A stretch of DNA of 63,973 nt, counting the filler, from Craspedostauros australis (lineage: Eukaryota): assembly GCA_030167865.1 (NCBI GenBank). It is 16 parts of 16 records of this genome, joined end to end, with 100 filler letters (N's around TTAATTAATTAA, not from the genome) between each part and the next. Parts side by side here need not be neighbours in the genome. Positions count along the whole stretch, not along the records: positions 29,021 to 38,411 come from JALAGF010005018.1; 15 more parts are not named here. One strand, 5' to 3'. Position 1 is the first letter of the stretch; the number at the start of each line of letters is the position of its first letter. The position numbers and the translations under genes were made by a program. Below the pieces are notes generated by a model that ran no database searches, was not told where the DNA came from, and saw only the letters and a list, made by a program, of their open reading frames with translations. Below are positions 1-63,973 of the stretch, piece after piece.

Positions 1-405
1 CCCCCCCCCCCACACACACACACAATCCATCAACAACAACAAACTCCCGCTTCCTCACAAGCAACCACCATCGCAGCTCATTGGGTGGCAACACCTCCCT
101 CCTTGATCTGGCACACCCTATCATTCCTCTCATGCTTTGCTTCTACCCGCGTCAGCGCCAGCAACTGCGGTCGTCCGTACGTGCTCCACAATTCGGACGG
201 TGATGGTACATCCGCGTGAGTACACGACAAGCAATCAACGGTTGTTGCGATACACGATCCCACATTCTGGAGTTGTGTGAGCAACCACGCTCCGATTGGT
301 TTTCCTACGACTACTCTATTGTGGAACACACGTACTTGGAAGAGGNNNNNNNNNNNNNNNNNNNNNNNNNNNNNNNNNNNNNNNNNNNNNNNNNNNNTTC
401 TCGCT

Positions 406-2021
406 CTAGCAACCATCAGGAATGTTCTTCAACACCTCCGATCCGATGTTGCCACCAGAGTGCAGCTGCTTTCCGTCGGCGACCAACGCGAAGCCGTCTC
501 CGCTGATGCCATCACCAAAGGCATCGAAGAAATCAAAGTATGTACAGCGATCACGTGGAACGCATGCCTTGTATTCGGGATACTCAGTGTTGGACCTAAT
601 GAAGCCAGACTCGTTCCAGTACTCTGTGCTCGAATCTTGAGAGTCATACATCATGAAGGATGTGTCTTCTGGGAAATCATCGGTGCGGAGCTTCAACGTG
701 ACAGAGATGCAGGAGCTGTCATCATCGCCACCATCATCGTTGTTGTTGTCATTCTCATCATTGCTGTTTCCACCTCCTGCGCCACACAGCTCGGATGGTA
801 CTTTGGACATGGCACATGCATTCTCCTGTGGGTGTAGGAGTATTGGGAGAGTGGGGAAGAGTACAATAGAATGGAATGGAATAGTGAGCTCGCTGCTGTG
901 ATCATACCATACATCTTTGCATACTCACCATACTCTCCACACTCTTTCATGCTTCAACCATACTTCGAGCATACTTCCATCATGCATTGACATGCATGCA
1001 CCCACTCGGATGTACGTACCTTGATCCATTCGTACGTGTTGCTCACACGAGCGTACACACCAGGATATCGCTGCTGAGCACAGCCGATACCCCAAGACAC
1101 CACGCCCACCTGGACGCGCTCACCGCCCTTCGTCACAAACACGGGACCGCCAGAGTCACCCTGACATGAGTCCTTGGCACCCTGGTGGACACCATCCTTC
1201 ACGAAGCCAGCGCAGAACTCCGCCTCATCGCTGACCTGTCCATTGTATCTGTCCTGATTGTTGCACCACGCAGTATCGACCTGCTGGATGTCCAGGCCCA
1301 TCAGAGTCTCCGATGGGAAGCCGCCATCCGATGTGTCACCGAAACCAATCACTGTCATGGTCTGCGGATTTCCTGACCCATCTGTCCCTGGAGTGCCGAA
1401 CTTGCTGTTGATCTTCATCATGGGCACATTGGATGGTGCAGGGTTGGATAGACGGAAGAGCATGATGTCGTTGATCTGAGTGGCGGCATAGTCTGGATGG
1501 ACGCGCTTGTCATCGATCTTGCGAGCGTCAGGTCCTGTTGGCTGGTTCCATGCGAACTCATCGTACGCGCTGATGATGGCGTCCATTCCGATGGTCTGAT
1601 CGGAGTCGCAATGTGCCGCAGTGAGGACGATGTCAGGTGCGATGAGCGATCCGCCGCATCCCACGGCCCAATGGACGAACTCTGGGTACTCTCCCTTCGT
1701 CGCTTCGTTTCCTCCCACGATGTGCGTCTCGTAGTTGTTGGCATTGATGGAGTGGGTGCGCTTGTTGTGGGTTGGGCTGCTGCCATGTCCATGCCTCTTT
1801 GGACGATCTCCGCCACGCGTGGTCTTCTTCGCGTTGGTGTGAGAATCATGATGATGCGGAGCAGAATTGTTGGTGTGGGCACCGCCTCTGAGTGCGCGCC
1901 CTTCGGTGTCATGTTGGGTGTCACGGCCGGCGGCAGAATTGTGGTCTGTTGCCGATGCGGCGGTGTTTGAGGTAGCCGCGATGATTGCGATGAAGATGGG
2001 AAGGGCTGATGAAAGTTTCAT
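406..2021 (-). CDS. Secreted trypsin-like serine protease (S1) with a C-terminal extra domain; two exons, join(2021..1020, 825..406)
   Basis: Hydrophobic signal peptide, His-rich propeptide, mature IVGG start, and triad motifs TAAHC, DIML and GDSGGP with S1 Asp in KDSC. A GTACGT donor at 1019 and CACAG acceptor at 826 join EWIK to ENACAMSKV in frame. Stop TAG at 408-406. Confidence 0.9.
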
Positions 2022-4418
2022 GGTTGCTCGTTCGTGTTGGCGTTGGCGTTGGCGTTGGTGTTGGTGTTGATGGCGAGTTCGAGTGCGAGTACGTTGTTGT
2101 TGTGATGCGCTGATATTGTTGCTGTTGAATGCGATTGGATTTTATGAGATGAGATGAGAAGAGACGACGAGGGATGGAATGGAATCCAAAGGAGGTTGCA
2201 TTCCACTCATTCATGCATTCCTGTATTCACTCGTTCGCTGGTGCAGGAGGAGTATGCAGGACTGATACTGCTCTATGGCTTGTGCATGGCACATCTCGAT
2301 CGATCATCGAATTGAGTCCATTGCAAGATAAATGTCGGCGCAGGACTACAATCGGTTGCGGATTGCAAGAGCAAGACCCATGTTGATGGCACTTTGCTCG
2401 AGCGGGCGATCCATCGACTGTTGCATCTACTTGAGCATACTAGTATGTACTCTCACTCTGCTGGAGTGCTCGTCGCATGTATTCATCATGGCAATTGGTC
2501 TTGCTTCTCACCCGTACCCCCAGTTTCGTTTGTGCCGAGACTCCAATGAATCGTTTGTTCTGATGGATTGGAGCGTCAATTCAATACCATCAACAGTTCT
2601 ACTTGTGCTAGTCGTGCTAGTTGTGCTAATAGTGCTACTAGTGTTAATAGTACCAGCGGTGCCGATTGTTGATACTGGTATGAACGACATCGTTTGAGTA
2701 TTGGTCATGGGATGAGTAGAAGATGTGATGTGATGCGATGTGATGTGTTGATTTTGTGGCGTTGGTTTTGTTCGACATCGGGAATGACTGGATGTCGCGC
2801 CCGCGTGTTTTGATTGGTGACTGTAGCCGACAGGCGCAACAAGACCAAGAACTGAATCGATTGATCTCGATAAGTGAAATAGCTACAAATATCGCACACT
2901 CGTGGTTTGGTCCCGTATTGTTGGGCTCAATGCCCATTTGTTGTCCTTTGTTGAGACAACTCTCGTCTATTGAATGAACAGTCAAACAGATCGCCACAAT
3001 TCGCCACAAGTCGCGATGTTTTGTGATGGCAAGCAACACTCTGCGACGATCAATCAACCAAGCGACCAAGTGAAAGGCAAGCCACATACCACCCATTCTT
3101 CGTGTAGAGTTGCATTCATACGCACAGCTTCACACGTCGCATGATGTTGGTGTTGCTGTTGGCGCTGTTGGCGCTGTTGGCGCTGCATCTCCATGATGTG
3201 CTCTCCATTCAGTATGGTCAGTCTCGAGCGACGGTAGTGCTAGGTCGTACTGCATGGATGGAGTGGATCGCCAGCGTGCCGGGGGTGCTGGAGTGCTGAA
3301 GTTGTTCCAGTCCTGTTCGCCACCAGTATCGCTTTTTTATTCCTATTCTACTCTTCTATGCCGAGTTCCCATTGTTCTCATCGATTTGTACGGCAGACGG
3401 AGATGCACTCGCCATGTGCTGATCGATCCGCTGCTCGTGTCCGAATCAACGTGGCTCGAAGTGACTCAGAGCGCGTCCCGAAACAGTTTTGTTTCAGATT
3501 CCTTTGTTCCGAACACCAACGCCGAATTGTGGCGGCTATTCACAATCACGATGATGCGGTGGCCTCCGATGTGCATTGAAGTGCCTATCAGGCAGCGCTC
3601 CAAGCCTTGAAGAAGAAGAAGATCTCAAGAGCAAGATCAAGGTCAACGCAACGGAAAAAAGATCACGGGCTGTAGTGGACTGACGGTGACTATTCTCGGC
3701 TGGTGAAGTCATGGCCCCATTCATCATGATGGCGATGGAGATGGCGCATGTGCAGAATTCGTCGTTGCAGCCGAGGGTCCTGCCGACGACAGTGGAACGA
3801 TGATCAAGAGTATCTCCGGTTGCAACGATGAGGCAACTCGTGGGGTCGTGGCGGCTGAAGAAGCCGAGGCCCGATTCAACAGCATCAAGGACGGTGATGG
3901 TGTGAATGATCTGCTGGCCAGAACCGTGAAGAACGGCGCGAGACTGCTCACTGGTGCGGAGAATGCATGCCGAGGAACCTTTGCTTCGGGATTGCGCACG
4001 GTGAAAACAACAAGGTCGGAGACAACTTCTTCATCAAAAAGTCTACGTGCCGTGCACGGCCGGCTCCTCATGCCGTCAATGTGCACGTAAAGAAGTGTGC
4101 AGCGAGAACAGCACATTGGCCTACATAACGACTTGTGACGCAACGTGAACACAAAAAACTCGAGAGAGAGAGAGAGAGAGCTTTCTATTCTGCTTATGGC
4201 CACCTAAGTTATGAATACACTTCCATCTTGCTTCAACTATTTGCACTACGCAGCCAGAGAATTGAGAGTATTTTGCAGGCCGCGCAGTCGCCGAAGGGTT
4301 CGTGTGAATTCCAAATGCTCCCCGCCTCAGCCAGTCCTTCTCTTCCAGCTGCGCCTGTCCCAAATGTTTTTGCACAATACTATAGCTAAGTTTGTCCTGC
4401 GGAACCTCCGCCACCTCT

Positions 4419-7400
4419 TCAAGACATGTCTGTCAATACTGATAGATCGTCATCGTCATCATCACCATTGGCATGGCCTTCAACAGTTTCATGGATGGCG
4501 TAGGACTTCTCCCTTTGCCTGGCTCTTGACTTCAAACCGTCGCTCCTCAATCCAGTGCTCGTGACAGTTGGAACCACAGTTGCCTCTGGAGTACGAACAG
4601 TCACAAGATCAAAGCAGGCATCCAATCTCTGCGGATCCATAAGCGCGACTGTTTGAGCAATGACGCCGTCGCTCTTTCGTGCGTGGCGCACAAGATCTTC
4701 ATCGATGTGATCTCCGCGCCGCTGTCGCAGGTCCTCGCATTTGGTGACGGCGCCCCAAGCCTCGTAGAATTCTGCGGCGCGTGTGAAGTAATGGCGGATG
4801 AGGTTGGATGTTCTGTCCCGAGCATCGCGCGTGCTAATTCGTAAGAAGGCCTCACCGGCCATCTCGCACGCCAGGCCGGCTTCGTGGATATGGTTTCTCG
4901 ATCTGGCCTTCTCGATCGCTTCGTCGTAACATGCTTGGACGTACGTGGGCGTTCGTGGGCCCATCTTGATGGCCTTCATTTCTGCTCGCAATAGGAGGTA
5001 ATGGTGACGCACGTTGTTGCCTTTTGTTTCGCACATTTGCTTGAGTATGTGCTTTTGCTTTCGGAGGATCGAGATGTACTTCCTTTGTTTCGTCTGATGA
5101 TAACGGTTCGATGCCATCAGACCGCCCAATTGGGGTATGGATGATGCCACGGAGTACGCGAGGTCGCTCACCTTGGCGTTGTCCACAAGGTGGAACAGGA
5201 CCTCGGCAAACTCGAACTTGCGGAAGAAGACCGCAAGGTGTAACCGGCTCCAGTGCGCGGTGTTTTGGAGGTACGGATCGCCACCTTCGAACTGTTTGAG
5301 GTTGCCAAGTTCATCCCAATCTAGCTTGAGGATGCCAGCCATGTACCTGGGGGCAAGGACGTACTCTGGCATGAGCTTGGAGTGGGCCTCGATCTTGTAG
5401 ATGGTGAATTGTTGCAAGGCAGAATCGACAGCGGATGATAAGCCGTCCAACGGGTATCCCTCCATGTATGCATAAATGAGACTTGAAAAATGAGACACGA
5501 TGCCTATCTCAAAGTCACCACTCGACATGGCGGCTTTGTATGCCTCTTGAAAGTCAGAGCTGATCTCCGCAGGCTCCTTCGTGTATGGGTCGATGTAGAT
5601 GGCCGCAACGTTGTAAACCAACGCGCGGATTCGTGTCCCGTCAACCTTGTGAATGGCCTTCTTTGCGAGTTCGATGTATCTTCGTGCGTTGGAATACTCC
5701 CCGAGAACAAGATGAAGCATTGCGAACATGGCCAGTCCTTGGCAGGAGCCTTCGCAGATGCCTTGTGCTCGAGTGATCTGGACCATCTGAACCGTGGACA
5801 GCACCCACGTGAGGGTGGATTGACACACGTAGCTCCGCACCGCGATTTGTTGCAGGAATCCGATGGATTGGATTGTGGCGGGATCTGTTGTCACGGGGCA
5901 TCGGCTGAAGAACTCGTCGTCACTTGTTTGTCCAAAATAGGATCTTGCCGACATCAGTTGCCATACCGATCTGGCCAGGAACCCGCGCTTGGGATACACG
6001 TTGCACAGCTGGGCGCTGGCTTGGCTCATCTCAAGCGCGCGCTTGTGCTTGTCCTGTCTTGCCAAGGCATCCGCCATGGAGTGGTAGGTGGCAAGCTTGT
6101 GTGAAATGCACTGGGCATGCTGCAAGAGTTCGTCGCTCAACGAAAACCCCAGCTCGAAATTGCCAACAGCCAACTCAAGATCTGCTCTCGAACGAATCAA
6201 GCGCAGTGTGAGCTCGTATTGATATTTCCATGGGTTGCCATGGGCCTTCTTCAATTGCTCTGTCGCGATTTGCAGATATTTGGCGGCTGGGATGAGAGCG
6301 GCGATCTTCAACGCGTGCTCGCCGACTTCCAGATTCTGCTTGGCGGCCTGCAGATGATCCTTCGTTCGTGCCAAATTCAGATATTCCATGGCGACAAAAA
6401 GCAGGGCACCATCATCCGTGGCTGCACGGGACGTTGCAAGAGCGGCTCCGTCCCCTTTCTCGGAAGACTGGGTACCATCTGTGGACGCTGCACATATGTT
6501 CCACAGACATTGGCCGATGCGCAGTTGGAGCTTGATGCGGATCTCGCCGAAGGGTACGAGACTCCGGGCCGCCTGCTGGACGCGATCATGCGCAAAGGAG
6601 TACGTAGTGCCTCCGATCGAGTTGTGCAGCATGCTTTCCAGCACCGCTTGTTCGAGCCATTCGACGACCGGAATGTCGTCATCGGGGATGTTTGGGGAGG
6701 ATCTGAGGTTGCTTTCATCGTTGCCAAGGATATCTTCTGTGCCGCGGTTGTATCGGACTTCATAGTCCTGCAGCATCTGAAGCAGGCCTGAGTCGAAGGA
6801 TGATCCGATGTACGATGCGAGTGCCAAGAGCTTTTGCAATGGACGAGGCAAGGATCGAATCCTGGATGTCAGGAGATAGGTGATGCCGTGCGGTCCTGTT
6901 GCCATCAATCCCCCATTCCCACTTGTGTTCGAATGGGAGTCATCTTGGAATTTCCATTGGGAGGAGATGGCATCGTATGCCAAGCCATGCGTGCGCTCCA
7001 TCTCTCGCAACAGATGGATGGCGTGAAAGATATTGCCGCCAGTCTGTTGGTACAAATGCTCGGTGAGTCGACCGACGAACGCATCATGATCGCTGTGATC
7101 TGCGCCCCCAAGCTGGAGGAGATTCGACACCCAGTCGTAGAGCTCTTGCGGAGAAAAATCCGCGAGATGGATGCTGGTGTATGGCATGGGAGCGTTTCTC
7201 GTCTTGGCTCTGAGCTCTGTCGGAACGTCTTCCCGAGACGATGACTGACGGATGTCATTCAGAAGCTTCATGAACGGGAGAGTAGCATTCGGCTCCAGCA
7301 GCTCGCCCGGTGAGTGAGGATTGGTCTCTTGACGGATGGTGCCGATCAAAAGTAGGTGAGGCCGGTGCAGGATGGTGGATACCAGATCCATGCTCTCCTG

Positions 7401-8306
7401 CGACGCCCACTGCAGATCGTCGAGCACCATCACCAATGGACATTCCTTGGTCGATATGATTCTGAGGAATTGCGTGAACGTGTACTGGAGCCTGTTCCAC
7501 GATGTCTCGGTGGAGAAGTCGGTCGGAGGTTTTGGAGCCGTCGCGCCTTGATTCTTCGCTTCGGCCGCCACATCACTGGCGCTGTTCAATAGGATGGACA
7601 GGGCCGGGATGAAGGAAATGAGGAGATCCTTTTGCTGCGATGTCATCCAGCTCGATTTGACTCTTCGACGCAGACGTTGAAGCTCCGTCGCCGTCTTGCT
7701 CTTGCTGTCTTTGTGCCCATCGGCATCGCTGATTGCGGCCAATCTCCCCGAACCAACCGTGAGGGTGGCAGCTTGGGACTCTAATTCGGCGCACCAGGCC
7801 GAGAATGCCTGCGTGATGGCGGCGAAGGGATTGTTTCGTTGGGATTCTTCAAACTTGCCCTTGATGATGATAATCTTGTGCCCGTCCCCTGATTGTTCGC
7901 AAAGCTGGGAACAGAACGCATCCACGAGCTTTGACTTGCCCGTCCCGCTGGCACCCCATACAAACACAGCCGGAACCCAAGGCTCGGCGTCACTCTTGTT
8001 TACGTCGCATGGGGGCGTTGCCGGAGATGTCAGCTTCAGTACCTCGCCTCCATCGGGCGCCTTGCCGCCTCCATTCTGCGCCATCACTCGATAGAAAACA
8101 TGACGCATCGTCCTCAATTCTTTTTGCCTCCCATGAAATCCACCCGCAAAGCAGCCGTCCTTGAAGAACGTAGTGGTGGGGTCGATGAGGTCGCCATCAC
8201 ATTGGTAGTCACCATCTGATGTGGACGTGCACGTGGACAGGGAACTCTCCAGGTGAGGACTTGGTTGGCCCGGAGTGTCGTCATGCACCGACGCTGTGGC
8301 GAGCAT
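4419..8306 (-). CDS. Large AAA/STAND-type ATPase (AAA_16, COG3899-like) with a helical C-terminal region
   Basis: Uninterrupted 1295-aa ORF. Walker A GASGTGKS, Walker B VLDDLQW, TGGNIF and FAHDRVQQAA motifs match the ATPase module of bacterial Ser/Thr-kinase-ATPase-His-kinase proteins. No kinase motifs are visible. Confidence 0.85.
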   Translation of the reverse strand: MLATASVHDDTPGQPSPHLESSLSTCTSTSDGDYQCDGDLIDPTTTFFKDGCFAGGFHGRQKELRTMRHVFYRVMAQNGGGKAPDGGEVLKLTSPATPPCDVNKSDAEPWVPAVFVWGASGTGKSKLVDAFCSQLCEQSGDGHKIIIIKGKFEESQRNNPFAAITQAFSAWCAELESQAATLTVGSGRLAAISDADGHKDSKSKTATELQRLRRRVKSSWMTSQQKDLLISFIPALSILLNSASDVAAEAKNQGATAPKPPTDFSTETSWNRLQYTFTQFLRIISTKECPLVMVLDDLQWASQESMDLVSTILHRPHLLLIGTIRQETNPHSPGELLEPNATLPFMKLLNDIRQSSSREDVPTELRAKTRNAPMPYTSIHLADFSPQELYDWVSNLLQLGGADHSDHDAFVGRLTEHLYQQTGGNIFHAIHLLREMERTHGLAYDAISSQWKFQDDSHSNTSGNGGLMATGPHGITYLLTSRIRSLPRPLQKLLALASYIGSSFDSGLLQMLQDYEVRYNRGTEDILGNDESNLRSSPNIPDDDIPVVEWLEQAVLESMLHNSIGGTTYSFAHDRVQQAARSLVPFGEIRIKLQLRIGQCLWNICAASTDGTQSSEKGDGAALATSRAATDDGALLFVAMEYLNLARTKDHLQAAKQNLEVGEHALKIAALIPAAKYLQIATEQLKKAHGNPWKYQYELTLRLIRSRADLELAVGNFELGFSLSDELLQHAQCISHKLATYHSMADALARQDKHKRALEMSQASAQLCNVYPKRGFLARSVWQLMSARSYFGQTSDDEFFSRCPVTTDPATIQSIGFLQQIAVRSYVCQSTLTWVLSTVQMVQITRAQGICEGSCQGLAMFAMLHLVLGEYSNARRYIELAKKAIHKVDGTRIRALVYNVAAIYIDPYTKEPAEISSDFQEAYKAAMSSGDFEIGIVSHFSSLIYAYMEGYPLDGLSSAVDSALQQFTIYKIEAHSKLMPEYVLAPRYMAGILKLDWDELGNLKQFEGGDPYLQNTAHWSRLHLAVFFRKFEFAEVLFHLVDNAKVSDLAYSVASSIPQLGGLMASNRYHQTKQRKYISILRKQKHILKQMCETKGNNVRHHYLLLRAEMKAIKMGPRTPTYVQACYDEAIEKARSRNHIHEAGLACEMAGEAFLRISTRDARDRTSNLIRHYFTRAAEFYEAWGAVTKCEDLRQRRGDHIDEDLVRHARKSDGVIAQTVALMDPQRLDACFDLVTVRTPEATVVPTVTSTGLRSDGLKSRARQREKSYAIHETVEGHANGDDDDDDLSVLTDMS

Positions 8307-8937
8307 CCTGTACGATCCTGTGTTCGACTTCTTGGGCTGTGCACAGCGTCTCTCGTGCTTGTTGGATTGGTTCGTCGATCAATGATTGGTCAATGATTTC
8401 AGCTGCACTAATATTTTATGGAATGTGGTGGCAGACATGTCGGGCTGTGTGGATGGATGTGCATTCGAGTACTACTCTTGTATCGAGTATGGTGGTAGGT
8501 CCTCGTATGGTCGAGTGTGCATGACTACCTGTGTGTTCGCACCATACTAGGACGCTTGGTTCTGCTCATGATGTTTCTTCAACGCCGCGGCAACAAGGTA
8601 CACTTGAGGATGAAAAAGTGGTGGATTGGTGACGTGGTGGTGATCAATGTGTCGTCTTCTGTCAGTGGGTGTCGATCCCATAGTCGTGGGTTGGTGAACT
8701 GTGGACCATACTTGCGATGGCTCTTTGATCATGGCTGGGGTCATGAGCGTGGACAAGTTTCATTGCGGATGTGTCCACAGTGAGTGTTTCCCGCTTGTTG
8801 GCGCAACCTTCATGTGGGGGCGTGTCGCACCCTTGTCTCCGAGCAAGCGTTCGGGATTGGTTAAGGGATTGTTTGTGGTCCCTGGAAGGAGAGNNNNNNN
8901 NNNNNNNNNNNNNNNNNNNNNNNNNNNNNNNNNNNNN

Positions 8938-8949
8938 TTAATTAATTAA
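8938..8949. other. Artificial scaffold-joining spacer TTAATTAATTAA flanked by N runs (first of 15)
   Basis: The same 12-mer (stops in all six frames) sits between ~44-N runs 15 times in the window. Confidence 0.97.
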
Positions 8950-8993
8950 NNNNNNNNNNNNNNNNNNNNNNNNNNNNNNNNNNNNNNNNNNNN

Positions 8994-9183
8994 ATGTTGA
9001 ATCAGCAACAACTGATGCTCAACATGAACCGCCATCTGGAGGAGGATAGGAACCGGATGCAGCGCGAGACCTCGCAGCTGCGCGAGTTGCAAATGCAACT
9101 CTTGTCCGACGTGAGGTCTCTCGTGAACGCCATGTCCGAGGCTCGACGCCACCAGAAGCACGACACCGACACCAACCACAACC

Positions 9184-9261
<78 letters not shown>

Positions 9262-9401
9262 NNNNNNNNNNNNNNNNNNNNNNNNNNNNNNNNNNNNNNN
9301 NNNNNNNNNNNNNNNNNNNNNNNNNNNNNNNNNNNNNNNNNNNNNNNNNNNNNNNNNNNNNNNNNNNNNNNNNNNNNNNNNNNNNNNNNNNNNNNNNNNN
9401 C

Positions 9402-9475
<74 letters not shown>

Positions 9476-9526
9476 CGAGGGCGAGAACAGCAACAGCCGC
9501 AACGGCGACGACGACGCGGGAAAATG
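8994..9526 (+). CDS. Possible 3' end of an Asn-rich coiled-coil protein (partial, gapped)
   Basis: Open from the scaffold start: Q/L-rich helical segment, then poly-Asn from (AAC)n, then TGA. No recognisable domain. Confidence 0.3.
9184..9476 (+). repeat. (CAA)n microsatellite interrupted by an N gap
   Basis: Directly visible trinucleotide run. Confidence 0.95.
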
Positions 9527-9961
9527 ATACTCACCCATTCTTTCGTCTCTACGTATTTCCACATTTCATACCTTCTTTCCCGCAATCCCTCACATTCCGC
9601 AAAANNNNNNNNNNNNNNNNNNNNNNNNNNNNNNNNNNNNNNNNNNNNNNNNNNNNNNNNNNNNNNNNNNNNNNNNNNNNNNNNNNNNNNNNNNNNNNNN
9701 NNNNNNNNNNNNNNNNNNNNNNNNNNCAAAACCAAGTGGAGAAGCCGACGCGCTGAAGCCCTTGTGCGCACAGCCGCATGCTTCCTTCCGCGTCTACATC
9801 CATTCCATCAGAAAAAACAAATCCCAGCATTCGATCATCGCCCACAGCACAGCACACACAACACAAGTGCCCGCGCGCCATGAGTACTACATAATAGAAT
9901 AGTTTGTCGAATACGTATTACATGTATATGTACCTCATTAATTCTAACTGTGTGTACATGA

Positions 9962-11176
9962 TCATGGGATCAGGTCGATGTATTCTTCGAATGTGAGCTT
10001 GTGCGATTGGTACCGCGCAGACTGCTGATTGCCATTCATGGTGCAATGAATGTTGGCGAGGAACGCAGCAACAAAATGAATGAGTGTGAGAGGATTCAGC
10101 AGGGTTTTGTTGGCGTTGCGAACGCTGACGAGGGGAAAATTCTTCGTGATCTCCTTGAATGCCCATTCAACACAGATGCGTCCCGACGACATGTCCTTGT
10201 TGCACTGTGCCTCAGAGGACCCTGGAACAGTGTCCTTGTATGCAGCGAATATGTATGGTGTAGTAGGATATGCTGGATCGCCGTAGAGACGATATGGAGG
10301 ATTGTTCTCATCCAATGGCATGAGATCCTCCAATCGCTGTTCGATTTGGCTTTGCTCGAACATGTACCCGTCACCACGAGCACCCGCAATCGGCCCAAAG
10401 TAGTGAATGAGCAACCCATCTGGCGCAACGATGCCTTGATAGTGCAACCCATGACCGCGTTTATAGCCTGAGTAGAGGTCCTCTTGATTCTCCTTGGGAC
10501 GACGGGTTTCCCAGAACGTGCCGTCGACATAAGCAATCACATCGTCCACCAAGCCATGGGTGAGACGGTGATTGTTCTCCGCATAGTCGGGGAATCGATC
10601 ATGAAACAAGCCAATGTCGCTCAGGTACGGTTTGCCAATGTCATAGAAGTAGGAGTAGAAAGTGGAGGCAATGCTGGAAATACGGACGCTGTCCATGCTG
10701 AATCTCTGTTCCATGTCAAACAGTCGTCCGCGATGTGCCAGACGGAACAGCATGACAAGCAATCCCATTTCGTAGGATACCTTGTATCGATTCCGCACTT
10801 GAATGCATGCAGGATCTGCCTCACTGGACACCGCCTGGAACTTTGGCCAGAGACGGTCAGCCAGACGTTGAAGATCACGCACACGGAAACGAAAGTGACG
10901 AACACTTTCGCGCTCGTCCAGTTCTGCGATGGCAATGTTCCTGTTGGTGAACATGGGAGGAGGTCCCAATGGAACAAGGTAGATTTGCTGCATTTGTAGC
11001 ACATGACGGCCCAATGCGACGATGTTGCTATAGTGCTGAACCAGAATCACAACGCCTGCATAATCCAGACGTTGGACGTCGATGTCTGCAAGTTGAGTGA
11101 TGGCAGCCTCAAATCGAGTGATTGCTTCTTGCAATGCCTGCCGCTCGGGAACAGTATTCCAATTAGGATTGACCAT
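9962..11176 (-). mobile_element. PIF/Harbinger DDE transposase (HARBI1-like, DDE_Tnp_4), ~404 aa, apparently intact
   Basis: FRF and LFRLAH (HTH), IAYVDGT (D), YSGYKRGHG, GPIAGARGD, LYGDPAYP (D), NKDMSSGRICVEWAFKE (E). Likely ATG at 11176; an upstream in-frame ATG lies at 11275. Confidence 0.9.
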
Positions 11177-12219
11177 AACAACGATAGTTAGCAGTAATCG
11201 AACGCGTAGAGGAGCTGTGTGTGCGAAAGTGCGATGAACACAGACTAATTCAAGGAGCAGCGAGTATCCCTTCATGACCTAGGGGATTACTTCGATCCAA
11301 TATAAATTTCATTCTCACCCCATTCCGTTTTTGACCGCAACTTTTACATGTACCCCTCCACTTTTCTTGTACCAACGGAATCCTTGGGAGTTGGCGCTTC
11401 TNNNNNNNNNNNNNNNNNNNNNNNNNNNNNNNNNNNNNNNNNNNNNNNNNNNCCTCCGAAGTACTCGTGAATCGTTTTTTCGGCGACGGGACTGATGGGA
11501 AAACTCATCAGCGAGGCCATCATCGCTGATTTTCGCGACACATCAATGATTTTTTCGGTGCTCACATCGCTCAACTCGATCGCCGTTTTCACATGCATCA
11601 CTTGGCATGCGTGTTCATACAGCTCCATGAATACCTGCCAACACATTGCTTCGCTGATGATCTCTGTGGCTCATCGCTCATGGATCATTCTTCGTTGCAC
11701 GCAATCTCTTTGATTGTTTCTTCGCACCGTCGAAGAGATCATCGCGATTGGTGATCACAAAATCGCAATCGCAATTCCAACCATTCCACATCATCGATCG
11801 CCCATCACAACACAAGCACAGCCAATCGCATGCACCCGTGGCCATGCCTGCATCATCTCCGGCTTCTCCCACATCCAAGCGTGCCAAAGTATCCAAGCCT
11901 TCTTCCAATGGCGCGGCAAGCTACAATTGCGCCAAACCCTTCGTGGTATTCCTCAACAGCAATCGGAAAAAAATCCCTTCATGCTACCAATGGAGTGACG
12001 GGAGACCGTTCCGCAGGAGCACCAACTGCAAGCAGCAAGGGAGTATGCAATGGCAACAGTGCCTGCATCAGCGTTGCTGGTACCACCACTGCCAGCAGCA
12101 CTGCAAGCATACTCGAAAGCAACAGGCGCAGCAGTCGTATTATCGAGCGCCTCAAACGCAAACTTGCATTGAGGTGCGGAAGAAAAAACAAGAGGAGTGG
12201 CCCGATTGCAACCAACAAC

Positions 12220-12437
12220 AGCAACGATGGCATGGCCAGCAATGATGGCACAGGCAGCAACAATGGCACGGCCAGCAGCAATGATGGCATGGCCAGCAGC
12301 AATGATGGCACGGCCAGCAACAATGGAGCAATGGCCAGCAGCAATGATGGCACGGCCAGCAACAATGGAGCAATGGCCAGCAATGATGGCACGGCCAGCA
12401 GCAATGATGGCACGGCCAGCAACAATGGAGCAATGGA
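12220..12437 (+). repeat. 18-21 bp minisatellite encoding SNDGTAS/SNNGAMA repeats
   Basis: Tandem gcaatgatggcacggccagca-like units. Confidence 0.85.
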
Positions 12438-12684
12438 TGCAGACCGCACCACTTCGACTGGTGTTGCCATGGCTCCTGATGGNNNNNNNNNNNNNNNNNN
12501 NNNNNNNNNNNNNNNNNNNNNNNNNNNNNNNNNNNNNNNNNNNNNNNNNNNNNNNNNNNNNNNNNNNNNNNNNNNNNNNNNNNNNNNNNNNNNNNNNNNN
12601 NNNNNNNNNNNNNNNNNNNNNNNNNNNNNNNNNNNNNNNNNNNNNNNNNNNNNNNNNNNNNNNNNNNNNNNNNNNNNNNNNNNN

Positions 12685-12858
12685 CACAAGCCACTCTTCC
12701 GGTCAGTTGGAGGTTTCAACCCATCAGTTGATACCATCCTGGAGGTTTACTTCTCACGGCAACTCATCAAGTCGATGCAAGTCCACACCAACAACCATAT
12801 CTTCAACAGTGGATCCACGGCCAGCTTCGTTTCAGTGAAGGAGATCTACCTCTTCCTT
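12685..12858 (+). mobile_element. piggyBac-like transposase, N-terminal part of the DDE_Tnp_1_7 region (fragment, cut by scaffold end)
   Basis: LEVYFSRQLIKSMQVHTNNH...VSVKEIYLFL resembles the F.LFF...I...TN.Y...T..EI..FL segment of piggyBac transposases. Confidence 0.55.
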
Positions 12859-12958
12859 NNNNNNNNNNNNNNNNNNNNNNNNNNNNNNNNNNNNNNNNNN
12901 NNTTAATTAATTAANNNNNNNNNNNNNNNNNNNNNNNNNNNNNNNNNNNNNNNNNNNN

Positions 12959-15900
12959 CGAAGAGATCCGAACCATCATGGATTTCGCTTCGCTTCATCG
13001 CGAAGACATGCTTGACATGAACGCCACCATCGCGCGATCTGACCCAGACCCCGACTACGTAGCCCAACTGTCTAAGATAGCAATTCGGAAAATCTCAAAC
13101 GCTATTGGCTGGTTCAGTGCTCAACCTAACCCCACTGCAGAGACATGGCTAGATCTCACGGAAGCCTTGTACATGGAGTATGTCGCCNNNNNNNNNNNNN
13201 NNNNNNNNNNNNNNNNNNNNNNNNNNNNNNNNNNNNNNNGCCCGATGGAACCACCAGCGCATTCCCCTTCGAACCAACGAAGACCGAACCAACGGAGAAG
13301 ACCGGACGCGACCTCGCCGCAGACTTCAACCGCAGCATCAAACGTAACATTAGTGACTATCCCAAGTTGTCTGATGACAAGTACTTCGCTACATTCCATC
13401 GTCGTCTGCGTGCCACTGCTGCTGCTCATGGCATCTCCAATGTTCTCGATGTTGACTACACCCCGCCCGATGAACAAGCTGAGCTCTTCAAAGTGCAGTC
13501 CACCTTCCTGTTCAACGTGTTTGTATCCAACCTGCAGACCACGAAGAGTAGGAAGTGTGTCACTCCNTACGAGTCGATCTGTGANGGNCAAGCCGTCTAC
13601 TGCATGCTGGTTCGCGAGTACACCACTGGTGCTACTGCTGTCAACACCATCCGACGCATCCGCGACGACATCATCAAGTTCAAGCTGGATAAGCAGTGGC
13701 GCAAGACTCGTGAGCAGTTCCTGGACCTGTGGCAGCACAAGGTTCACGAACTTGAGGCATTGCGTGATGATCCCATCGACGACGCGACGAAGAAGGAGTG
13801 GTTGACGAATGCCATTGAGAGTGACAAGGCACTGTATCAGTCTATCTTCCAGACTGACTACCTGCAGACCGCAATTCTGGCCTACTCACCCGGCAAGACC
13901 GCAACCACCATGGTGTTCGATACCCTCGTTGAGCTCGTTCGATCCTACGCTGTCCAACTCGATGGCCACGACGCCAGCAAGCCAAAGCCGCCACGCCAAG
14001 TCAACAACACCGACCAGCGCAAGCAACGTGGGAAGGATAAGGACGACGGACCCAATCTCTGGAAGCCCAACAAGGACTACAGCAAGGAGACACGAGAACG
14101 GCTGCCACGTGAGGAGTTCAAGAAGCTCTCTGACAAGCAACGCAGCGACTTCCTCCAAGCCCGACGAGCCAACTCTGGACGTGGTAAGAAGGACAAGCCC
14201 CGGCGTTCCGCCAACAACACCAACCGCAGTGGATCCACATCCAACCAGAACGACCAACAGGACACCCAGACCAACGACAAAGGTAGTAACAATAACGAGT
14301 CTAGTTCTACCGCAGGAACGGCAATCAACCGTATGCTATCCAGTGCCATGTCTAGCGCGTCTGGGAACCCGCCGACTACCCTCGTCATTGACGGTCGCAC
14401 CTACNNNNNNNNNNNNNNNNNNNNNNNNNNNNNNNNNNNNNNNNNNNNNNNNNNNNNNNNNNNNNNNNNNNNNNAAGGCGCATTGGTGGATGGAGGTGCG
14501 AACGGCGGTCTCGTTGGCGATGACATGCTGGTGATGGAGTCCACGTCCAACCGTGCTGATGTTTCTGGAATCGGTGACGCGGAGATCAAGGATCTGGCGC
14601 TGGTCACGGCCACCGCTGTCATCCAGACCACCTCAGGGCCGGTGATCGGTTGGTTCCATCAGTACNNNNNNNNNNNNNNNNNNNNNNNNNNNNNNNNNNN
14701 NNNNNNNNNNNNNNNTGGCGCTGGTCACGGCCACCGCTGTCATCCAGACCACCTCAGGGCCGGTGATCGGTTGGTTCCATCAGTACGCCAACTACGGGAT
14801 AGGGCGCACCATCCATTCTGCCAACCAACTCGCGGCGTTTGGACTGGATGTCAATGAGAGGCCCAAGAACCTCCCTGGCGGTCGGCAAACCATCGTCACG
14901 CCAGACGGNNNNNNNNNNNNNNNNNNNNNNNNNNNNNNNNNNNNNNNNNNNNNNNNNNNNNNNNNNNNNNNNNNNGAGCTAGACGATCTGCCACACGTGT
15001 TCTTCACCTCCGACCAAGAATGGGACCCATCTGTCCTGGACGGGGAGGCTGATCTGGACAATATTCCCGCAACCGAACGCAGCGAAGGCGACGACATCGA
15101 CATCACCATCTCCAAGTGCGTTCAGTACGCTCAATCCGCTGCGACGCTCGGGGATGGGGGGAAGGCAACCAAGGCCGGGCCACGCAACATCGTGGGTAAA
15201 GCGCCCAATTTCCATGCGCTACGGCCGTACTTCGGGTGGATTCCNNNNNNNNNNNNNNNNNNNNNNNNNNNNNNNNNNNNNNNNNNNNNNNNNNNNNNNN
15301 NNNNNNNNNNNNNNNNNNNNNNNNNNNNNNNNNNNNNNNNNNNNNNNNNNNNNNNNNNNNNNNNNNNNNNNNNNNNNNNNNNNNNNNNNNNNNNNNNNNN
15401 NNNNNNNNNNNNNNNNCATGGTACAGGTGTTTGTGGGATCCAACACGCGCCTCACAGCGGCGTACCCTCTGGCAAGCGAGTCCCATGTTCCCCATGTTGT
15501 GCAAGACTTCATTCGGGAGCATGGTGCCATGGACGTGTTGATGTCCGACAATGCCACAGCGCAGATCGGAGGCAAGATGAAGGACATCCTCCGGCAGTAC
15601 TGCNNNNNNNNNNNNNNNNNNNNNNNNNNNNNNNNNNNNNNNNNNNNNNNNNNNNNNNNNNNNNNNNNNNNNNNNNNNNNNNNNNNNNNNNNNNNNNNNN
15701 NNACTGGCACCCCTGCCAGGTTCTGGCTCATCTGCACCTTGTACGTCGTGGGACTGCTCAACCATCTGTCACAGTCCACGGCCGGTCACGTCACACCCAT
15801 CCAAGCCGCCACTGGCCAACGCCCCGACGTGAGCAAGTACCTCAACTTCCACTGGTGGGAGCCGGTGTACTACAAGGTCGGACACGCTGCCTTCCCAGGT

Positions 15901-16210
15901 ACCACGCAGGAACGGCGTGGACGCTGGGCTGGACCGTGTGAACACAAGGGTGATGAACTGACGTTCTGGGTACTAGATGACGCAACCCAACGGCTGTTGC
16001 CGCGCTCCAGCATCCGACGTGTGTCTGATGACGCGCGAAACCTACGGGCAGACTACCCCCTGCCTGCTTCTGGGGAGGATGGTGACGTGGGTGATGAAGC
16101 TAGCGAAACCGGAAATCCAGATGATGTCGACAGTGACAGCACACCTAAAGCTAGACAACCCGTTGTGCATGCACTATCTGACCTGGTAGCCACATCACAT
16201 GGAGAATCAG
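12959..16210 (+). mobile_element. Ty1/copia (CoDi-like) gag-protease-integrase fragment
   Basis: Gag KRNISDYPKL...A.AHGISNVLD, protease ALVDGGANGG, HQYA..G.GRTIHS, integrase DFIREHGAMDVLMSDNA and FHWWEPVYY...GRWAG. Heavily gapped. Confidence 0.88.
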
Positions 16211-16364
16211 NNNNNNNNNNNNNNNNNNNNNNNNNNNNNNNNNNNNNNNNNNNNTTAATTAATTAANNNNNNNNNNNNNNNNNNNNNNNNNNNNNNNNNN
16301 NNNNNNNNNNAAGCTGATTGTACGAGATTGGCTGGTCATGACGCACATCAGGCACACAAGGAGA

Positions 16365-16855
16365 ACAGCACAGCACAGCACAGCACAGCACAGCGCATCA
16401 CCAGTCATTGACGCGCAGCACGGCGCAGCGCACCACAGCACAGCGCATCACCAGTCATTGACGCGCAGCACGGCGCAGCGCACCACAGAACGGCATGGCC
16501 AACACAGGAGGATGGTCACAAGGTGCCTTGTACCATCCACTCTTTCCTTTGTGGGAAGGTCACAGTCATTCTACATTCTGTGTNNNNNNNNNNNNNNNNN
16601 NNNNNNNNNNNNNNNNNNNNNNNNNNNNNNNNNGCACAGCACAGCACAGCACAGCACAGCACAGCACAGCACAGCACAGCACAGCACAGCACAGCACCAG
16701 TCATTGACGCGCAGCACAGCACCAGTCATTGACGCGCAGCACGGCGCAGCGCACCACAGAACGGCATGGACAACACAGGAGGATGGTCACAAGGTGCCTT
16801 GTACCATCCACTNTTTCCTTNGTGGGAAGGTCACAGTCATTCTACATTCTGTGTA
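16365..16855 (+). repeat. (GCACA)n microsatellite plus ~45-bp tandem units
   Basis: Directly visible. Part of it is repeated across an N gap. Confidence 0.8.
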
Positions 16856-17982
16856 AGCTATGACTACAAGCAGCAGAGAAACAGGAGGAACTCGTTTGAG
16901 ATGCGCTGTGTTTCCTCTGTCGACTTTGTGAGGAGGATTTTGTGCCTTCGCTGTGTCGTTGTGGAATGGAGGCGCAATTCGGGACTCGAAAAATGTTCGC
17001 ATTGGTTGGCACATTCGGCAGAATTGTGATTAATCTCCATGGCCCCCAACAGCAAAAACTGTTTGAGAACACCAAACACAACACAACAACACGACAATGG
17101 AGAAACACAACAAAACTCCTCAAGCGCCGCCGAACGGCATCGACGGCACTGCCACAACCAGCGGTCCAGTGCAAGATCCGAGGGCATAGGCGGAACCGCC
17201 ATGTAAATTTTGGTGGATGAGCGAGAGGGGGATGCCATAGTGGTCGATTTGGGGCCGTGGCAGGCCCACGCGCACACGGCACGATTCGGAGGAAAATCTG
17301 CTCGTTGGACATGGCCTCTGCCTGGAATGCACAGGCCATTCCAACGACTATTGATGGGCAAGACGCATCCANNNNNNNNNNNNNNNNNNNNACACGAAGT
17401 TTGAGGGTCGGGGGTGGCCTGGAAGGTGCCCTCCGCAAGAAACAAGTGGCAGGCAAGAGTTTTTTGGTGGGTGGCGGCAGACACATCACATGACTTCGGT
17501 GGTGATGGGTGCCGTTCACAAGTCACCCAAATCGCCAAGCAACTCATACAAGATGTGTTCGAAATCAACTCAAGATGGCCATGGCGAAGTATCCTGCGCA
17601 GATACGGTCTGGAAGAGGCTGCAGCCTGGGATGCACACGAAAGGGATTTTTTTGGGTGTCGGAAAAACAGCATGATGACATCATCACATGGAGGTGTACC
17701 TTTGGNNNNNNNNNNNNNNNNNNNNNNNNNNNNNNNNNNNNNNNNNNNNTTAATTAATTAANNNNNNNNNNNNNNNNNNNNNNNNNNNNNNNNNNNNNNN
17801 NNNNNGTGCACCACCTGCTCGTGCTCGCCGAGGAACCCGTTTCGGAGGATCTCCAAAGGTAAGCAAGTCCGTGCGAAAACAAGATCGTTTGTTGTTCACG
17901 ACTCGATCATTTTGACTCACGCATCTGTTTTCTTTTCCACCGCACAGCTCACTCGCAAAAAAGCCATTCATGTGGCTGTGAA

Positions 17983-18322
17983 TATGACGAAGACGGCTGC
18001 TCGTGCTTCGCGCCGTTCTGTTTCTCGCGGACGCGCTCGTCGCGCTCCAGAACGTCCTGTTCCTTCCATCCCGACTTCTCTCCAGATTCCCGCACCTGTT
18101 CCCTCAGCTGTTCCCTCCAGCGCCCGCCAACCNNNNNNNNNNNNNNNNNNNNNNNNNNNNNNNNNNNNNNNNNNNNNNNNNNNNNNNNNNNNNNNNNNNN
18201 NNNNNNNNNNNNNNATCGCCGCTAGCGATAGCGACAGCGAAAGCGAGGACGAATACGAATACGAAGAAGAGGAGAACTTCGACGAAGACGAAGACGAAGA
18301 CGAAAGCACACAGACCGAGTAG
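17983..18322 (+). CDS. Possible small protein with basic N-terminus and acidic tail; function unknown
   Basis: MTKTAARASRRS...DSDSESEDEYEYEEEE. Frame continuity depends on an N gap. Confidence 0.25.
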
Positions 18323-18775
18323 ATGACCCCCAAAACACACACAAACAACAATAACACATTTAGCGAATATAGTACATGGATTAGCCGTGATCAAACAATG
18401 CTGATGGGATGACTATGGTAGTACCTTCTAGACAATCGACGTGTCCGACACGGACTACTTGGACTACTGATGGAGTCCCATAGGAAAACGACGCCTATAA
18501 CGTATTTACCGCGCTTCCCATGGACTTCGCCTCAATTTTGCTCCCACCGTTTCGTTCAGCTTCCTCGAGTTCCGCGCATCGTCTCCACAAAAAGGCTTGG
18601 TGTTGCGTGCGGCTCCAAACATCGTACGTTAAACGGGTGCTCTTCTTTACGCACTTATAGTGCGGTACTCGCCTGTCAATGGCTTCGAGGAAGGATGGAG
18701 AAGTTCAGAACGTGGAAACCCGATTCCGTGAGCACTCTCCACCGTCCACGCCACATGCAAGACAGTTGATCATAG

Positions 18776-18962
18776 GAGCCCCTCGAGCGAGTCGACCAAC
18801 TGTTTGAAATGAAGAGTCTAGTCGTTTTTCTGGGATTTTTAAACTAATAACATATACATAATCCTCGTAGTCTATTTACATATGGTGGACCCTTTCAGAT
18901 TCTACTTGGTTTCATTTTAAGTTTTATGGAATGATCTATGTGTGCATTGCAGTCGCGTTGAT
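18776..18962 (+). repeat. Dispersed ~188-bp non-coding element (second copy at 48692-48879)
   Basis: Collinear with 48692-48879. Shared blocks GAGCCCC.CGAG.GAGTCGACCA...GTTTGAAA and TTTAAGTTTTATGGA..GATCTAT.TG..CATT..AGTCGCGT.GAT. Confidence 0.8.
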
Positions 18963-19115
18963 CCAACAGCAGCAAATTCGTTAGTTTCTGCCGAAGGTTC
19001 GATAATGTTCTCATGNNNNNNNNNNNNNNNNNNNNNNNNNNNNNNNNNNNNNNNNNNNNTTAATTAATTAANNNNNNNNNNNNNNNNNNNNNNNNNNNNN
19101 NNNNNNNNNNNNNNN

Positions 19116-19329
19116 CAGCTCCCGGGTGAAATGATGTCGTATATCGATGTGTCTCGTTCGTGCTGATGTAGACGGATTGGAGGCAATGAAGATAGCCCCT
19201 ACATTGTCCGCATACACATCCACTGGTTTGGTCATCGTCAACCCAATGTCCTCCATCAGTTGCGTGAGGAAGCGAATCTCCTTTCCTGCTTCTGATAAGG
19301 CGACGTATTCCGCCTCTGTTGAGCTGAGA
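19116..19329 (-). mobile_element. Second, slightly diverged copia RNase H fragment
   Basis: LSSTEAEY...RTRHIDIRHHF, with mostly synonymous differences from 19564-20428. Confidence 0.8.
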
Positions 19330-19379
19330 NNNNNNNNNNNNNNNNNNNNNNNNNNNNNNNNNNNNNNNNNNNNNNNNNN

Positions 19380-20428
19380 CTTAATACCATTCCGGTTCCA
19401 GTCAGTCCTCATGGGAGCTGCGGTAGAATAGGGTATCTTTGCAAAGTTGTACCCCCGATTCCTGACACCCTTCCATTGTCGCACCACCATACTCACTCAC
19501 ACTCACAAATCGTCTCTCGTCACACTCCCTTGTCTCGCTCTTGCACTCATCTCTTCTGTCCCATTAATCCATGGTTGATCTCAACTGAATGATGCTTCCT
19601 TTGTGTCTATCGTAGATCTCCTTCTTTGTGTTCTTGGTGAAGCCGTCTGCGATGTTGTCCTCTGAGCGCACAAATTGAATTCGTGCCTCTCCGTTGTCTA
19701 TCAGCTCCCGAGTGAAATGATGTCGTATGTCGATGTGTCTCGTTCGCGCTGATGTCGATGGATTGGAGGCAATGAAGATAGCCCCCACATTGTCCACATA
19801 CACATCCACTGGTTTGGTCATTGTCAAGCCGATGTCCTCCATTAGCTGCGTAAGGAAGCGAATCTCTTTTCCTGCTTCCGATAGGGCGACGTATTCCGCT
19901 TCTGTTGAGCTGAGAGTTACACTTCGTTGTGCCTTCGATCTCCATACAATGGGCACCCCTTGCAATAGGACGAGATGTCCCCCGACACTGATCCGGTTAT
20001 CCTTGTCTCCCGCAAACTCACTGTCTGCGTAGATCTCGATCTTCCATGCGTTGTTCTCCAGTGGGGTTGGTTTCATTCGTAGTCCGTAGTCCCTCGTGTC
20101 CGATACGAACTTCATTACTCGCAGCATCTCCTTGTATGCTGCAGCTGATGGTCCGTCCAATACTTTGGTAAGCTCACGCACCGCATTCGCAATGTCGGGT
20201 CGCGAGTGCTTCACCAAGTATAACAGCATACCTACTCCGCTTCGGTATCTGCTGTGTCGGTCACTGTCCACTTTGGGTAGGTCGCTGTTTCTCTGAATAC
20301 CCTGTCCTGGTGTTCCTGGAGTTCCGTATCGTTGTAGAGTCAGTACGTCATCCTTGAATGTATCGATGATATTCTTGATGATGTGTGGCTGGTTCACCCA
20401 GCAATTCGACTGGTCGTTGTTGAAGATG
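19380..20428 (-). mobile_element. Ty1/copia RT-RNase H 3' end (stop 19564), polypurine tract and start of the 3' LTR (~19522 leftwards)
   Basis: YRSGVGMLLYL.KHSRPDI, YADSEFAGD, WRSKAQ..V.LSSTEAEY, NIADGFTK. Purine tract AAGGGAG is followed by TG. Confidence 0.92.
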
Positions 20429-20528
20429 NNNNNNNNNNNNNNNNNNNNNNNNNNNNNNNNNNNNNNNNNNNNTTAATTAATTAANNNNNNNNNNNNNNNN
20501 NNNNNNNNNNNNNNNNNNNNNNNNNNNN

Positions 20529-21607
20529 CAGATCATCTCTCTCCGTCTCGCTCTTCGCGAGATGGGCATTCCCATCGACGGTCCCAGCTGGATGTTTGGT
20601 GATAACCAAAGCATCATCACCTCGTCTACTGTGCCCATGAGCATGCTGTCCAAGCGGCACAATGCTCTCGCCTACCACAGGGTCCGCTCCGCAGTCGCTG
20701 CTGGGGTACTCTACTTCGTCAAAATTCACGGCTCCCAAAATGTGGCCGACATCATGACCAAGTTCCTCCCATGGGCATCCTTCTGGNNNNNNNNNNNNNN
20801 NNNNNNNNNNNNNNNNNNNNNNNNNNNNNNNNNNNNCTCCCAAAATGTGGCCGACATCATGACCAAGTTCCTCCCATGGGCATCCTTCTGGCCCCTCGTC
20901 AAGCCACTGCTCTTCTGGAAGGGTACCAGCCCCTCTCCGGATCGCGTCACCTGAACTGCTACCTACATCGAGACACACTTTGGGGAGTATTAGCTCAAAC
21001 TAGTATTCCCATTAGTCGTGTTAAGATTTAGTCTAGTTANTCAAATGCCCGACTGCTCAGAATGTTTGAGCGGGATTGAAGCGTGACTCGATGTCGGTGG
21101 GATGGGGTCCCANGGGGTCTCTCCCCACGAATCGTGCTCTACTTATGACGATGTCGCATGTCCGCTGAATTTGGGTTTGGGCGATCATGCCATCCCACGC
21201 CACTTATGGACGTGACATGACCTGTCCTGGATGGACACACGTACCAAACCGTTGGATGAACAAAGTCCCCCAAATCGATCGGAAGAGAGTGAACAACAAA
21301 CTCTCTCTCCGACCATCACGAAATTGATGTCTCCTCTCTCGAATGGCAACATCGGCACCGCGATGATTGCACGTGGGAGACTCAACGCTCCACTATACCA
21401 CTACTAATAGAGATGATGCAGATCCAACTCTAATGGATCTGCTCATCACCTGCTCACAATCCTTTTGAAAGTCTCATTTGGATTCGTTACAGCTTTAAAG
21501 ACTAAGAAACACACTCACACACAAACTCACCAACCTACTGCACTACCACGGATTGATCACCCTTCGGCGTACAGTAAGTTACCCTCGTTTTCTATATCGT
21601 TCTATCA
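20529..21607 (+). mobile_element. CoDi-like copia RNase H end (stop 20954), PPT GGGGAG (20982-20987) and probable 3' LTR (~20988-21607)
   Basis: MGIPIDGPSWMFGDNQS...KRHNALAYHRVR...NVADIMTK. LTR limits are inferred from the PPT and the TATTAG...CTATCA ends. Confidence 0.75.
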
Positions 21608-22192
21608 GTTTCGAAGCGGCGTCTTCGAGAGCTCGGAGGATGGCTACGAGGTTACCCAACGGCACCGGCAATCACAACGCTGCTAATGGCAATGCTACGG
21701 AGCCAACTGGAGGGGTCCACGTATCTGCAGATGTCCTCTCCCGGAAGTCTTCTCCACGAGGCGGCCACAAGTCAGGAATCGGTAGGCCCGCAAGCTTTGC
21801 GCAAGGGCATTCTGTCGTCGAAGTGGGTAGAGATTCAGCAGCAGTTCCTGCAACAGCAGAAGACCCGGAGGACAGCGGCAGCATGGGCACGGCAGGTCGT
21901 TCGACGAATATGGCACATTGCCTGGGAACACTGGTCGGTCCGAAATGATGCTATGTTCCACGGTGACAACTCGGCCGAATCCGAAATGGTTCAGGCCCTA
22001 CATGACAGGGCTCAATCACTTCGGCTTCGCCTCGAGAGCAGTCCGGATTCCTATCGGCGACTCTTACAGTCGGCCCCGGCAGAAGAAGCGCAAGTAACAC
22101 AGGTTGCGGTGTGGGTGGAGCAGGCAGCACGGCGATTGGGTGAGGCGGCCGCCACAGGCGTCCTCTTCCGATGGCTGCAGTGCAGGTATTAG
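21608..22192 (+). mobile_element. Non-LTR retrotransposon (Ambal/L1-like) ORF C-terminal fragment
   Basis: L..WL...T.P.I then Q..VG...L.KG..S..W...Q...W...V.R.W...W..W..RN...H. The same Trp pattern occurs in the RNase H-bearing LINE at 52136-53338. Confidence 0.7.
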
Positions 22193-22233
22193 AGCACTAT
22201 CGTAAAAATCACGAGGGGTGAGCAAAAGCAAAG

Positions 22234-22303
22234 TACCATGCCGGGATTTGAACCCGGAACCTCAGTTAGAATTACTGGTGCTCTACCGTTGAGCTACAGG
22301 CGA
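22234..22303 (-). pseudogene. tRNA-like sequence (tRNA pseudogene or SINE head)
   Basis: Minus strand has A-box TAGCTCAACGG, a D stem, CAGT/ACTG around a 7-nt loop, and a perfect T arm CCGGG-TTCAAAT-CCCGG. The acceptor stem is mismatched and the loop lacks U33. Confidence 0.7.
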
Positions 22304-22591
22304 TGCGATTGCTGATCCGAACACAAGTGAAATTTATAGATAGTGGGGGCTACGGGAGTAACGTACTTAGCACTATTCAATTTTGTGCTGATAGCAGGCA
22401 TGTGCACCCGGACCCCAGCTAAACAGCAGCGGCACACACATACATACAATGAATGAGCAATCTATGGATTCCGTGCTCCCTTCGCGCCAAGCGCGAAGTT
22501 GAAAGGAGGCGGAGAAAAGCGCCTTCGGCGCAGCCTCATAAGAGGGTTTAATCTTTGCGTTTTTATATTATTTGGGTGGTAGGACTGCGAG

Positions 22592-23137
22592 GTACGCACA
22601 ATTCTGTACAGTAGATTGCCCATATGTGCATATAAAATGTCAATCACAATCGAATCCAACCCGGCGCGCACTTACAACACACCCCAGAGGACCTGGTCAC
22701 GAAGTATGAGGTCTTAGATCCGTCTGGAAGGTGTTCAAATCTGAGAATCTAGAATTTGTGTGGTGCCGTGAGTGACAGTACTACGACCTACGCATCAGGC
22801 TGGACTGGCCCTTCCACACGGATACCCTGCGAACGCATCCAAGCCCTCATACTTCGTGGCCAGATCCTTTGGAGTGTGTTGTAATTGGGTGCCAGGTTGA
22901 ATTTGATTCCGGTCGACATTTTCTATGCACATTTTGACAATCTACTGTACGGTTCGATGCGTAGCTCATAGTACTGTCACCCACAGCACCACACAAAATC
23001 TAGATCCATCGATTTGAACACCTTCCAGATGGACTGGAGACCTCATACTTCGTGGCCAGACGCTTTGGGGTGTGTTGTAAGTGCGCGCCGGGTTGGATTT
23101 GATTGTGATTGACATTTTGTATGCACATATGACCAAT
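22592..23137. repeat. Foldback-like inverted array of a ~195-bp unit
   Basis: 22615-22796 and 22956-23137 are inverted copies. 22848-22964 is a further, more diverged inverted partial copy. Confidence 0.85.
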
Positions 23138-23654
23138 GCATTACACACAATGACCGAATGACAGCACATGAACTGACTAAATGTAATCTGAATCTCCTTG
23201 CAGTTGGATGTAGCTGTTCCAAGGTAGGTACATGCCAATGGCTGATGTTAGTATGCAATCGATAATAGCTGGTTTGACTCTCTGCTCAGCAGGATTCATC
23301 GACAACATCATACACTAGACTACTTTCCACTGTTCTGCAGTGAAATGTTGTGTTGTTGGATTCGTGGCTAAATTATTATTTTCGCCGTTGTCACAGGGAC
23401 GCGCCGGCCAAAATTCCGGCCATTGTGATTGGCCAATACCAAAACGACCTGGTTAGTGGACTTTGGCTTCCAAAACGACCTGGTTAGTGAATTTCCTCGA
23501 ATAGAATAGTTGTAGCCGTAGCTCGATGCGAGCACAGCCACATTCATGTATTGCGTAATATGAAACCACATCATAATACAATGCAGTTGTGCGGAGAAAC
23601 ACAAGCGTGCAAGTGCATGCGATTGCTTCCCTTTCACCAACGTCCCAGTCCAGT

Positions 23655-24015
23655 TCATTTGCCGTAACCACTGCTGGACGACAGCTTGGGATACAACTCG
23701 CACGTCTTCAAGGCTTCGTTGAACTTATCGCGCAGCGTATCAAAGTCCTCCAATCCCACAGCGATGCGGATGAGGTTGGGCGAGACGTCGTAGCTCATGG
23801 CAAAATCCAACTCATGATAATGCGCCAGCAGCGTGTAGGGACACACCAGCGTGAAATTGATCCCCAACGACGGACCCTTCGCGATGTCGAGCACATCGTA
23901 GAACGTCCGCTGGCACATGTGCGAGTTGAGGTGGATGGACATCAGTCCTCCGTACCCGCCGTTGGTCTTGAGGTATTCGGAAAAAGAGGGGCGCACAGAA
24001 CTTGGGGTACAACAC
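23655..24015 (-). pseudogene. 3' fragment of a cystathionine gamma-synthase-like PLP enzyme (Cys/Met metabolism family), frameshifted
   Basis: GGYGGLMS, FYD.L...KGPSLG.NFTLVCPYTLLAHY.ELD, LIRIAVGLED. One extra T at 23981-23985 separates VLYPKFCAPLF from SEYLK. No 5' part of the gene upstream. Confidence 0.8.
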
Positions 24016-24730
24016 GCATGAGTCTTTGGGACACTCGGCAGAAGTCCGGATTCGTTTCAACCGATACCAATTATACGTACAATTGTATCATGATGTTCTG
24101 TTTATCTGATGCATAATTGTCCATATGGTTGTCAATTGCTCCCTTTAGAATGTCATGAGCCGCAACAGATATACTCCACGACATTCCAGACAATTTCACA
24201 AGGTAGAAATAGTTTATCAATACAGATGTGATGACCAATGGAATGCCAGATGTCTATTACATTGTTTATTATTTAATGTGATGGGTCTTTTTGATCGTGC
24301 TCAAAATGTTTATGCGTGTCCCTTCTCCTTGCGTGTTATGTGCACTCTTGGTGGCCAAACTGTGTATGGAGTGGAATGCCAAGCTCGTGTTCTGTCGGGT
24401 CACCCCAACGATCCCATGCAGTTTTCCGTGTTTCTCATCGAGAAGAAAACAGTGAGATTTATTGCGGTTGTTCCTGTTTTTGTTCTTTGCAGTCACACAA
24501 CACGTAATTGAACACACGTTATACACCTTGCGGAACTCTCAAGAACCAACGAAGATCGCTGCCTCTCAGCAACCAACATGGACGTGAGGCATGTCACCTA
24601 TCATGGACGTGTTGTGCAGAGCCATCGTCCTCTTCCTGTGCACTGTACCATGCTTCTCCACATGAAAGTACCCATACTCGCTTCGAACGATCTTGGATCC
24701 CTTTTCACATCTCATAAAAACAACTGTCTC

Positions 24731-24773
<43 letters not shown>

Positions 24774-24951
24774 NNNNNNNNNNNNNNNNNNNNNNNNNNN
24801 NNNNNNNNNNNNNNNNNNNNNNNNNNNNNNNNNNNNNNNNNNNNNNNNNNNNNNNNNNNNNNNNNNNNNNNNNNNNNNNNNNNNNNNNNNNNNNNNNNNN
24901 NNNNNNNNNNNNNNNNNNNNNNNNNACAACAACAACAACAACAACAACAAC
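24731..24951 (+). repeat. (CAA)n microsatellite, gapped
   Basis: Directly visible. Confidence 0.95.
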
Positions 24952-25655
24952 AGCGATAACTTATATTCTATAAAAGTAGTGCACAACACCTAACTGCAAG
25001 CGAGACAAGTGCAAGCAAAACAAAACCACAGCCATCTCGAAACACACCACCAACTGATCGACAACCGAAACAGAACGAAGCAAACGGTACGTTCATTTGT
25101 GTGCATCATGGCCGTGGCCATGACAACACCATGACATGACGCAGCAGGTGCCCACGCGCCATTGTGACTGGCGTGAACAGACGCTTCCAGGTCCAGCTTG
25201 CCAGTCATCTACACGCTCTCGCAATCGTCCTCTGCTCTACCTGCGAACTGTTCTCATGGCGGTCCACCGATGTCACAATGTGGCTAGGGGGTGCCATGCC
25301 ACTCCTCTTTACCCCCACTCCCAGCAAGATCAGACTTCGTTCTCGTTCTCCCTCATTCTCACATCCTCGCTCATCACACGCTCATCACACGCTCATCACA
25401 CGCTCATCACATCGCCCACTTGTTCGCCCATCCAAAATCACGACGTTTCTCTCAACAAACAAATCGCTGGATGGATTGCATCTTGACTCCTGTCTGATCC
25501 GGCTCCGGCCAATGTCGTGGTTTGTTTCCACCTATTCTTCGCATGGTACAACACGTCTGCGACCCATCTGCATCTGCATCTGCATCTGCGTGCGCACTGT
25601 TTCGTTCCATGCAGACAACGACGTACACTGACAAACCAACCAACCGATAGCAACC

Positions 25656-26858
25656 ATGTTCAAGATCAAGGCATCTATTATCGGCGCTCTCGTCTTTGCC
25701 AGCATGGCAATGACACTGGCTTTGGATCCAGCTGAAGATTCGGTGTTCGCTCCGCAAAGATCGTTGAATGAGGATGCACCGCCGTCGTCGATGCCATCAG
25801 AGGAGCCGACCGAGACCCCTGTTCCACCTTCCATGCTCGTCGGCTGCCTCCGAACGCCAGGAGATGTCAACAGCAAGTTCCACAAAAGAAGGCGTCCGTC
25901 CAGAGTTGTTTGCGACGAGGTCGATGGTCCGTGCGCTGACTTTGTGGCGCGCATCGAGGCACTCCCAAACAACAAGGACAGGCTCGTTAAGAGCATCTTC
26001 GCATGCAACGCACAAAACCGGGCAAACACGCAAGGCATCTCTCAGACACGCTTCGACCGTGTGAAGAATGATAAGGACGCGATCGACACCATCTTGAATG
26101 CTGCTGTCCAAAGCGGCAGGATCATCATGACTGGACGAGGCGACGCACTCACCGCAGCATGCAGAAACAAAGGATACTCATGCTGTCCACCCGAAGGTTG
26201 CTCATCCAATAGTGAACCGTTCACCATCACCTCAGATTCCTGCACAGAAATTGGCTCTTGCACCAACGTCGCTCCCGCAGCCATGATCTTCAATAGCTGC
26301 ACTGGGGAGAACTCCTGCAGAAACTTTGGACAGTTCCGCACACGTGGCCCGGATGGTAACGCTGTCATCGGTAGCAAGATTATTGGACCACATGCATGCA
26401 CCGATACTTCCAGCTGCCAGAATCTTGGAAGGAACATCTTGGGTTCTATCCGACTTACATACCTGGCATGCAGAGGGTTGCGCAGCTGCATGAATCTCGG
26501 ACGTCGTTCCAACCAGGGAAGGTCTGTGCCCTTGCCCGTCATCGCCGACATCAGCATCGGACACAGCGCATGTAGAGGAGAAAATGCATGCAAGAATGCC
26601 CACAGAGGTGATTCCAAGAATCTTGGAAGCCTTTTTATTGAGGATTATGCGTGCACGGGGGACAATAGCTGCAATGGTGTCGCTAACAGTGACGATGCCA
26701 TTCATGACCTTGTCATTGCTCCAACTAGTTGCTTTGGGAACAACAAATGCCAAAACTGTGTCAACACGAATATGTGCCCCGGATCCCCCAACTCTACCTA
26801 CATCATCGGTGATCCAAGTGAGGACTGCCCAACGCCAAACTCAGATGCATGTTCTTGA
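25656..26858 (+). CDS. Secreted cysteine-repeat protein, 400 aa
   Basis: Signal peptide, RSL motif, PS/PT linker, then about seven (S/A)C.G..(S/A)C.N repeats, several preceded by IG. Confidence 0.8.
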   Translation: MFKIKASIIGALVFASMAMTLALDPAEDSVFAPQRSLNEDAPPSSMPSEEPTETPVPPSMLVGCLRTPGDVNSKFHKRRRPSRVVCDEVDGPCADFVARIEALPNNKDRLVKSIFACNAQNRANTQGISQTRFDRVKNDKDAIDTILNAAVQSGRIIMTGRGDALTAACRNKGYSCCPPEGCSSNSEPFTITSDSCTEIGSCTNVAPAAMIFNSCTGENSCRNFGQFRTRGPDGNAVIGSKIIGPHACTDTSSCQNLGRNILGSIRLTYLACRGLRSCMNLGRRSNQGRSVPLPVIADISIGHSACRGENACKNAHRGDSKNLGSLFIEDYACTGDNSCNGVANSDDAIHDLVIAPTSCFGNNKCQNCVNTNMCPGSPNSTYIIGDPSEDCPTPNSDACS

Positions 26859-29800
26859 GGTGTTCACAGTTAAGGCGTGTGCAGGAAGAGACGTCCAGCA
26901 ACGGCTCAAAAAGAACACCATCTCGAATGCTCAGTCATTGAGAGGATAGTGCTCTGATGGTTGATCACCCTGCTTGAGCTTGATGGTCTCCCTGATCATG
27001 CTCATCGCACACTCGCTATTGATGAATGGATTGATAACCGAAACGAGTGGATGGTACGGATGGCACATGGAGGTGCTACTTGCGTGTCTATCACCATCAC
27101 CATCACCACCACCTGCCTCGGAAGGTCTCTATTCTTCGACCAGAGCATAGCAAGCACCTCGCAAACGTACCACACGTACATACATACCATAACAACACTA
27201 ATTACTTGGCTACACCAGAGTATGCGACACTAGTTTTACATGCATCCTTTCGTTGTTGACCTTCAACTATTTGTGCGATGGAGTGTTTGTGTGTGTCTAT
27301 CGGAATGTGAAGTAGAGGGCGAAGTAGAGGGCGAAGTAGAGAGCAAAGTATGAAGACTCATGAATACGCACGAGCTGCTCTTGAAGTGGATCCTTCCGCC
27401 CCAACTTATTCCGAAAATGAGAGAATCATGCCAAGAGAGAAGGAAGGCAAGGCAGCAATGAATGTGAGTGAGCGAGCGCCAGAGGACGAGAACCACCATG
27501 TGGAGTGTGCAGGGTTTGCCTTAGGTACCGAGCCCAATCTCGATTGGTTGACGTTTTGACGTGGCTGGCTAGTTTCCGTTTTTTGGCGCTTGTTGGTAAT
27601 TATTGGTAACCATTGGCGTATCGCCGACGGCACAAGCTGCCATTCGATGAGTTGATGACCGTTGCCTGACATCTTGACATCATTAGAAAGAGGAGAGTGA
27701 GAGCTCTCTATTGATGTGCTCATTGTAGGGAAACGGTCTCCGCTTCATGTTCATCTTGATGCCTGTTTTAACCCTTTATCGGCCTTTTTCATACGGACGA
27801 CGTACGGACACGAATCCGGATTTTTTTTCTTTGGTAACCATCGGCAGCCGCGCAGAGTCTACGGCATTCTGGTACAGAAATTTGTTGCTTTTTCGTCCGA
27901 TCTCGACCGACAACCTTCCAAAGACCCGCATCCAATTCTGTTTCATCTATTGTTCAAGTGAATGGCATGGCTGTATTCGTCGCTTCATTCTGCTTCAGGT
28001 GGTGTGCTGGTCAGTACTCCAGAATGTTTGTGTGTGTTGCCTTGTGTGTTTGAATTCAGTCACTAATGCTCGTGACAGCCATGATCATCAATTCGTCAAC
28101 AAACAAGAGTTCGCGCCAAAAATTATCGTGTGGTTTTGCGTGTTGTCGATTCTGACTGTACTCTTCACCTGAGTCTGGCTACTTTATGCGAGGTTGTGCA
28201 TCGGCCTGACGTCGGATCATTGTGCTGTTGCTTTCAATCGACACAGTATCCTCTCCTGCACCTGACCATGTAGTCCTAGTCTTCGAATCTCACTTCCTCC
28301 AAAGATATACCAACTGCAAGCTCTTTTCGTCGCTTTACCATGTGCTATGCTTGCGAGGAAGCACTGCTTCCTGATCATGCGCCACAAGTGTCTTCATTGA
28401 CGCCGGTTGCGACACCCTTTCAAAGACTAGCCACTTATCTCACGCTCACGCTCATGCGATGGGTGGGGTCGTTGACACAGTCACTGTTCGTGCTCCATCA
28501 AACCACGTTCGAACCGTTCTGTGGAGGAAGCCTGATGTTCTCTCCTGATCTTCAGTACCGCTAAGGCCAATAATAGAACACTTGCCTCTACATTTCGCAT
28601 GCGATACATTCTAAAATGCGCGCACATTGCATGGAAATTATGCGCAGCGCAGTTGCACATGCTCAGCAACGTGAACGATCCAATGAAAAGTGGTCAGAGC
28701 ATGGCGAGATTGAACTCCTCGGTGTGAAACAGTCCACTCTGCTCTATTCTGGACTGCTCTTGTGTGCCAATGCTCCCCAAGGGATCATTGCTCCTCCAAA
28801 CAGGATGGACGCAATGATATACATGAATCCATGTTGCTGTTGCCAAGATGATTGCTGCTATGCGGTATTCTGGAGTAGAACTGAAACGCTATTGCAGAAC
28901 TTATAAATCATATCATCAACNNNNNNNNNNNNNNNNNNNNNNNNNNNNNNNNNNNNNNNNNNNNTTAATTAATTAANNNNNNNNNNNNNNNNNNNNNNNN
29001 NNNNNNNNNNNNNNNNNNNNATGTCCGATCACCACCGACCGTACTGCCTGTCCTCGCTCCTGTTCGTACTCCAGGTCCTGGTCCGCCTCCTTCTGTCCAG
29101 GGGCGCCACATCCAGCCCAGCCGTCCGTCTGTGATAAAGGGGCGCCAATCATCTCATCTTTGGTCGACCCTGACACATCGCTGCGGATCTTGGGTGAAAC
29201 ATGCTCATCACGCAACTCCCATCCTTCGCATGCCACCAGATATCCCTGTTGCTGCACTGCGGCCGGAACCAAAGCCACCACCACCACATTGGCTCAAAGC
29301 AGACACACTGACCAAATCGCTCAGCAGATCCGTATTCATGNNNNNNNNNNNNNNNNNNNNNNNNNNNNNNNNNNNNNNNNNNNNNNNNNNTACTGTCCGG
29401 ACGATCCACAACCAGCTGAGCCTACTACCCATGCTGAAAGAAGCACACGTGAGTTGCCCTGTGTCTGGATTACACCCTCACGTGCCCATTGACAAGTGAG
29501 GTTATAAAGGGGCGTATTGGAGCCACGACCGCACGAACCGGAGACATGGAGCTACGATCGCATGAATCGGAAGCACAAAAGATACGACGACCACACAGCA
29601 GCGATCAAGACGCAACAGCAAAGAGAAACGAGAAGGCAAACATCGAAATACGTGCACGAACGCTGATGGAACAGAACAAAGCGAAACACAACAAAAGTAG
29701 CGAGGTATGCCTCATAATTCCCTACACAACACAGTTAGCACACACACTGATCATCCACAGTCGTTACCATCAGCCCAGATTCCAATACGGAAAACTTGTT

Positions 29801-30187
29801 GTTTTTGGATCGCTCCGCAAAGAGAGAGACCAGTCCTCCTTATTCTTTCCCTTCTTTCTTTCTCGCGTTCATGTTGTCGCACATCACATCAGACACAAGA
29901 CAACATCAACATCGACAACGAAGAAGTGCCGTGCTTGCCCCTGTCGTGGCTATGCAAACACGAGGCGCATGCGACCAAGGAGTCATTTCCTGGAAGGGAA
30001 TCGAGGACAAAGAGCGGAACGACTGACCACACCAATCCAAAGCAATCCAGAACAACACCTGCTACAATCTTCAATCGTGTAACAATCTGTCTCATACTCC
30101 TGCATATGGTGATATAATACGTTATATTCTATGATTCTATATTCTATTATTCTATGCTATAATATTACCAAATACCAATAGTTGCTG

Positions 30188-31828
30188 ATGACGAACCTGA
30201 TCGGCTTCATGGAAGGTGGTGCCACCGTGCACCCAAGACAACTCAGCAGGCGTGACCACCCGCACAGGTGGGACGGCTATGAGGACGACGACGATGACAA
30301 CAATGACGGCATCCCATCACTCACCGCTCGCCTCTTCGGCTTCCACTCCCCCACATCCCAGGCAAATGGTGTCTACCTTTTTGTCAAGAAGTTCTCATCA
30401 CAACGCATAGCCAGCAACTTCACAGCGCAACGCCACATCGTCCGCTTCATCGAGATGCAATGCATGCAACATCCCGAAGACTTGGCGTGGCAGGACAGAT
30501 GTGGAAACACGGCCTTGCACCTCCTCGCACAGTCCGCACGCATGGATCGCATCATGGGGCTTGCCAAGATCCGTTTCCTCGTGAGCATCGCCAAGATGAT
30601 CGTCGACGCCGATCCGGAGTTGCTGTTACGACAGAACAAATGGAACGAGACACCGCTGTTTCAGTTCGTCGCTCATTGCGGCCTTCCCTCGAACTTGGAC
30701 GCCACAGCGACGTTCGACGAATCCCACTCTCACCAACTTGTGAAGCTCTTGCGCGTGCTGCGTCAGAGAGGCGCTCACAAGATTCGCAACTCTCTACAAC
30801 GTTCTCCATTGCAGGAAGCCATCCGGTTGGTGGCGGTGAAGGATTCGGGCCACGCCCTCTTGTGTACGGCTGCACTGGCCTCCTCGTCGGCGACCGACTG
30901 GAATACGCCTCACCGCGTCGACACATTCAGCGAATGCGTGCAAGCCCATTATCACGCAGTTATTCGCACGCTCATCTTTGCTGCGAGGTCGATGTGCTTT
31001 GAACTAGGACTCTGCAAAGAAACACCGGTGAGCTCTGCGCTGGTCTCGGACGCATGCAACCTGTCGACCTTTCGATACTTGCTTGAATCGCAAGACCTCC
31101 CCACAGGTAACGAGCGACGGCAGCAGTTGGATTGCTTCCGTCACAGCCAGAGCGAGTACTGCGCTCGACTCGGTGGACGCATCAACTGGATGAACACCAC
31201 CACGACTGTGGAAGAGCGGCGGCAAGTCTTGCAAATCCACTACGATCTTTCGGTGTCGTTTCGCGCTTTCTGGGCCAAGTTGAAAGCAGTCATCCGATTC
31301 TACCACAGCCAAGACGATTTCCTTCACGGATTGGTCAAGGTTGGCGCACCATCAAGCTTGCTGATCGCGGCCCTCTTGCTGCAAGATGATGTACCCAGCA
31401 CTCAAGCATCGACTGCGCCAAGGTCGAAGCACACGCTGCTGACGTTCTTCCTGTTCCTTCGCGGCATCTCCAGCAGTGCAGCGTATCCGAGCAATGAATC
31501 ATGTGACATCATCCGACTCATGTTACGGCTGCGCAAGGACAGCAAAAGTTTGGCGCAGATCCCAAACCCGCAAGGACGATATCCACTGGTCGCGGCTCTC
31601 GTGGATTGCTGCGATCTGGGATGGGCCAGCGGAATCAAGAATATCTTTGACGCGTATCGAGCGGCAACGAGCCATGTCGATCCCGTCACGCGTCTGCATC
31701 CGTTCCAACTGGCAGCGCTGTACACTGACCCGGAATCATTCGATCAGCCAACCCAACTCTCGGCCAGCTATGAACTGCTGCGTGCAGATCCATCCGTGTT
31801 GGTGCATTGCATCCAGAATGCAATGTAG
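30188..31828 (+). CDS. Degenerate ankyrin-repeat-like protein (diatom-type)
   Basis: QDRCGNTALHLL, QNKWNETPL, GRYPL; C-terminal DPVTRLHPFQLAA...SYELLRADP. First in-frame ATG at 30188. Confidence 0.75.
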   Translation: MTNLIGFMEGGATVHPRQLSRRDHPHRWDGYEDDDDDNNDGIPSLTARLFGFHSPTSQANGVYLFVKKFSSQRIASNFTAQRHIVRFIEMQCMQHPEDLAWQDRCGNTALHLLAQSARMDRIMGLAKIRFLVSIAKMIVDADPELLLRQNKWNETPLFQFVAHCGLPSNLDATATFDESHSHQLVKLLRVLRQRGAHKIRNSLQRSPLQEAIRLVAVKDSGHALLCTAALASSSATDWNTPHRVDTFSECVQAHYHAVIRTLIFAARSMCFELGLCKETPVSSALVSDACNLSTFRYLLESQDLPTGNERRQQLDCFRHSQSEYCARLGGRINWMNTTTTVEERRQVLQIHYDLSVSFRAFWAKLKAVIRFYHSQDDFLHGLVKVGAPSSLLIAALLLQDDVPSTQASTAPRSKHTLLTFFLFLRGISSSAAYPSNESCDIIRLMLRLRKDSKSLAQIPNPQGRYPLVAALVDCCDLGWASGIKNIFDAYRAATSHVDPVTRLHPFQLAALYTDPESFDQPTQLSASYELLRADPSVLVHCIQNAM

Positions 31829-32154
31829 TGCAGTGTGCACTCGTGTGATACGAGTCCAATGGACCGCAGCAAATACGCACCCAATTTACGAAGAGCACAT
31901 CAAATCAATTCATTTCTTTACATACTACACTCATTTCCGTCGATGATATACTTTCATATTCTGCTCGCCCATGCTGAACCATGTGATGCCTTCATACAGA
32001 GTACAGCAGTGCCATGTGCTCTGGTGTGTGTTCCCTGCCATCGCACCATCCTCGTCAACGACTTTCGTCGTGGTGTGCACCATACGCTATGCGCTGTGGC
32101 AGAGTATTGGAGTAGTAGTAGTGTCAAGAGGAGTCGATTAATTCCGTGTCCGCA

Positions 32155-34791
32155 TTATTCCCCCAGCACACGCGATAGCCATCCCGCATCTGGTGTTGGC
32201 AATCGGGTGATGTCGTCCGCATCCTCCGACTTCCAATGCTTGCCTGCCATCGCCAGCAGCCAATCGGAGCGATTCCTTGGCGGGTATTCCTGCGTATAGT
32301 CTTGCATCAAGCTCTTCACATTGTCCTTCTGGATGTCCGCCACGTAAACCGTCGCCGCCAAACGCATTTGCTGGGTCGATCGATAATCCGCCGCCGCCGT
32401 CGCGTGGTGAGCATTATCTCCCATCATGGTAGCGATATTGTATCTGTATCGGAATTTACCAACCCGACTCGTATTGGCAGCATTTCGTAGGAGCAATTCC
32501 GGTTGCGTGCCGTTGGCCAAAATCAACGGAATGATGATGTTGAAGGCCCGGGACCCAGTCTTGTGCACGTCGTAATGCATGAACCCGCGAATGCAATGGG
32601 AAACGCCGATGAATGTTATTTGGTAGGCAGCAAGGCCATCCATGCCGAAGTAAGTGCCGATCGCATTGAGGATATCGTCAAACCCGCCCGCGCTCAGTGC
32701 TGTGAGGTAGTCCTGGTGCGATTCCTCATTCAAGGGACTCACCCAGTGCATGTTGGACATCCATTTCTTTCCTGGCCGTTGGATGTACCAGTCCTGCCCT
32801 CGTATCTGGAGTTTGTTCTCGTCGTCGGTATGCACGGCATTGCCTTGGATGGTGGCATTGCGGAGGCGTTCCGCGATTCCCATGTACTCGCAGTACTTCA
32901 GCAGCACTTGCCGCAATCTGTGAGGGACTCCGAGAAGATAGGCATTCGACATCACAGTGTGGTTGATACCGCCGTCGCTGCTGGATGCGCCGCCACCTTT
33001 CCAATAGATGTTGGACAGCTCGCCAGGTTTCAAATCCGGCTGGACGAAGTCACCCATGGAGTTCAAATCATCGTTGGTTTGGTCTTGCCATGAGGCAGGG
33101 ATGAGCTGCCGCGGCAGTGCCATGGGGTACCGAAACTTCCCTTCTTCGTACTCATCCAGTGTGTACGACTGGTCGGTAAGCACCACCTTCTCGGCGGGTA
33201 CCCAGTCGACTTTCACGGAGGCCCCCGGGATGGGACATTTCTTGAAGATCATGTAATTGGCGGCTGCGTAGAGGCGGACGGCGAAGAAGATCTTGCCGTC
33301 CCTCCATTTGCGGTCAAGAACGCCACATGGACGCAAGCAATCGTCGTTGATTTCCATCCAGCTGCGATTGTTCGCGGTATTATTTGCATTCGAGTCTGCA
33401 TGCCGGTAGTAGCAGGCCGTCGACATGGATTGTGCATACGGCTCCTTTTCTTGTTCTTGCAACGTCCGAATGATCCGTGTCCCGTGAATGTGATGACTGT
33501 GGGTGGCGTTGCCGTGTTGAAGCAACTGTTTGCGATATGCACTCGCAGTTGTGTAGTTGTAATCGTCATCCTCCGGCGCCCAATGGCTGGCATATGCCTT
33601 CCAAGCAGCGTCCCAAGCAGCACCGTAGTTGAGCATGATCTCTTCTCCAATGCCAATGTCCTTGGTGGCGATGATTTCCACAAGCAGCTGTCTACCGCGT
33701 TTCGTTGTGCGCATTGCATGGGACAATGATCCGTTGAGAGCATTCGCAGTAGTAGTTTGAAGTAAGAATGGCGACGACGACGACGATGTCACTTCTGACC
33801 ATCTGAGGGCCGCATTCGCCTCGTTGCCTCCATGGTTGATGAAGCTCACGCCAGGACCGGTCGGAAGCAACAGCGCATCCAATCCAACCATCTCGAAGCA
33901 GTAATTGAGCAAGAGTTGCTCATCGATGACCTTATCGGTGTTGTACTGAATCCTTGCTTTCTTGTGATCGACCGCTTGATCCATGATCAGCGTTTGCTCT
34001 CTGTCGATGATCACCACAGGAGATGTCGTGACGCGTTGGCCCTCGACGAATCGTCGTTTGGCGAATGCGCCTCGTCCAATTTTGGGAATCGTCGAGTCCT
34101 TCACATGGATTCCATCCACGCAGGTGCCATGATCTTGCAACCATCGCAATGACATTTCATGGATCGTGTCTGTGGGAGACGATCCAGCACGCTCCATGTG
34201 ACACTCCAGAAAGAGCTCGGATCCTGCGGACAGCGCTTGCGTGGAACGAAATTGGAAGTTGTCGTTGACGCCAAACGCCCCGTTGGACGGATCCCTCGAT
34301 CGATGCACCCCGGTGCTTCCGCTGCCTTCGGCTTGAATTCCTCGAACGTTGGCAGCATCTTGCGAACACAGGACGGTGCCTCCCATGCCTGTGACAAAGT
34401 GGGACGATCGGAACCAGCTGTGCAAGCTCAACGCGTCGTTGTTATTCGTCGTGTCCCACAAAACATCGCGCAACGGTCGTGTCAACAAGTCTGCGTTCAT
34501 GTCGATGACCGAGATCACCTGCTCCGGCGCGCCGATCTGCTGTCCTTCCTGCAACGCGATGCCGGTGTACAAGTTCAGCTTGCTTGGAACTCTCTGCGAC
34601 GGCGCTAGCCAGAGTTCGCACGGATCATCGTGACTCCCACCGCCGCTGCCACCGCCGCTGCCGGTATCGTCATTGCTGATATCTCCATTTGGAAACGGGA
34701 TGGCAGACACCAACGTGCTGACCGAAGCCGTCGAAAGCACAAGCCAGAGGAAGACTGTGCAGCTATGTCGCGACGATGCGCCGAACGTCAT
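32155..34791 (-). CDS. Secreted SET-domain protein with a C-terminal 2OG-Fe(II) oxygenase-like domain, 878 aa
   Basis: Signal peptide; degenerate first SET-like unit (CELWLAPS...AGSELF); SET motifs STIPKIGRGAFA, FINH and ATKDI..GEEIMLNYG; C-terminal HYD...HHAT...RLAATVY. Confidence 0.8.
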   Translation of the reverse strand: MTFGASSRHSCTVFLWLVLSTASVSTLVSAIPFPNGDISNDDTGSGGGSGGGSHDDPCELWLAPSQRVPSKLNLYTGIALQEGQQIGAPEQVISVIDMNADLLTRPLRDVLWDTTNNNDALSLHSWFRSSHFVTGMGGTVLCSQDAANVRGIQAEGSGSTGVHRSRDPSNGAFGVNDNFQFRSTQALSAGSELFLECHMERAGSSPTDTIHEMSLRWLQDHGTCVDGIHVKDSTIPKIGRGAFAKRRFVEGQRVTTSPVVIIDREQTLIMDQAVDHKKARIQYNTDKVIDEQLLLNYCFEMVGLDALLLPTGPGVSFINHGGNEANAALRWSEVTSSSSSPFLLQTTTANALNGSLSHAMRTTKRGRQLLVEIIATKDIGIGEEIMLNYGAAWDAAWKAYASHWAPEDDDYNYTTASAYRKQLLQHGNATHSHHIHGTRIIRTLQEQEKEPYAQSMSTACYYRHADSNANNTANNRSWMEINDDCLRPCGVLDRKWRDGKIFFAVRLYAAANYMIFKKCPIPGASVKVDWVPAEKVVLTDQSYTLDEYEEGKFRYPMALPRQLIPASWQDQTNDDLNSMGDFVQPDLKPGELSNIYWKGGGASSSDGGINHTVMSNAYLLGVPHRLRQVLLKYCEYMGIAERLRNATIQGNAVHTDDENKLQIRGQDWYIQRPGKKWMSNMHWVSPLNEESHQDYLTALSAGGFDDILNAIGTYFGMDGLAAYQITFIGVSHCIRGFMHYDVHKTGSRAFNIIIPLILANGTQPELLLRNAANTSRVGKFRYRYNIATMMGDNAHHATAAADYRSTQQMRLAATVYVADIQKDNVKSLMQDYTQEYPPRNRSDWLLAMAGKHWKSEDADDITRLPTPDAGWLSRVLGE

Positions 34792-35159
34792 CTTTCATCC
34801 ATCTCCACAGCCGATCTCCGCTTGTTAGATCGCAATGGATGAAGTCTGGAGTGGCGCGTGTTTCTGTCTGCGAAAGACGCCAACAAATCGCACCATCCGC
34901 GTTCATCGCAACACGGGACTAAATGGAAATATGAGAGGAAATCAGTCCCGTCTTATGGTCGGCGAATCTTCGAGGAAGAGTCGCGGTGGCGCGAGCCACA
35001 GCGCGAGGGTGGAGAGATACTGCTACACTCTACTCTACGAATACTCGTATTAGTATGGCCCATGCATGCTCCACAGAGTAATGCTCTATTTTATCCTTGG
35101 AGCATCGTATTGTGACGCATTGCGCCTTATTGTAAATATTGAATCGAACCGGAGGAGCT

Positions 35160-36467
35160 CTATTCCCACCAAGCAGCAGGCTCGCTCTCCCTTTCGAACA
35201 TGGCAGTCCGGACCACTTCAAGCAACGCGGGGCGATCCATGTCTGACTCCAAGTGCACGCCCTTGCACTCATCCAAGCATCCGTACAGCTCCACCAGCGA
35301 CATGTTCTCATACTTGTCGCAGTCGGCGTCGTCGCTACTTGCCTTGTTGTCTTTGGCGTTGTGAGCGACATGAATGCCCTTCATCAAATCGGCGCATCCA
35401 GCCAGCTGGTCGAAGTGCGGATTGCCGATCAACGCGTTCGCGTCCTTCGCTGCCATCTGGATAGCCATCTCCTTCAGAATTCTGCATTTGTGTTCATCTG
35501 CAAAGAGCAGCAGCTCAATCAGCGTGTCTGGCGACAGATGCTTATCGACCAGCTTGGCTTCGACGATCACCTTGAGTTGCCAGCAATGGAAATGGGTTGC
35601 GACAATCAGCAGCTGCTGCAAGTCTTCTGGTCTGGCCATGTCATCTGCATCGAGGCATGATGTCTCGCCGGAGTAGATGTACTGCAGCGTGTATCGAACG
35701 TGCGCGGGATAGAAGTCCGGGAGAAGAATGGTGCCTTCGTTGGTGCTCCGATCGATCATCGCCTTGGTCGATGGCACCGTGATCAACAGAATGCCGCTGT
35801 ACGCCTTGATTGCCTCCTGTTGGATATCACGGCCGACGAGGAAGGTGAGATCGGCCATGCTGCTGTTCTGCAGAGCATGCAGTTTCTGTTGCCCGATGCT
35901 GTGGTGGCCCAACTTGAGCATTTCTGCCGTCGCATCGTCTGTTTTCGCGTGGTTTGGATCTGCTTCTTGGGAGCAAGATGACAAGTACTCTGTGCAAGGA
36001 TTAGAGTCCGTAAGTTTGGCAACCTGCAATGGTGTTTGGTTGTCGTTATTGCAGACTGTGATGTCTGCTTTGCCCAATTCCACCAGATACTTGACAATGT
36101 GAAGCTGACGGTGTGTGGCAGCACAGTGGAGTGGCGTGTATCCCATACTATCTTTGGCATTGACGTCTGCACCACATGATTCCACCAGACACTTGATCGC
36201 ATCCATGTTTCTCATCTTGATTGCGTAGATGAGTGTCGTGTTACCATCATTGTTTTTGATATCGACGGTTGCATGGCACGTTTGTACCAAGTACTTCATG
36301 ACGTCCAAGTTCCCTCTTCCACACGCGATGTGAAGCAGGGGAGATTCATCGGGGACCATGATCATGTCGACATGTATGCCAGGCTCCGATTGCCACCATT
36401 CCCTGATGGTGGCAACACTCCCTCGCCTTACAGCGATGATCAGCTGTTCAGGAGTGATGCTCGACAT
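35160..36467 (-). CDS. Ankyrin-repeat + BTB/POZ protein
   Basis: Four or five ankyrin repeats (LLHIACGRGNLDVMKYLV, GYTPLHCAA). BTB core ADLTFLVG...LQYIYSG...LKVIVE; BACK-like LLLFADEHKCRILKE. Likely ATG at 36467. Confidence 0.88.
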   Translation of the reverse strand: MSSITPEQLIIAVRRGSVATIREWWQSEPGIHVDMIMVPDESPLLHIACGRGNLDVMKYLVQTCHATVDIKNNDGNTTLIYAIKMRNMDAIKCLVESCGADVNAKDSMGYTPLHCAATHRQLHIVKYLVELGKADITVCNNDNQTPLQVAKLTDSNPCTEYLSSCSQEADPNHAKTDDATAEMLKLGHHSIGQQKLHALQNSSMADLTFLVGRDIQQEAIKAYSGILLITVPSTKAMIDRSTNEGTILLPDFYPAHVRYTLQYIYSGETSCLDADDMARPEDLQQLLIVATHFHCWQLKVIVEAKLVDKHLSPDTLIELLLFADEHKCRILKEMAIQMAAKDANALIGNPHFDQLAGCADLMKGIHVAHNAKDNKASSDDADCDKYENMSLVELYGCLDECKGVHLESDMDRPALLEVVRTAMFERESEPAAWWE

Positions 36468-36678
36468 GATTGCGTGGTTGTTTGTTGACTGCTCTGGCCA
36501 ATCGCTTTGTGTTGAATATGTCCTTGTTATAGTTCTATGTCGCCTTTTCTTCGAGCACGGTGCTGTGCTATCCTCTTCTGTACGACCTGCACGCACCGAC
36601 ACTGTGCTATAGCACAGTGTCGGTACGATCGTACGATCCTGCCGATTTTTTATCGGATAACATTACTTTATTAGCACA

Positions 36679-36819
36679 CGGTGTAGCGTCTTGTTGCATA
36701 GGCTTAGATATATTTAGCTAGCTTCTACGACATAAATACCTGGCTGACTTGTCCTCGTCTTGGACGAAAATGATGACGTCATTGACGGTCAATGTCAGAC
36801 TGCAATGGTATCGAACGGT
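36679..36819 (+). repeat. Dispersed ~140-bp element, probable transposon end (inverted copy at 41980-42119)
   Basis: Collinear with the reverse complement of 41980-42119, e.g. TTAGA.ATATTTAGCTAGC.TCTACGACA.AAATAC and ATGACGTCATTGACGGTC.ATG.CAGAC. Confidence 0.85.
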
Positions 36820-38511
36820 GTGGCTGGCGATGTTTTGGCAGATTCGGCGCCGCGTTGATTCCTCGCGTCGTTTTGGATTTGGCTTGGTGAGGGGTTGCCT
36901 CCTTTGTTCGTGTTGTGTCATGGAGCACGGCGATGGTGGTGGCATCCCTACACGTCCACTTCCACGTCCACGACAATAGCAACACTTGCGAATACTACAC
37001 AACATAATAATATATATTGTAATACAATATGGTGGAATGGAGCACAGTGACTTCTCNNNNNNNNNNNNNNNNNNNNNNNNNNNNNNNNNNNNNNNNNNNN
37101 NNNNNNAACACTTGCGAATACTACACAACATAATAATATATATTGTAATACAATATGGTGGAATGGAGCACAGTGACTTCTCCTTTGGTCCGCAAAATAG
37201 AATTTGATTTAACACTTGTTATAGCATTGTTTGTAAAAACAAAGTCCTGCGAAACCTGCTTTGCTTCCCATGGACATGAGACAACATGGTCATCTACTGA
37301 GCTGTTGGCATGGNNNNNNNNNNNNNNNNNNNNNNNNNNNNNNNNNNNNNNNNNNNNNNNNNNNNNNNNNNNNGAGTGCGTGCAGGTTCATTGACACCGA
37401 AACAAAAAGCCAAGAGGAGAACAGATGAACAACAGACAGAAGCCAATGCTGGCTGTTGGCGACAACTAGCAGAGAGGAGGTCCAAACACGTGGGCAGGGA
37501 ATCGACCTGAAGTGAGGACAAGGCCGTACTATCCGTTCATGACCTAGACAATATAATACATCGTTTCTTGTTTTCAGTTTCATTTTTTTTCATTTTTGAC
37601 AACAACATCTGTGAACAATACCACTTTCTTTACATCTTTCGAAAGCTGTTGAGCACAGCTTTCCAATAAATATGTTTAAGTTTAATATTTCTTACTGCCA
37701 TCTTATTGCTAATCAAGCCTGAAGTACTTGTGACTTAGTTCTGCACCATGGGACTGAAGTGAAACTGTTCAGCAAGGCTCAAACTGTGAGGCTGGCAACG
37801 TCAAATCCGCTTTTCCACATCACACTTGCTGAAACTGCTGTTGTACTTCGCTTTCAGCGATTCCTTGCTTTCCTTTTCCAAGGTTGTCATCTCCTCTCGT
37901 GTCCTTTATGTCTTCATCACTTCCTTCCTTCAAGCATGCATGGGCGTGGCAACATCATCACTTGTGGTGTTCATCTTCATTTTGTCTTGGCTTTGCGACA
38001 TCGCACCTTCCGCAAACTCAAACAATCATGGAGCTCACAATTTTATCGCACTCACAAAAATCATCATACTCGCACGATCACTGCACCCAAACTACCATGG
38101 TGCCATCTCCAAAACACACACCCAAGCCACCACTGCACCCTCAATCTTCCAGCCCCCACAAGGAAGCAACAGCAACGCCTAAATTGCATCCTGCTTCCAA
38201 TCCTCCACAATTCCAAGCAGAGAGCATGCTTGCATATGACATTGGTCACTCATCCATTGTATTCATCCACAAGTCTCTCATGTCTCCAACGAACAATGAC
38301 AGCAAAAATCAAACAGCACATCTGCCGCCAATGCCCACCTACTGTGATTTCTTGGAGAGTGGTCCACCCAACAGCCCCACCAATCCATGGGGTAGTGTCA
38401 ACAGGGATGTGNNNNNNNNNNNNNNNNNNNNNNNNNNNNNNNNNNNNNNNNNNNNTTAATTAATTAANNNNNNNNNNNNNNNNNNNNNNNNNNNNNNNNN
38501 NNNNNNNNNNN

Positions 38512-40547
38512 GTAGGTATTGAGGAGTTCATTCCAGAATAGGATACCGTCTTCGGTGAGGAGTCCTCTGGTGGCGAGTCCATGTGCTGGGCCGCCGGCGA
38601 AGACGGAGTATAGTCCCGCGAATAGGGTCCTGACATCGCTCGCGACTTGTTCTGGTGAGGTGGTTGTTGGCACTCCTGTCACCGGGTCGATGTGGTCCTT
38701 GATCGCGTGGATTCCTTGGGAATGGTATCGNNNNNNNNNNNNNNNNNNNNNNNNNNNNNNNNNNNNNNNNNNNNNNNNNNNNNNNNNNNNNNNNNNNNNN
38801 NNNNNNNNNNNNNNNNNNNNNNNNNNNNNNNNNNNNNNNNNNNNNNNNNNNNNTGACAGAGTCAGGGATGGGGCGTCGCTTCGTTAGCTTGGCCTGGGCG
38901 ACCGGTGGTTCGCCGCGGGTGGGTCCACGATGGGGTGCATACCCGGATTCGTGTTGCCCGTGTGGGGTGTTCGGGCCCATGTTGCGAGGGTCATGTCTTC
39001 CGAAGCCTCCGTTGGGTTCGGTTGGGCGGTACCCATACGCGGGTGGTCGTGGTGGATACCCGGGGTGAGGAGGTCCGACAGGGGTGAAGGCTCCTTGCGG
39101 CATTGGAAAAACTCCGGCTCCATGGGGAAAATGTCCCATGGGGATAGGGATTCCGATGGGCGGGAATCCTCCTGGGTGGGTTCCGTGGTACATCGGAAGC
39201 GGTGGGCCATGGGGAAATTGGTTTCCCATGGAAGGGGGATGTCCATACGGGTTGCCGCCGTGGTGTCCATGGTTAATTGGAGGTCCATGGTTGCCTCGAT
39301 GCGGACGGCTTGTCCCATGGTTCGCGGGTGGGTTGCTGGCAGGGTTTCGGTTCACGGGTTCGTGCCCGTTGTTGCCTCGATAGTCGCTCACGCCATGTGA
39401 GGCTGGTGTATCCGCGGTATCGTGGTAGGGGCGCGGGTTCCGATCGTAGGGTGGACGGTTCCCGTCGTTTTCTGGGTGGTTCATCCGGAGTGGGTTGTTA
39501 CCTCCTGGGCCTCCGGCGGTCGTTTCGGGGGCGAAGGTTACTACCTTGGCGCCGGTTGGGTTGCGGTTGTAATCACCGATCGTCGCGGGGTCTACGTTGG
39601 GGAAGAGTCGGTTCCGTCCCGTGGGGCCGCGGTTGTCGGGTACGTCTACGGTATCGTCGTTACCAGGGTGTTGGTNNNNNNNNNNNNNNNNNNNNNNNNN
39701 NNNNNNNNNNNNNNNNNNNNNNNGGGTGTCGATGATCACTGGTGACGTGTTTTGTGATCCTTGCTTGGCGATGCTGGAGAGTTGGGTTTCGTTCTGGAAG
39801 TTGGGTGGGGTACGGTGCGGTGTATTCCCGCCAAGCATGAGGGAGAGCCCAGATGGGGTTCCTCCTGGGTGGCTGTCGTTGTCGCGTCCGGTTCTATGGG
39901 TAGATGCTTCTGACNNNNNNNNNNNNNNNNNNNNNNNNNNNNNNNNNNNNNNNNNNNNNNNNNNTTGGGTTGCGGTTGTAATCGCCGATCGTCGCGGGGT
40001 CTACGTTGGGGAAGAGTCGGTTCCGTCCTGTGGGGCCGCGGTTGTCGGATACGTTCACGGTTTCGTCGTTACCAGGGCGTTGGTCGTAGTCAGTGCCTGG
40101 TTCGGTGTCTTCGTTGGGCGGAGTGGTACCACGGGTGTCGATGATCACTGGTGACGTGTTTTGTGATCCTTGCTTGGCGATGCTGGAGAGTTGGGTTTCG
40201 TTCTGGAAGTTGGGTGGGGTACGGTGCGGNNNNNNNNNNNNNAGCATGAGGGAGAGCCCAGATGGGGTTCCTCCTTGGTGGCTGTCGTTGTCGCGTCCGG
40301 TTCTATGGGTAGATGCTTCTGACCCAGAAGAGATGCTGGTCGCGGATGCGTTGGAGAGTGCCTTCTTGTGTTCTCCAATGGCATCCAACCACGCTTTGTG
40401 GTGGTGGCGTTTGCCGCACCTTTCGGAACGGCAGAAGTCTGCCATGGCTTTGGCGGTGGTGGCCGTGTCGGCGAACATCGCGTCAAGGGTGGATTCGAGG
40501 GTGGATTCCTCCTCCACTTCGATGGATCTGACCCATTCTCCGATGTG
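38512..40547 (-). mobile_element. Probable copia gag 5' region with a long Pro/Gly/His-rich extension (gapped, partly duplicated by the assembly)
   Basis: The distal segment LYSVF...AHGLA...EDGILFWNELLNTY resembles the Gag LY..L...A..I...DG..AW..L...Y helix set. Upstream is low complexity. Confidence 0.45.
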
Positions 40548-41979
40548 NNNNNNNNNNNNNNNNNNNNNNNNNNNNNNNNNNNNNNNNNNNNTTAATTAAT
40601 TAANNNNNNNNNNNNNNNNNNNNNNNNNNNNNNNNNNNNNNNNNNNNTCACCGTGTTGCAGCGTAATAGTACACGGCATGACGTGTAGTGCTACTCTCTT
40701 CCACTAGCGTTCAACGCATGGTAGACGCCTGTCTAGTACCACATTTTTGGTTGTATACTCCACTTATAATATAATGAATGTATATTGAATTAATATGTAT
40801 ATGTTTATTACGAGTATATATCTACAATGGTTGGTGTATAGTTGAAGCACACTAGACTCAACGCTCAACGTACGCTAAACACGGTTCCTGTGAGTCGACG
40901 ATTGAGGATACACATGGTTCCTTGGCCTGCGTCACACACGCCTCCAACAATGCACGTGCACTCTGACGTGACGTGATGGCTCTTCACCAGGTGCGCCGTT
41001 TCGTCAGGGAATCGTTGAGCTCGCGTGCGACTCACCATGTGCCTCTATGTGGAGTGCGTTAGGATAGACACCCACACGACATGGGTGTGCGACACGCATG
41101 AGACAGGACAGGCATCGACAAGCAAACGAGGGGCGATCGACCAGCAAACGAGACACGATCGACCAGCAATCGACATGACATGAGCGCGACGTGAACGCGA
41201 TATGAGCACGACTTTCGCAAGACACAGACACGCCATGCGTCGGATGCCAATGCAAGCCTGCCGTCCGTATTTGCATACTCATGACTGTAGGTCCATCATT
41301 GTTCATACTGCGCACAAGTCCCTTGCCGGAGTCCTCAGTGTGGGTGGCAACATCGCGCACGCAGGAGTTTGCCATCACAAAGGATGACCGGCGACTCCAA
41401 ACATGTTCGCTCTGCCCTCCCCAGTGCTCTTGTCTTACAGTACAGGGACGAACGAAACAGCGCACACGTCATTCCAAGTGACCACCCACACAGAGTCGTG
41501 GATACACCNNNNNNNNNNNNNNNNNNNNNNGGCCATGAAGAAAAGAATACGACCTCGTCGTCCGTTGGATGCTGGTTTCTTTAGCACCCTTGCGCAATCG
41601 AGTGGCATCGCGGGGACAACAGTTCGCGTTTGTCGCAGGGCGTATCGTGTGATCAGCTCCCCAAAGGCGAAAGGTGACAACAACTGTTCTACCACGAGAC
41701 AAGCAGAGTTCTACGAGGGGAAACACTGTTTCGTTGTTGCCAAGTTGCAGTTCTTTCACGCACCATGCTGACAATGATGGCAGTTGCCTTGCTGACATTT
41801 GTGTTTTCGCTTCATTTTGACATTTCCCGACACACGAAGAGCTCACAATTCGCAACAGCACCAAAATGTTACTTCCTCANNNNNNNNNNNNNNNNNNNNN
41901 NNNNNNNNNNNNNNNNNNNNNNNTTAATTAATTAANNNNNNNNNNNNNNNNNNNNNNNNNNNNNNNNNNNNNNNNNNNN

Positions 41980-42119
41980 ACCATTGAATACAATTTCGGT
42001 CTGTCATCGACCGTCAATGACGTCATGCTTTTTGTCCGCGTTGAGGACAAGCCAGCCAGTATTTGTGTCGTAGACGCTAGCTAAATATGTCTAACCCTAG
42101 TTGACAACACGGTACATCG
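41980..42119 (-). repeat. Second copy of the 140-bp dispersed element
   Basis: Reverse complement aligns with 36679-36819. Confidence 0.85.
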
Positions 42120-42475
42120 CCATCTAAGAAAGTCGTGTTTTCCTATTATTCACCTTCAGGAAAACATGATGGTACCCAGCATGGGGCTTACAGAAAACAT
42201 GATGGTACCCAGAATGGGGCTTACAAGAACCACTGAATTGGCAGCAGGAGAATTGTTCTTGCTCACTACGACCACCTTCCGTTTGTGAAACAGTCGTNNN
42301 NNNNNNNNNNNNNNNNNNNNNNNNNNNNNNNNNNNNNNNNNNNNNNNCTACGACCACCTTCCGTTTGTGAAACAGTCGTCTGGCTCATGCAACCACCAGT
42401 TTTGCGCCCAGCGGTTGGATGTGGCGAGTTCGCGCCAGGAGGATCCATTCACGAATTGTTGACAGCAAAACCGAT

Positions 42476-42652
42476 GAAGTGCATTTAATGCACTTCAAAT
42501 GCATTTTTTGCACTCCATTTGCATTTAATGCACTCCAATTGCATTTAATGCACTTCAAATGCATTTAATGCACTTCAAATGCATTTAATGCACTTCAAAT
42601 GCATTTTTTGAACCCCAAATGCATTAAATGCACTCCAAGTGCATTAAATGCA
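42476..42652. repeat. Tandem array of ~9 palindromic 20-bp units (AAATGCATTTAATGCACTTC)
   Basis: Exact 20-bp period. The first unit, GAAGTGCATT-T-AATGCACTTC, is a perfect 10-bp inverted repeat. Confidence 0.92.
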
Positions 42653-43161
42653 AAAGGAAGCAGGTTCGACGGGACTCGATGACACTTCAACCAAACGGAA
42701 GCAATGACTAAATTTGTCCGAGTAACACCGATTGATAAAGTGGTAATATCAATGAATCAAATGAAGACGTCGCTGCGACATTGCTTTGTCAACATCTCAC
42801 AAACAGCGAAGAAACACAACAAATGACAAAAAGCACTTTGAGTCGTACTAGTCGCAAACTGAAGTATTTGATGCACTTGCCGGGTGTCCCTGTGTAATAT
42901 CGCAACTATACGGCAACCTCCTTGGTGAACAGAGATTTGTGTTGTGTTCGATCTCATGCACGGCGATCCCATTTATTTATTTTTGAGATGTTGCGATGGA
43001 TTGTTTCCAATTTGCTCAAATTGTTTTCCTGATCCTGAGATGCTCTGTAGTAACCGTGCGAATTTTTTCGCTACTTTGCGTTTACAAAATGTATAAGTTG
43101 TTTTCTTTGTTTTCTCGAGTTTATAATTCTTACGATCTCAGTCAAGAGCATTTTGTTCATC

Positions 43162-43303
43162 TGCCTTTCGCGTGTGTTCACGTGTTAATTTTTATTTTTG
43201 TGTTATGCCTTTCGCGTGTATTCACGTGTTAATTTCATTTCCGTTGTTTGGCTTTCGCGTGTATTCACGTGTTAATTTCATTTGCGTTGTTTGCCTTTCG
43301 CGT
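43162..43303 (+). repeat. ~43-bp tandem repeat, three full units plus a partial fourth
   Basis: TG(C/G)CTTTCGCGTGT(G/A)TTCACGTGTTAATTT units start at 43162, 43206 and 43249; a partial unit starts at 43292. Confidence 0.88.
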
Positions 43304-43432
43304 TCGTAATCCGTTTGATTTTCGTGTCATTTTCTGTCTTCTGGCACAGATCTGTTGCATCTGCGTAGGTGAGCTGATATGCTATTGATGCTGCTTTTCC
43401 CTACTGTTGGTGCGAAACTCTCTGGAGTGCAT

Positions 43433-46400
43433 TCAGGTTGTGCGGTGTCGTTTCTTGCTGCGAGCCTTCTGTTCAGTGGCAAATTGAGCTGCCGCTCGTT
43501 TCTTCATCTCTGCTGCAGCCTTCCTGTTGTCTGCCTCCCTCCTTGCTTGCGATTCTTCTTCATCCTGTTCGTCATCTCCACCCTCTTGGGTTACTTGTGC
43601 TACTGCTGCTGCCGCTGCCCTGCCATCTGTTCCAGCTTCTTCAGCTGGTTCGTGACTGTTCTGAACTGCCACGACTGCAGGTTGAGCAGCCTTCTTCAAT
43701 CCTTTCCCAACCTTCATGCACCATTTGGCGTCTCTGCTATGCAGGATGTGGTGGCATGTGTTGGGAATCTCCAGGACCCCGTCTTTCGTGGATGCCTTCA
43801 ACAGTGCCAGACGACCTGGGATGCCACACTTCTCCATCCATGCAGACTTTGTCGGTGTGCCCACTCCGCAGACTGTCAGATGACATCCTGTGCAATATGA
43901 TGTGACTTGCTGATTGCACACGACGCAGCTCCTCCTCTTGTTTGGAACCGTCACAAGGGTATGGTCCCCTGTGTACAAGCCTTCAATGAATGATGCCTCT
44001 GATGCAGTCCTCTCAGTTGGGGTCTTCCCAAGGATGGCAAGCAACGGTTGTCGAGTCTCTGGTGCTCCATTCAATTTGAACTCACCGCCATNNNNNNNNN
44101 NNNNNNNNNNNNNNNNNNNNNNNNNNNNNNNNNNNNNNNNNNNNNNNNNNNNNNNNNNNNNNNNNNNNNNNNNNNNNNNNNNNNNNNNNNNNNNNNNNNN
44201 NNNNNNNNNNNNNNNNNNNNNNNNNNNNNNNNNNNNNNNNNNNNAGCTCCACTTCTTGTTCATCTTGTTCCGAAGATGGATCAACGATGGTGATCGATCG
44301 AGATCTGCATTTGTCTCGATTGCCCTGTTGTCCGTGATCTGGATTAGCTTGTGCACGAGCGTCATCATCAGTTGCATCAGACGCGACACAAGTACGCATT
44401 GGAAGGAGACTTTTGGGGGCTTCACCTTGTGCTGTTCCATCAATCTTGACATGATATCGGAACCACCCTTCATGATGTTCCANNNNNNNNNNNNNNNNNN
44501 NNNNNNNNNNNNNNNNNNNNNNNNNNNNNNNNNNNNNNNNNNNNNNNNNNNNNNNNNNNNNNNNNNNNNNNNNNNNNNNNNNNNNNNNNNNNNNNNNNNN
44601 NNNNNNNNNNNNNNNNNNNNNNNNNNNCTGCCCGGATTGGATGACATGAACTGCCTCATGAGATCTTCAGATGGAGTTCGTCCCGGTGAATCTTCTTCGT
44701 ATGCAAACTCGATCACAAGCTTGTACAGATCGTCAAGCACCAAGGCATAGGCTTCCATCAATGCAGGTGTGAATCTGGTTGCAACAGATCTGAGGATCTC
44801 GGCCCCGCTGTCACCTGCTTGCCATGCCGTTCCAATCAAGTATCACAAGTAGCAGAGTGAGCAACNNNNNNNNNNNNNNNNNNNNNNNNNNNNNNNNNNN
44901 NNNNNNNNNNNNNNNGAGATTTTCACATCCTTTCCACATCATGAGCTGATGGAAGAGGTCATCCTCTGACATGTTCGGGAGGTAGGAGCCTTTGCCCTCA
45001 AAGTTGCCGCTGCCCGGATTGGATGACATGAACTGCCTCATGAGATCTTCAGATGGAGTTCGTCCCGGTGAATCTTCTTCGTATGCAAACTTGATCACAA
45101 GCTTGTACAGATCGTCAAGCACCAAGGCATAGGCTTCCATCAATGCAGGCGTGAATCTGGTCGCAACAGATCTGAGGATCTCGGCCCCGCTGTCACCTGC
45201 TTGCCATGCCGTTCCAATCAAATAACACAAGTAGCAGAGTGAGCAATGAGTTAGTATGGTGTCAAAAGCATGCGAACATCGTGCATTGGCGGAAGCAGCA
45301 TGGACCGGATCTCATCACACACAGTGAATGCCAATGCCATCGAACTTACCAATCACCATGAGTGCTCCGCTGACACCGTAGACGAAGGCATGATGGAGCA
45401 ACTGGAGTCTTTTACCTTCCTTGCGGATCAATGCCCGAAAGATGCCGCTCTCTGAATCTGCAAAGATATGCAAGTTTGGATCCAGCTGGTATTTGTGTTT
45501 CACCGACAATTGATGCTCCTTCTCCTCCTCCTTGGTTTTGCGCGAGGCCCTGGTCTTCATCTCGACAACAAAGACCTCATCATCTTCATCCTTGGTGCTG
45601 TCTCCGACAACCGCGAGAAAGTCAACGGACGATCGAGCATAGGGCTTGTCACCGTGATGCACCAACCCTGCTGTGTATGCGGCCTTCACACAGCTAGGAT
45701 CTCCAGTCAATTTCGATATCTTCTCAGCTTTCTTCATGAGTGGCTGCTCATTGGTGTGGCCAAGTCTGGTGGCACGTTGCTCCTCGCCAGCGAAAGGCTT
45801 CATGAACCACGTCTTCAGTGCCTGTTTCACCAAGGCCTCCTTCAGTGCCATCATGCCTCCGTCCTCTTTGTTGTCACTCACATCATTGTTGCTGATGCCT
45901 TCGGTGTCACCTTCATCATTGTGTCCGGTGGCAAGCATGACATCGACTTCAACAGGAAGGGAAGCCAGAGAGTCGATGCCAACGCCATTGTCGGCCGATG
46001 GGAAGCGGGCGAAATTGCTGGTGCTGCTGCCTTCAACATCGTCGTCGCCACTGTCCACCTCCAGATTGTCATGAGCCAAAGTAATGGATGCTTTGTCATG
46101 CCGCACCAATGCCTTCATCATTTCACCCTTTGCCGGAAGTTTGCCAGAGTTGGGGAATCTTGCCTTGTAGATTGCCTCCATGGTCTTTGGTGTCATGGCA
46201 ACATACCGGCGATCCAGCTTCTGCTGTCGTTGGATCACAGTCTTGAGCTTCTTGTAGATACTGTCAGCTGTTTTTNNNNNNNNNNNNNNNNNNNNNNNNN
46301 NNNNNNNNNNNNNNNNNNNNNNNNNNNNNNNNNTCGCGATTCTGAAGAACTTGGGTGATTGTTTGCTCGATGGATTTTGAGTCTTTGGCATCATCTGTGA

Positions 46401-48581
46401 GGAGATTGAATCGCTCCTGTGCCCGATTCTTGACTTCACCTGTTCCGATCTCCACGTGGGCTTGTTGCTTTCTGGCCTCAACGTCGATGCCCATGAATGT
46501 GGCAATGATTTCCCATGCCTGACGATTGAGAACATGACCATTCGTCTCCTTGCACCACTCGGTGCTGGCCAGGACCACGTTGATGATGTTGTGGACGGTG
46601 GAGCTCGTCAAGCAGAACTTTCGCAACATGAACCAAAGTGGATCTCGCTGTTCGCAGGTCATCCCAACAACATCAAGGTCACGAATCTTCTGTGCCCATC
46701 TCATCCTTGCCTTGTCTTCCGCGTTGTCTGCTGCCTGTGAGGCTTGTTCAGCAAGGATGACGGCTGCCTTGACTGCATCTGGGTCATTCGGTGCATTCTG
46801 GATGGCTTGAATTGCATTGCCTCTGGCTTGAATTGCGAGCACCGCAGCAGGAGACTTCTCCAGGTTCACGACAGCTGCAGAGAAGTACTCTGGGAACTTC
46901 TCTGGATGAGCCAGAAGATCTGGGTGATTCGTGCGCTTGGCTTGAACGTGGCGAAGGTACATGATCTCCTCTTTCACCTTTGCCATGGTGAGATCCCAGT
47001 CAAACCTTCCAGCCCCCGTCTTTGCCATCATGATCATCTTTCCATTGTCTCGGAGACCATAGCAACAGTAGGTTGCGCCCTTCACCTTGTTGGAGGTGGC
47101 AAGGAAGAGTCTTGTGGGTTCTGTCACACTGATCTTGAGTTGGTTTGGGTTGGTCCTGTATGTTCCATTGACAAATGGCATGTGTGAAGCCCTCTTGTGA
47201 GTGCCTTGGAGGTCCGCTCCGCCTTCAACAAGACCCTGTGTGAGCTTGAGAGAGCCATATCCCCGATCACAGAGAACTTCTGTGTTCCGCAAACCATTGG
47301 TGGTTGCAAATTGGGTTTTGATCAGATCCTTTGCAGTGTTTGTCTTGGTTTCCTGGATGACTTGGACTCCGCAAGGGACCCCAGACATTGTCATTGCCAA
47401 GGTATCAATGGTGAATCTTTGCATGGAGATTTCACAAGTTCAAGAGATAGGGAAGAAACGAAATTCGACAAGAAAGAGAGGGATGCAGACATGTATGTGG
47501 AATGTGTGAGATTCGAAATGATTGACAATTGTACAAGCAACACATACATTCACCCGCATGATCCAAAAGCGCAGTATGCACACAGTACAACTCACCCCCA
47601 TCTGTTGGGCTTCGGATGCTTGTGCCGGGCGATACCACTGTGCAATGTGTTGTTGCTCCCACAGTGCACTTTATCATCATCAATTGTCACAGTGCGTTTG
47701 TCGGCCATGCCTGTCACAATTAGCTGCTTCATTGTGTGATTGCACTCAATCTGGAGATCCTGCCAAAAGTAGTGGGGGTTGGATTCAGTCTTGTTGCCGT
47801 CTTCATTGATTTTGCGCCACCAACCAGTGTATTCGGACTTGCTTGGGGACCCCTCTTTGGTGCTGAGCAGGCCCATTTTGTACATGTTTTTGGTGCTTGT
47901 ACAGAAGGTTGATTGTGTGGTGAATGCAACCATGAACTGCAGGTACTCCAATGCCGTCATCTTTGTGGCACCCCGTGAAAACACCTCTCTGAACAGCTGA
48001 GATGTGGGACCCAAGACAAGATCAACAATATCATCTGGTGTTGGTCGTTTGCTGAATGTGAGATCTTGCATTGATTTTTGGATGTGCACAATCTCCTTGT
48101 TCATGATTGTCTTGCTGTCTGCACGGGCCTCTCCCACTGTGACACGATGCTTCTCGTCCACCCCTGTCTGCAGCTTCCATTTGAGGTTCATGCTTGCCAG
48201 CTTGGCTGCATCCGATTTGTTGTTGTGGGTGGATGCAGGTGCAATTGTAGGAGTGGAATTGGCATTGTTGGTGTTCAAGGTGTTGTTTTCCTCCGTAGAA
48301 GCTGCATTTTTGTTCTCTTCTGCCATGAGGTAGTTGCTGTTGGAGTTGGAGGTGCTACTCTTGGGATCCGTTGCGTCCAACTCATCTCCATTAGTGTCAT
48401 CATTGTTATCGTCCAGATCAAAGTCTTCAGGGGTCCAAATGACTGTGTTGTCATCCGAAGGATGGACAACAGCATCTCTATCAAGTAGTTCCAAGTCTAG
48501 ATTGTCTGGATCAATGCCTCCGTTGCTGTCATCATCCTCCCACAAGTCACCATTGCCTCCGAAAGCATGATCCAAAGACAT
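43433..48581 (-). mobile_element. Giant spliced piggyBac-like DDD transposase with an internal YqaJ/lambda-exonuclease domain and C-terminal Cys-rich finger (~1,450-1,500 aa)
   Basis: D1 TIDDD (47681), KPNRWG|FTI across intron 47595-47417, D2 LCDRGYGS..L...L...G....GT (47268), D3 WNIMKGGSD (44458), CVVC...CTGC...C...CH..LH. Exonuclease motifs WFMLR...TSS, GHTNE, SSVD, EMK, LQLLHH. Second intron 45349-45197. Confidence 0.85.
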
Positions 48582-48691
48582 GGTCACTCAATAGATGTAA
48601 CACAAATCTAAGAATCTTGCACAGGGCTGGCTGTGATGAACGAAGTTGAGGTACAAGTGGAATGTGGGGTAGATGAGTGCAGCAGCTCTAT

Positions 48692-48879
48692 GAGCCCCCC
48701 GAGTGAGTCGACCACTCGTTTGAAACGGGCATTCTAACTTTTCATCTTCGATATCCAAACCAAGCACATATTCTTAATCCTTATAATTTTCTTACAAATA
48801 ATTAACCGATCGATTTTTGATGTATATCCTGGTTTAAGTTTTATGGATCGATCTATATGTTCATTCTAGTCGCGTGGAT
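48692..48879 (+). repeat. Second copy of the ~188-bp conserved non-coding element, 110 bp upstream of the transposase ATG
   Basis: Collinear with 18776-18962. Confidence 0.8.
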
Positions 48880-49188
48880 NNNNNNNNNNNNNNNNNNNNN
48901 NNNNNNNNNNNNNNNNNNNNNNNNNNNNNNNNNATTTATCGTGAGGTGATCAGTCACGGACTTGCTTCCGAAGGTCTCAGTCGTTTGGTACGCGTTAATT
49001 ACACGTTAGCATGTGGCACCTGATTCTGCATTCTGCTCGTCACAAAACACATGGCACAAAACACATGACACAAAACACATCATCTCCATCATTTCGCAAA
49101 ATCGCGCCACACTTTGGCTCCATTCACAACTGTCCTCGCCAATGCCCTGCACACTCGCCCTTTCGCTCCATGCCCGTTCTCGTCAGAC

Positions 49189-49198
49189 TAGTAGTAGC

Positions 49199-49276
<78 letters not shown>

Positions 49277-49278
49277 NG

Positions 49279-49310
<32 letters not shown>
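49189..49310 (+). repeat. Compound (TAG)n-(GTT)n microsatellite
   Basis: Directly visible. Confidence 0.95.
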
Positions 49311-49432
49311 GCTGTTGTCAACGAATGGTCCACTCATCATCCCATGCTCTCCTGTCCTCACTTCGGCTCAGACCAGTGCACACCATCACATCGAACTAGC
49401 AAACAACACTACTCTACACCAACAGCTACATC

Positions 49433-49831
49433 ATGCCTCTCTCTACCACCCCCAAGGCCCTCTCCAACGATGCCAACCCCTCCCCCAGTAAGAAACCACG
49501 TGCTCACCCTGTGTCTGCTCCCTTCGATTCGAAGGGATTCCTGTTGCCGACTGCAGAGCAACTGTTGCCCNACAAGCCGTCNGCTACGTTGAGGAAGCAG
49601 AGCACCATCACGCGAGTGATGGATGTGAAGCCGATGCATGCAGCGGATGGCAACCTCGTCCCGAACGGTATGCACGCGCACGCTCGCGAGCTGCACGTGT
49701 ACGTTCACATCCTCGACAACAACGGATGCGTCTACGACGACTCCCATGTCGAGGTGCGTTCGGAGGGACGAGGTGTCGGCGATGGAGCAGTGGTGAGCGT
49801 TATCGTGAACGCGCCACCCCATGCTGCAGCT
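49433..49831 (+). CDS. Partial ORF of unknown function, cut by scaffold end
   Basis: ATG, an NLS-like PSKKPR and coding-like third-position bias. No motif recognised. Confidence 0.35.
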
Positions 49832-49931
49832 NNNNNNNNNNNNNNNNNNNNNNNNNNNNNNNNNNNNNNNNNNNNTTAATTAATTAANNNNNNNNNNNNN
49901 NNNNNNNNNNNNNNNNNNNNNNNNNNNNNNN

Positions 49932-52035
49932 TCCGTTGAGCATGGAGCGGATCTTGGTGTAGAGGTACGCGAACTTGCGTTCTACTCTGCCGTTCTGTTG
50001 CGGCGTGTTTGATGCCGTGAACTCGAATTTCATGTTGAGTCCTGCATCGATGAGAATATCCTGCGTGGACTTGTTCTCTCCGCTGTTATCACCTCGGAAG
50101 ATGATCTGTTGATCACCAGTCTGTGACTTGATCGTTTGAACGAACCGTTTGATGTATCCTGGTTGATCACTTTTGTTCTTGAGAAAGAAACTCCAGNNNN
50201 NNNNNNNNNNNNNNNNNNNNNNNNNNNNNNNNNNNNNNNNNNNNNNGAAGCTTATGTGTTTAGTGTAACTAATGTCAATGAAGAGCCGTTCGCCGCGGCG
50301 AGTTGCTCTTGGAATGGTTGCCTTCGGAATATTCTTCACTCTTGCGTTCGCGACCGCGCAGTCGCGACATACCGGCGTCTCGCCGATGATCTTCCATCCG
50401 TATTGAGCGGCCGTCCGCTTCATGGCTTTGAGTGGCGCGTGGCCGAGCATTCGGTGCAGGTTCACCGCGCTGATCTCCTTGGATGGATTCTTGACGATGG
50501 CTGTGCAAGCCNNNNNNNNNNNNNNNNNNNNNNNNNNNNNNNNNNNNNNNNNNNNNNNNNNNNNNNNNNNNNNNNNNNNNNNNNNNNNNNNNNNNNNNNN
50601 NNNNNNNNNNNNNNNNNNNNNNNNNNNNNNNNNNNNNNNNNNNNNNNNNNNNNNNNNNNNNNNNNNNNNNNNNNNNNNNNNNNNNNNNNNNNNCTTGGGT
50701 GTGTACTTCACATCATCGAGCCGGATGACGTGGCCAGTGTTGTCTCGCTGTTTGACCTTCAAGCGAATGGATCCCATCTTGGGAGAGTCCAGCTTCGTGC
50801 TGTCTCCCACTTGGACGAAGGACTTGATGTGCCGCACGTTGAAGAGAGCGGCGTCCGAGTTGACGAGGTGACACGAAGCTCCGCTGTCAGCAAGCCAGGT
50901 GTCCTTGTTGACCTTGTCCTTGTATCTGGTGCTTAGCTCGTGGAGTTGCTCCACAGCTGCCGCAGCTATCTCGTCGTCGAAGCTGCCGTCATCGTCGTCT
51001 TCGTGAATTCCATCTTCGTTGTATGGATGATGATGGTCTCCGTCATCCATGTCGTCGGGTAGTTGCACGTAGTCCGATGCAATTGTGCTGTTTCGATGTG
51101 ATCCTGTGGCTGGATCGTACGGGTGGACGCGTGGTCGTTCGCGTAAGAGTACGCGCATACATCCTCCAAGGATGTAATGAAGATCCGTCTCTGGGATCGT
51201 CTCTGTCTCNGCTGCTTCCAGTATGCGATTGATCACAACCGAATTGGCGAGAATCTCTTCGATCGATCTGAAGTTCTCGGATAGGATCGATCCCATCATG
51301 TTCACCCATATCGGTCTCAGCACTCCTTGTGCGACTCCTGGGAACAGTTTCACCCCTGCTTCCATCACAGCATCGAAGATGAGTTGCTTCTGGATTACCA
51401 ATGCTGTTTCCGTTCCATACGGAATGGTGTCATGACGATGAAGGTAGTTTGATTCATTGGGATTCCCAATCGGTGGGAAGTCGATGTCTCTTGGATAGAC
51501 GACACGCTCGTTTGGATTGAAGCTGTCGTCCGGATGATCCTCGGTTTCGTCGCTGTCATCTTCGTCGAAGATACCCGATCTGTTGTTCCCCGCCGCTGGG
51601 GGAGGCGGTGCTGCGCCGCCGTTCGTCTCGTCTCGGCCTCTATCATTGTCGTTGATCTCGTCGTCGGCCTCGTTGCCCATCTCGGCTCCGTCGCCGTATG
51701 GACCGATCAGGTCGTGCGCGTTGAAGCAGCATTCGTAGCTCACTTCGCGTCTTGGATCCACCTCGTGGATGATTGGCTCCTCGCTGAGCCACTCCGGGAT
51801 GATCTCATCATCCTGCACTTCGTCGTCACTCCTGACGTACTCGAAGTTATCGAAGAAGGAGTCTTCGATGTAGTCGTTGGACACCAACATGCAGAGCGGC
51901 ATGTCTTTTGCTGAGAGTACCATCTCGTGCCCGCTCTTGTCGTGTCCTTGTGTTGCTGTGTTGGCCTGTTCGTTGGCCTTCTTGTTCTCGTTGAACTTCT
52001 TCTTTCGGCACTCCGCCTCGCGGTGTCCGAAGATG
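49932..52035 (-). mobile_element. Ty1/copia gag-pol fragment: zinc knuckle end, long spacer domain, protease, integrase
   Basis: GHREAEC, WLADSGASCH, LHRMLGH...CRDC, RLFIDIS, RGDNSGEN, TPQQNGRVER. Confidence 0.92.
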
Positions 52036-52135
52036 NNNNNNNNNNNNNNNNNNNNNNNNNNNNNNNNNNNNNNNNNNNNTTAATTAATTAANNNNNNNNN
52101 NNNNNNNNNNNNNNNNNNNNNNNNNNNNNNNNNNN

Positions 52136-53338
52136 TCCTGGCTGAGATTCGAGAGCTGCGGCACAGGATTCTGGCGATACTGCACTGGAAGTGGGTGAAA
52201 GGCCACCAGGATGACACTGACAAGCAACTGACAATGCTGGAGAAACTCAACGTAGTAGTCAACAACCACGCCAAGCAGTTCTGGAGCCTGACAGAGAGCC
52301 AACGTCGGGTGAAAAGGTGGCACGCGTCTACGAACAGATGGAGGTTACGTCTCCGCAACGCCGACTACTCGCATGTGGACGCGAAGGAGCTCCACGAGCT
52401 GCTGCAGTNNNNNNNNNNNNNNNNNNNNNNNNNNNNNNNNNNNNNNNNNNNNNNNNNNAAGGAGCTCCACGAGCTGCTGCAGTCTGCCAACGCAGCTACC
52501 TATTGGGCATCAAAGTTCCAGTGGGACGAAGATCAACTGACATAGGTGGACTGGTGCACATACAAGAAGACGCGCGCGGCCAAGAAGAACAAAGAGGTGG
52601 CAAAGTTTGTCTCGAAGTGGTCATCAGGCTTCGTCGGAGTCAACAAGAAGCTGCACCAGGTTGGTCAGCGAGAGACGCCGAAGTGTCAGTTCTGCCAGCA
52701 GGACGAGACAACGATGCATGTGCTCCGCTGTAGCAAACACCAGGAAGCCTGGCAGACCTCTACGTCAGAACTTCTCGACCGCATGGTGCGGGTAAGCGCA
52801 TGTCCGCGACTGGTGCGAAATATGAGAGTGGGGCTGGTGAAATGGAGGCGAAAGCTCCGAGTGGACGGGCCACAAAGTTACATCGGTTGGTACCCCCTCC
52901 TGCTTGGTTTCATCCATAGGGATTAGGTCCGCCAGCAGACACAGTGGATGATGACGAACGAGTGCATATATCCAGACGCGAGAGCGTGGGCGCGAGAGAT
53001 GGTGCGGTGGATCTGGAAAGTACCGTGGACGGTTTGGATTGCCAGGAACGAAAAAGTACATGACGCGGATCAGCATCCAACGATGAAGGACCTGCGCTGA
53101 CAGGTGCAACGGATGCAACAGAGCGCGAGCAGCAACATGACGGCATCGGAGCTTCACCTGCTCAGGAATGGCCAGAATATTGAGTATGAAACCGATCTGC
53201 AAATGCAGCAGTGGGTGCACTCTATGACGGCGGTACAAGTGGCAGTGAAGGCCAGATGCAGGGCTTGATCTATGCAGGCAGAACGACAGGCCATGGCAGC
53301 ATGGCTGGGAATAGGATGAGTGGCAACAGTTGACGGCT
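52136..53338 (+). mobile_element. Degenerate non-LTR retrotransposon (Ambal/L1-like): RNase H end, CCHC finger, Trp-rich tail
   Basis: WVKGHQDD...LN, KCQFCQQDETTMHVLRC, QSYIGW...G, W...W..W..RN..H. In-frame stops at 52543, 52924 and 53098. Confidence 0.8.
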
Positions 53339-54840
53339 CGCTCAAAGCCTGGTCCTACGGGGCCGGCGGCGGCGAGGGTAAAGCCTTGAGGCACATCTAT
53401 GATGTAATCACTGAGTTATTATTATTAGCAGAGTGAACAGCCATTCTGCCTGTCGTGGCTCCGACGTTGGGACCTGCTGGGCGAGCTGGCAAAGGTGGGT
53501 GGGGATGGGTCATGGTGACATCTCTTGGAGTGTTTGGAAGTAAAATCCCATGCGCTGGGACATCACATCGCGCTCTCCTTCCTCGTGAAGCGCGTGGTTC
53601 CGACTAGACCGCTGTTGCAGCATCATGTGCCATAGCTCGTGGATCACCTCTGCCTGCCAGTGGATGGGTCGGCAGCGGTCTGGGGATGGAGGAGGGTTGG
53701 GGCTGTGCTTTGGGGAAATCTAGAGTGGGAACACATACGAGGCAAGTGCTACATATGACCTGTATGACAGAAACACGGAAACGGAACAGTAGGCAGTGAT
53801 ACCAACAAGCACGAACATGCATGTGGAAGCGTTGAGCATTCATTTTTGTTTGCTGTGAATGGAAACAATAAGTGGAGAGGAAGGAACTTCCTGTTGTCAT
53901 AGTCTTCCACCGAGGAAGGCTACTCAACAGCATAGATTAGGCTAGACCATATTGATGACGTCATTGTATGATTAATTTGATTATTTCAGTCCCTCCAAGA
54001 TCCAATGCGAACGCGAACATTTGGGGAGAGCTCCCCACTAGTTGTCACCACGACAGGTTCCAGGGGTGGCTTCATTTTACATGCGATATCTCCCTATTAT
54101 GGGTATCCGAGCGATGCACAGAATAGCTCGCAGCACGTGGGTACTAAACAACTACCCAAAGACAACGACATGCTCACATGAAAGACGTGGTTGGACTTCG
54201 TAAAAACGACAGCACGCGGACAAACCACAAAGGGATTGGCCACCAACACAGGGCGTCCAACAAATCTATGGTGATTTCTCTTCGGTGCATGGTCTGCGTG
54301 AGACTACTCTGCTGCCTCGAACAAACAGCTGTAACCAACACTTTTTGTTACAGTTGGTTACAATTGGATAAAAAACTGCTGTGTAGATCGTAGTACACTT
54401 TCTACATAAGTCCCGAACAAAAACAGGCCAAGAACAGCATCAACCATAGTCAAACTCTCCGGAATTTTCTCGTGTGAGTGTTACTGTACTTATCTTGCCA
54501 TTGTAGCATCATATGGCGTTTATATATATAATCCTAAAGTTTGGTGGCTGTTGCTCTCTTGCTCGGTGAGCACTGATGTGATCCGCCAAGCACCCTTATC
54601 ATTCACGGACGTTTTTGGCTTCTGGTTCCCATGTTTTCTTGTTCTTATTGTTCCAAAGAAGTGTTCCAACCATCGCTGACGTCACGATCACGCAAGCATT
54701 GGAACCAGAATTCTCCAAACTTGCCACCGAGATTGTGGATCCGAGTGGTCAATTATCACTCTGGCTGCCATGGGAGCACAAAACGCAAGCATACCACCCT
54801 ACCATGGCACTCAAACACAATATCCATAATGACGTTTTTC

Positions 54841-54942
54841 TTGCGTCCGGACGCATTCTCTACGTAGCTTGCGTCCGGACGCAAATTGAACGCTCAGTTT
54901 GCGTCCGGACGCAAATTGGGCCAATTTGCGTGGAGACGCAAA
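54841..54942. repeat. Four copies of the palindrome TTGCGTCCGGACGCAA at 27-30 bp spacing
   Basis: Copies at about 54841, 54869, 54899 and 54926 (last one degenerate). Confidence 0.88.
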
Positions 54943-55292
54943 TGCAAGCTCGCCGAAAATACCACTTGTACTACTTAAGTCCCATGTTCCTCCACGATGT
55001 CCCGTGTTGCAGAAAAAAAAAACGATTTCGGTCCGAAACCCGAAAGTGGGTTGTTTTTTTTTCTGACTCCTTCGAGTAACACATTTATTTGGCGATTTTA
55101 AAAAAAAAACACGATACAGCACGGCGTCATTGGTCATGTCTCAGGGGTTCCTTTCCGTGCGCCTGTCTTGCTTTCTCGACGTCATGGGATCTGNNNNNNN
55201 NNNNNNNNNNNNNNNNNNNNNNNNNNNNNNNNNNNNNTTAATTAATTAANNNNNNNNNNNNNNNNNNNNNNNNNNNNNNNNNNNNNNNNNNN

Positions 55293-57965
55293 NTGCCTTC
55301 GGGATGTTCTTCACTCTTGCGTTCGCGACCGCGCAGTCGCGACATACCGGCATCTCGCCGATAATCTTCCATCCATATTGAGCGGCCGTCCGCTTCATGG
55401 TCTCGAGTGGCGTGTGGCCGAGCATTCGATGCAGGTTCACTGCGCTGATCTCCTTGGATGGATTCTTGACGATGGTTGTGCAAACTTTGTCGTCGTCAGT
55501 TGGCATGATGGGATGCATCTGCACTCCCGTGATGAATCCGTTGGATGTAGGGAAGACTCGATCGAACACGATCTTCGTTCCGNNNNNNNNNNNNNNNNNN
55601 NNNNNNNNNNNNNNNNNNNNNNNNNNNNNNNNNNNNNNNNNNNNNNNNNNNNNNNNNNNNNNNNNNNNNNNNNNNNNNNNNNNNNNNNNNNNNNNNNNNN
55701 GCGAATGGATCCCATCTTGGGAGAGTCCAGTTTCGTGCTGTCTCCCACTTGGACGAAGGACTTGATGTGCCGCACGTTGAAGAGGGCGGCGTCTGAATTG
55801 ACGATGTGACACGAAGCTCCGCTGTTGGCGAGCCAGGTGTCCTTGTTGACCTTGTCCTTGTACTTGGTGCTCAGTTCGTGGAGTTGCTTCACAGCTGCCG
55901 CAGCTATCTCGTCGTCGAAGCTGCCGTCGTCGTCGTCTTCGTGAACTCCATCTTCGTTGTATGGAGGATGATGATCTNNNNNNNNNNNNNNNNNNNNNNN
56001 NNNNNNNNNNNNNNNNNNNNNNNNNNNNNNNNNNNNNGATCCTGTGGCTGGATCGTATGGGTGGACGCGTGATCGCTCGCGTAAGAGCACGCGCATGCAT
56101 CCTCCAAGGATGTAATGCAGATCCGTCTCTGGGATCGTTTCCGAGTCGTTCGCTTCCAGTATGCGATTGATGATGATCGCATTGACGAGGATCTCTTCGA
56201 TTGATTCGAAGTGCTCGGATAGGATGGATCCCATCANNNNNNNNNNNNNNNNNNNNNNNNNNNNNNNNNNNNNNNNNNNNNNNNNNNNNNNNNNNNNNNN
56301 NNNNNNNNNNNNNNNNNNNNNNNNNNNNNNNNNNNNNNNNNNNNNNNNNNNNNNNNNNNNNNNNNNNNNNNNNCTCGTGTTGTTCCTGGGAACATTCGCA
56401 TCCCCGCTTCCATTACGGCGTCAAAGATGAGCTGCTTTTGGATTATCAATGCTGTTGTTGTTGCATTCGGGATGGTGATGTGACGGAGGAGGTAATCGAC
56501 ACTGTTGGGATCCTCAATAGGTGGGAAGTCGATGTTCCCTGGGTAGACGACACGCTCGTTTGGGTTGAAGCTGTCGTTTGGATGATTGCCGTCCTCGGAT
56601 TCGTNNNNNNNNNNNNNNNNNNNNNNNNNNNNNNNNNNNNNNNNNNNNNNNNNNNNNNNNNNNNNNNNNNNNNNNNNNNNNNNNNNNNNNNNNNNNNNNN
56701 NNNNNNNNNNNNNNNNNNNNNNNNNNNNNNNNNNNNNNNNNNNNNNNNNNNNNNNNNNNNNNNNNNNNNNNNNNNCCATCTCAGCTTCGTCGCCGTATGA
56801 ACCGATCAGGTCGTGCGCGTTGAAGCAGCATTCGTAGCTCACTTCGCGTCTTGGATCCACATCGTGGATGATTGGCTCCTCATTGAGCCACTCCGGGACG
56901 ATCTCATCGTCCTGCACTTCGTCGTCACTTCCGACGCATGCGAAGTTATCGAAGAAGGAGTCTTCGATGTAGTCGTCGGACACCAACATGCAGAGCGGCA
57001 TGTCTTTCGCAGAGAGTACCATCTNNNNNNNNNNNNNNNNNNNNNNNNNNNNNNNNNNNNNNNNNNNNNNNNNNGTCGTGTCCTTGTGTTGCTGTGTTGG
57101 CCTGTTCGTCGGCCTTCTTCTTCTCGTTGAACTTCTTCTTTCGGCACTCCGCCTCGCGGTGTCCGAAGATGCCGCAGTAGTTGCACTTGCCCTTGAAGCC
57201 GCTTCCCTTGTTGCGCTTTCCGTTCATCTTGTTATTGTTTTTCTTGTTGTTCGATTTCTTGCGTTCTGGGCAATCGGCGGATCTATGGCCATACACGCCA
57301 CAGTTGTGACAAGTNCCCTTGAAGTTACCGGTGCTTGTGAAGCCGGTGTCGTTGCTCTTCGTGTTACTGTCTTGGAAGTCGTCGACGTATGCTTTGCCTC
57401 CTTTGTGCGTGGCGTATGCAGTACGGAGTACTCCTCTGATTGTGTTGATGGTGACCAGTTCCGGATTGAACGTGAGTTGATGTTGGAAGTTCACGATGTG
57501 AGTTCTGTACTCGTTACTCACCGTGCTGAGGATTTGCATGATCATTTCCTCGTCCGAGATCTCATACTTGACATCGTGGAGACGCGATCGTAGACTCTCG
57601 AGTTGNNNNNNNNNNNNNNNNNNNNNNNNNNNNNNNNNNNNNNNNNNNNNNNNNNNNNNNNNNNNNNNNNNNNNNNNNNNNNNNNNNNNNNNNNNNNNNN
57701 NNNNNNNNNNNNNNNNNNNNNNNNNNNNNNNNNNNNNNNNNNNNNNNNNNNNNNCGGAGATGCATTGGTTGATGTACTGGATGGCCTGCTTGCCCTTTCC
57801 TTTCTCTGCATCCATCATGAGGATCAGATCGCTGAAGCAGTCGCATCCCAGCTCGTACATCTCCTCCATCGCTTCCTTGTTTTCATCGGCGGCTGCCGCG
57901 ATCTCGCTCACTGTTGGTACCTTGGTCTTGCCCAACATCACGTCTCTCGTCTTCTGTGCACGAGC
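55293..57965 (-). mobile_element. Second copy of the same Ty1/copia family (gag with two CCHC knuckles, spacer domain, protease, pre-integrase)
   Basis: CHNCGVYGHRSADC and CNYCGIFGHREAEC; close paralogue of 49932-52035; the protease motif reads LANSGAS. Confidence 0.9.
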
Positions 57966-59529
57966 NNNNNNNNNNNNNNNNNNNNNNNNNNNNNNNNNNN
58001 NNNNNNNNNTTAATTAATTAANNNNNNNNNNNNNNNNNNNNNNNNNNNNNNNNNNNNNNNNNNNNGGGAACGGTTGGTTTCCCAGAGAGGTCGTGGTCGT
58101 CGTCTTCGCTGTCCTCTTCTGACTTTTTGCTCTTCTTGGGCATGGGTGTGCCCATGTCGAAGATGCTGTCGTTGAAGAAGGATTGGTCCGTCCGGGTTCT
58201 TGTGTCGCCAGCGGAACGGCTGCGCTCGAGCCCGGGACGGCTTGGGGTCGTGGTGGCTGTCGCCGCTGCTTGGGCAGTGGCTATAGCCGCGTTTGCTGCT
58301 TCTGCAGCGGCTTCGNNNNNNNNNNNNNNNNNNNNNNNNNNNNNNNNNNNNNNNNNNNNNNNNNNNNNNNNNNNNNNNNNNNNNNNNNNNNNNNNNNNNN
58401 NNNNNNNNNNNNNNNNNNNNNNNNNNNNNNNNNNNNNNNNNNNNNNNNNNNNNNNNNNNNNNNNNNNNNNNNNNNNNNNNNNNNNNNNNNNNNNNNNNNN
58501 NNNNNNNNNNNNNNNNNNNNNNNNNNNNNNNNNNNNNNNGTGCGGTTATTGCTTGCTTTGGCAGAGGCTACTGAAGTTCGACCTTGGGTCGCTTACCTTC
58601 AGCTTGGGACTTTTGTCCTCTTGCGTGGCTCGGTTTTCGAGCGGTGGGGATCTGATTTCAGATCAGATGCATTCGATGAGGACGTGGTCCTTGTTGGAAG
58701 CTCGGTCTGCGAGCTGTGCCTTTTGGCTTCGTCTCAGAGAGACTCTTGCGATCGGTTGGCAGAGGAAGATGCTCGGTGGAGTTGNNNNNNNNNNNNNNNN
58801 NNNNNNNNNNNNNNNNNNNNNNNNNNNNNNNNNNNNNNNNNNNCGAATCGGTGGAGAATGCCTCGTGAATCTGCCGGCTTCGGGATAGCCGTGTGATGCA
58901 GTTCAAGAGAGGTGTGCTGTTTGAAGAGTTATAACTTGTAACGATGAGAAGTAGAGTGCTTTGTAGCTAATCCTTGTCTGTTATTATGAGTTAGCTTATT
59001 GGTGTTAGTAGGGTGAAGAAACGATGCCACACAACTAGGCGAGACCCTGCACTGATGCACTTGATTCAGTGCAACAGAGTAGACAGTCAATACAGTGCCT
59101 TGCTCTCCGCACATGTAGTTACACTGCAGTGTAGGTCATGACAATCAGTGATGACGGTCATGAAGCAGTGGCTGTGGCTGANNNNNNNNNNNNNNNNNNN
59201 NNNNNNNNNNNNNNNNNNNNNNNNNNNNNNNTCGGATTCCATTGCTTGAGTTGAAGCAAGTTGGATACGCATGCTGAGACCACGGTGGTAGTGTGATGGT
59301 CATCAGCAATGAAGGAATCGAGGTATGTTTTAGTAAGGAGGATCTGAAGAGCATATAGTTCCCAGGTGGGGTGTGAGTCAGGTCGGTCGGGTTTGAGTCA
59401 TGACGGATTCGTGAATGGAGGAGAGAAAGGAGGAGAAAAGATTTGGTGGTCAATCAAGTCGGAAGATTTCGCGCCAAAACAGGAATTTCTCCCATTGGGT
59501 TGATACCGTGTTCGGTAGTAGTCTGTCCC

Positions 59530-60402
59530 TCATTGAATCTCAACTACACGGATGCATTTGGAGAAAGCATTGACGAATACTGGGAATGGCTCGGACCCGT
59601 CGTAACGGAGTTCGGTGATCTTCTGTTCTTCCTCCGCGATGGCTTCAGCTTTGTGCTCGGTTGATTCGTACGTTCGCACGAGTGCCTGGAATGCATCGTG
59701 TCCGTTGGGCTCGTGTGCCTCCACAATGAACGCTGCACATCCATCCGCCGTCTTTGTGTGCAGCACCGTGTACAGCTGCGTGTCAATCTCCGCCTCGAAG
59801 TGCGATGGTTTGTCGGCGCTGAGGTATGCGGCGTATCTGGATGTGACCAGCTGGCACTTGAATGCGATCTTCCAGTCGTACCAGTCGCAGCTCATTCCAG
59901 TGAACTCGGGTGCTTCCGGCATGCTGATCTTGTCGAACTTCCATCCTGATGGAGTTCGTGGCGATCTGGCAGTGCAAGACACGCGGCTCGGTGAGCTGAC
60001 TGTGATCTCACGACCTGTTGTGCCAGTGGCATCTGCAGCTGCGGCTGCCTCCCTGATCGCCATCTCCGACCGCACTTGAGCAGCTGCATTTGCGACTGGC
60101 GTGCTGACCTCTGGTGGTACGTAGCTGTTTGCTTCGTTGAAGAGGTCAATGGCTGCCCAATCGGTTCGTGCGGTGATGGTGTTGGATCTCGCGTATGTGA
60201 AGATGCGGAGTATGTTGGTGATGTTGATTGATGACAGCGTTGGCGAGAGCGCCAAAGCCGCCACGATGGTGGCGTCCAAGTTGCGGATAACACGATCGAT
60301 TCTTCCGAGTTTCTTGCCGAGGAACGCCATCTCGTCGTCATCGAGCTGTACCAGCTCTTGGATGATCTTGTTGAAGGTGTTGATGTTGGTTGGCCGGTCC
60401 AT
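59530..60402 (-). mobile_element. copia-type Gag, 3'-truncated
   Basis: FTG...DWYDWK..F and LYTVL...T..G.AA.IV......NGHDAFQALVRTYE Gag motifs. An LTR-type CA end and PBS lie ~75 bp upstream. Confidence 0.7.
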
Positions 60403-60448
60403 GGTGATAACTCGTAAGATGGTAAAAGGTGGTGTGGTGTTGGGTGTT

Positions 60449-60478
60449 GCTTAGCGTTGTAAAGCACGACTCTTAATC
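60449..60478 (-). other. Putative primer-binding site complementary to the 5' half of tRNA-Lys(CUU)
   Basis: Minus strand: ...TTTGACA|GATTAAGAGTCGTGCTTTAC... The plus strand reads GACTCTTAATC, the tRNA-Lys(CTT) anticodon arm. Confidence 0.6.
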
Positions 60479-61659
60479 TGTCAAACAGTACAAGTAACTA
60501 CGGAAGACGTATTGGCCCGTTGTTGCGTGCCCTGGTCGGAGCTCTTGTTGTTTATTTGTGAGTGCTGTCCGAAGACAGCCCCCGACCAGTATTTGGCTAG
60601 TACGATTAGTAAAGAAGTAAGAAGTAAGGAATTCTGTGAGAATTGTCAAAAGAGATGAGGAGTGCCTGCCGGCTCATCAGGGCTGAGCGACAAAGTGGAA
60701 CCGATGATGCTTGTCACGATCGGAAGGCGAAGCTCCCTTGATGCATGATCGTTTGTACCCTTGGCGGAATTGGACACGCAGCAATGATGGAGGATTGAAA
60801 CGTATGGTAGACGCCAACTGGCTACAAGATTATACCCAATTGTGTTGTTTGGCAGATTGCGACCGTTTCGTTTCGCCTGTCACTTTCTCTGCGTTGTGCC
60901 TTCTGTGGCTGTTTCTGTGGTTGTCGTTGCCCATTGCTGTTCGTGACTCATCAAATCTTCGTGACTGGATTCGCTCGTTGGATTGGAGGGTTGAGTTTCT
61001 CTTCCCTGATTCGCTTCTCCTTTGAAGTCCGCCTCAGGTTTTTCGATGACGTCTGTTCCGGAATCATGGACCACGCACAAACTCTGACAGCTTGTTTTCT
61101 TCGCCTTCTCCTTTCCGTTTCGAGACCAGCACCACCTCGTGGCACGACTGGATTGCGTCATACGATGGAACAGATTTTGGTGTGTCCTTGTTGGAAGGTC
61201 GTTTCAAGAACAGCGTTTGGCCTATCAAGTACGATTGAATAGTGTATTGGGCCTATCAAATATGGCCTTCTTCAACATGTGGAAGGTGCGGTATATTTAG
61301 CAGTGTCTGTTAAAGTCGAATTCGAATTTATAGACACCGTATGAAATGTAGATCACAAATGTCGAATGCGGATTTCATCGTGCTGCTCACCTGCGCCAAG
61401 GACGGCATGATCATTGGCCAATTCCTGGACATGGGAGTAGTAGCTAAATTAGGTTAGAGTTTCACATGGCATAGTACCAGTGTGGATGATCGAAGCCAGA
61501 GCGCAACCAACAGGCATGTGTTTCTACCATCATGATCAAGCCAAGATAGTGACGCTCACAGATGCCAGCGAGCACCATTTGTATCGCGACGGCAAGGAGA
61601 ATGAAACAATGATGCTACTCTCCACCATGCAAACATCCTCTGGAAACCGAATGGAATAG

Positions 61660-62015
61660 TAGTAGTTGTAGCCGTAGCTCGATGCGAGCACAGCCACATT
61701 CATGTATTGCGTAATATGAAACCACATCATAATACAATGCAGTTGTGCGGAGAAACACAAGCGTGCAAGTGCATGCGATTGCTTCCCTTTCACCAACGTC
61801 CCAGTCCAGTTCATTTGCCGTAACCACTGCTGGACGACAGCTTGGGATACAACTCGCACGTCTTCAAGGCTTCGTTGAACTTATCGCGCAGCGTATCAAA
61901 GTCCTCCAATCCCACAGCGATGCGGATGAGGTTGGGCGAGACGTCGTAGCTCATGGCAAAATCCAACTCATGATAATGCGCCAGCAGCGTGTAGGGACAC
62001 ACCAGCGTGAAATTG
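61660..62015 (-). other. Second copy of the cystathionine gamma-synthase-like 3' end (stop 61811) with its 3' flank, cut by scaffold end
   Basis: Essentially identical to ~23505-23859. Confidence 0.8.
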
Positions 62016-62115
62016 NNNNNNNNNNNNNNNNNNNNNNNNNNNNNNNNNNNNNNNNNNNNTTAATTAATTAANNNNNNNNNNNNNNNNNNNNNNNNNNNNN
62101 NNNNNNNNNNNNNNN

Positions 62116-63973
62116 TGATGATTGAGTTTGAATTATGAGATGATGATCTCCTATTTCTAAAGATGGTGCCTATTGCACGGTTGCTAACGTGCTGCTCGAC
62201 TACCTCGTGGTTTCTCTCGCAGTCTTTTCTAAAACATTGCCCAAGATGGCATGTCGATCTACACGATAGCTCGTGTTATTCTCGCCTTTGGGTCTTTCTA
62301 CATCTCTGTCTGATCTTGTCTAATCTTGCCTGGTCTTGGCTGGTCTTAGAATCNNNNNNNNNNNNNNNNNNNNNNNNNNNNNNNNNNNNNNNNNNNNNNN
62401 NNNNNNNNNNNNNNNNNNNNNNNNNNNNNNNNNNNNNNNNNNNNNNNNNNNNNNNNNNNNNATGCACCTGGCGTCACTAGACAAGTCAGCATACCATGAC
62501 TATCACTTATTCTTGATTCCTCGGATCTCAGCGACGATCCTCTGATGTCATTCTCTGATGTCAGTGCCTACGTCATATCTGATGACAATAGAACCCGAAC
62601 ACCATTCGCATCATCAAGACTCATTCGACTATACTATCAATCGAGTCGAATCACGTTCCAATCATGTGTGATGTTAGCCTAAATTTCGATCTAGATGTTG
62701 ACACTCCCCTATAGTCGAGAGGTCTTGTTCATCCAGCCATTGTCTCTCCTTTCCAGAACAGAAGCGGCCTCACTAACGGCCAGTACTTTGCCCATGGAAG
62801 GAACTTGGTCATGACGTCGGCTACGTTTTCCGTTCCGTCTATCTTGCAGAAATGCAGGATCTTCGCAGCTACTGCGGCACGCACGCGGTGGTACGCTAGT
62901 GCGTTGTGTCGTTTGGACAACACACTGTTGGGAATGGTAGAGGATGTGATCACGCTCTGGTTGTCTCCGAACATCCAGGCAGGTCCGTCCAACGGAATTC
63001 CCATTGCACGAAGAGTGAGGCGCATCGCAATCACTTGCTCTGTTGCCTGTCTTGCCGCTACGAATTCTGATCCATANNNNNNNNNNNNNNNNNNNNNNNN
63101 NNNNNNNNNNNNNNNNNNNNNNNNNNCTATACTATCAATCGAGTCGAATCACGTTCCAATCATGTGTGATGTTAGCCTAAATTTCGATCTAGATGTTGAC
63201 ACTCCCCTATGGTCGGGAGTCTTGTTCATCCAGCCATTGTCTCTCCTTTCCAGAACAGGAGCGGCCTCACTAACGGCCAGTACTTTGCCCATGGAAGGAA
63301 CTTGGTCATGACGTCGGCTACGTTTTCCGTTCCGTCTATCTTGCAGAAATGCAGGATCTTCGCAGCTACTGCGGCACGCACGCGGTGGTACGCTAGTGCG
63401 TTGTGTCGTTTGGACAACACACTGTTGGGAATGGTGGAGGATGTGATCCCGCTCTGGTTGTCTCTGAACATCCAGGCAGGTCCGTCCAGCGGAATTCCCA
63501 TTGCACGAAGAGTGAGGCGCATCGCAATCACTTGCTCTGTTGCCTGTCTTGCCGCTACGAATTCTGATCCATAGGTTGCAGTCTCGACTGTGGTCTGGCG
63601 CTTGCTGAACCATTCGATGGGTGTCTGGTTGAGCAGATGAAGAACACCAGTTGCAGATTTGCCAGTCACTTTGCAGTGCATGAGGTTGGCATCTACAAAC
63701 GTCGTCATACAAACTGCCTTGCCCTTGGGTGTTGGATCGTCGTCCGCGGTCTCCTCTTCGGCGTCACCATACACAGAGTACATCCATTCATGGTCAGGAA
63801 CCTTGAAGAAGCGCTCATGATCTGGAATTCCCGTTCTGAACCTGATGGCAGCATCAGAACGCTTTCGGAGGTATCCATACACACGTTTAGCGCGGTCCAT
63901 GTGACCAATCCTGGGTTGAGCTCTGAATCTAGACAAAGTCATCACAGCTGCAGCAATATCAAACCGTCCCAAT
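62116..63973 (-). mobile_element. CoDi-like copia RT-RNase H end, PPT and 3' LTR; the 3' part is present twice across an N gap
   Basis: GRFDI..AV.TLSRFR..PR.GH, FVDANL.H...TGKS.TG, WFSKRQ.TVETATYGSEF. AGGGGAG|TGTCAAC at 63201 and 62703. Confidence 0.93.

Follow-up and report, generated by a model that had tools for sequence, protein, structure and literature searches.

Silaffins contain dimethyl-lysine and trimethyl-delta-hydroxylysine, and the methylation and hydroxylation of their lysines have long been known chemically, as set out in sections of a 2012 review (PMC3820600). Parts of PMC11151724 and of bioRxiv 10.1101/2020.11.23.393678 link diatom-specific SET proteins to the formation of the cell wall. 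Extracts of this literature describe them as methyltransferases expressed together with cell-wall genes, including 24 in Seminavis at cytokinesis, and the targets proposed for them, as relayed by citing papers, are wall proteins and polyamines. An earlier interpretation of the DNA analysed here, made from the nucleotides alone (the sequence-only reading), had drawn on both the modified lysines of silaffins and the tie between diatom SET proteins and silica or cell-wall formation, and the parts of these sources that we cite agree with it on both counts. The founding paper on diatom SET proteins is reportedly that of Nemoto et al. 2020, which lay outside the coverage of our literature search. 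Within that coverage, the search returned no enzyme assigned to the silaffin lysine hydroxylation step, nothing relevant on a diatom lysyl hydroxylase or on a link between SET proteins and oxygenases, and no description of the oxygenase domain presented below.

Two described systems act on lysine through Fe(II)/2-oxoglutarate (2OG) chemistry and bear comparison with this locus. The collagen lysyl hydroxylases (PLOD/LH) are ER-luminal, multi-domain Fe(II)/2OG enzymes that combine, within one chain, C5 hydroxylation of peptidyl lysine with a second activity that modifies lysine. TMLH, of carnitine biosynthesis, is a mitochondrial 2OG oxygenase that acts on free N6-trimethyl-lysine, at C3.

The locus reported here was found in Craspedostauros australis, in a window (the whole stretch of DNA that was analysed) of 63,973 nucleotides comprising 16 parts joined end to end with filler. 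It is an intron-less ORF that occupies exactly positions 32155-34791 of the minus strand; no in-frame ATG lies upstream of it. From its N-terminus onwards, the encoded protein consists of a signal-peptide-like segment, a degenerate SET unit, a motif-complete SET domain, a middle domain and a C-terminal domain (C-domain) of about 300 residues. The features are as follows:

32155 to 34791, minus strand: the whole gene, a single ORF of 878 amino acids plus a stop codon (32155-32157), from translation.
34702 to 34791, minus strand: residues 1-30, signal-peptide-like N-terminus, with cleavage likely after VSA30, from inspection of the translation and hydropathy.
34159 to 34623, minus strand: residues 57-211, degenerate (pseudo-)SET unit, from hhalign against the true SET and a custom HMM envelope of 57-211.
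33586 to 34125, minus strand: residues 223-402, motif-complete SET domain (GRGAFA, NH, EIMLNYG), from Pfam, conservation and Foldseek.
33109 to 33582, minus strand: residues 404-561, middle domain containing both helices and strands, with PYP and CLRPC as conserved motifs, from its conservation in alignments A1 and A3.
32188 to 33069, minus strand: residues 575-868, Fe(II)/2OG oxygenase-fold domain of a family without a Pfam model, from the AF2 model and Foldseek.
32569 to 32577, minus strand: H739-Y-D741, proposed first and second iron ligands (HxD), from conservation and model strand 2.
32404 to 32406, minus strand: H796, proposed distal iron ligand, from conservation and its place at the start of model strand 7.
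32362 to 32364, minus strand: R810, proposed binder of the 2OG C5-carboxylate, from conservation and its place at the start of model strand 8.

In a six-frame HMM scan of the window, significant matches to the SET, pseudo-SET, middle-domain and C-domain profiles were confined to this ORF, and two further profile matches, with domain E-values of 39 and 130, also lay within it. The motifs that the sequence-only reading had picked out were all found where it had placed them: GRGAFA at residues 239-244, NH at 319-320, EIMLNYG at 384-390, HYD at 739-741 (32577-32569), HH at 795-796 (32409-32404) and RLAATVY at 810-816 (32364-32344). A full-length structure model of the protein (pLDDT 83.4, pTM 0.80) matched both PHD2 and SET structures in Foldseek.

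With its SET domain behind a signal-peptide-like N-terminus and its named relatives in diatoms only, the protein resembles the BacSET family of diatom-specific SET methyltransferases, which published extracts tie to cell-wall formation through co-expression. In this protein SET is one of four modules, the last of which has a 2OG oxygenase fold, and it is by description that the two are set apart: the extracts of citing papers that describe BacSET mention no oxygenase domain.

The first SET unit is degenerate, with CS in place of NH and a Cys in place of the catalytic Tyr. That it is a genuine SET relative, as had been proposed from the sequence, is borne out by profile-profile alignment with hhalign, in which residues ~57-211 align with the true SET region over 132 columns (89.4% probability, E 2e-6). 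The second unit carries the sole Pfam match in the whole protein at E<=10, namely PF00856 on residues 239-390 (E 2.3e-8; 34.8 bits, above the cutoff of 22.4). Its GxG, NH and ExxxY motifs are those that we take to be the catalytic and SAM-binding motifs of SET domains. In an alignment of 15 sequences, N296, H320, E384, Y389 and G390 never vary and N319 is at least 90% conserved, and alignments of 15 and 32 homologues show little or no variation at the catalytic NH and Tyr. Foldseek supports the SET fold: among the structures matched by the full-length model are vSET 3kma (target-normalised TM 0.79), MLL1 SET, S. pombe Set7 and PFL0690c. With a Pfam score above cutoff, the motifs in place and SET structures matched, the claim of a motif-complete SET domain stands. 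Judged by sequence and model, the module is a putative protein-lysine N-methyltransferase behind an apparently dead SET duplicate, and its activity is presumed from these features. The middle domain that follows had no Pfam match at E<=10, and its sole return from the protein-language-model atlas was a diatom 'hypothetical' cluster (0.81).

By inspection, the N-terminus is made up of an n-region (MTFGASSRHS), a hydrophobic core (TVFLWLVLSTASVSTLV) and VSA, followed by IP, and its best 11-residue hydropathy window is 2.0. To the eye it looks secretory and not nuclear, cytosolic or plastid, in line with the signal peptide that the sequence-only reading had called. Diatom plastid presequences have an aromatic residue right after the cleavage site; plastid targeting was rejected here, as the residue after the likely cleavage is Ile and the stretch behind it (residues 31-56) is acidic and Gly-rich, unlike a plastid transit peptide. 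The protein holds 10 NxS/T sequons and several conserved cysteines, and it ends in ...RVLGE, with no C-terminal ER-retention signal. Among the 88 stand-alone relatives that begin with Met, 45 have a hydrophobic segment at the start. The N-terminus points to a probable luminal location in the secretory pathway.

The AF2 model of residues 528-878 (pLDDT 87.2, pTM 0.85) is an eight-strand jelly roll. A Foldseek search of the PDB with this model gave at least 428 matches at E<=1e-3, and among the matches listed 30 of 30 were Fe(II)/2OG oxygenases or prolyl hydroxylases, including OkaE (2.4e-7), AsqJ, TlxIJ, SnoN, AndA, PHD2 and P4H. Among the 50 viral matches listed from BFVD, 38 were named: 35 as 2OG oxygenases, prolyl or other hydroxylases, phytanoyl-CoA dioxygenases or JmjC, and the remaining three as 'Uncharacterized protein'. 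The top clusters in a protein-language-model search were '2OG-Fe(II) oxygenase' and HalD/2OG-FeII_Oxy_3 (0.93-0.94), which share few features (115-143/256) and serve as leads only. The domain had been called 2OG oxygenase-like from its motifs, and the double-stranded beta-helix fold of the 2OG type seen in the AF2 model and in both Foldseek searches confirms it.

This likeness is one of fold. With PhyH-, P4H- and PHD-type oxygenases (OkaE, AsqJ, AndA, SnoN and TlxIJ; PHD2 and P. putida P4H) the C-domain shares the jelly roll (Foldseek probability 1.00, E 2e-7 to 1e-5) and an HxD, a distal H and a basic residue in the same order on strands 2, 7 and 8, but its resemblance to PDB structures does not go beyond the fold (target-normalised TM 0.35-0.56, ~9-14% identity), and a long helical N-terminal extension and the motifs SNMHW, IIPL, GPEL and GDxAxHAT set its family apart from these types. 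At E<=10 the C-domain of this protein matched none of the Pfam models (2OG-FeII_Oxy, 2OG-FeII_Oxy_3, PhyH, TauD, JmjC and others), the C-domains of 35 family members had no Pfam match at E<=1, and phmmer and profile hmmsearch of PDB sequences gave chance-level matches and weak SET matches only. An hhalign comparison of the family profile with E. coli YbiX gave 0.7% probability, an uninformative value given that the template was a single sequence. As modelled, the C-domain belongs by fold to the 2OG superfamily, but its sequence places it in none of the described families.

Within the AF2 model, as read from its secondary-structure string, the HxD lies in the second of eight consecutive strands, H796 opens the seventh, and R810, 14 residues past H796, opens the eighth; we take strands 2 (HxD), 7 (distal H) and 8 (R) to be the canonical sites in the 2OG oxygenase superfamily. 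The bare HxD...H...R pattern is weak alone: shuffling the last 310 residues 5000 times produced it 1596 times. It is conservation and fold together that raise the motif above chance. In an alignment of 205 domain copies from 161 proteins, H739, D741, H796 and R810 rank 31st, 15th, 29th and 30th in conservation among 275 columns. H739 is kept in 165 of 189 copies, D741 in 173 of 191, H796 in 153 of 175 and R810 in 152 of 174, and of the 164 copies with all four columns covered, 138 carry the full set (HDHR), so the HxD, distal His and Arg singled out by the sequence-only reading are conserved in homologues. Most of the 26 exceptions are extra tandem copies, and the residues are lost together in degenerate copies; 22 of the exceptions belong to multi-copy proteins, of which 20 retain at least one intact copy. 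This pattern of loss is what would be expected of an active enzyme beside pseudo-enzyme copies. Halogenases carry HxG/A in place of HxD, and assignment of the family to the halogenases was rejected, as it retains HxD.

The C-domain family comprises 507 representative clusters at E<=1e-3. The database names that we met for its members are all 'hypothetical', and the relatives with an organism name are all from diatoms (Staurosira, Seminavis, Fragilaria and Cyclostephanos). Scanning the genomes of bacteria and archaea for patterns taken from the single protein and from a 9-sequence alignment turned up no relative, which is weak evidence of absence since such scans need near-exact short peptides. 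The C-domain is also widespread without SET, 94 of 161 proteins having C-domains only, so that its substrate may have no connection with methylation. On a FastTree tree of 138 C-domain copies, those fused to SET group together, as do those that stand alone: 12 changes were counted, with 42 unlabelled rows left out, whereas 200 shuffles gave 26.8 on average and never fewer than 22. Because related sequences share labels, all that this clustering establishes is a heritable architecture, with several switches or with gene models that are fragmentary.

The interpretation that we favour, if tentatively, is that the protein is a secretory enzyme, combining a SET methyltransferase with a 2OG oxygenase, that most likely processes lysines of silaffin-type cell-wall proteins. 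It would be a soluble diatom enzyme of the ER/Golgi lumen with two catalytic modules. There the SET module would transfer methyl groups from S-adenosylmethionine onto lysines of lysine-rich wall proteins. The oxygenase module, with its iron held by H739, D741 and H796 and its 2-oxoglutarate by R810, would hydroxylate the same lysine side chain, with C5 as the position if trimethyl-delta-hydroxylysine is the product. What the analysis establishes is the order of the domains, the two folds and the conservation of both sets of catalytic residues; that the modules are catalytically active, that lysine is the substrate of the oxygenase and that the enzyme is linked to the cell wall is inferred. Hydroxylation of lysines in cell-wall proteins is a plausible candidate role, the strength at which the sequence-only reading had rightly put it.

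The closest functional analogy to this proposal is PLOD/LH, which differs in that the partner activity is glycosyl transfer and not methylation. PLOD and JMJD6, both peptidyl-lysine 5-hydroxylases, gave no sequence match in Pfam or the PDB and were absent among the fold matches listed; indeed, no lysyl hydroxylase was among the structural matches listed, where the protein hydroxylases were prolyl (PHD2, P4H and P3H1). The protein may work like a peptidyl-lysine 5-hydroxylase, and we do not claim membership of that group for it. TMLH is alike in that 2OG chemistry is feasible on a methylated lysine, and unlike in that it gave no sequence match here and was absent among the structural matches listed.

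The prolyl character of those listed protein hydroxylases, namely PHD2 (target-normalised TM 0.54-0.56), P. putida P4H and P3H1, together with the P4H-annotated viral proteins matched in BFVD, raises the alternative that the oxygenase is a prolyl hydroxylase, serving the hydroxyproline or dihydroxyproline of wall proteins, while SET separately methylates lysines of the same substrates. Older literature reports dihydroxyproline in diatom walls. We regard this as unlikely. At the sequence level the domain matches neither of the P4H families PF13640 and PF03171, PhyH-type small-molecule oxygenases score equal or better, so that the fold neighbours say nothing on substrate, and with a lysine-directed fusion partner it is more economical for both modules to act on lysine.

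Instead of a protein, the oxygenase might have a free small molecule as its substrate, for example free (trimethyl)lysine, ornithine or a polyamine precursor; this seems to us decidedly unlikely. The best PDB matches listed (OkaE, AsqJ, AndA, SnoN and TlxIJ) are small-molecule oxygenases, clusters with Pfam HalD, a family that acts on free amino acids, are among those of the language-model search, and the C-domain often stands alone. The structural match is at fold level only, however, the language-model scores are leads with few shared features, and the signal peptide and the fusion to a protein methyltransferase favour a luminal protein substrate.

Another alternative would have the oxygenase oxidise N-methyl groups and thereby demethylate or edit methyl-lysine or N-methylated long-chain polyamines, making the protein a writer-eraser pair. 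2OG oxygenases can demethylate through N-methyl hydroxylation. One JmjC-annotated phage protein is among the viral fold matches listed, and polyamines are also among the targets proposed for diatom SET proteins in the accounts of citing papers. Even so, the top PDB fold matches listed are not JmjC demethylases, and a writer fused to its own eraser is uncommon. Moreover, 2OG is predicted to be bound by an Arg on the eighth strand, which is presumably the PhyH/P4H style of 2OG binding and not that of JmjC, and we hold a demethylase to be very unlikely.

It is most improbable that the C-domain of this protein is non-catalytic, a binding or scaffold module that keeps the fold only: the family does tolerate dead copies (the 26 of 164 without the full HDHR set) and the N-terminal SET unit of the same protein is already a pseudo-enzyme, but this copy has all four residues, which lie among the best-conserved 11% of columns, and all but one of the multi-copy proteins with copies covering the four columns retain an intact copy.

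Returning to the lysine-processing enzyme that we favour, a broader proposal is possible, although we think it rather unlikely to hold as a whole. The family would be the machinery that makes the epsilon-N,N,N-trimethyl-delta-hydroxylysine of silaffins, and its C-domain would represent a new diatom-restricted 2OG clade acting on peptide-bound (methyl)lysine. Coupled to a methyltransferase, it would allow one luminal enzyme to write the whole mark, and the dead SET and oxygenase copies might be readers or clamps for clusters of modified lysines.

The C-domain constitutes a large family without a Pfam model, and annotating it as a 2OG oxygenase fold would be useful across diatom genomes. By placing a putative lysine methyltransferase and an intact-looking oxygenase behind a probable signal peptide in one gene, the locus offers a clonable candidate for silaffin hydroxylation, which bears on how diatoms pattern silica and on obtaining authentic modified silaffin peptides for biomimetic materials.

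The SET gene (window 32155-34791, minus strand) consists of one open reading frame (ORF) of 878 codons, which begins at the first ATG past a stop and is apparently free of introns. A six-frame scan of the window with the family profiles returned no significant match beyond this ORF, the sole additional matches lying within it at domain E-values of 39 and 130. Every motif named in the sequence-only reading was found in the SET-gene protein where that reading had placed it:

Residues 239-244: GRGAFA
Residues 319-320: NH
Residues 384-390: EIMLNYG
Residues 739-741, window 32577-32569 (-): HYD
Residues 795-796, window 32409-32404 (-): HH
Residues 810-816, window 32364-32344 (-): RLAATVY

Residues 1-30 read as a secretory signal, with a short basic n-region, a hydrophobic core of 18 residues and VSA ahead of the likely cut (judged by eye), and the hydropathy maximum of the N-terminus is 2.0. 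The stretch that follows is acidic and Gly-rich, and bears little resemblance to a plastid transit peptide. The two SET units proposed earlier, one degenerate and one motif-complete, were both recovered. Residues ~57-211 align with the true SET region in a profile-profile comparison (89.4% probability, E 2e-6, 132 columns) and form a degenerate copy, with CS in place of NH and Cys in place of the catalytic Tyr. Residues 223-402 form a complete SET domain, which provides the protein's sole Pfam match (PF00856, E 2.3e-8, 34.8 bits vs a cutoff of 22.4) and in which H320, E384, Y389 and G390 are invariant across 15 homologues. Between the SET and oxygenase modules lies a conserved middle domain (residues 404-561, window 33109-33582, minus strand) that contains the motifs PYP and CLRPC and Cys460, 485, 489 and 519. 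A Pfam search of this domain gave no match, and its only look-alike is a cluster of diatom 'hypothetical' proteins (score 0.81).

The case for the C-domain, our term for the C-terminal oxygenase-fold domain (residues 575-868) and its copies in relatives, rests on family size, joint conservation of four residues and fold. Pfam searches were empty at E<=10 for the SET-gene protein and at E<=1 for 35 family members, PDB sequence and profile searches gave chance matches only, and an hhalign comparison with one 2OG oxygenase sequence, YbiX of E. coli, gave 0.7% probability. The bare HxD...H...R motif is weak evidence, as the pattern recurs 1596 times when the last 310 residues are shuffled 5000 times. 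The C-domain family is large, an exhaustive search recovering 507 representative proteins at E<=1e-3 and still 372 at E<=1e-10. Among 205 copies from 161 proteins, the proposed iron ligands H739, D741 and H796 are kept in 165/189, 173/191 and 153/175, respectively, and the proposed 2OG binder R810 in 152/174; they rank 31st, 15th, 29th and 30th in conservation among 275 columns. The HxD, distal His and Arg are conserved in homologues, with H-D-H-R complete in 138 of the 164 copies spanning all four columns. Of the 26 exceptions, 22 belong to multi-copy proteins, 20 of which retain an intact copy (listing read by eye). In degenerate copies the four residues are mostly lost together (e.g. WSSM, RSTM, ICDN), as expected if they form one catalytic site.

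Many relatives, including P0017, P0016, P0002, P0018 and P0019, have the oxygenase domain in tandem, with two to four copies each, and only some of the copies keep H-D-H-R; the four copies of P0017 read QYHR, HDHR, HDHV and YDQV. From sequence, this arrangement resembles active copies paired with pseudo-enzymes. Among the solved fold neighbours of the C-domain, TlxIJ is catalogued as a heterodimeric oxygenase.

Residues 528-878 were modelled with AlphaFold2 on an alignment of 35 sequences; the model reached a mean pLDDT of 87.2 and a pTM of 0.85, and gave at least 428 Foldseek matches in the PDB at E<=1e-3. All 30 PDB matches listed are Fe(II)/2-oxoglutarate oxygenases, including OkaE (2.4e-7), AsqJ, TlxIJ, SnoN, AndA, PHD2, a bacterial prolyl hydroxylase and the CurA halogenase domain; the likeness is at the level of fold (TM 0.35-0.56 target-normalised, 9-14% identity). 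In a viral predicted-structure library, 38 of the 50 matches listed are named, and 35 of these, from cyanophages and giant viruses, are 2OG oxygenases, prolyl or other hydroxylases, phytanoyl-CoA dioxygenases or JmjC proteins. The model has eight consecutive strands, with HxD in the second, H796 opening the seventh and R810 opening the eighth, which we take to be where the superfamily's iron triad and 2OG-binding basic residue sit. A language-model search independently placed '2OG-Fe(II) oxygenase' clusters on top (0.93-0.94), scores that the tool's calibration rates as a lead, short of proof. A full-length model built on 32 sequences (pLDDT 83.4, pTM 0.80) matches PHD2-type oxygenases and solved SET domains alike, with a target-normalised TM of 0.79 to vSET. 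As modelled, the C-domain fold is the 2OG oxygenase fold, in agreement with the double-stranded beta-helix anticipated for it.

The first search identified 14 full-length homologues with the whole architecture, 13 with precomputed SET annotation, the best named being a Staurosira transcript (47% identity). The named relatives are all diatoms (Staurosira, Seminavis robusta, Fragilaria crotonensis and Cyclostephanos tholiformis), spanning pennate and centric lineages, and relatives are described only as 'hypothetical', 'expressed unknown' or 'SET domain'. Pattern-based scanning, which has low sensitivity, turned up no relative among 185,579 bacterial and archaeal genomes. The C-domain is modular: it is combined with SET in ~62 of the 161 proteins and is the only domain in 94 (70 with one copy, 22 with two, one with three and one with four), and a hydrophobic segment starts 45 of the 88 stand-alone proteins that begin with Met. 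On a quick tree of 138 copies, with 42 unlabelled rows omitted from the state count, SET-fused and stand-alone states cluster (12 changes vs a mean of 26.8 in 200 shuffles), which shows only inherited architecture with several switches.

The other features of the window are as follows:

954-2021 (-): trypsin-like serine protease ORF (E 4.5e-41)
4419-8306 (-): 1295-aa protein with an AAA_16 ATPase domain (E 5.8e-21)
9962-11275 (-): DDE_Tnp_4 transposase-like ORF, a mobile-element remnant (E 1.9e-18)
25656-26858 (+): DUF7640 protein (E 4.5e-8)
30188-31828 (+): 546-aa ORF with no Pfam family at E<=0.001, convergent on the SET gene 3' end, stop codons ~330 bp apart
35160-36467 (-): same-strand gene immediately upstream of the SET gene; its 435-aa product has Ank_2 ankyrin repeats (E 3.5e-25) and a BTB domain (E 2.6e-6)
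49884-51923 (-): ORF with a retroelement Pol beta-barrel domain, a mobile-element remnant (E 3.6e-9)

PMC11151724 names ankyrin-repeat proteins (dAnks) in connection with the biosilicification genes whose function has been characterised, and reports up-regulation of ankyrin genes on silicon resupply. G+C is ~0.53-0.55 around the SET gene and lowest at 56001-58000 (0.371), where AT skew is strong (-0.298).

The analysis shows which domains the protein contains, the fold of both modules and the conservation of their catalytic residues. The SET gene very probably encodes a signal-peptide protein joining SET with an intact 2OG oxygenase fold. Its location, activity, substrate and regiochemistry we infer: it would be a soluble enzyme of the ER/Golgi lumen modifying lysine-rich wall proteins in transit, its SET module methylating lysine using S-adenosylmethionine and its oxygenase module hydroxylating that same side chain using Fe(II), 2-oxoglutarate and O2. 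We hold this full reading tentatively, at a little under an even chance. The background that the sequence-only reading had invoked stands: PMC3820600 describes epsilon-N,N,N-trimethyl-delta-hydroxylysine alongside dimethyl-lysine in silaffins, and PMC11151724, PMC11554505 and bioRxiv 10.1101/2020.11.23.393678 link diatom-specific SET methyltransferases to the formation of the wall through co-expression and transcriptome comparisons. That reading's observation is confirmed, and its interpretation is supported as far as computation reaches.

The protein hydroxylases among the matches listed are prolyl hydroxylases, with no lysyl hydroxylases, and it is unlikely, though a real prospect, that the oxygenase module hydroxylates prolines of wall proteins. 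We give somewhat less credence to a free small-molecule substrate (lysine, ornithine or polyamine precursors, for example) and slightly less again to oxidation of N-methyl groups, as a demethylase or editor. Beside the joint conservation of H-D-H-R, a non-catalytic scaffold is very improbable. The fold neighbours provide no basis for choosing among these four alternatives.

The SET half appears to be a candidate member of the 'BacSET' group of Nemoto et al. 2020. The oxygenase half is inside the 2OG oxygenase fold superfamily and outside every described sequence family. Collagen lysyl hydroxylase, which combines several domains, resides in the ER lumen and hydroxylates C5 of lysine, is the closest functional analogy to the proposed enzyme, although homology between them is not detectable. 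A literature search whose coverage excludes most subscription journals found no paper assigning a diatom lysine hydroxylase or describing a SET-oxygenase fusion. The SET gene is a new architectural variant from two known enzyme kinds, and this architecture makes an old question of diatom biomineralisation directly testable.
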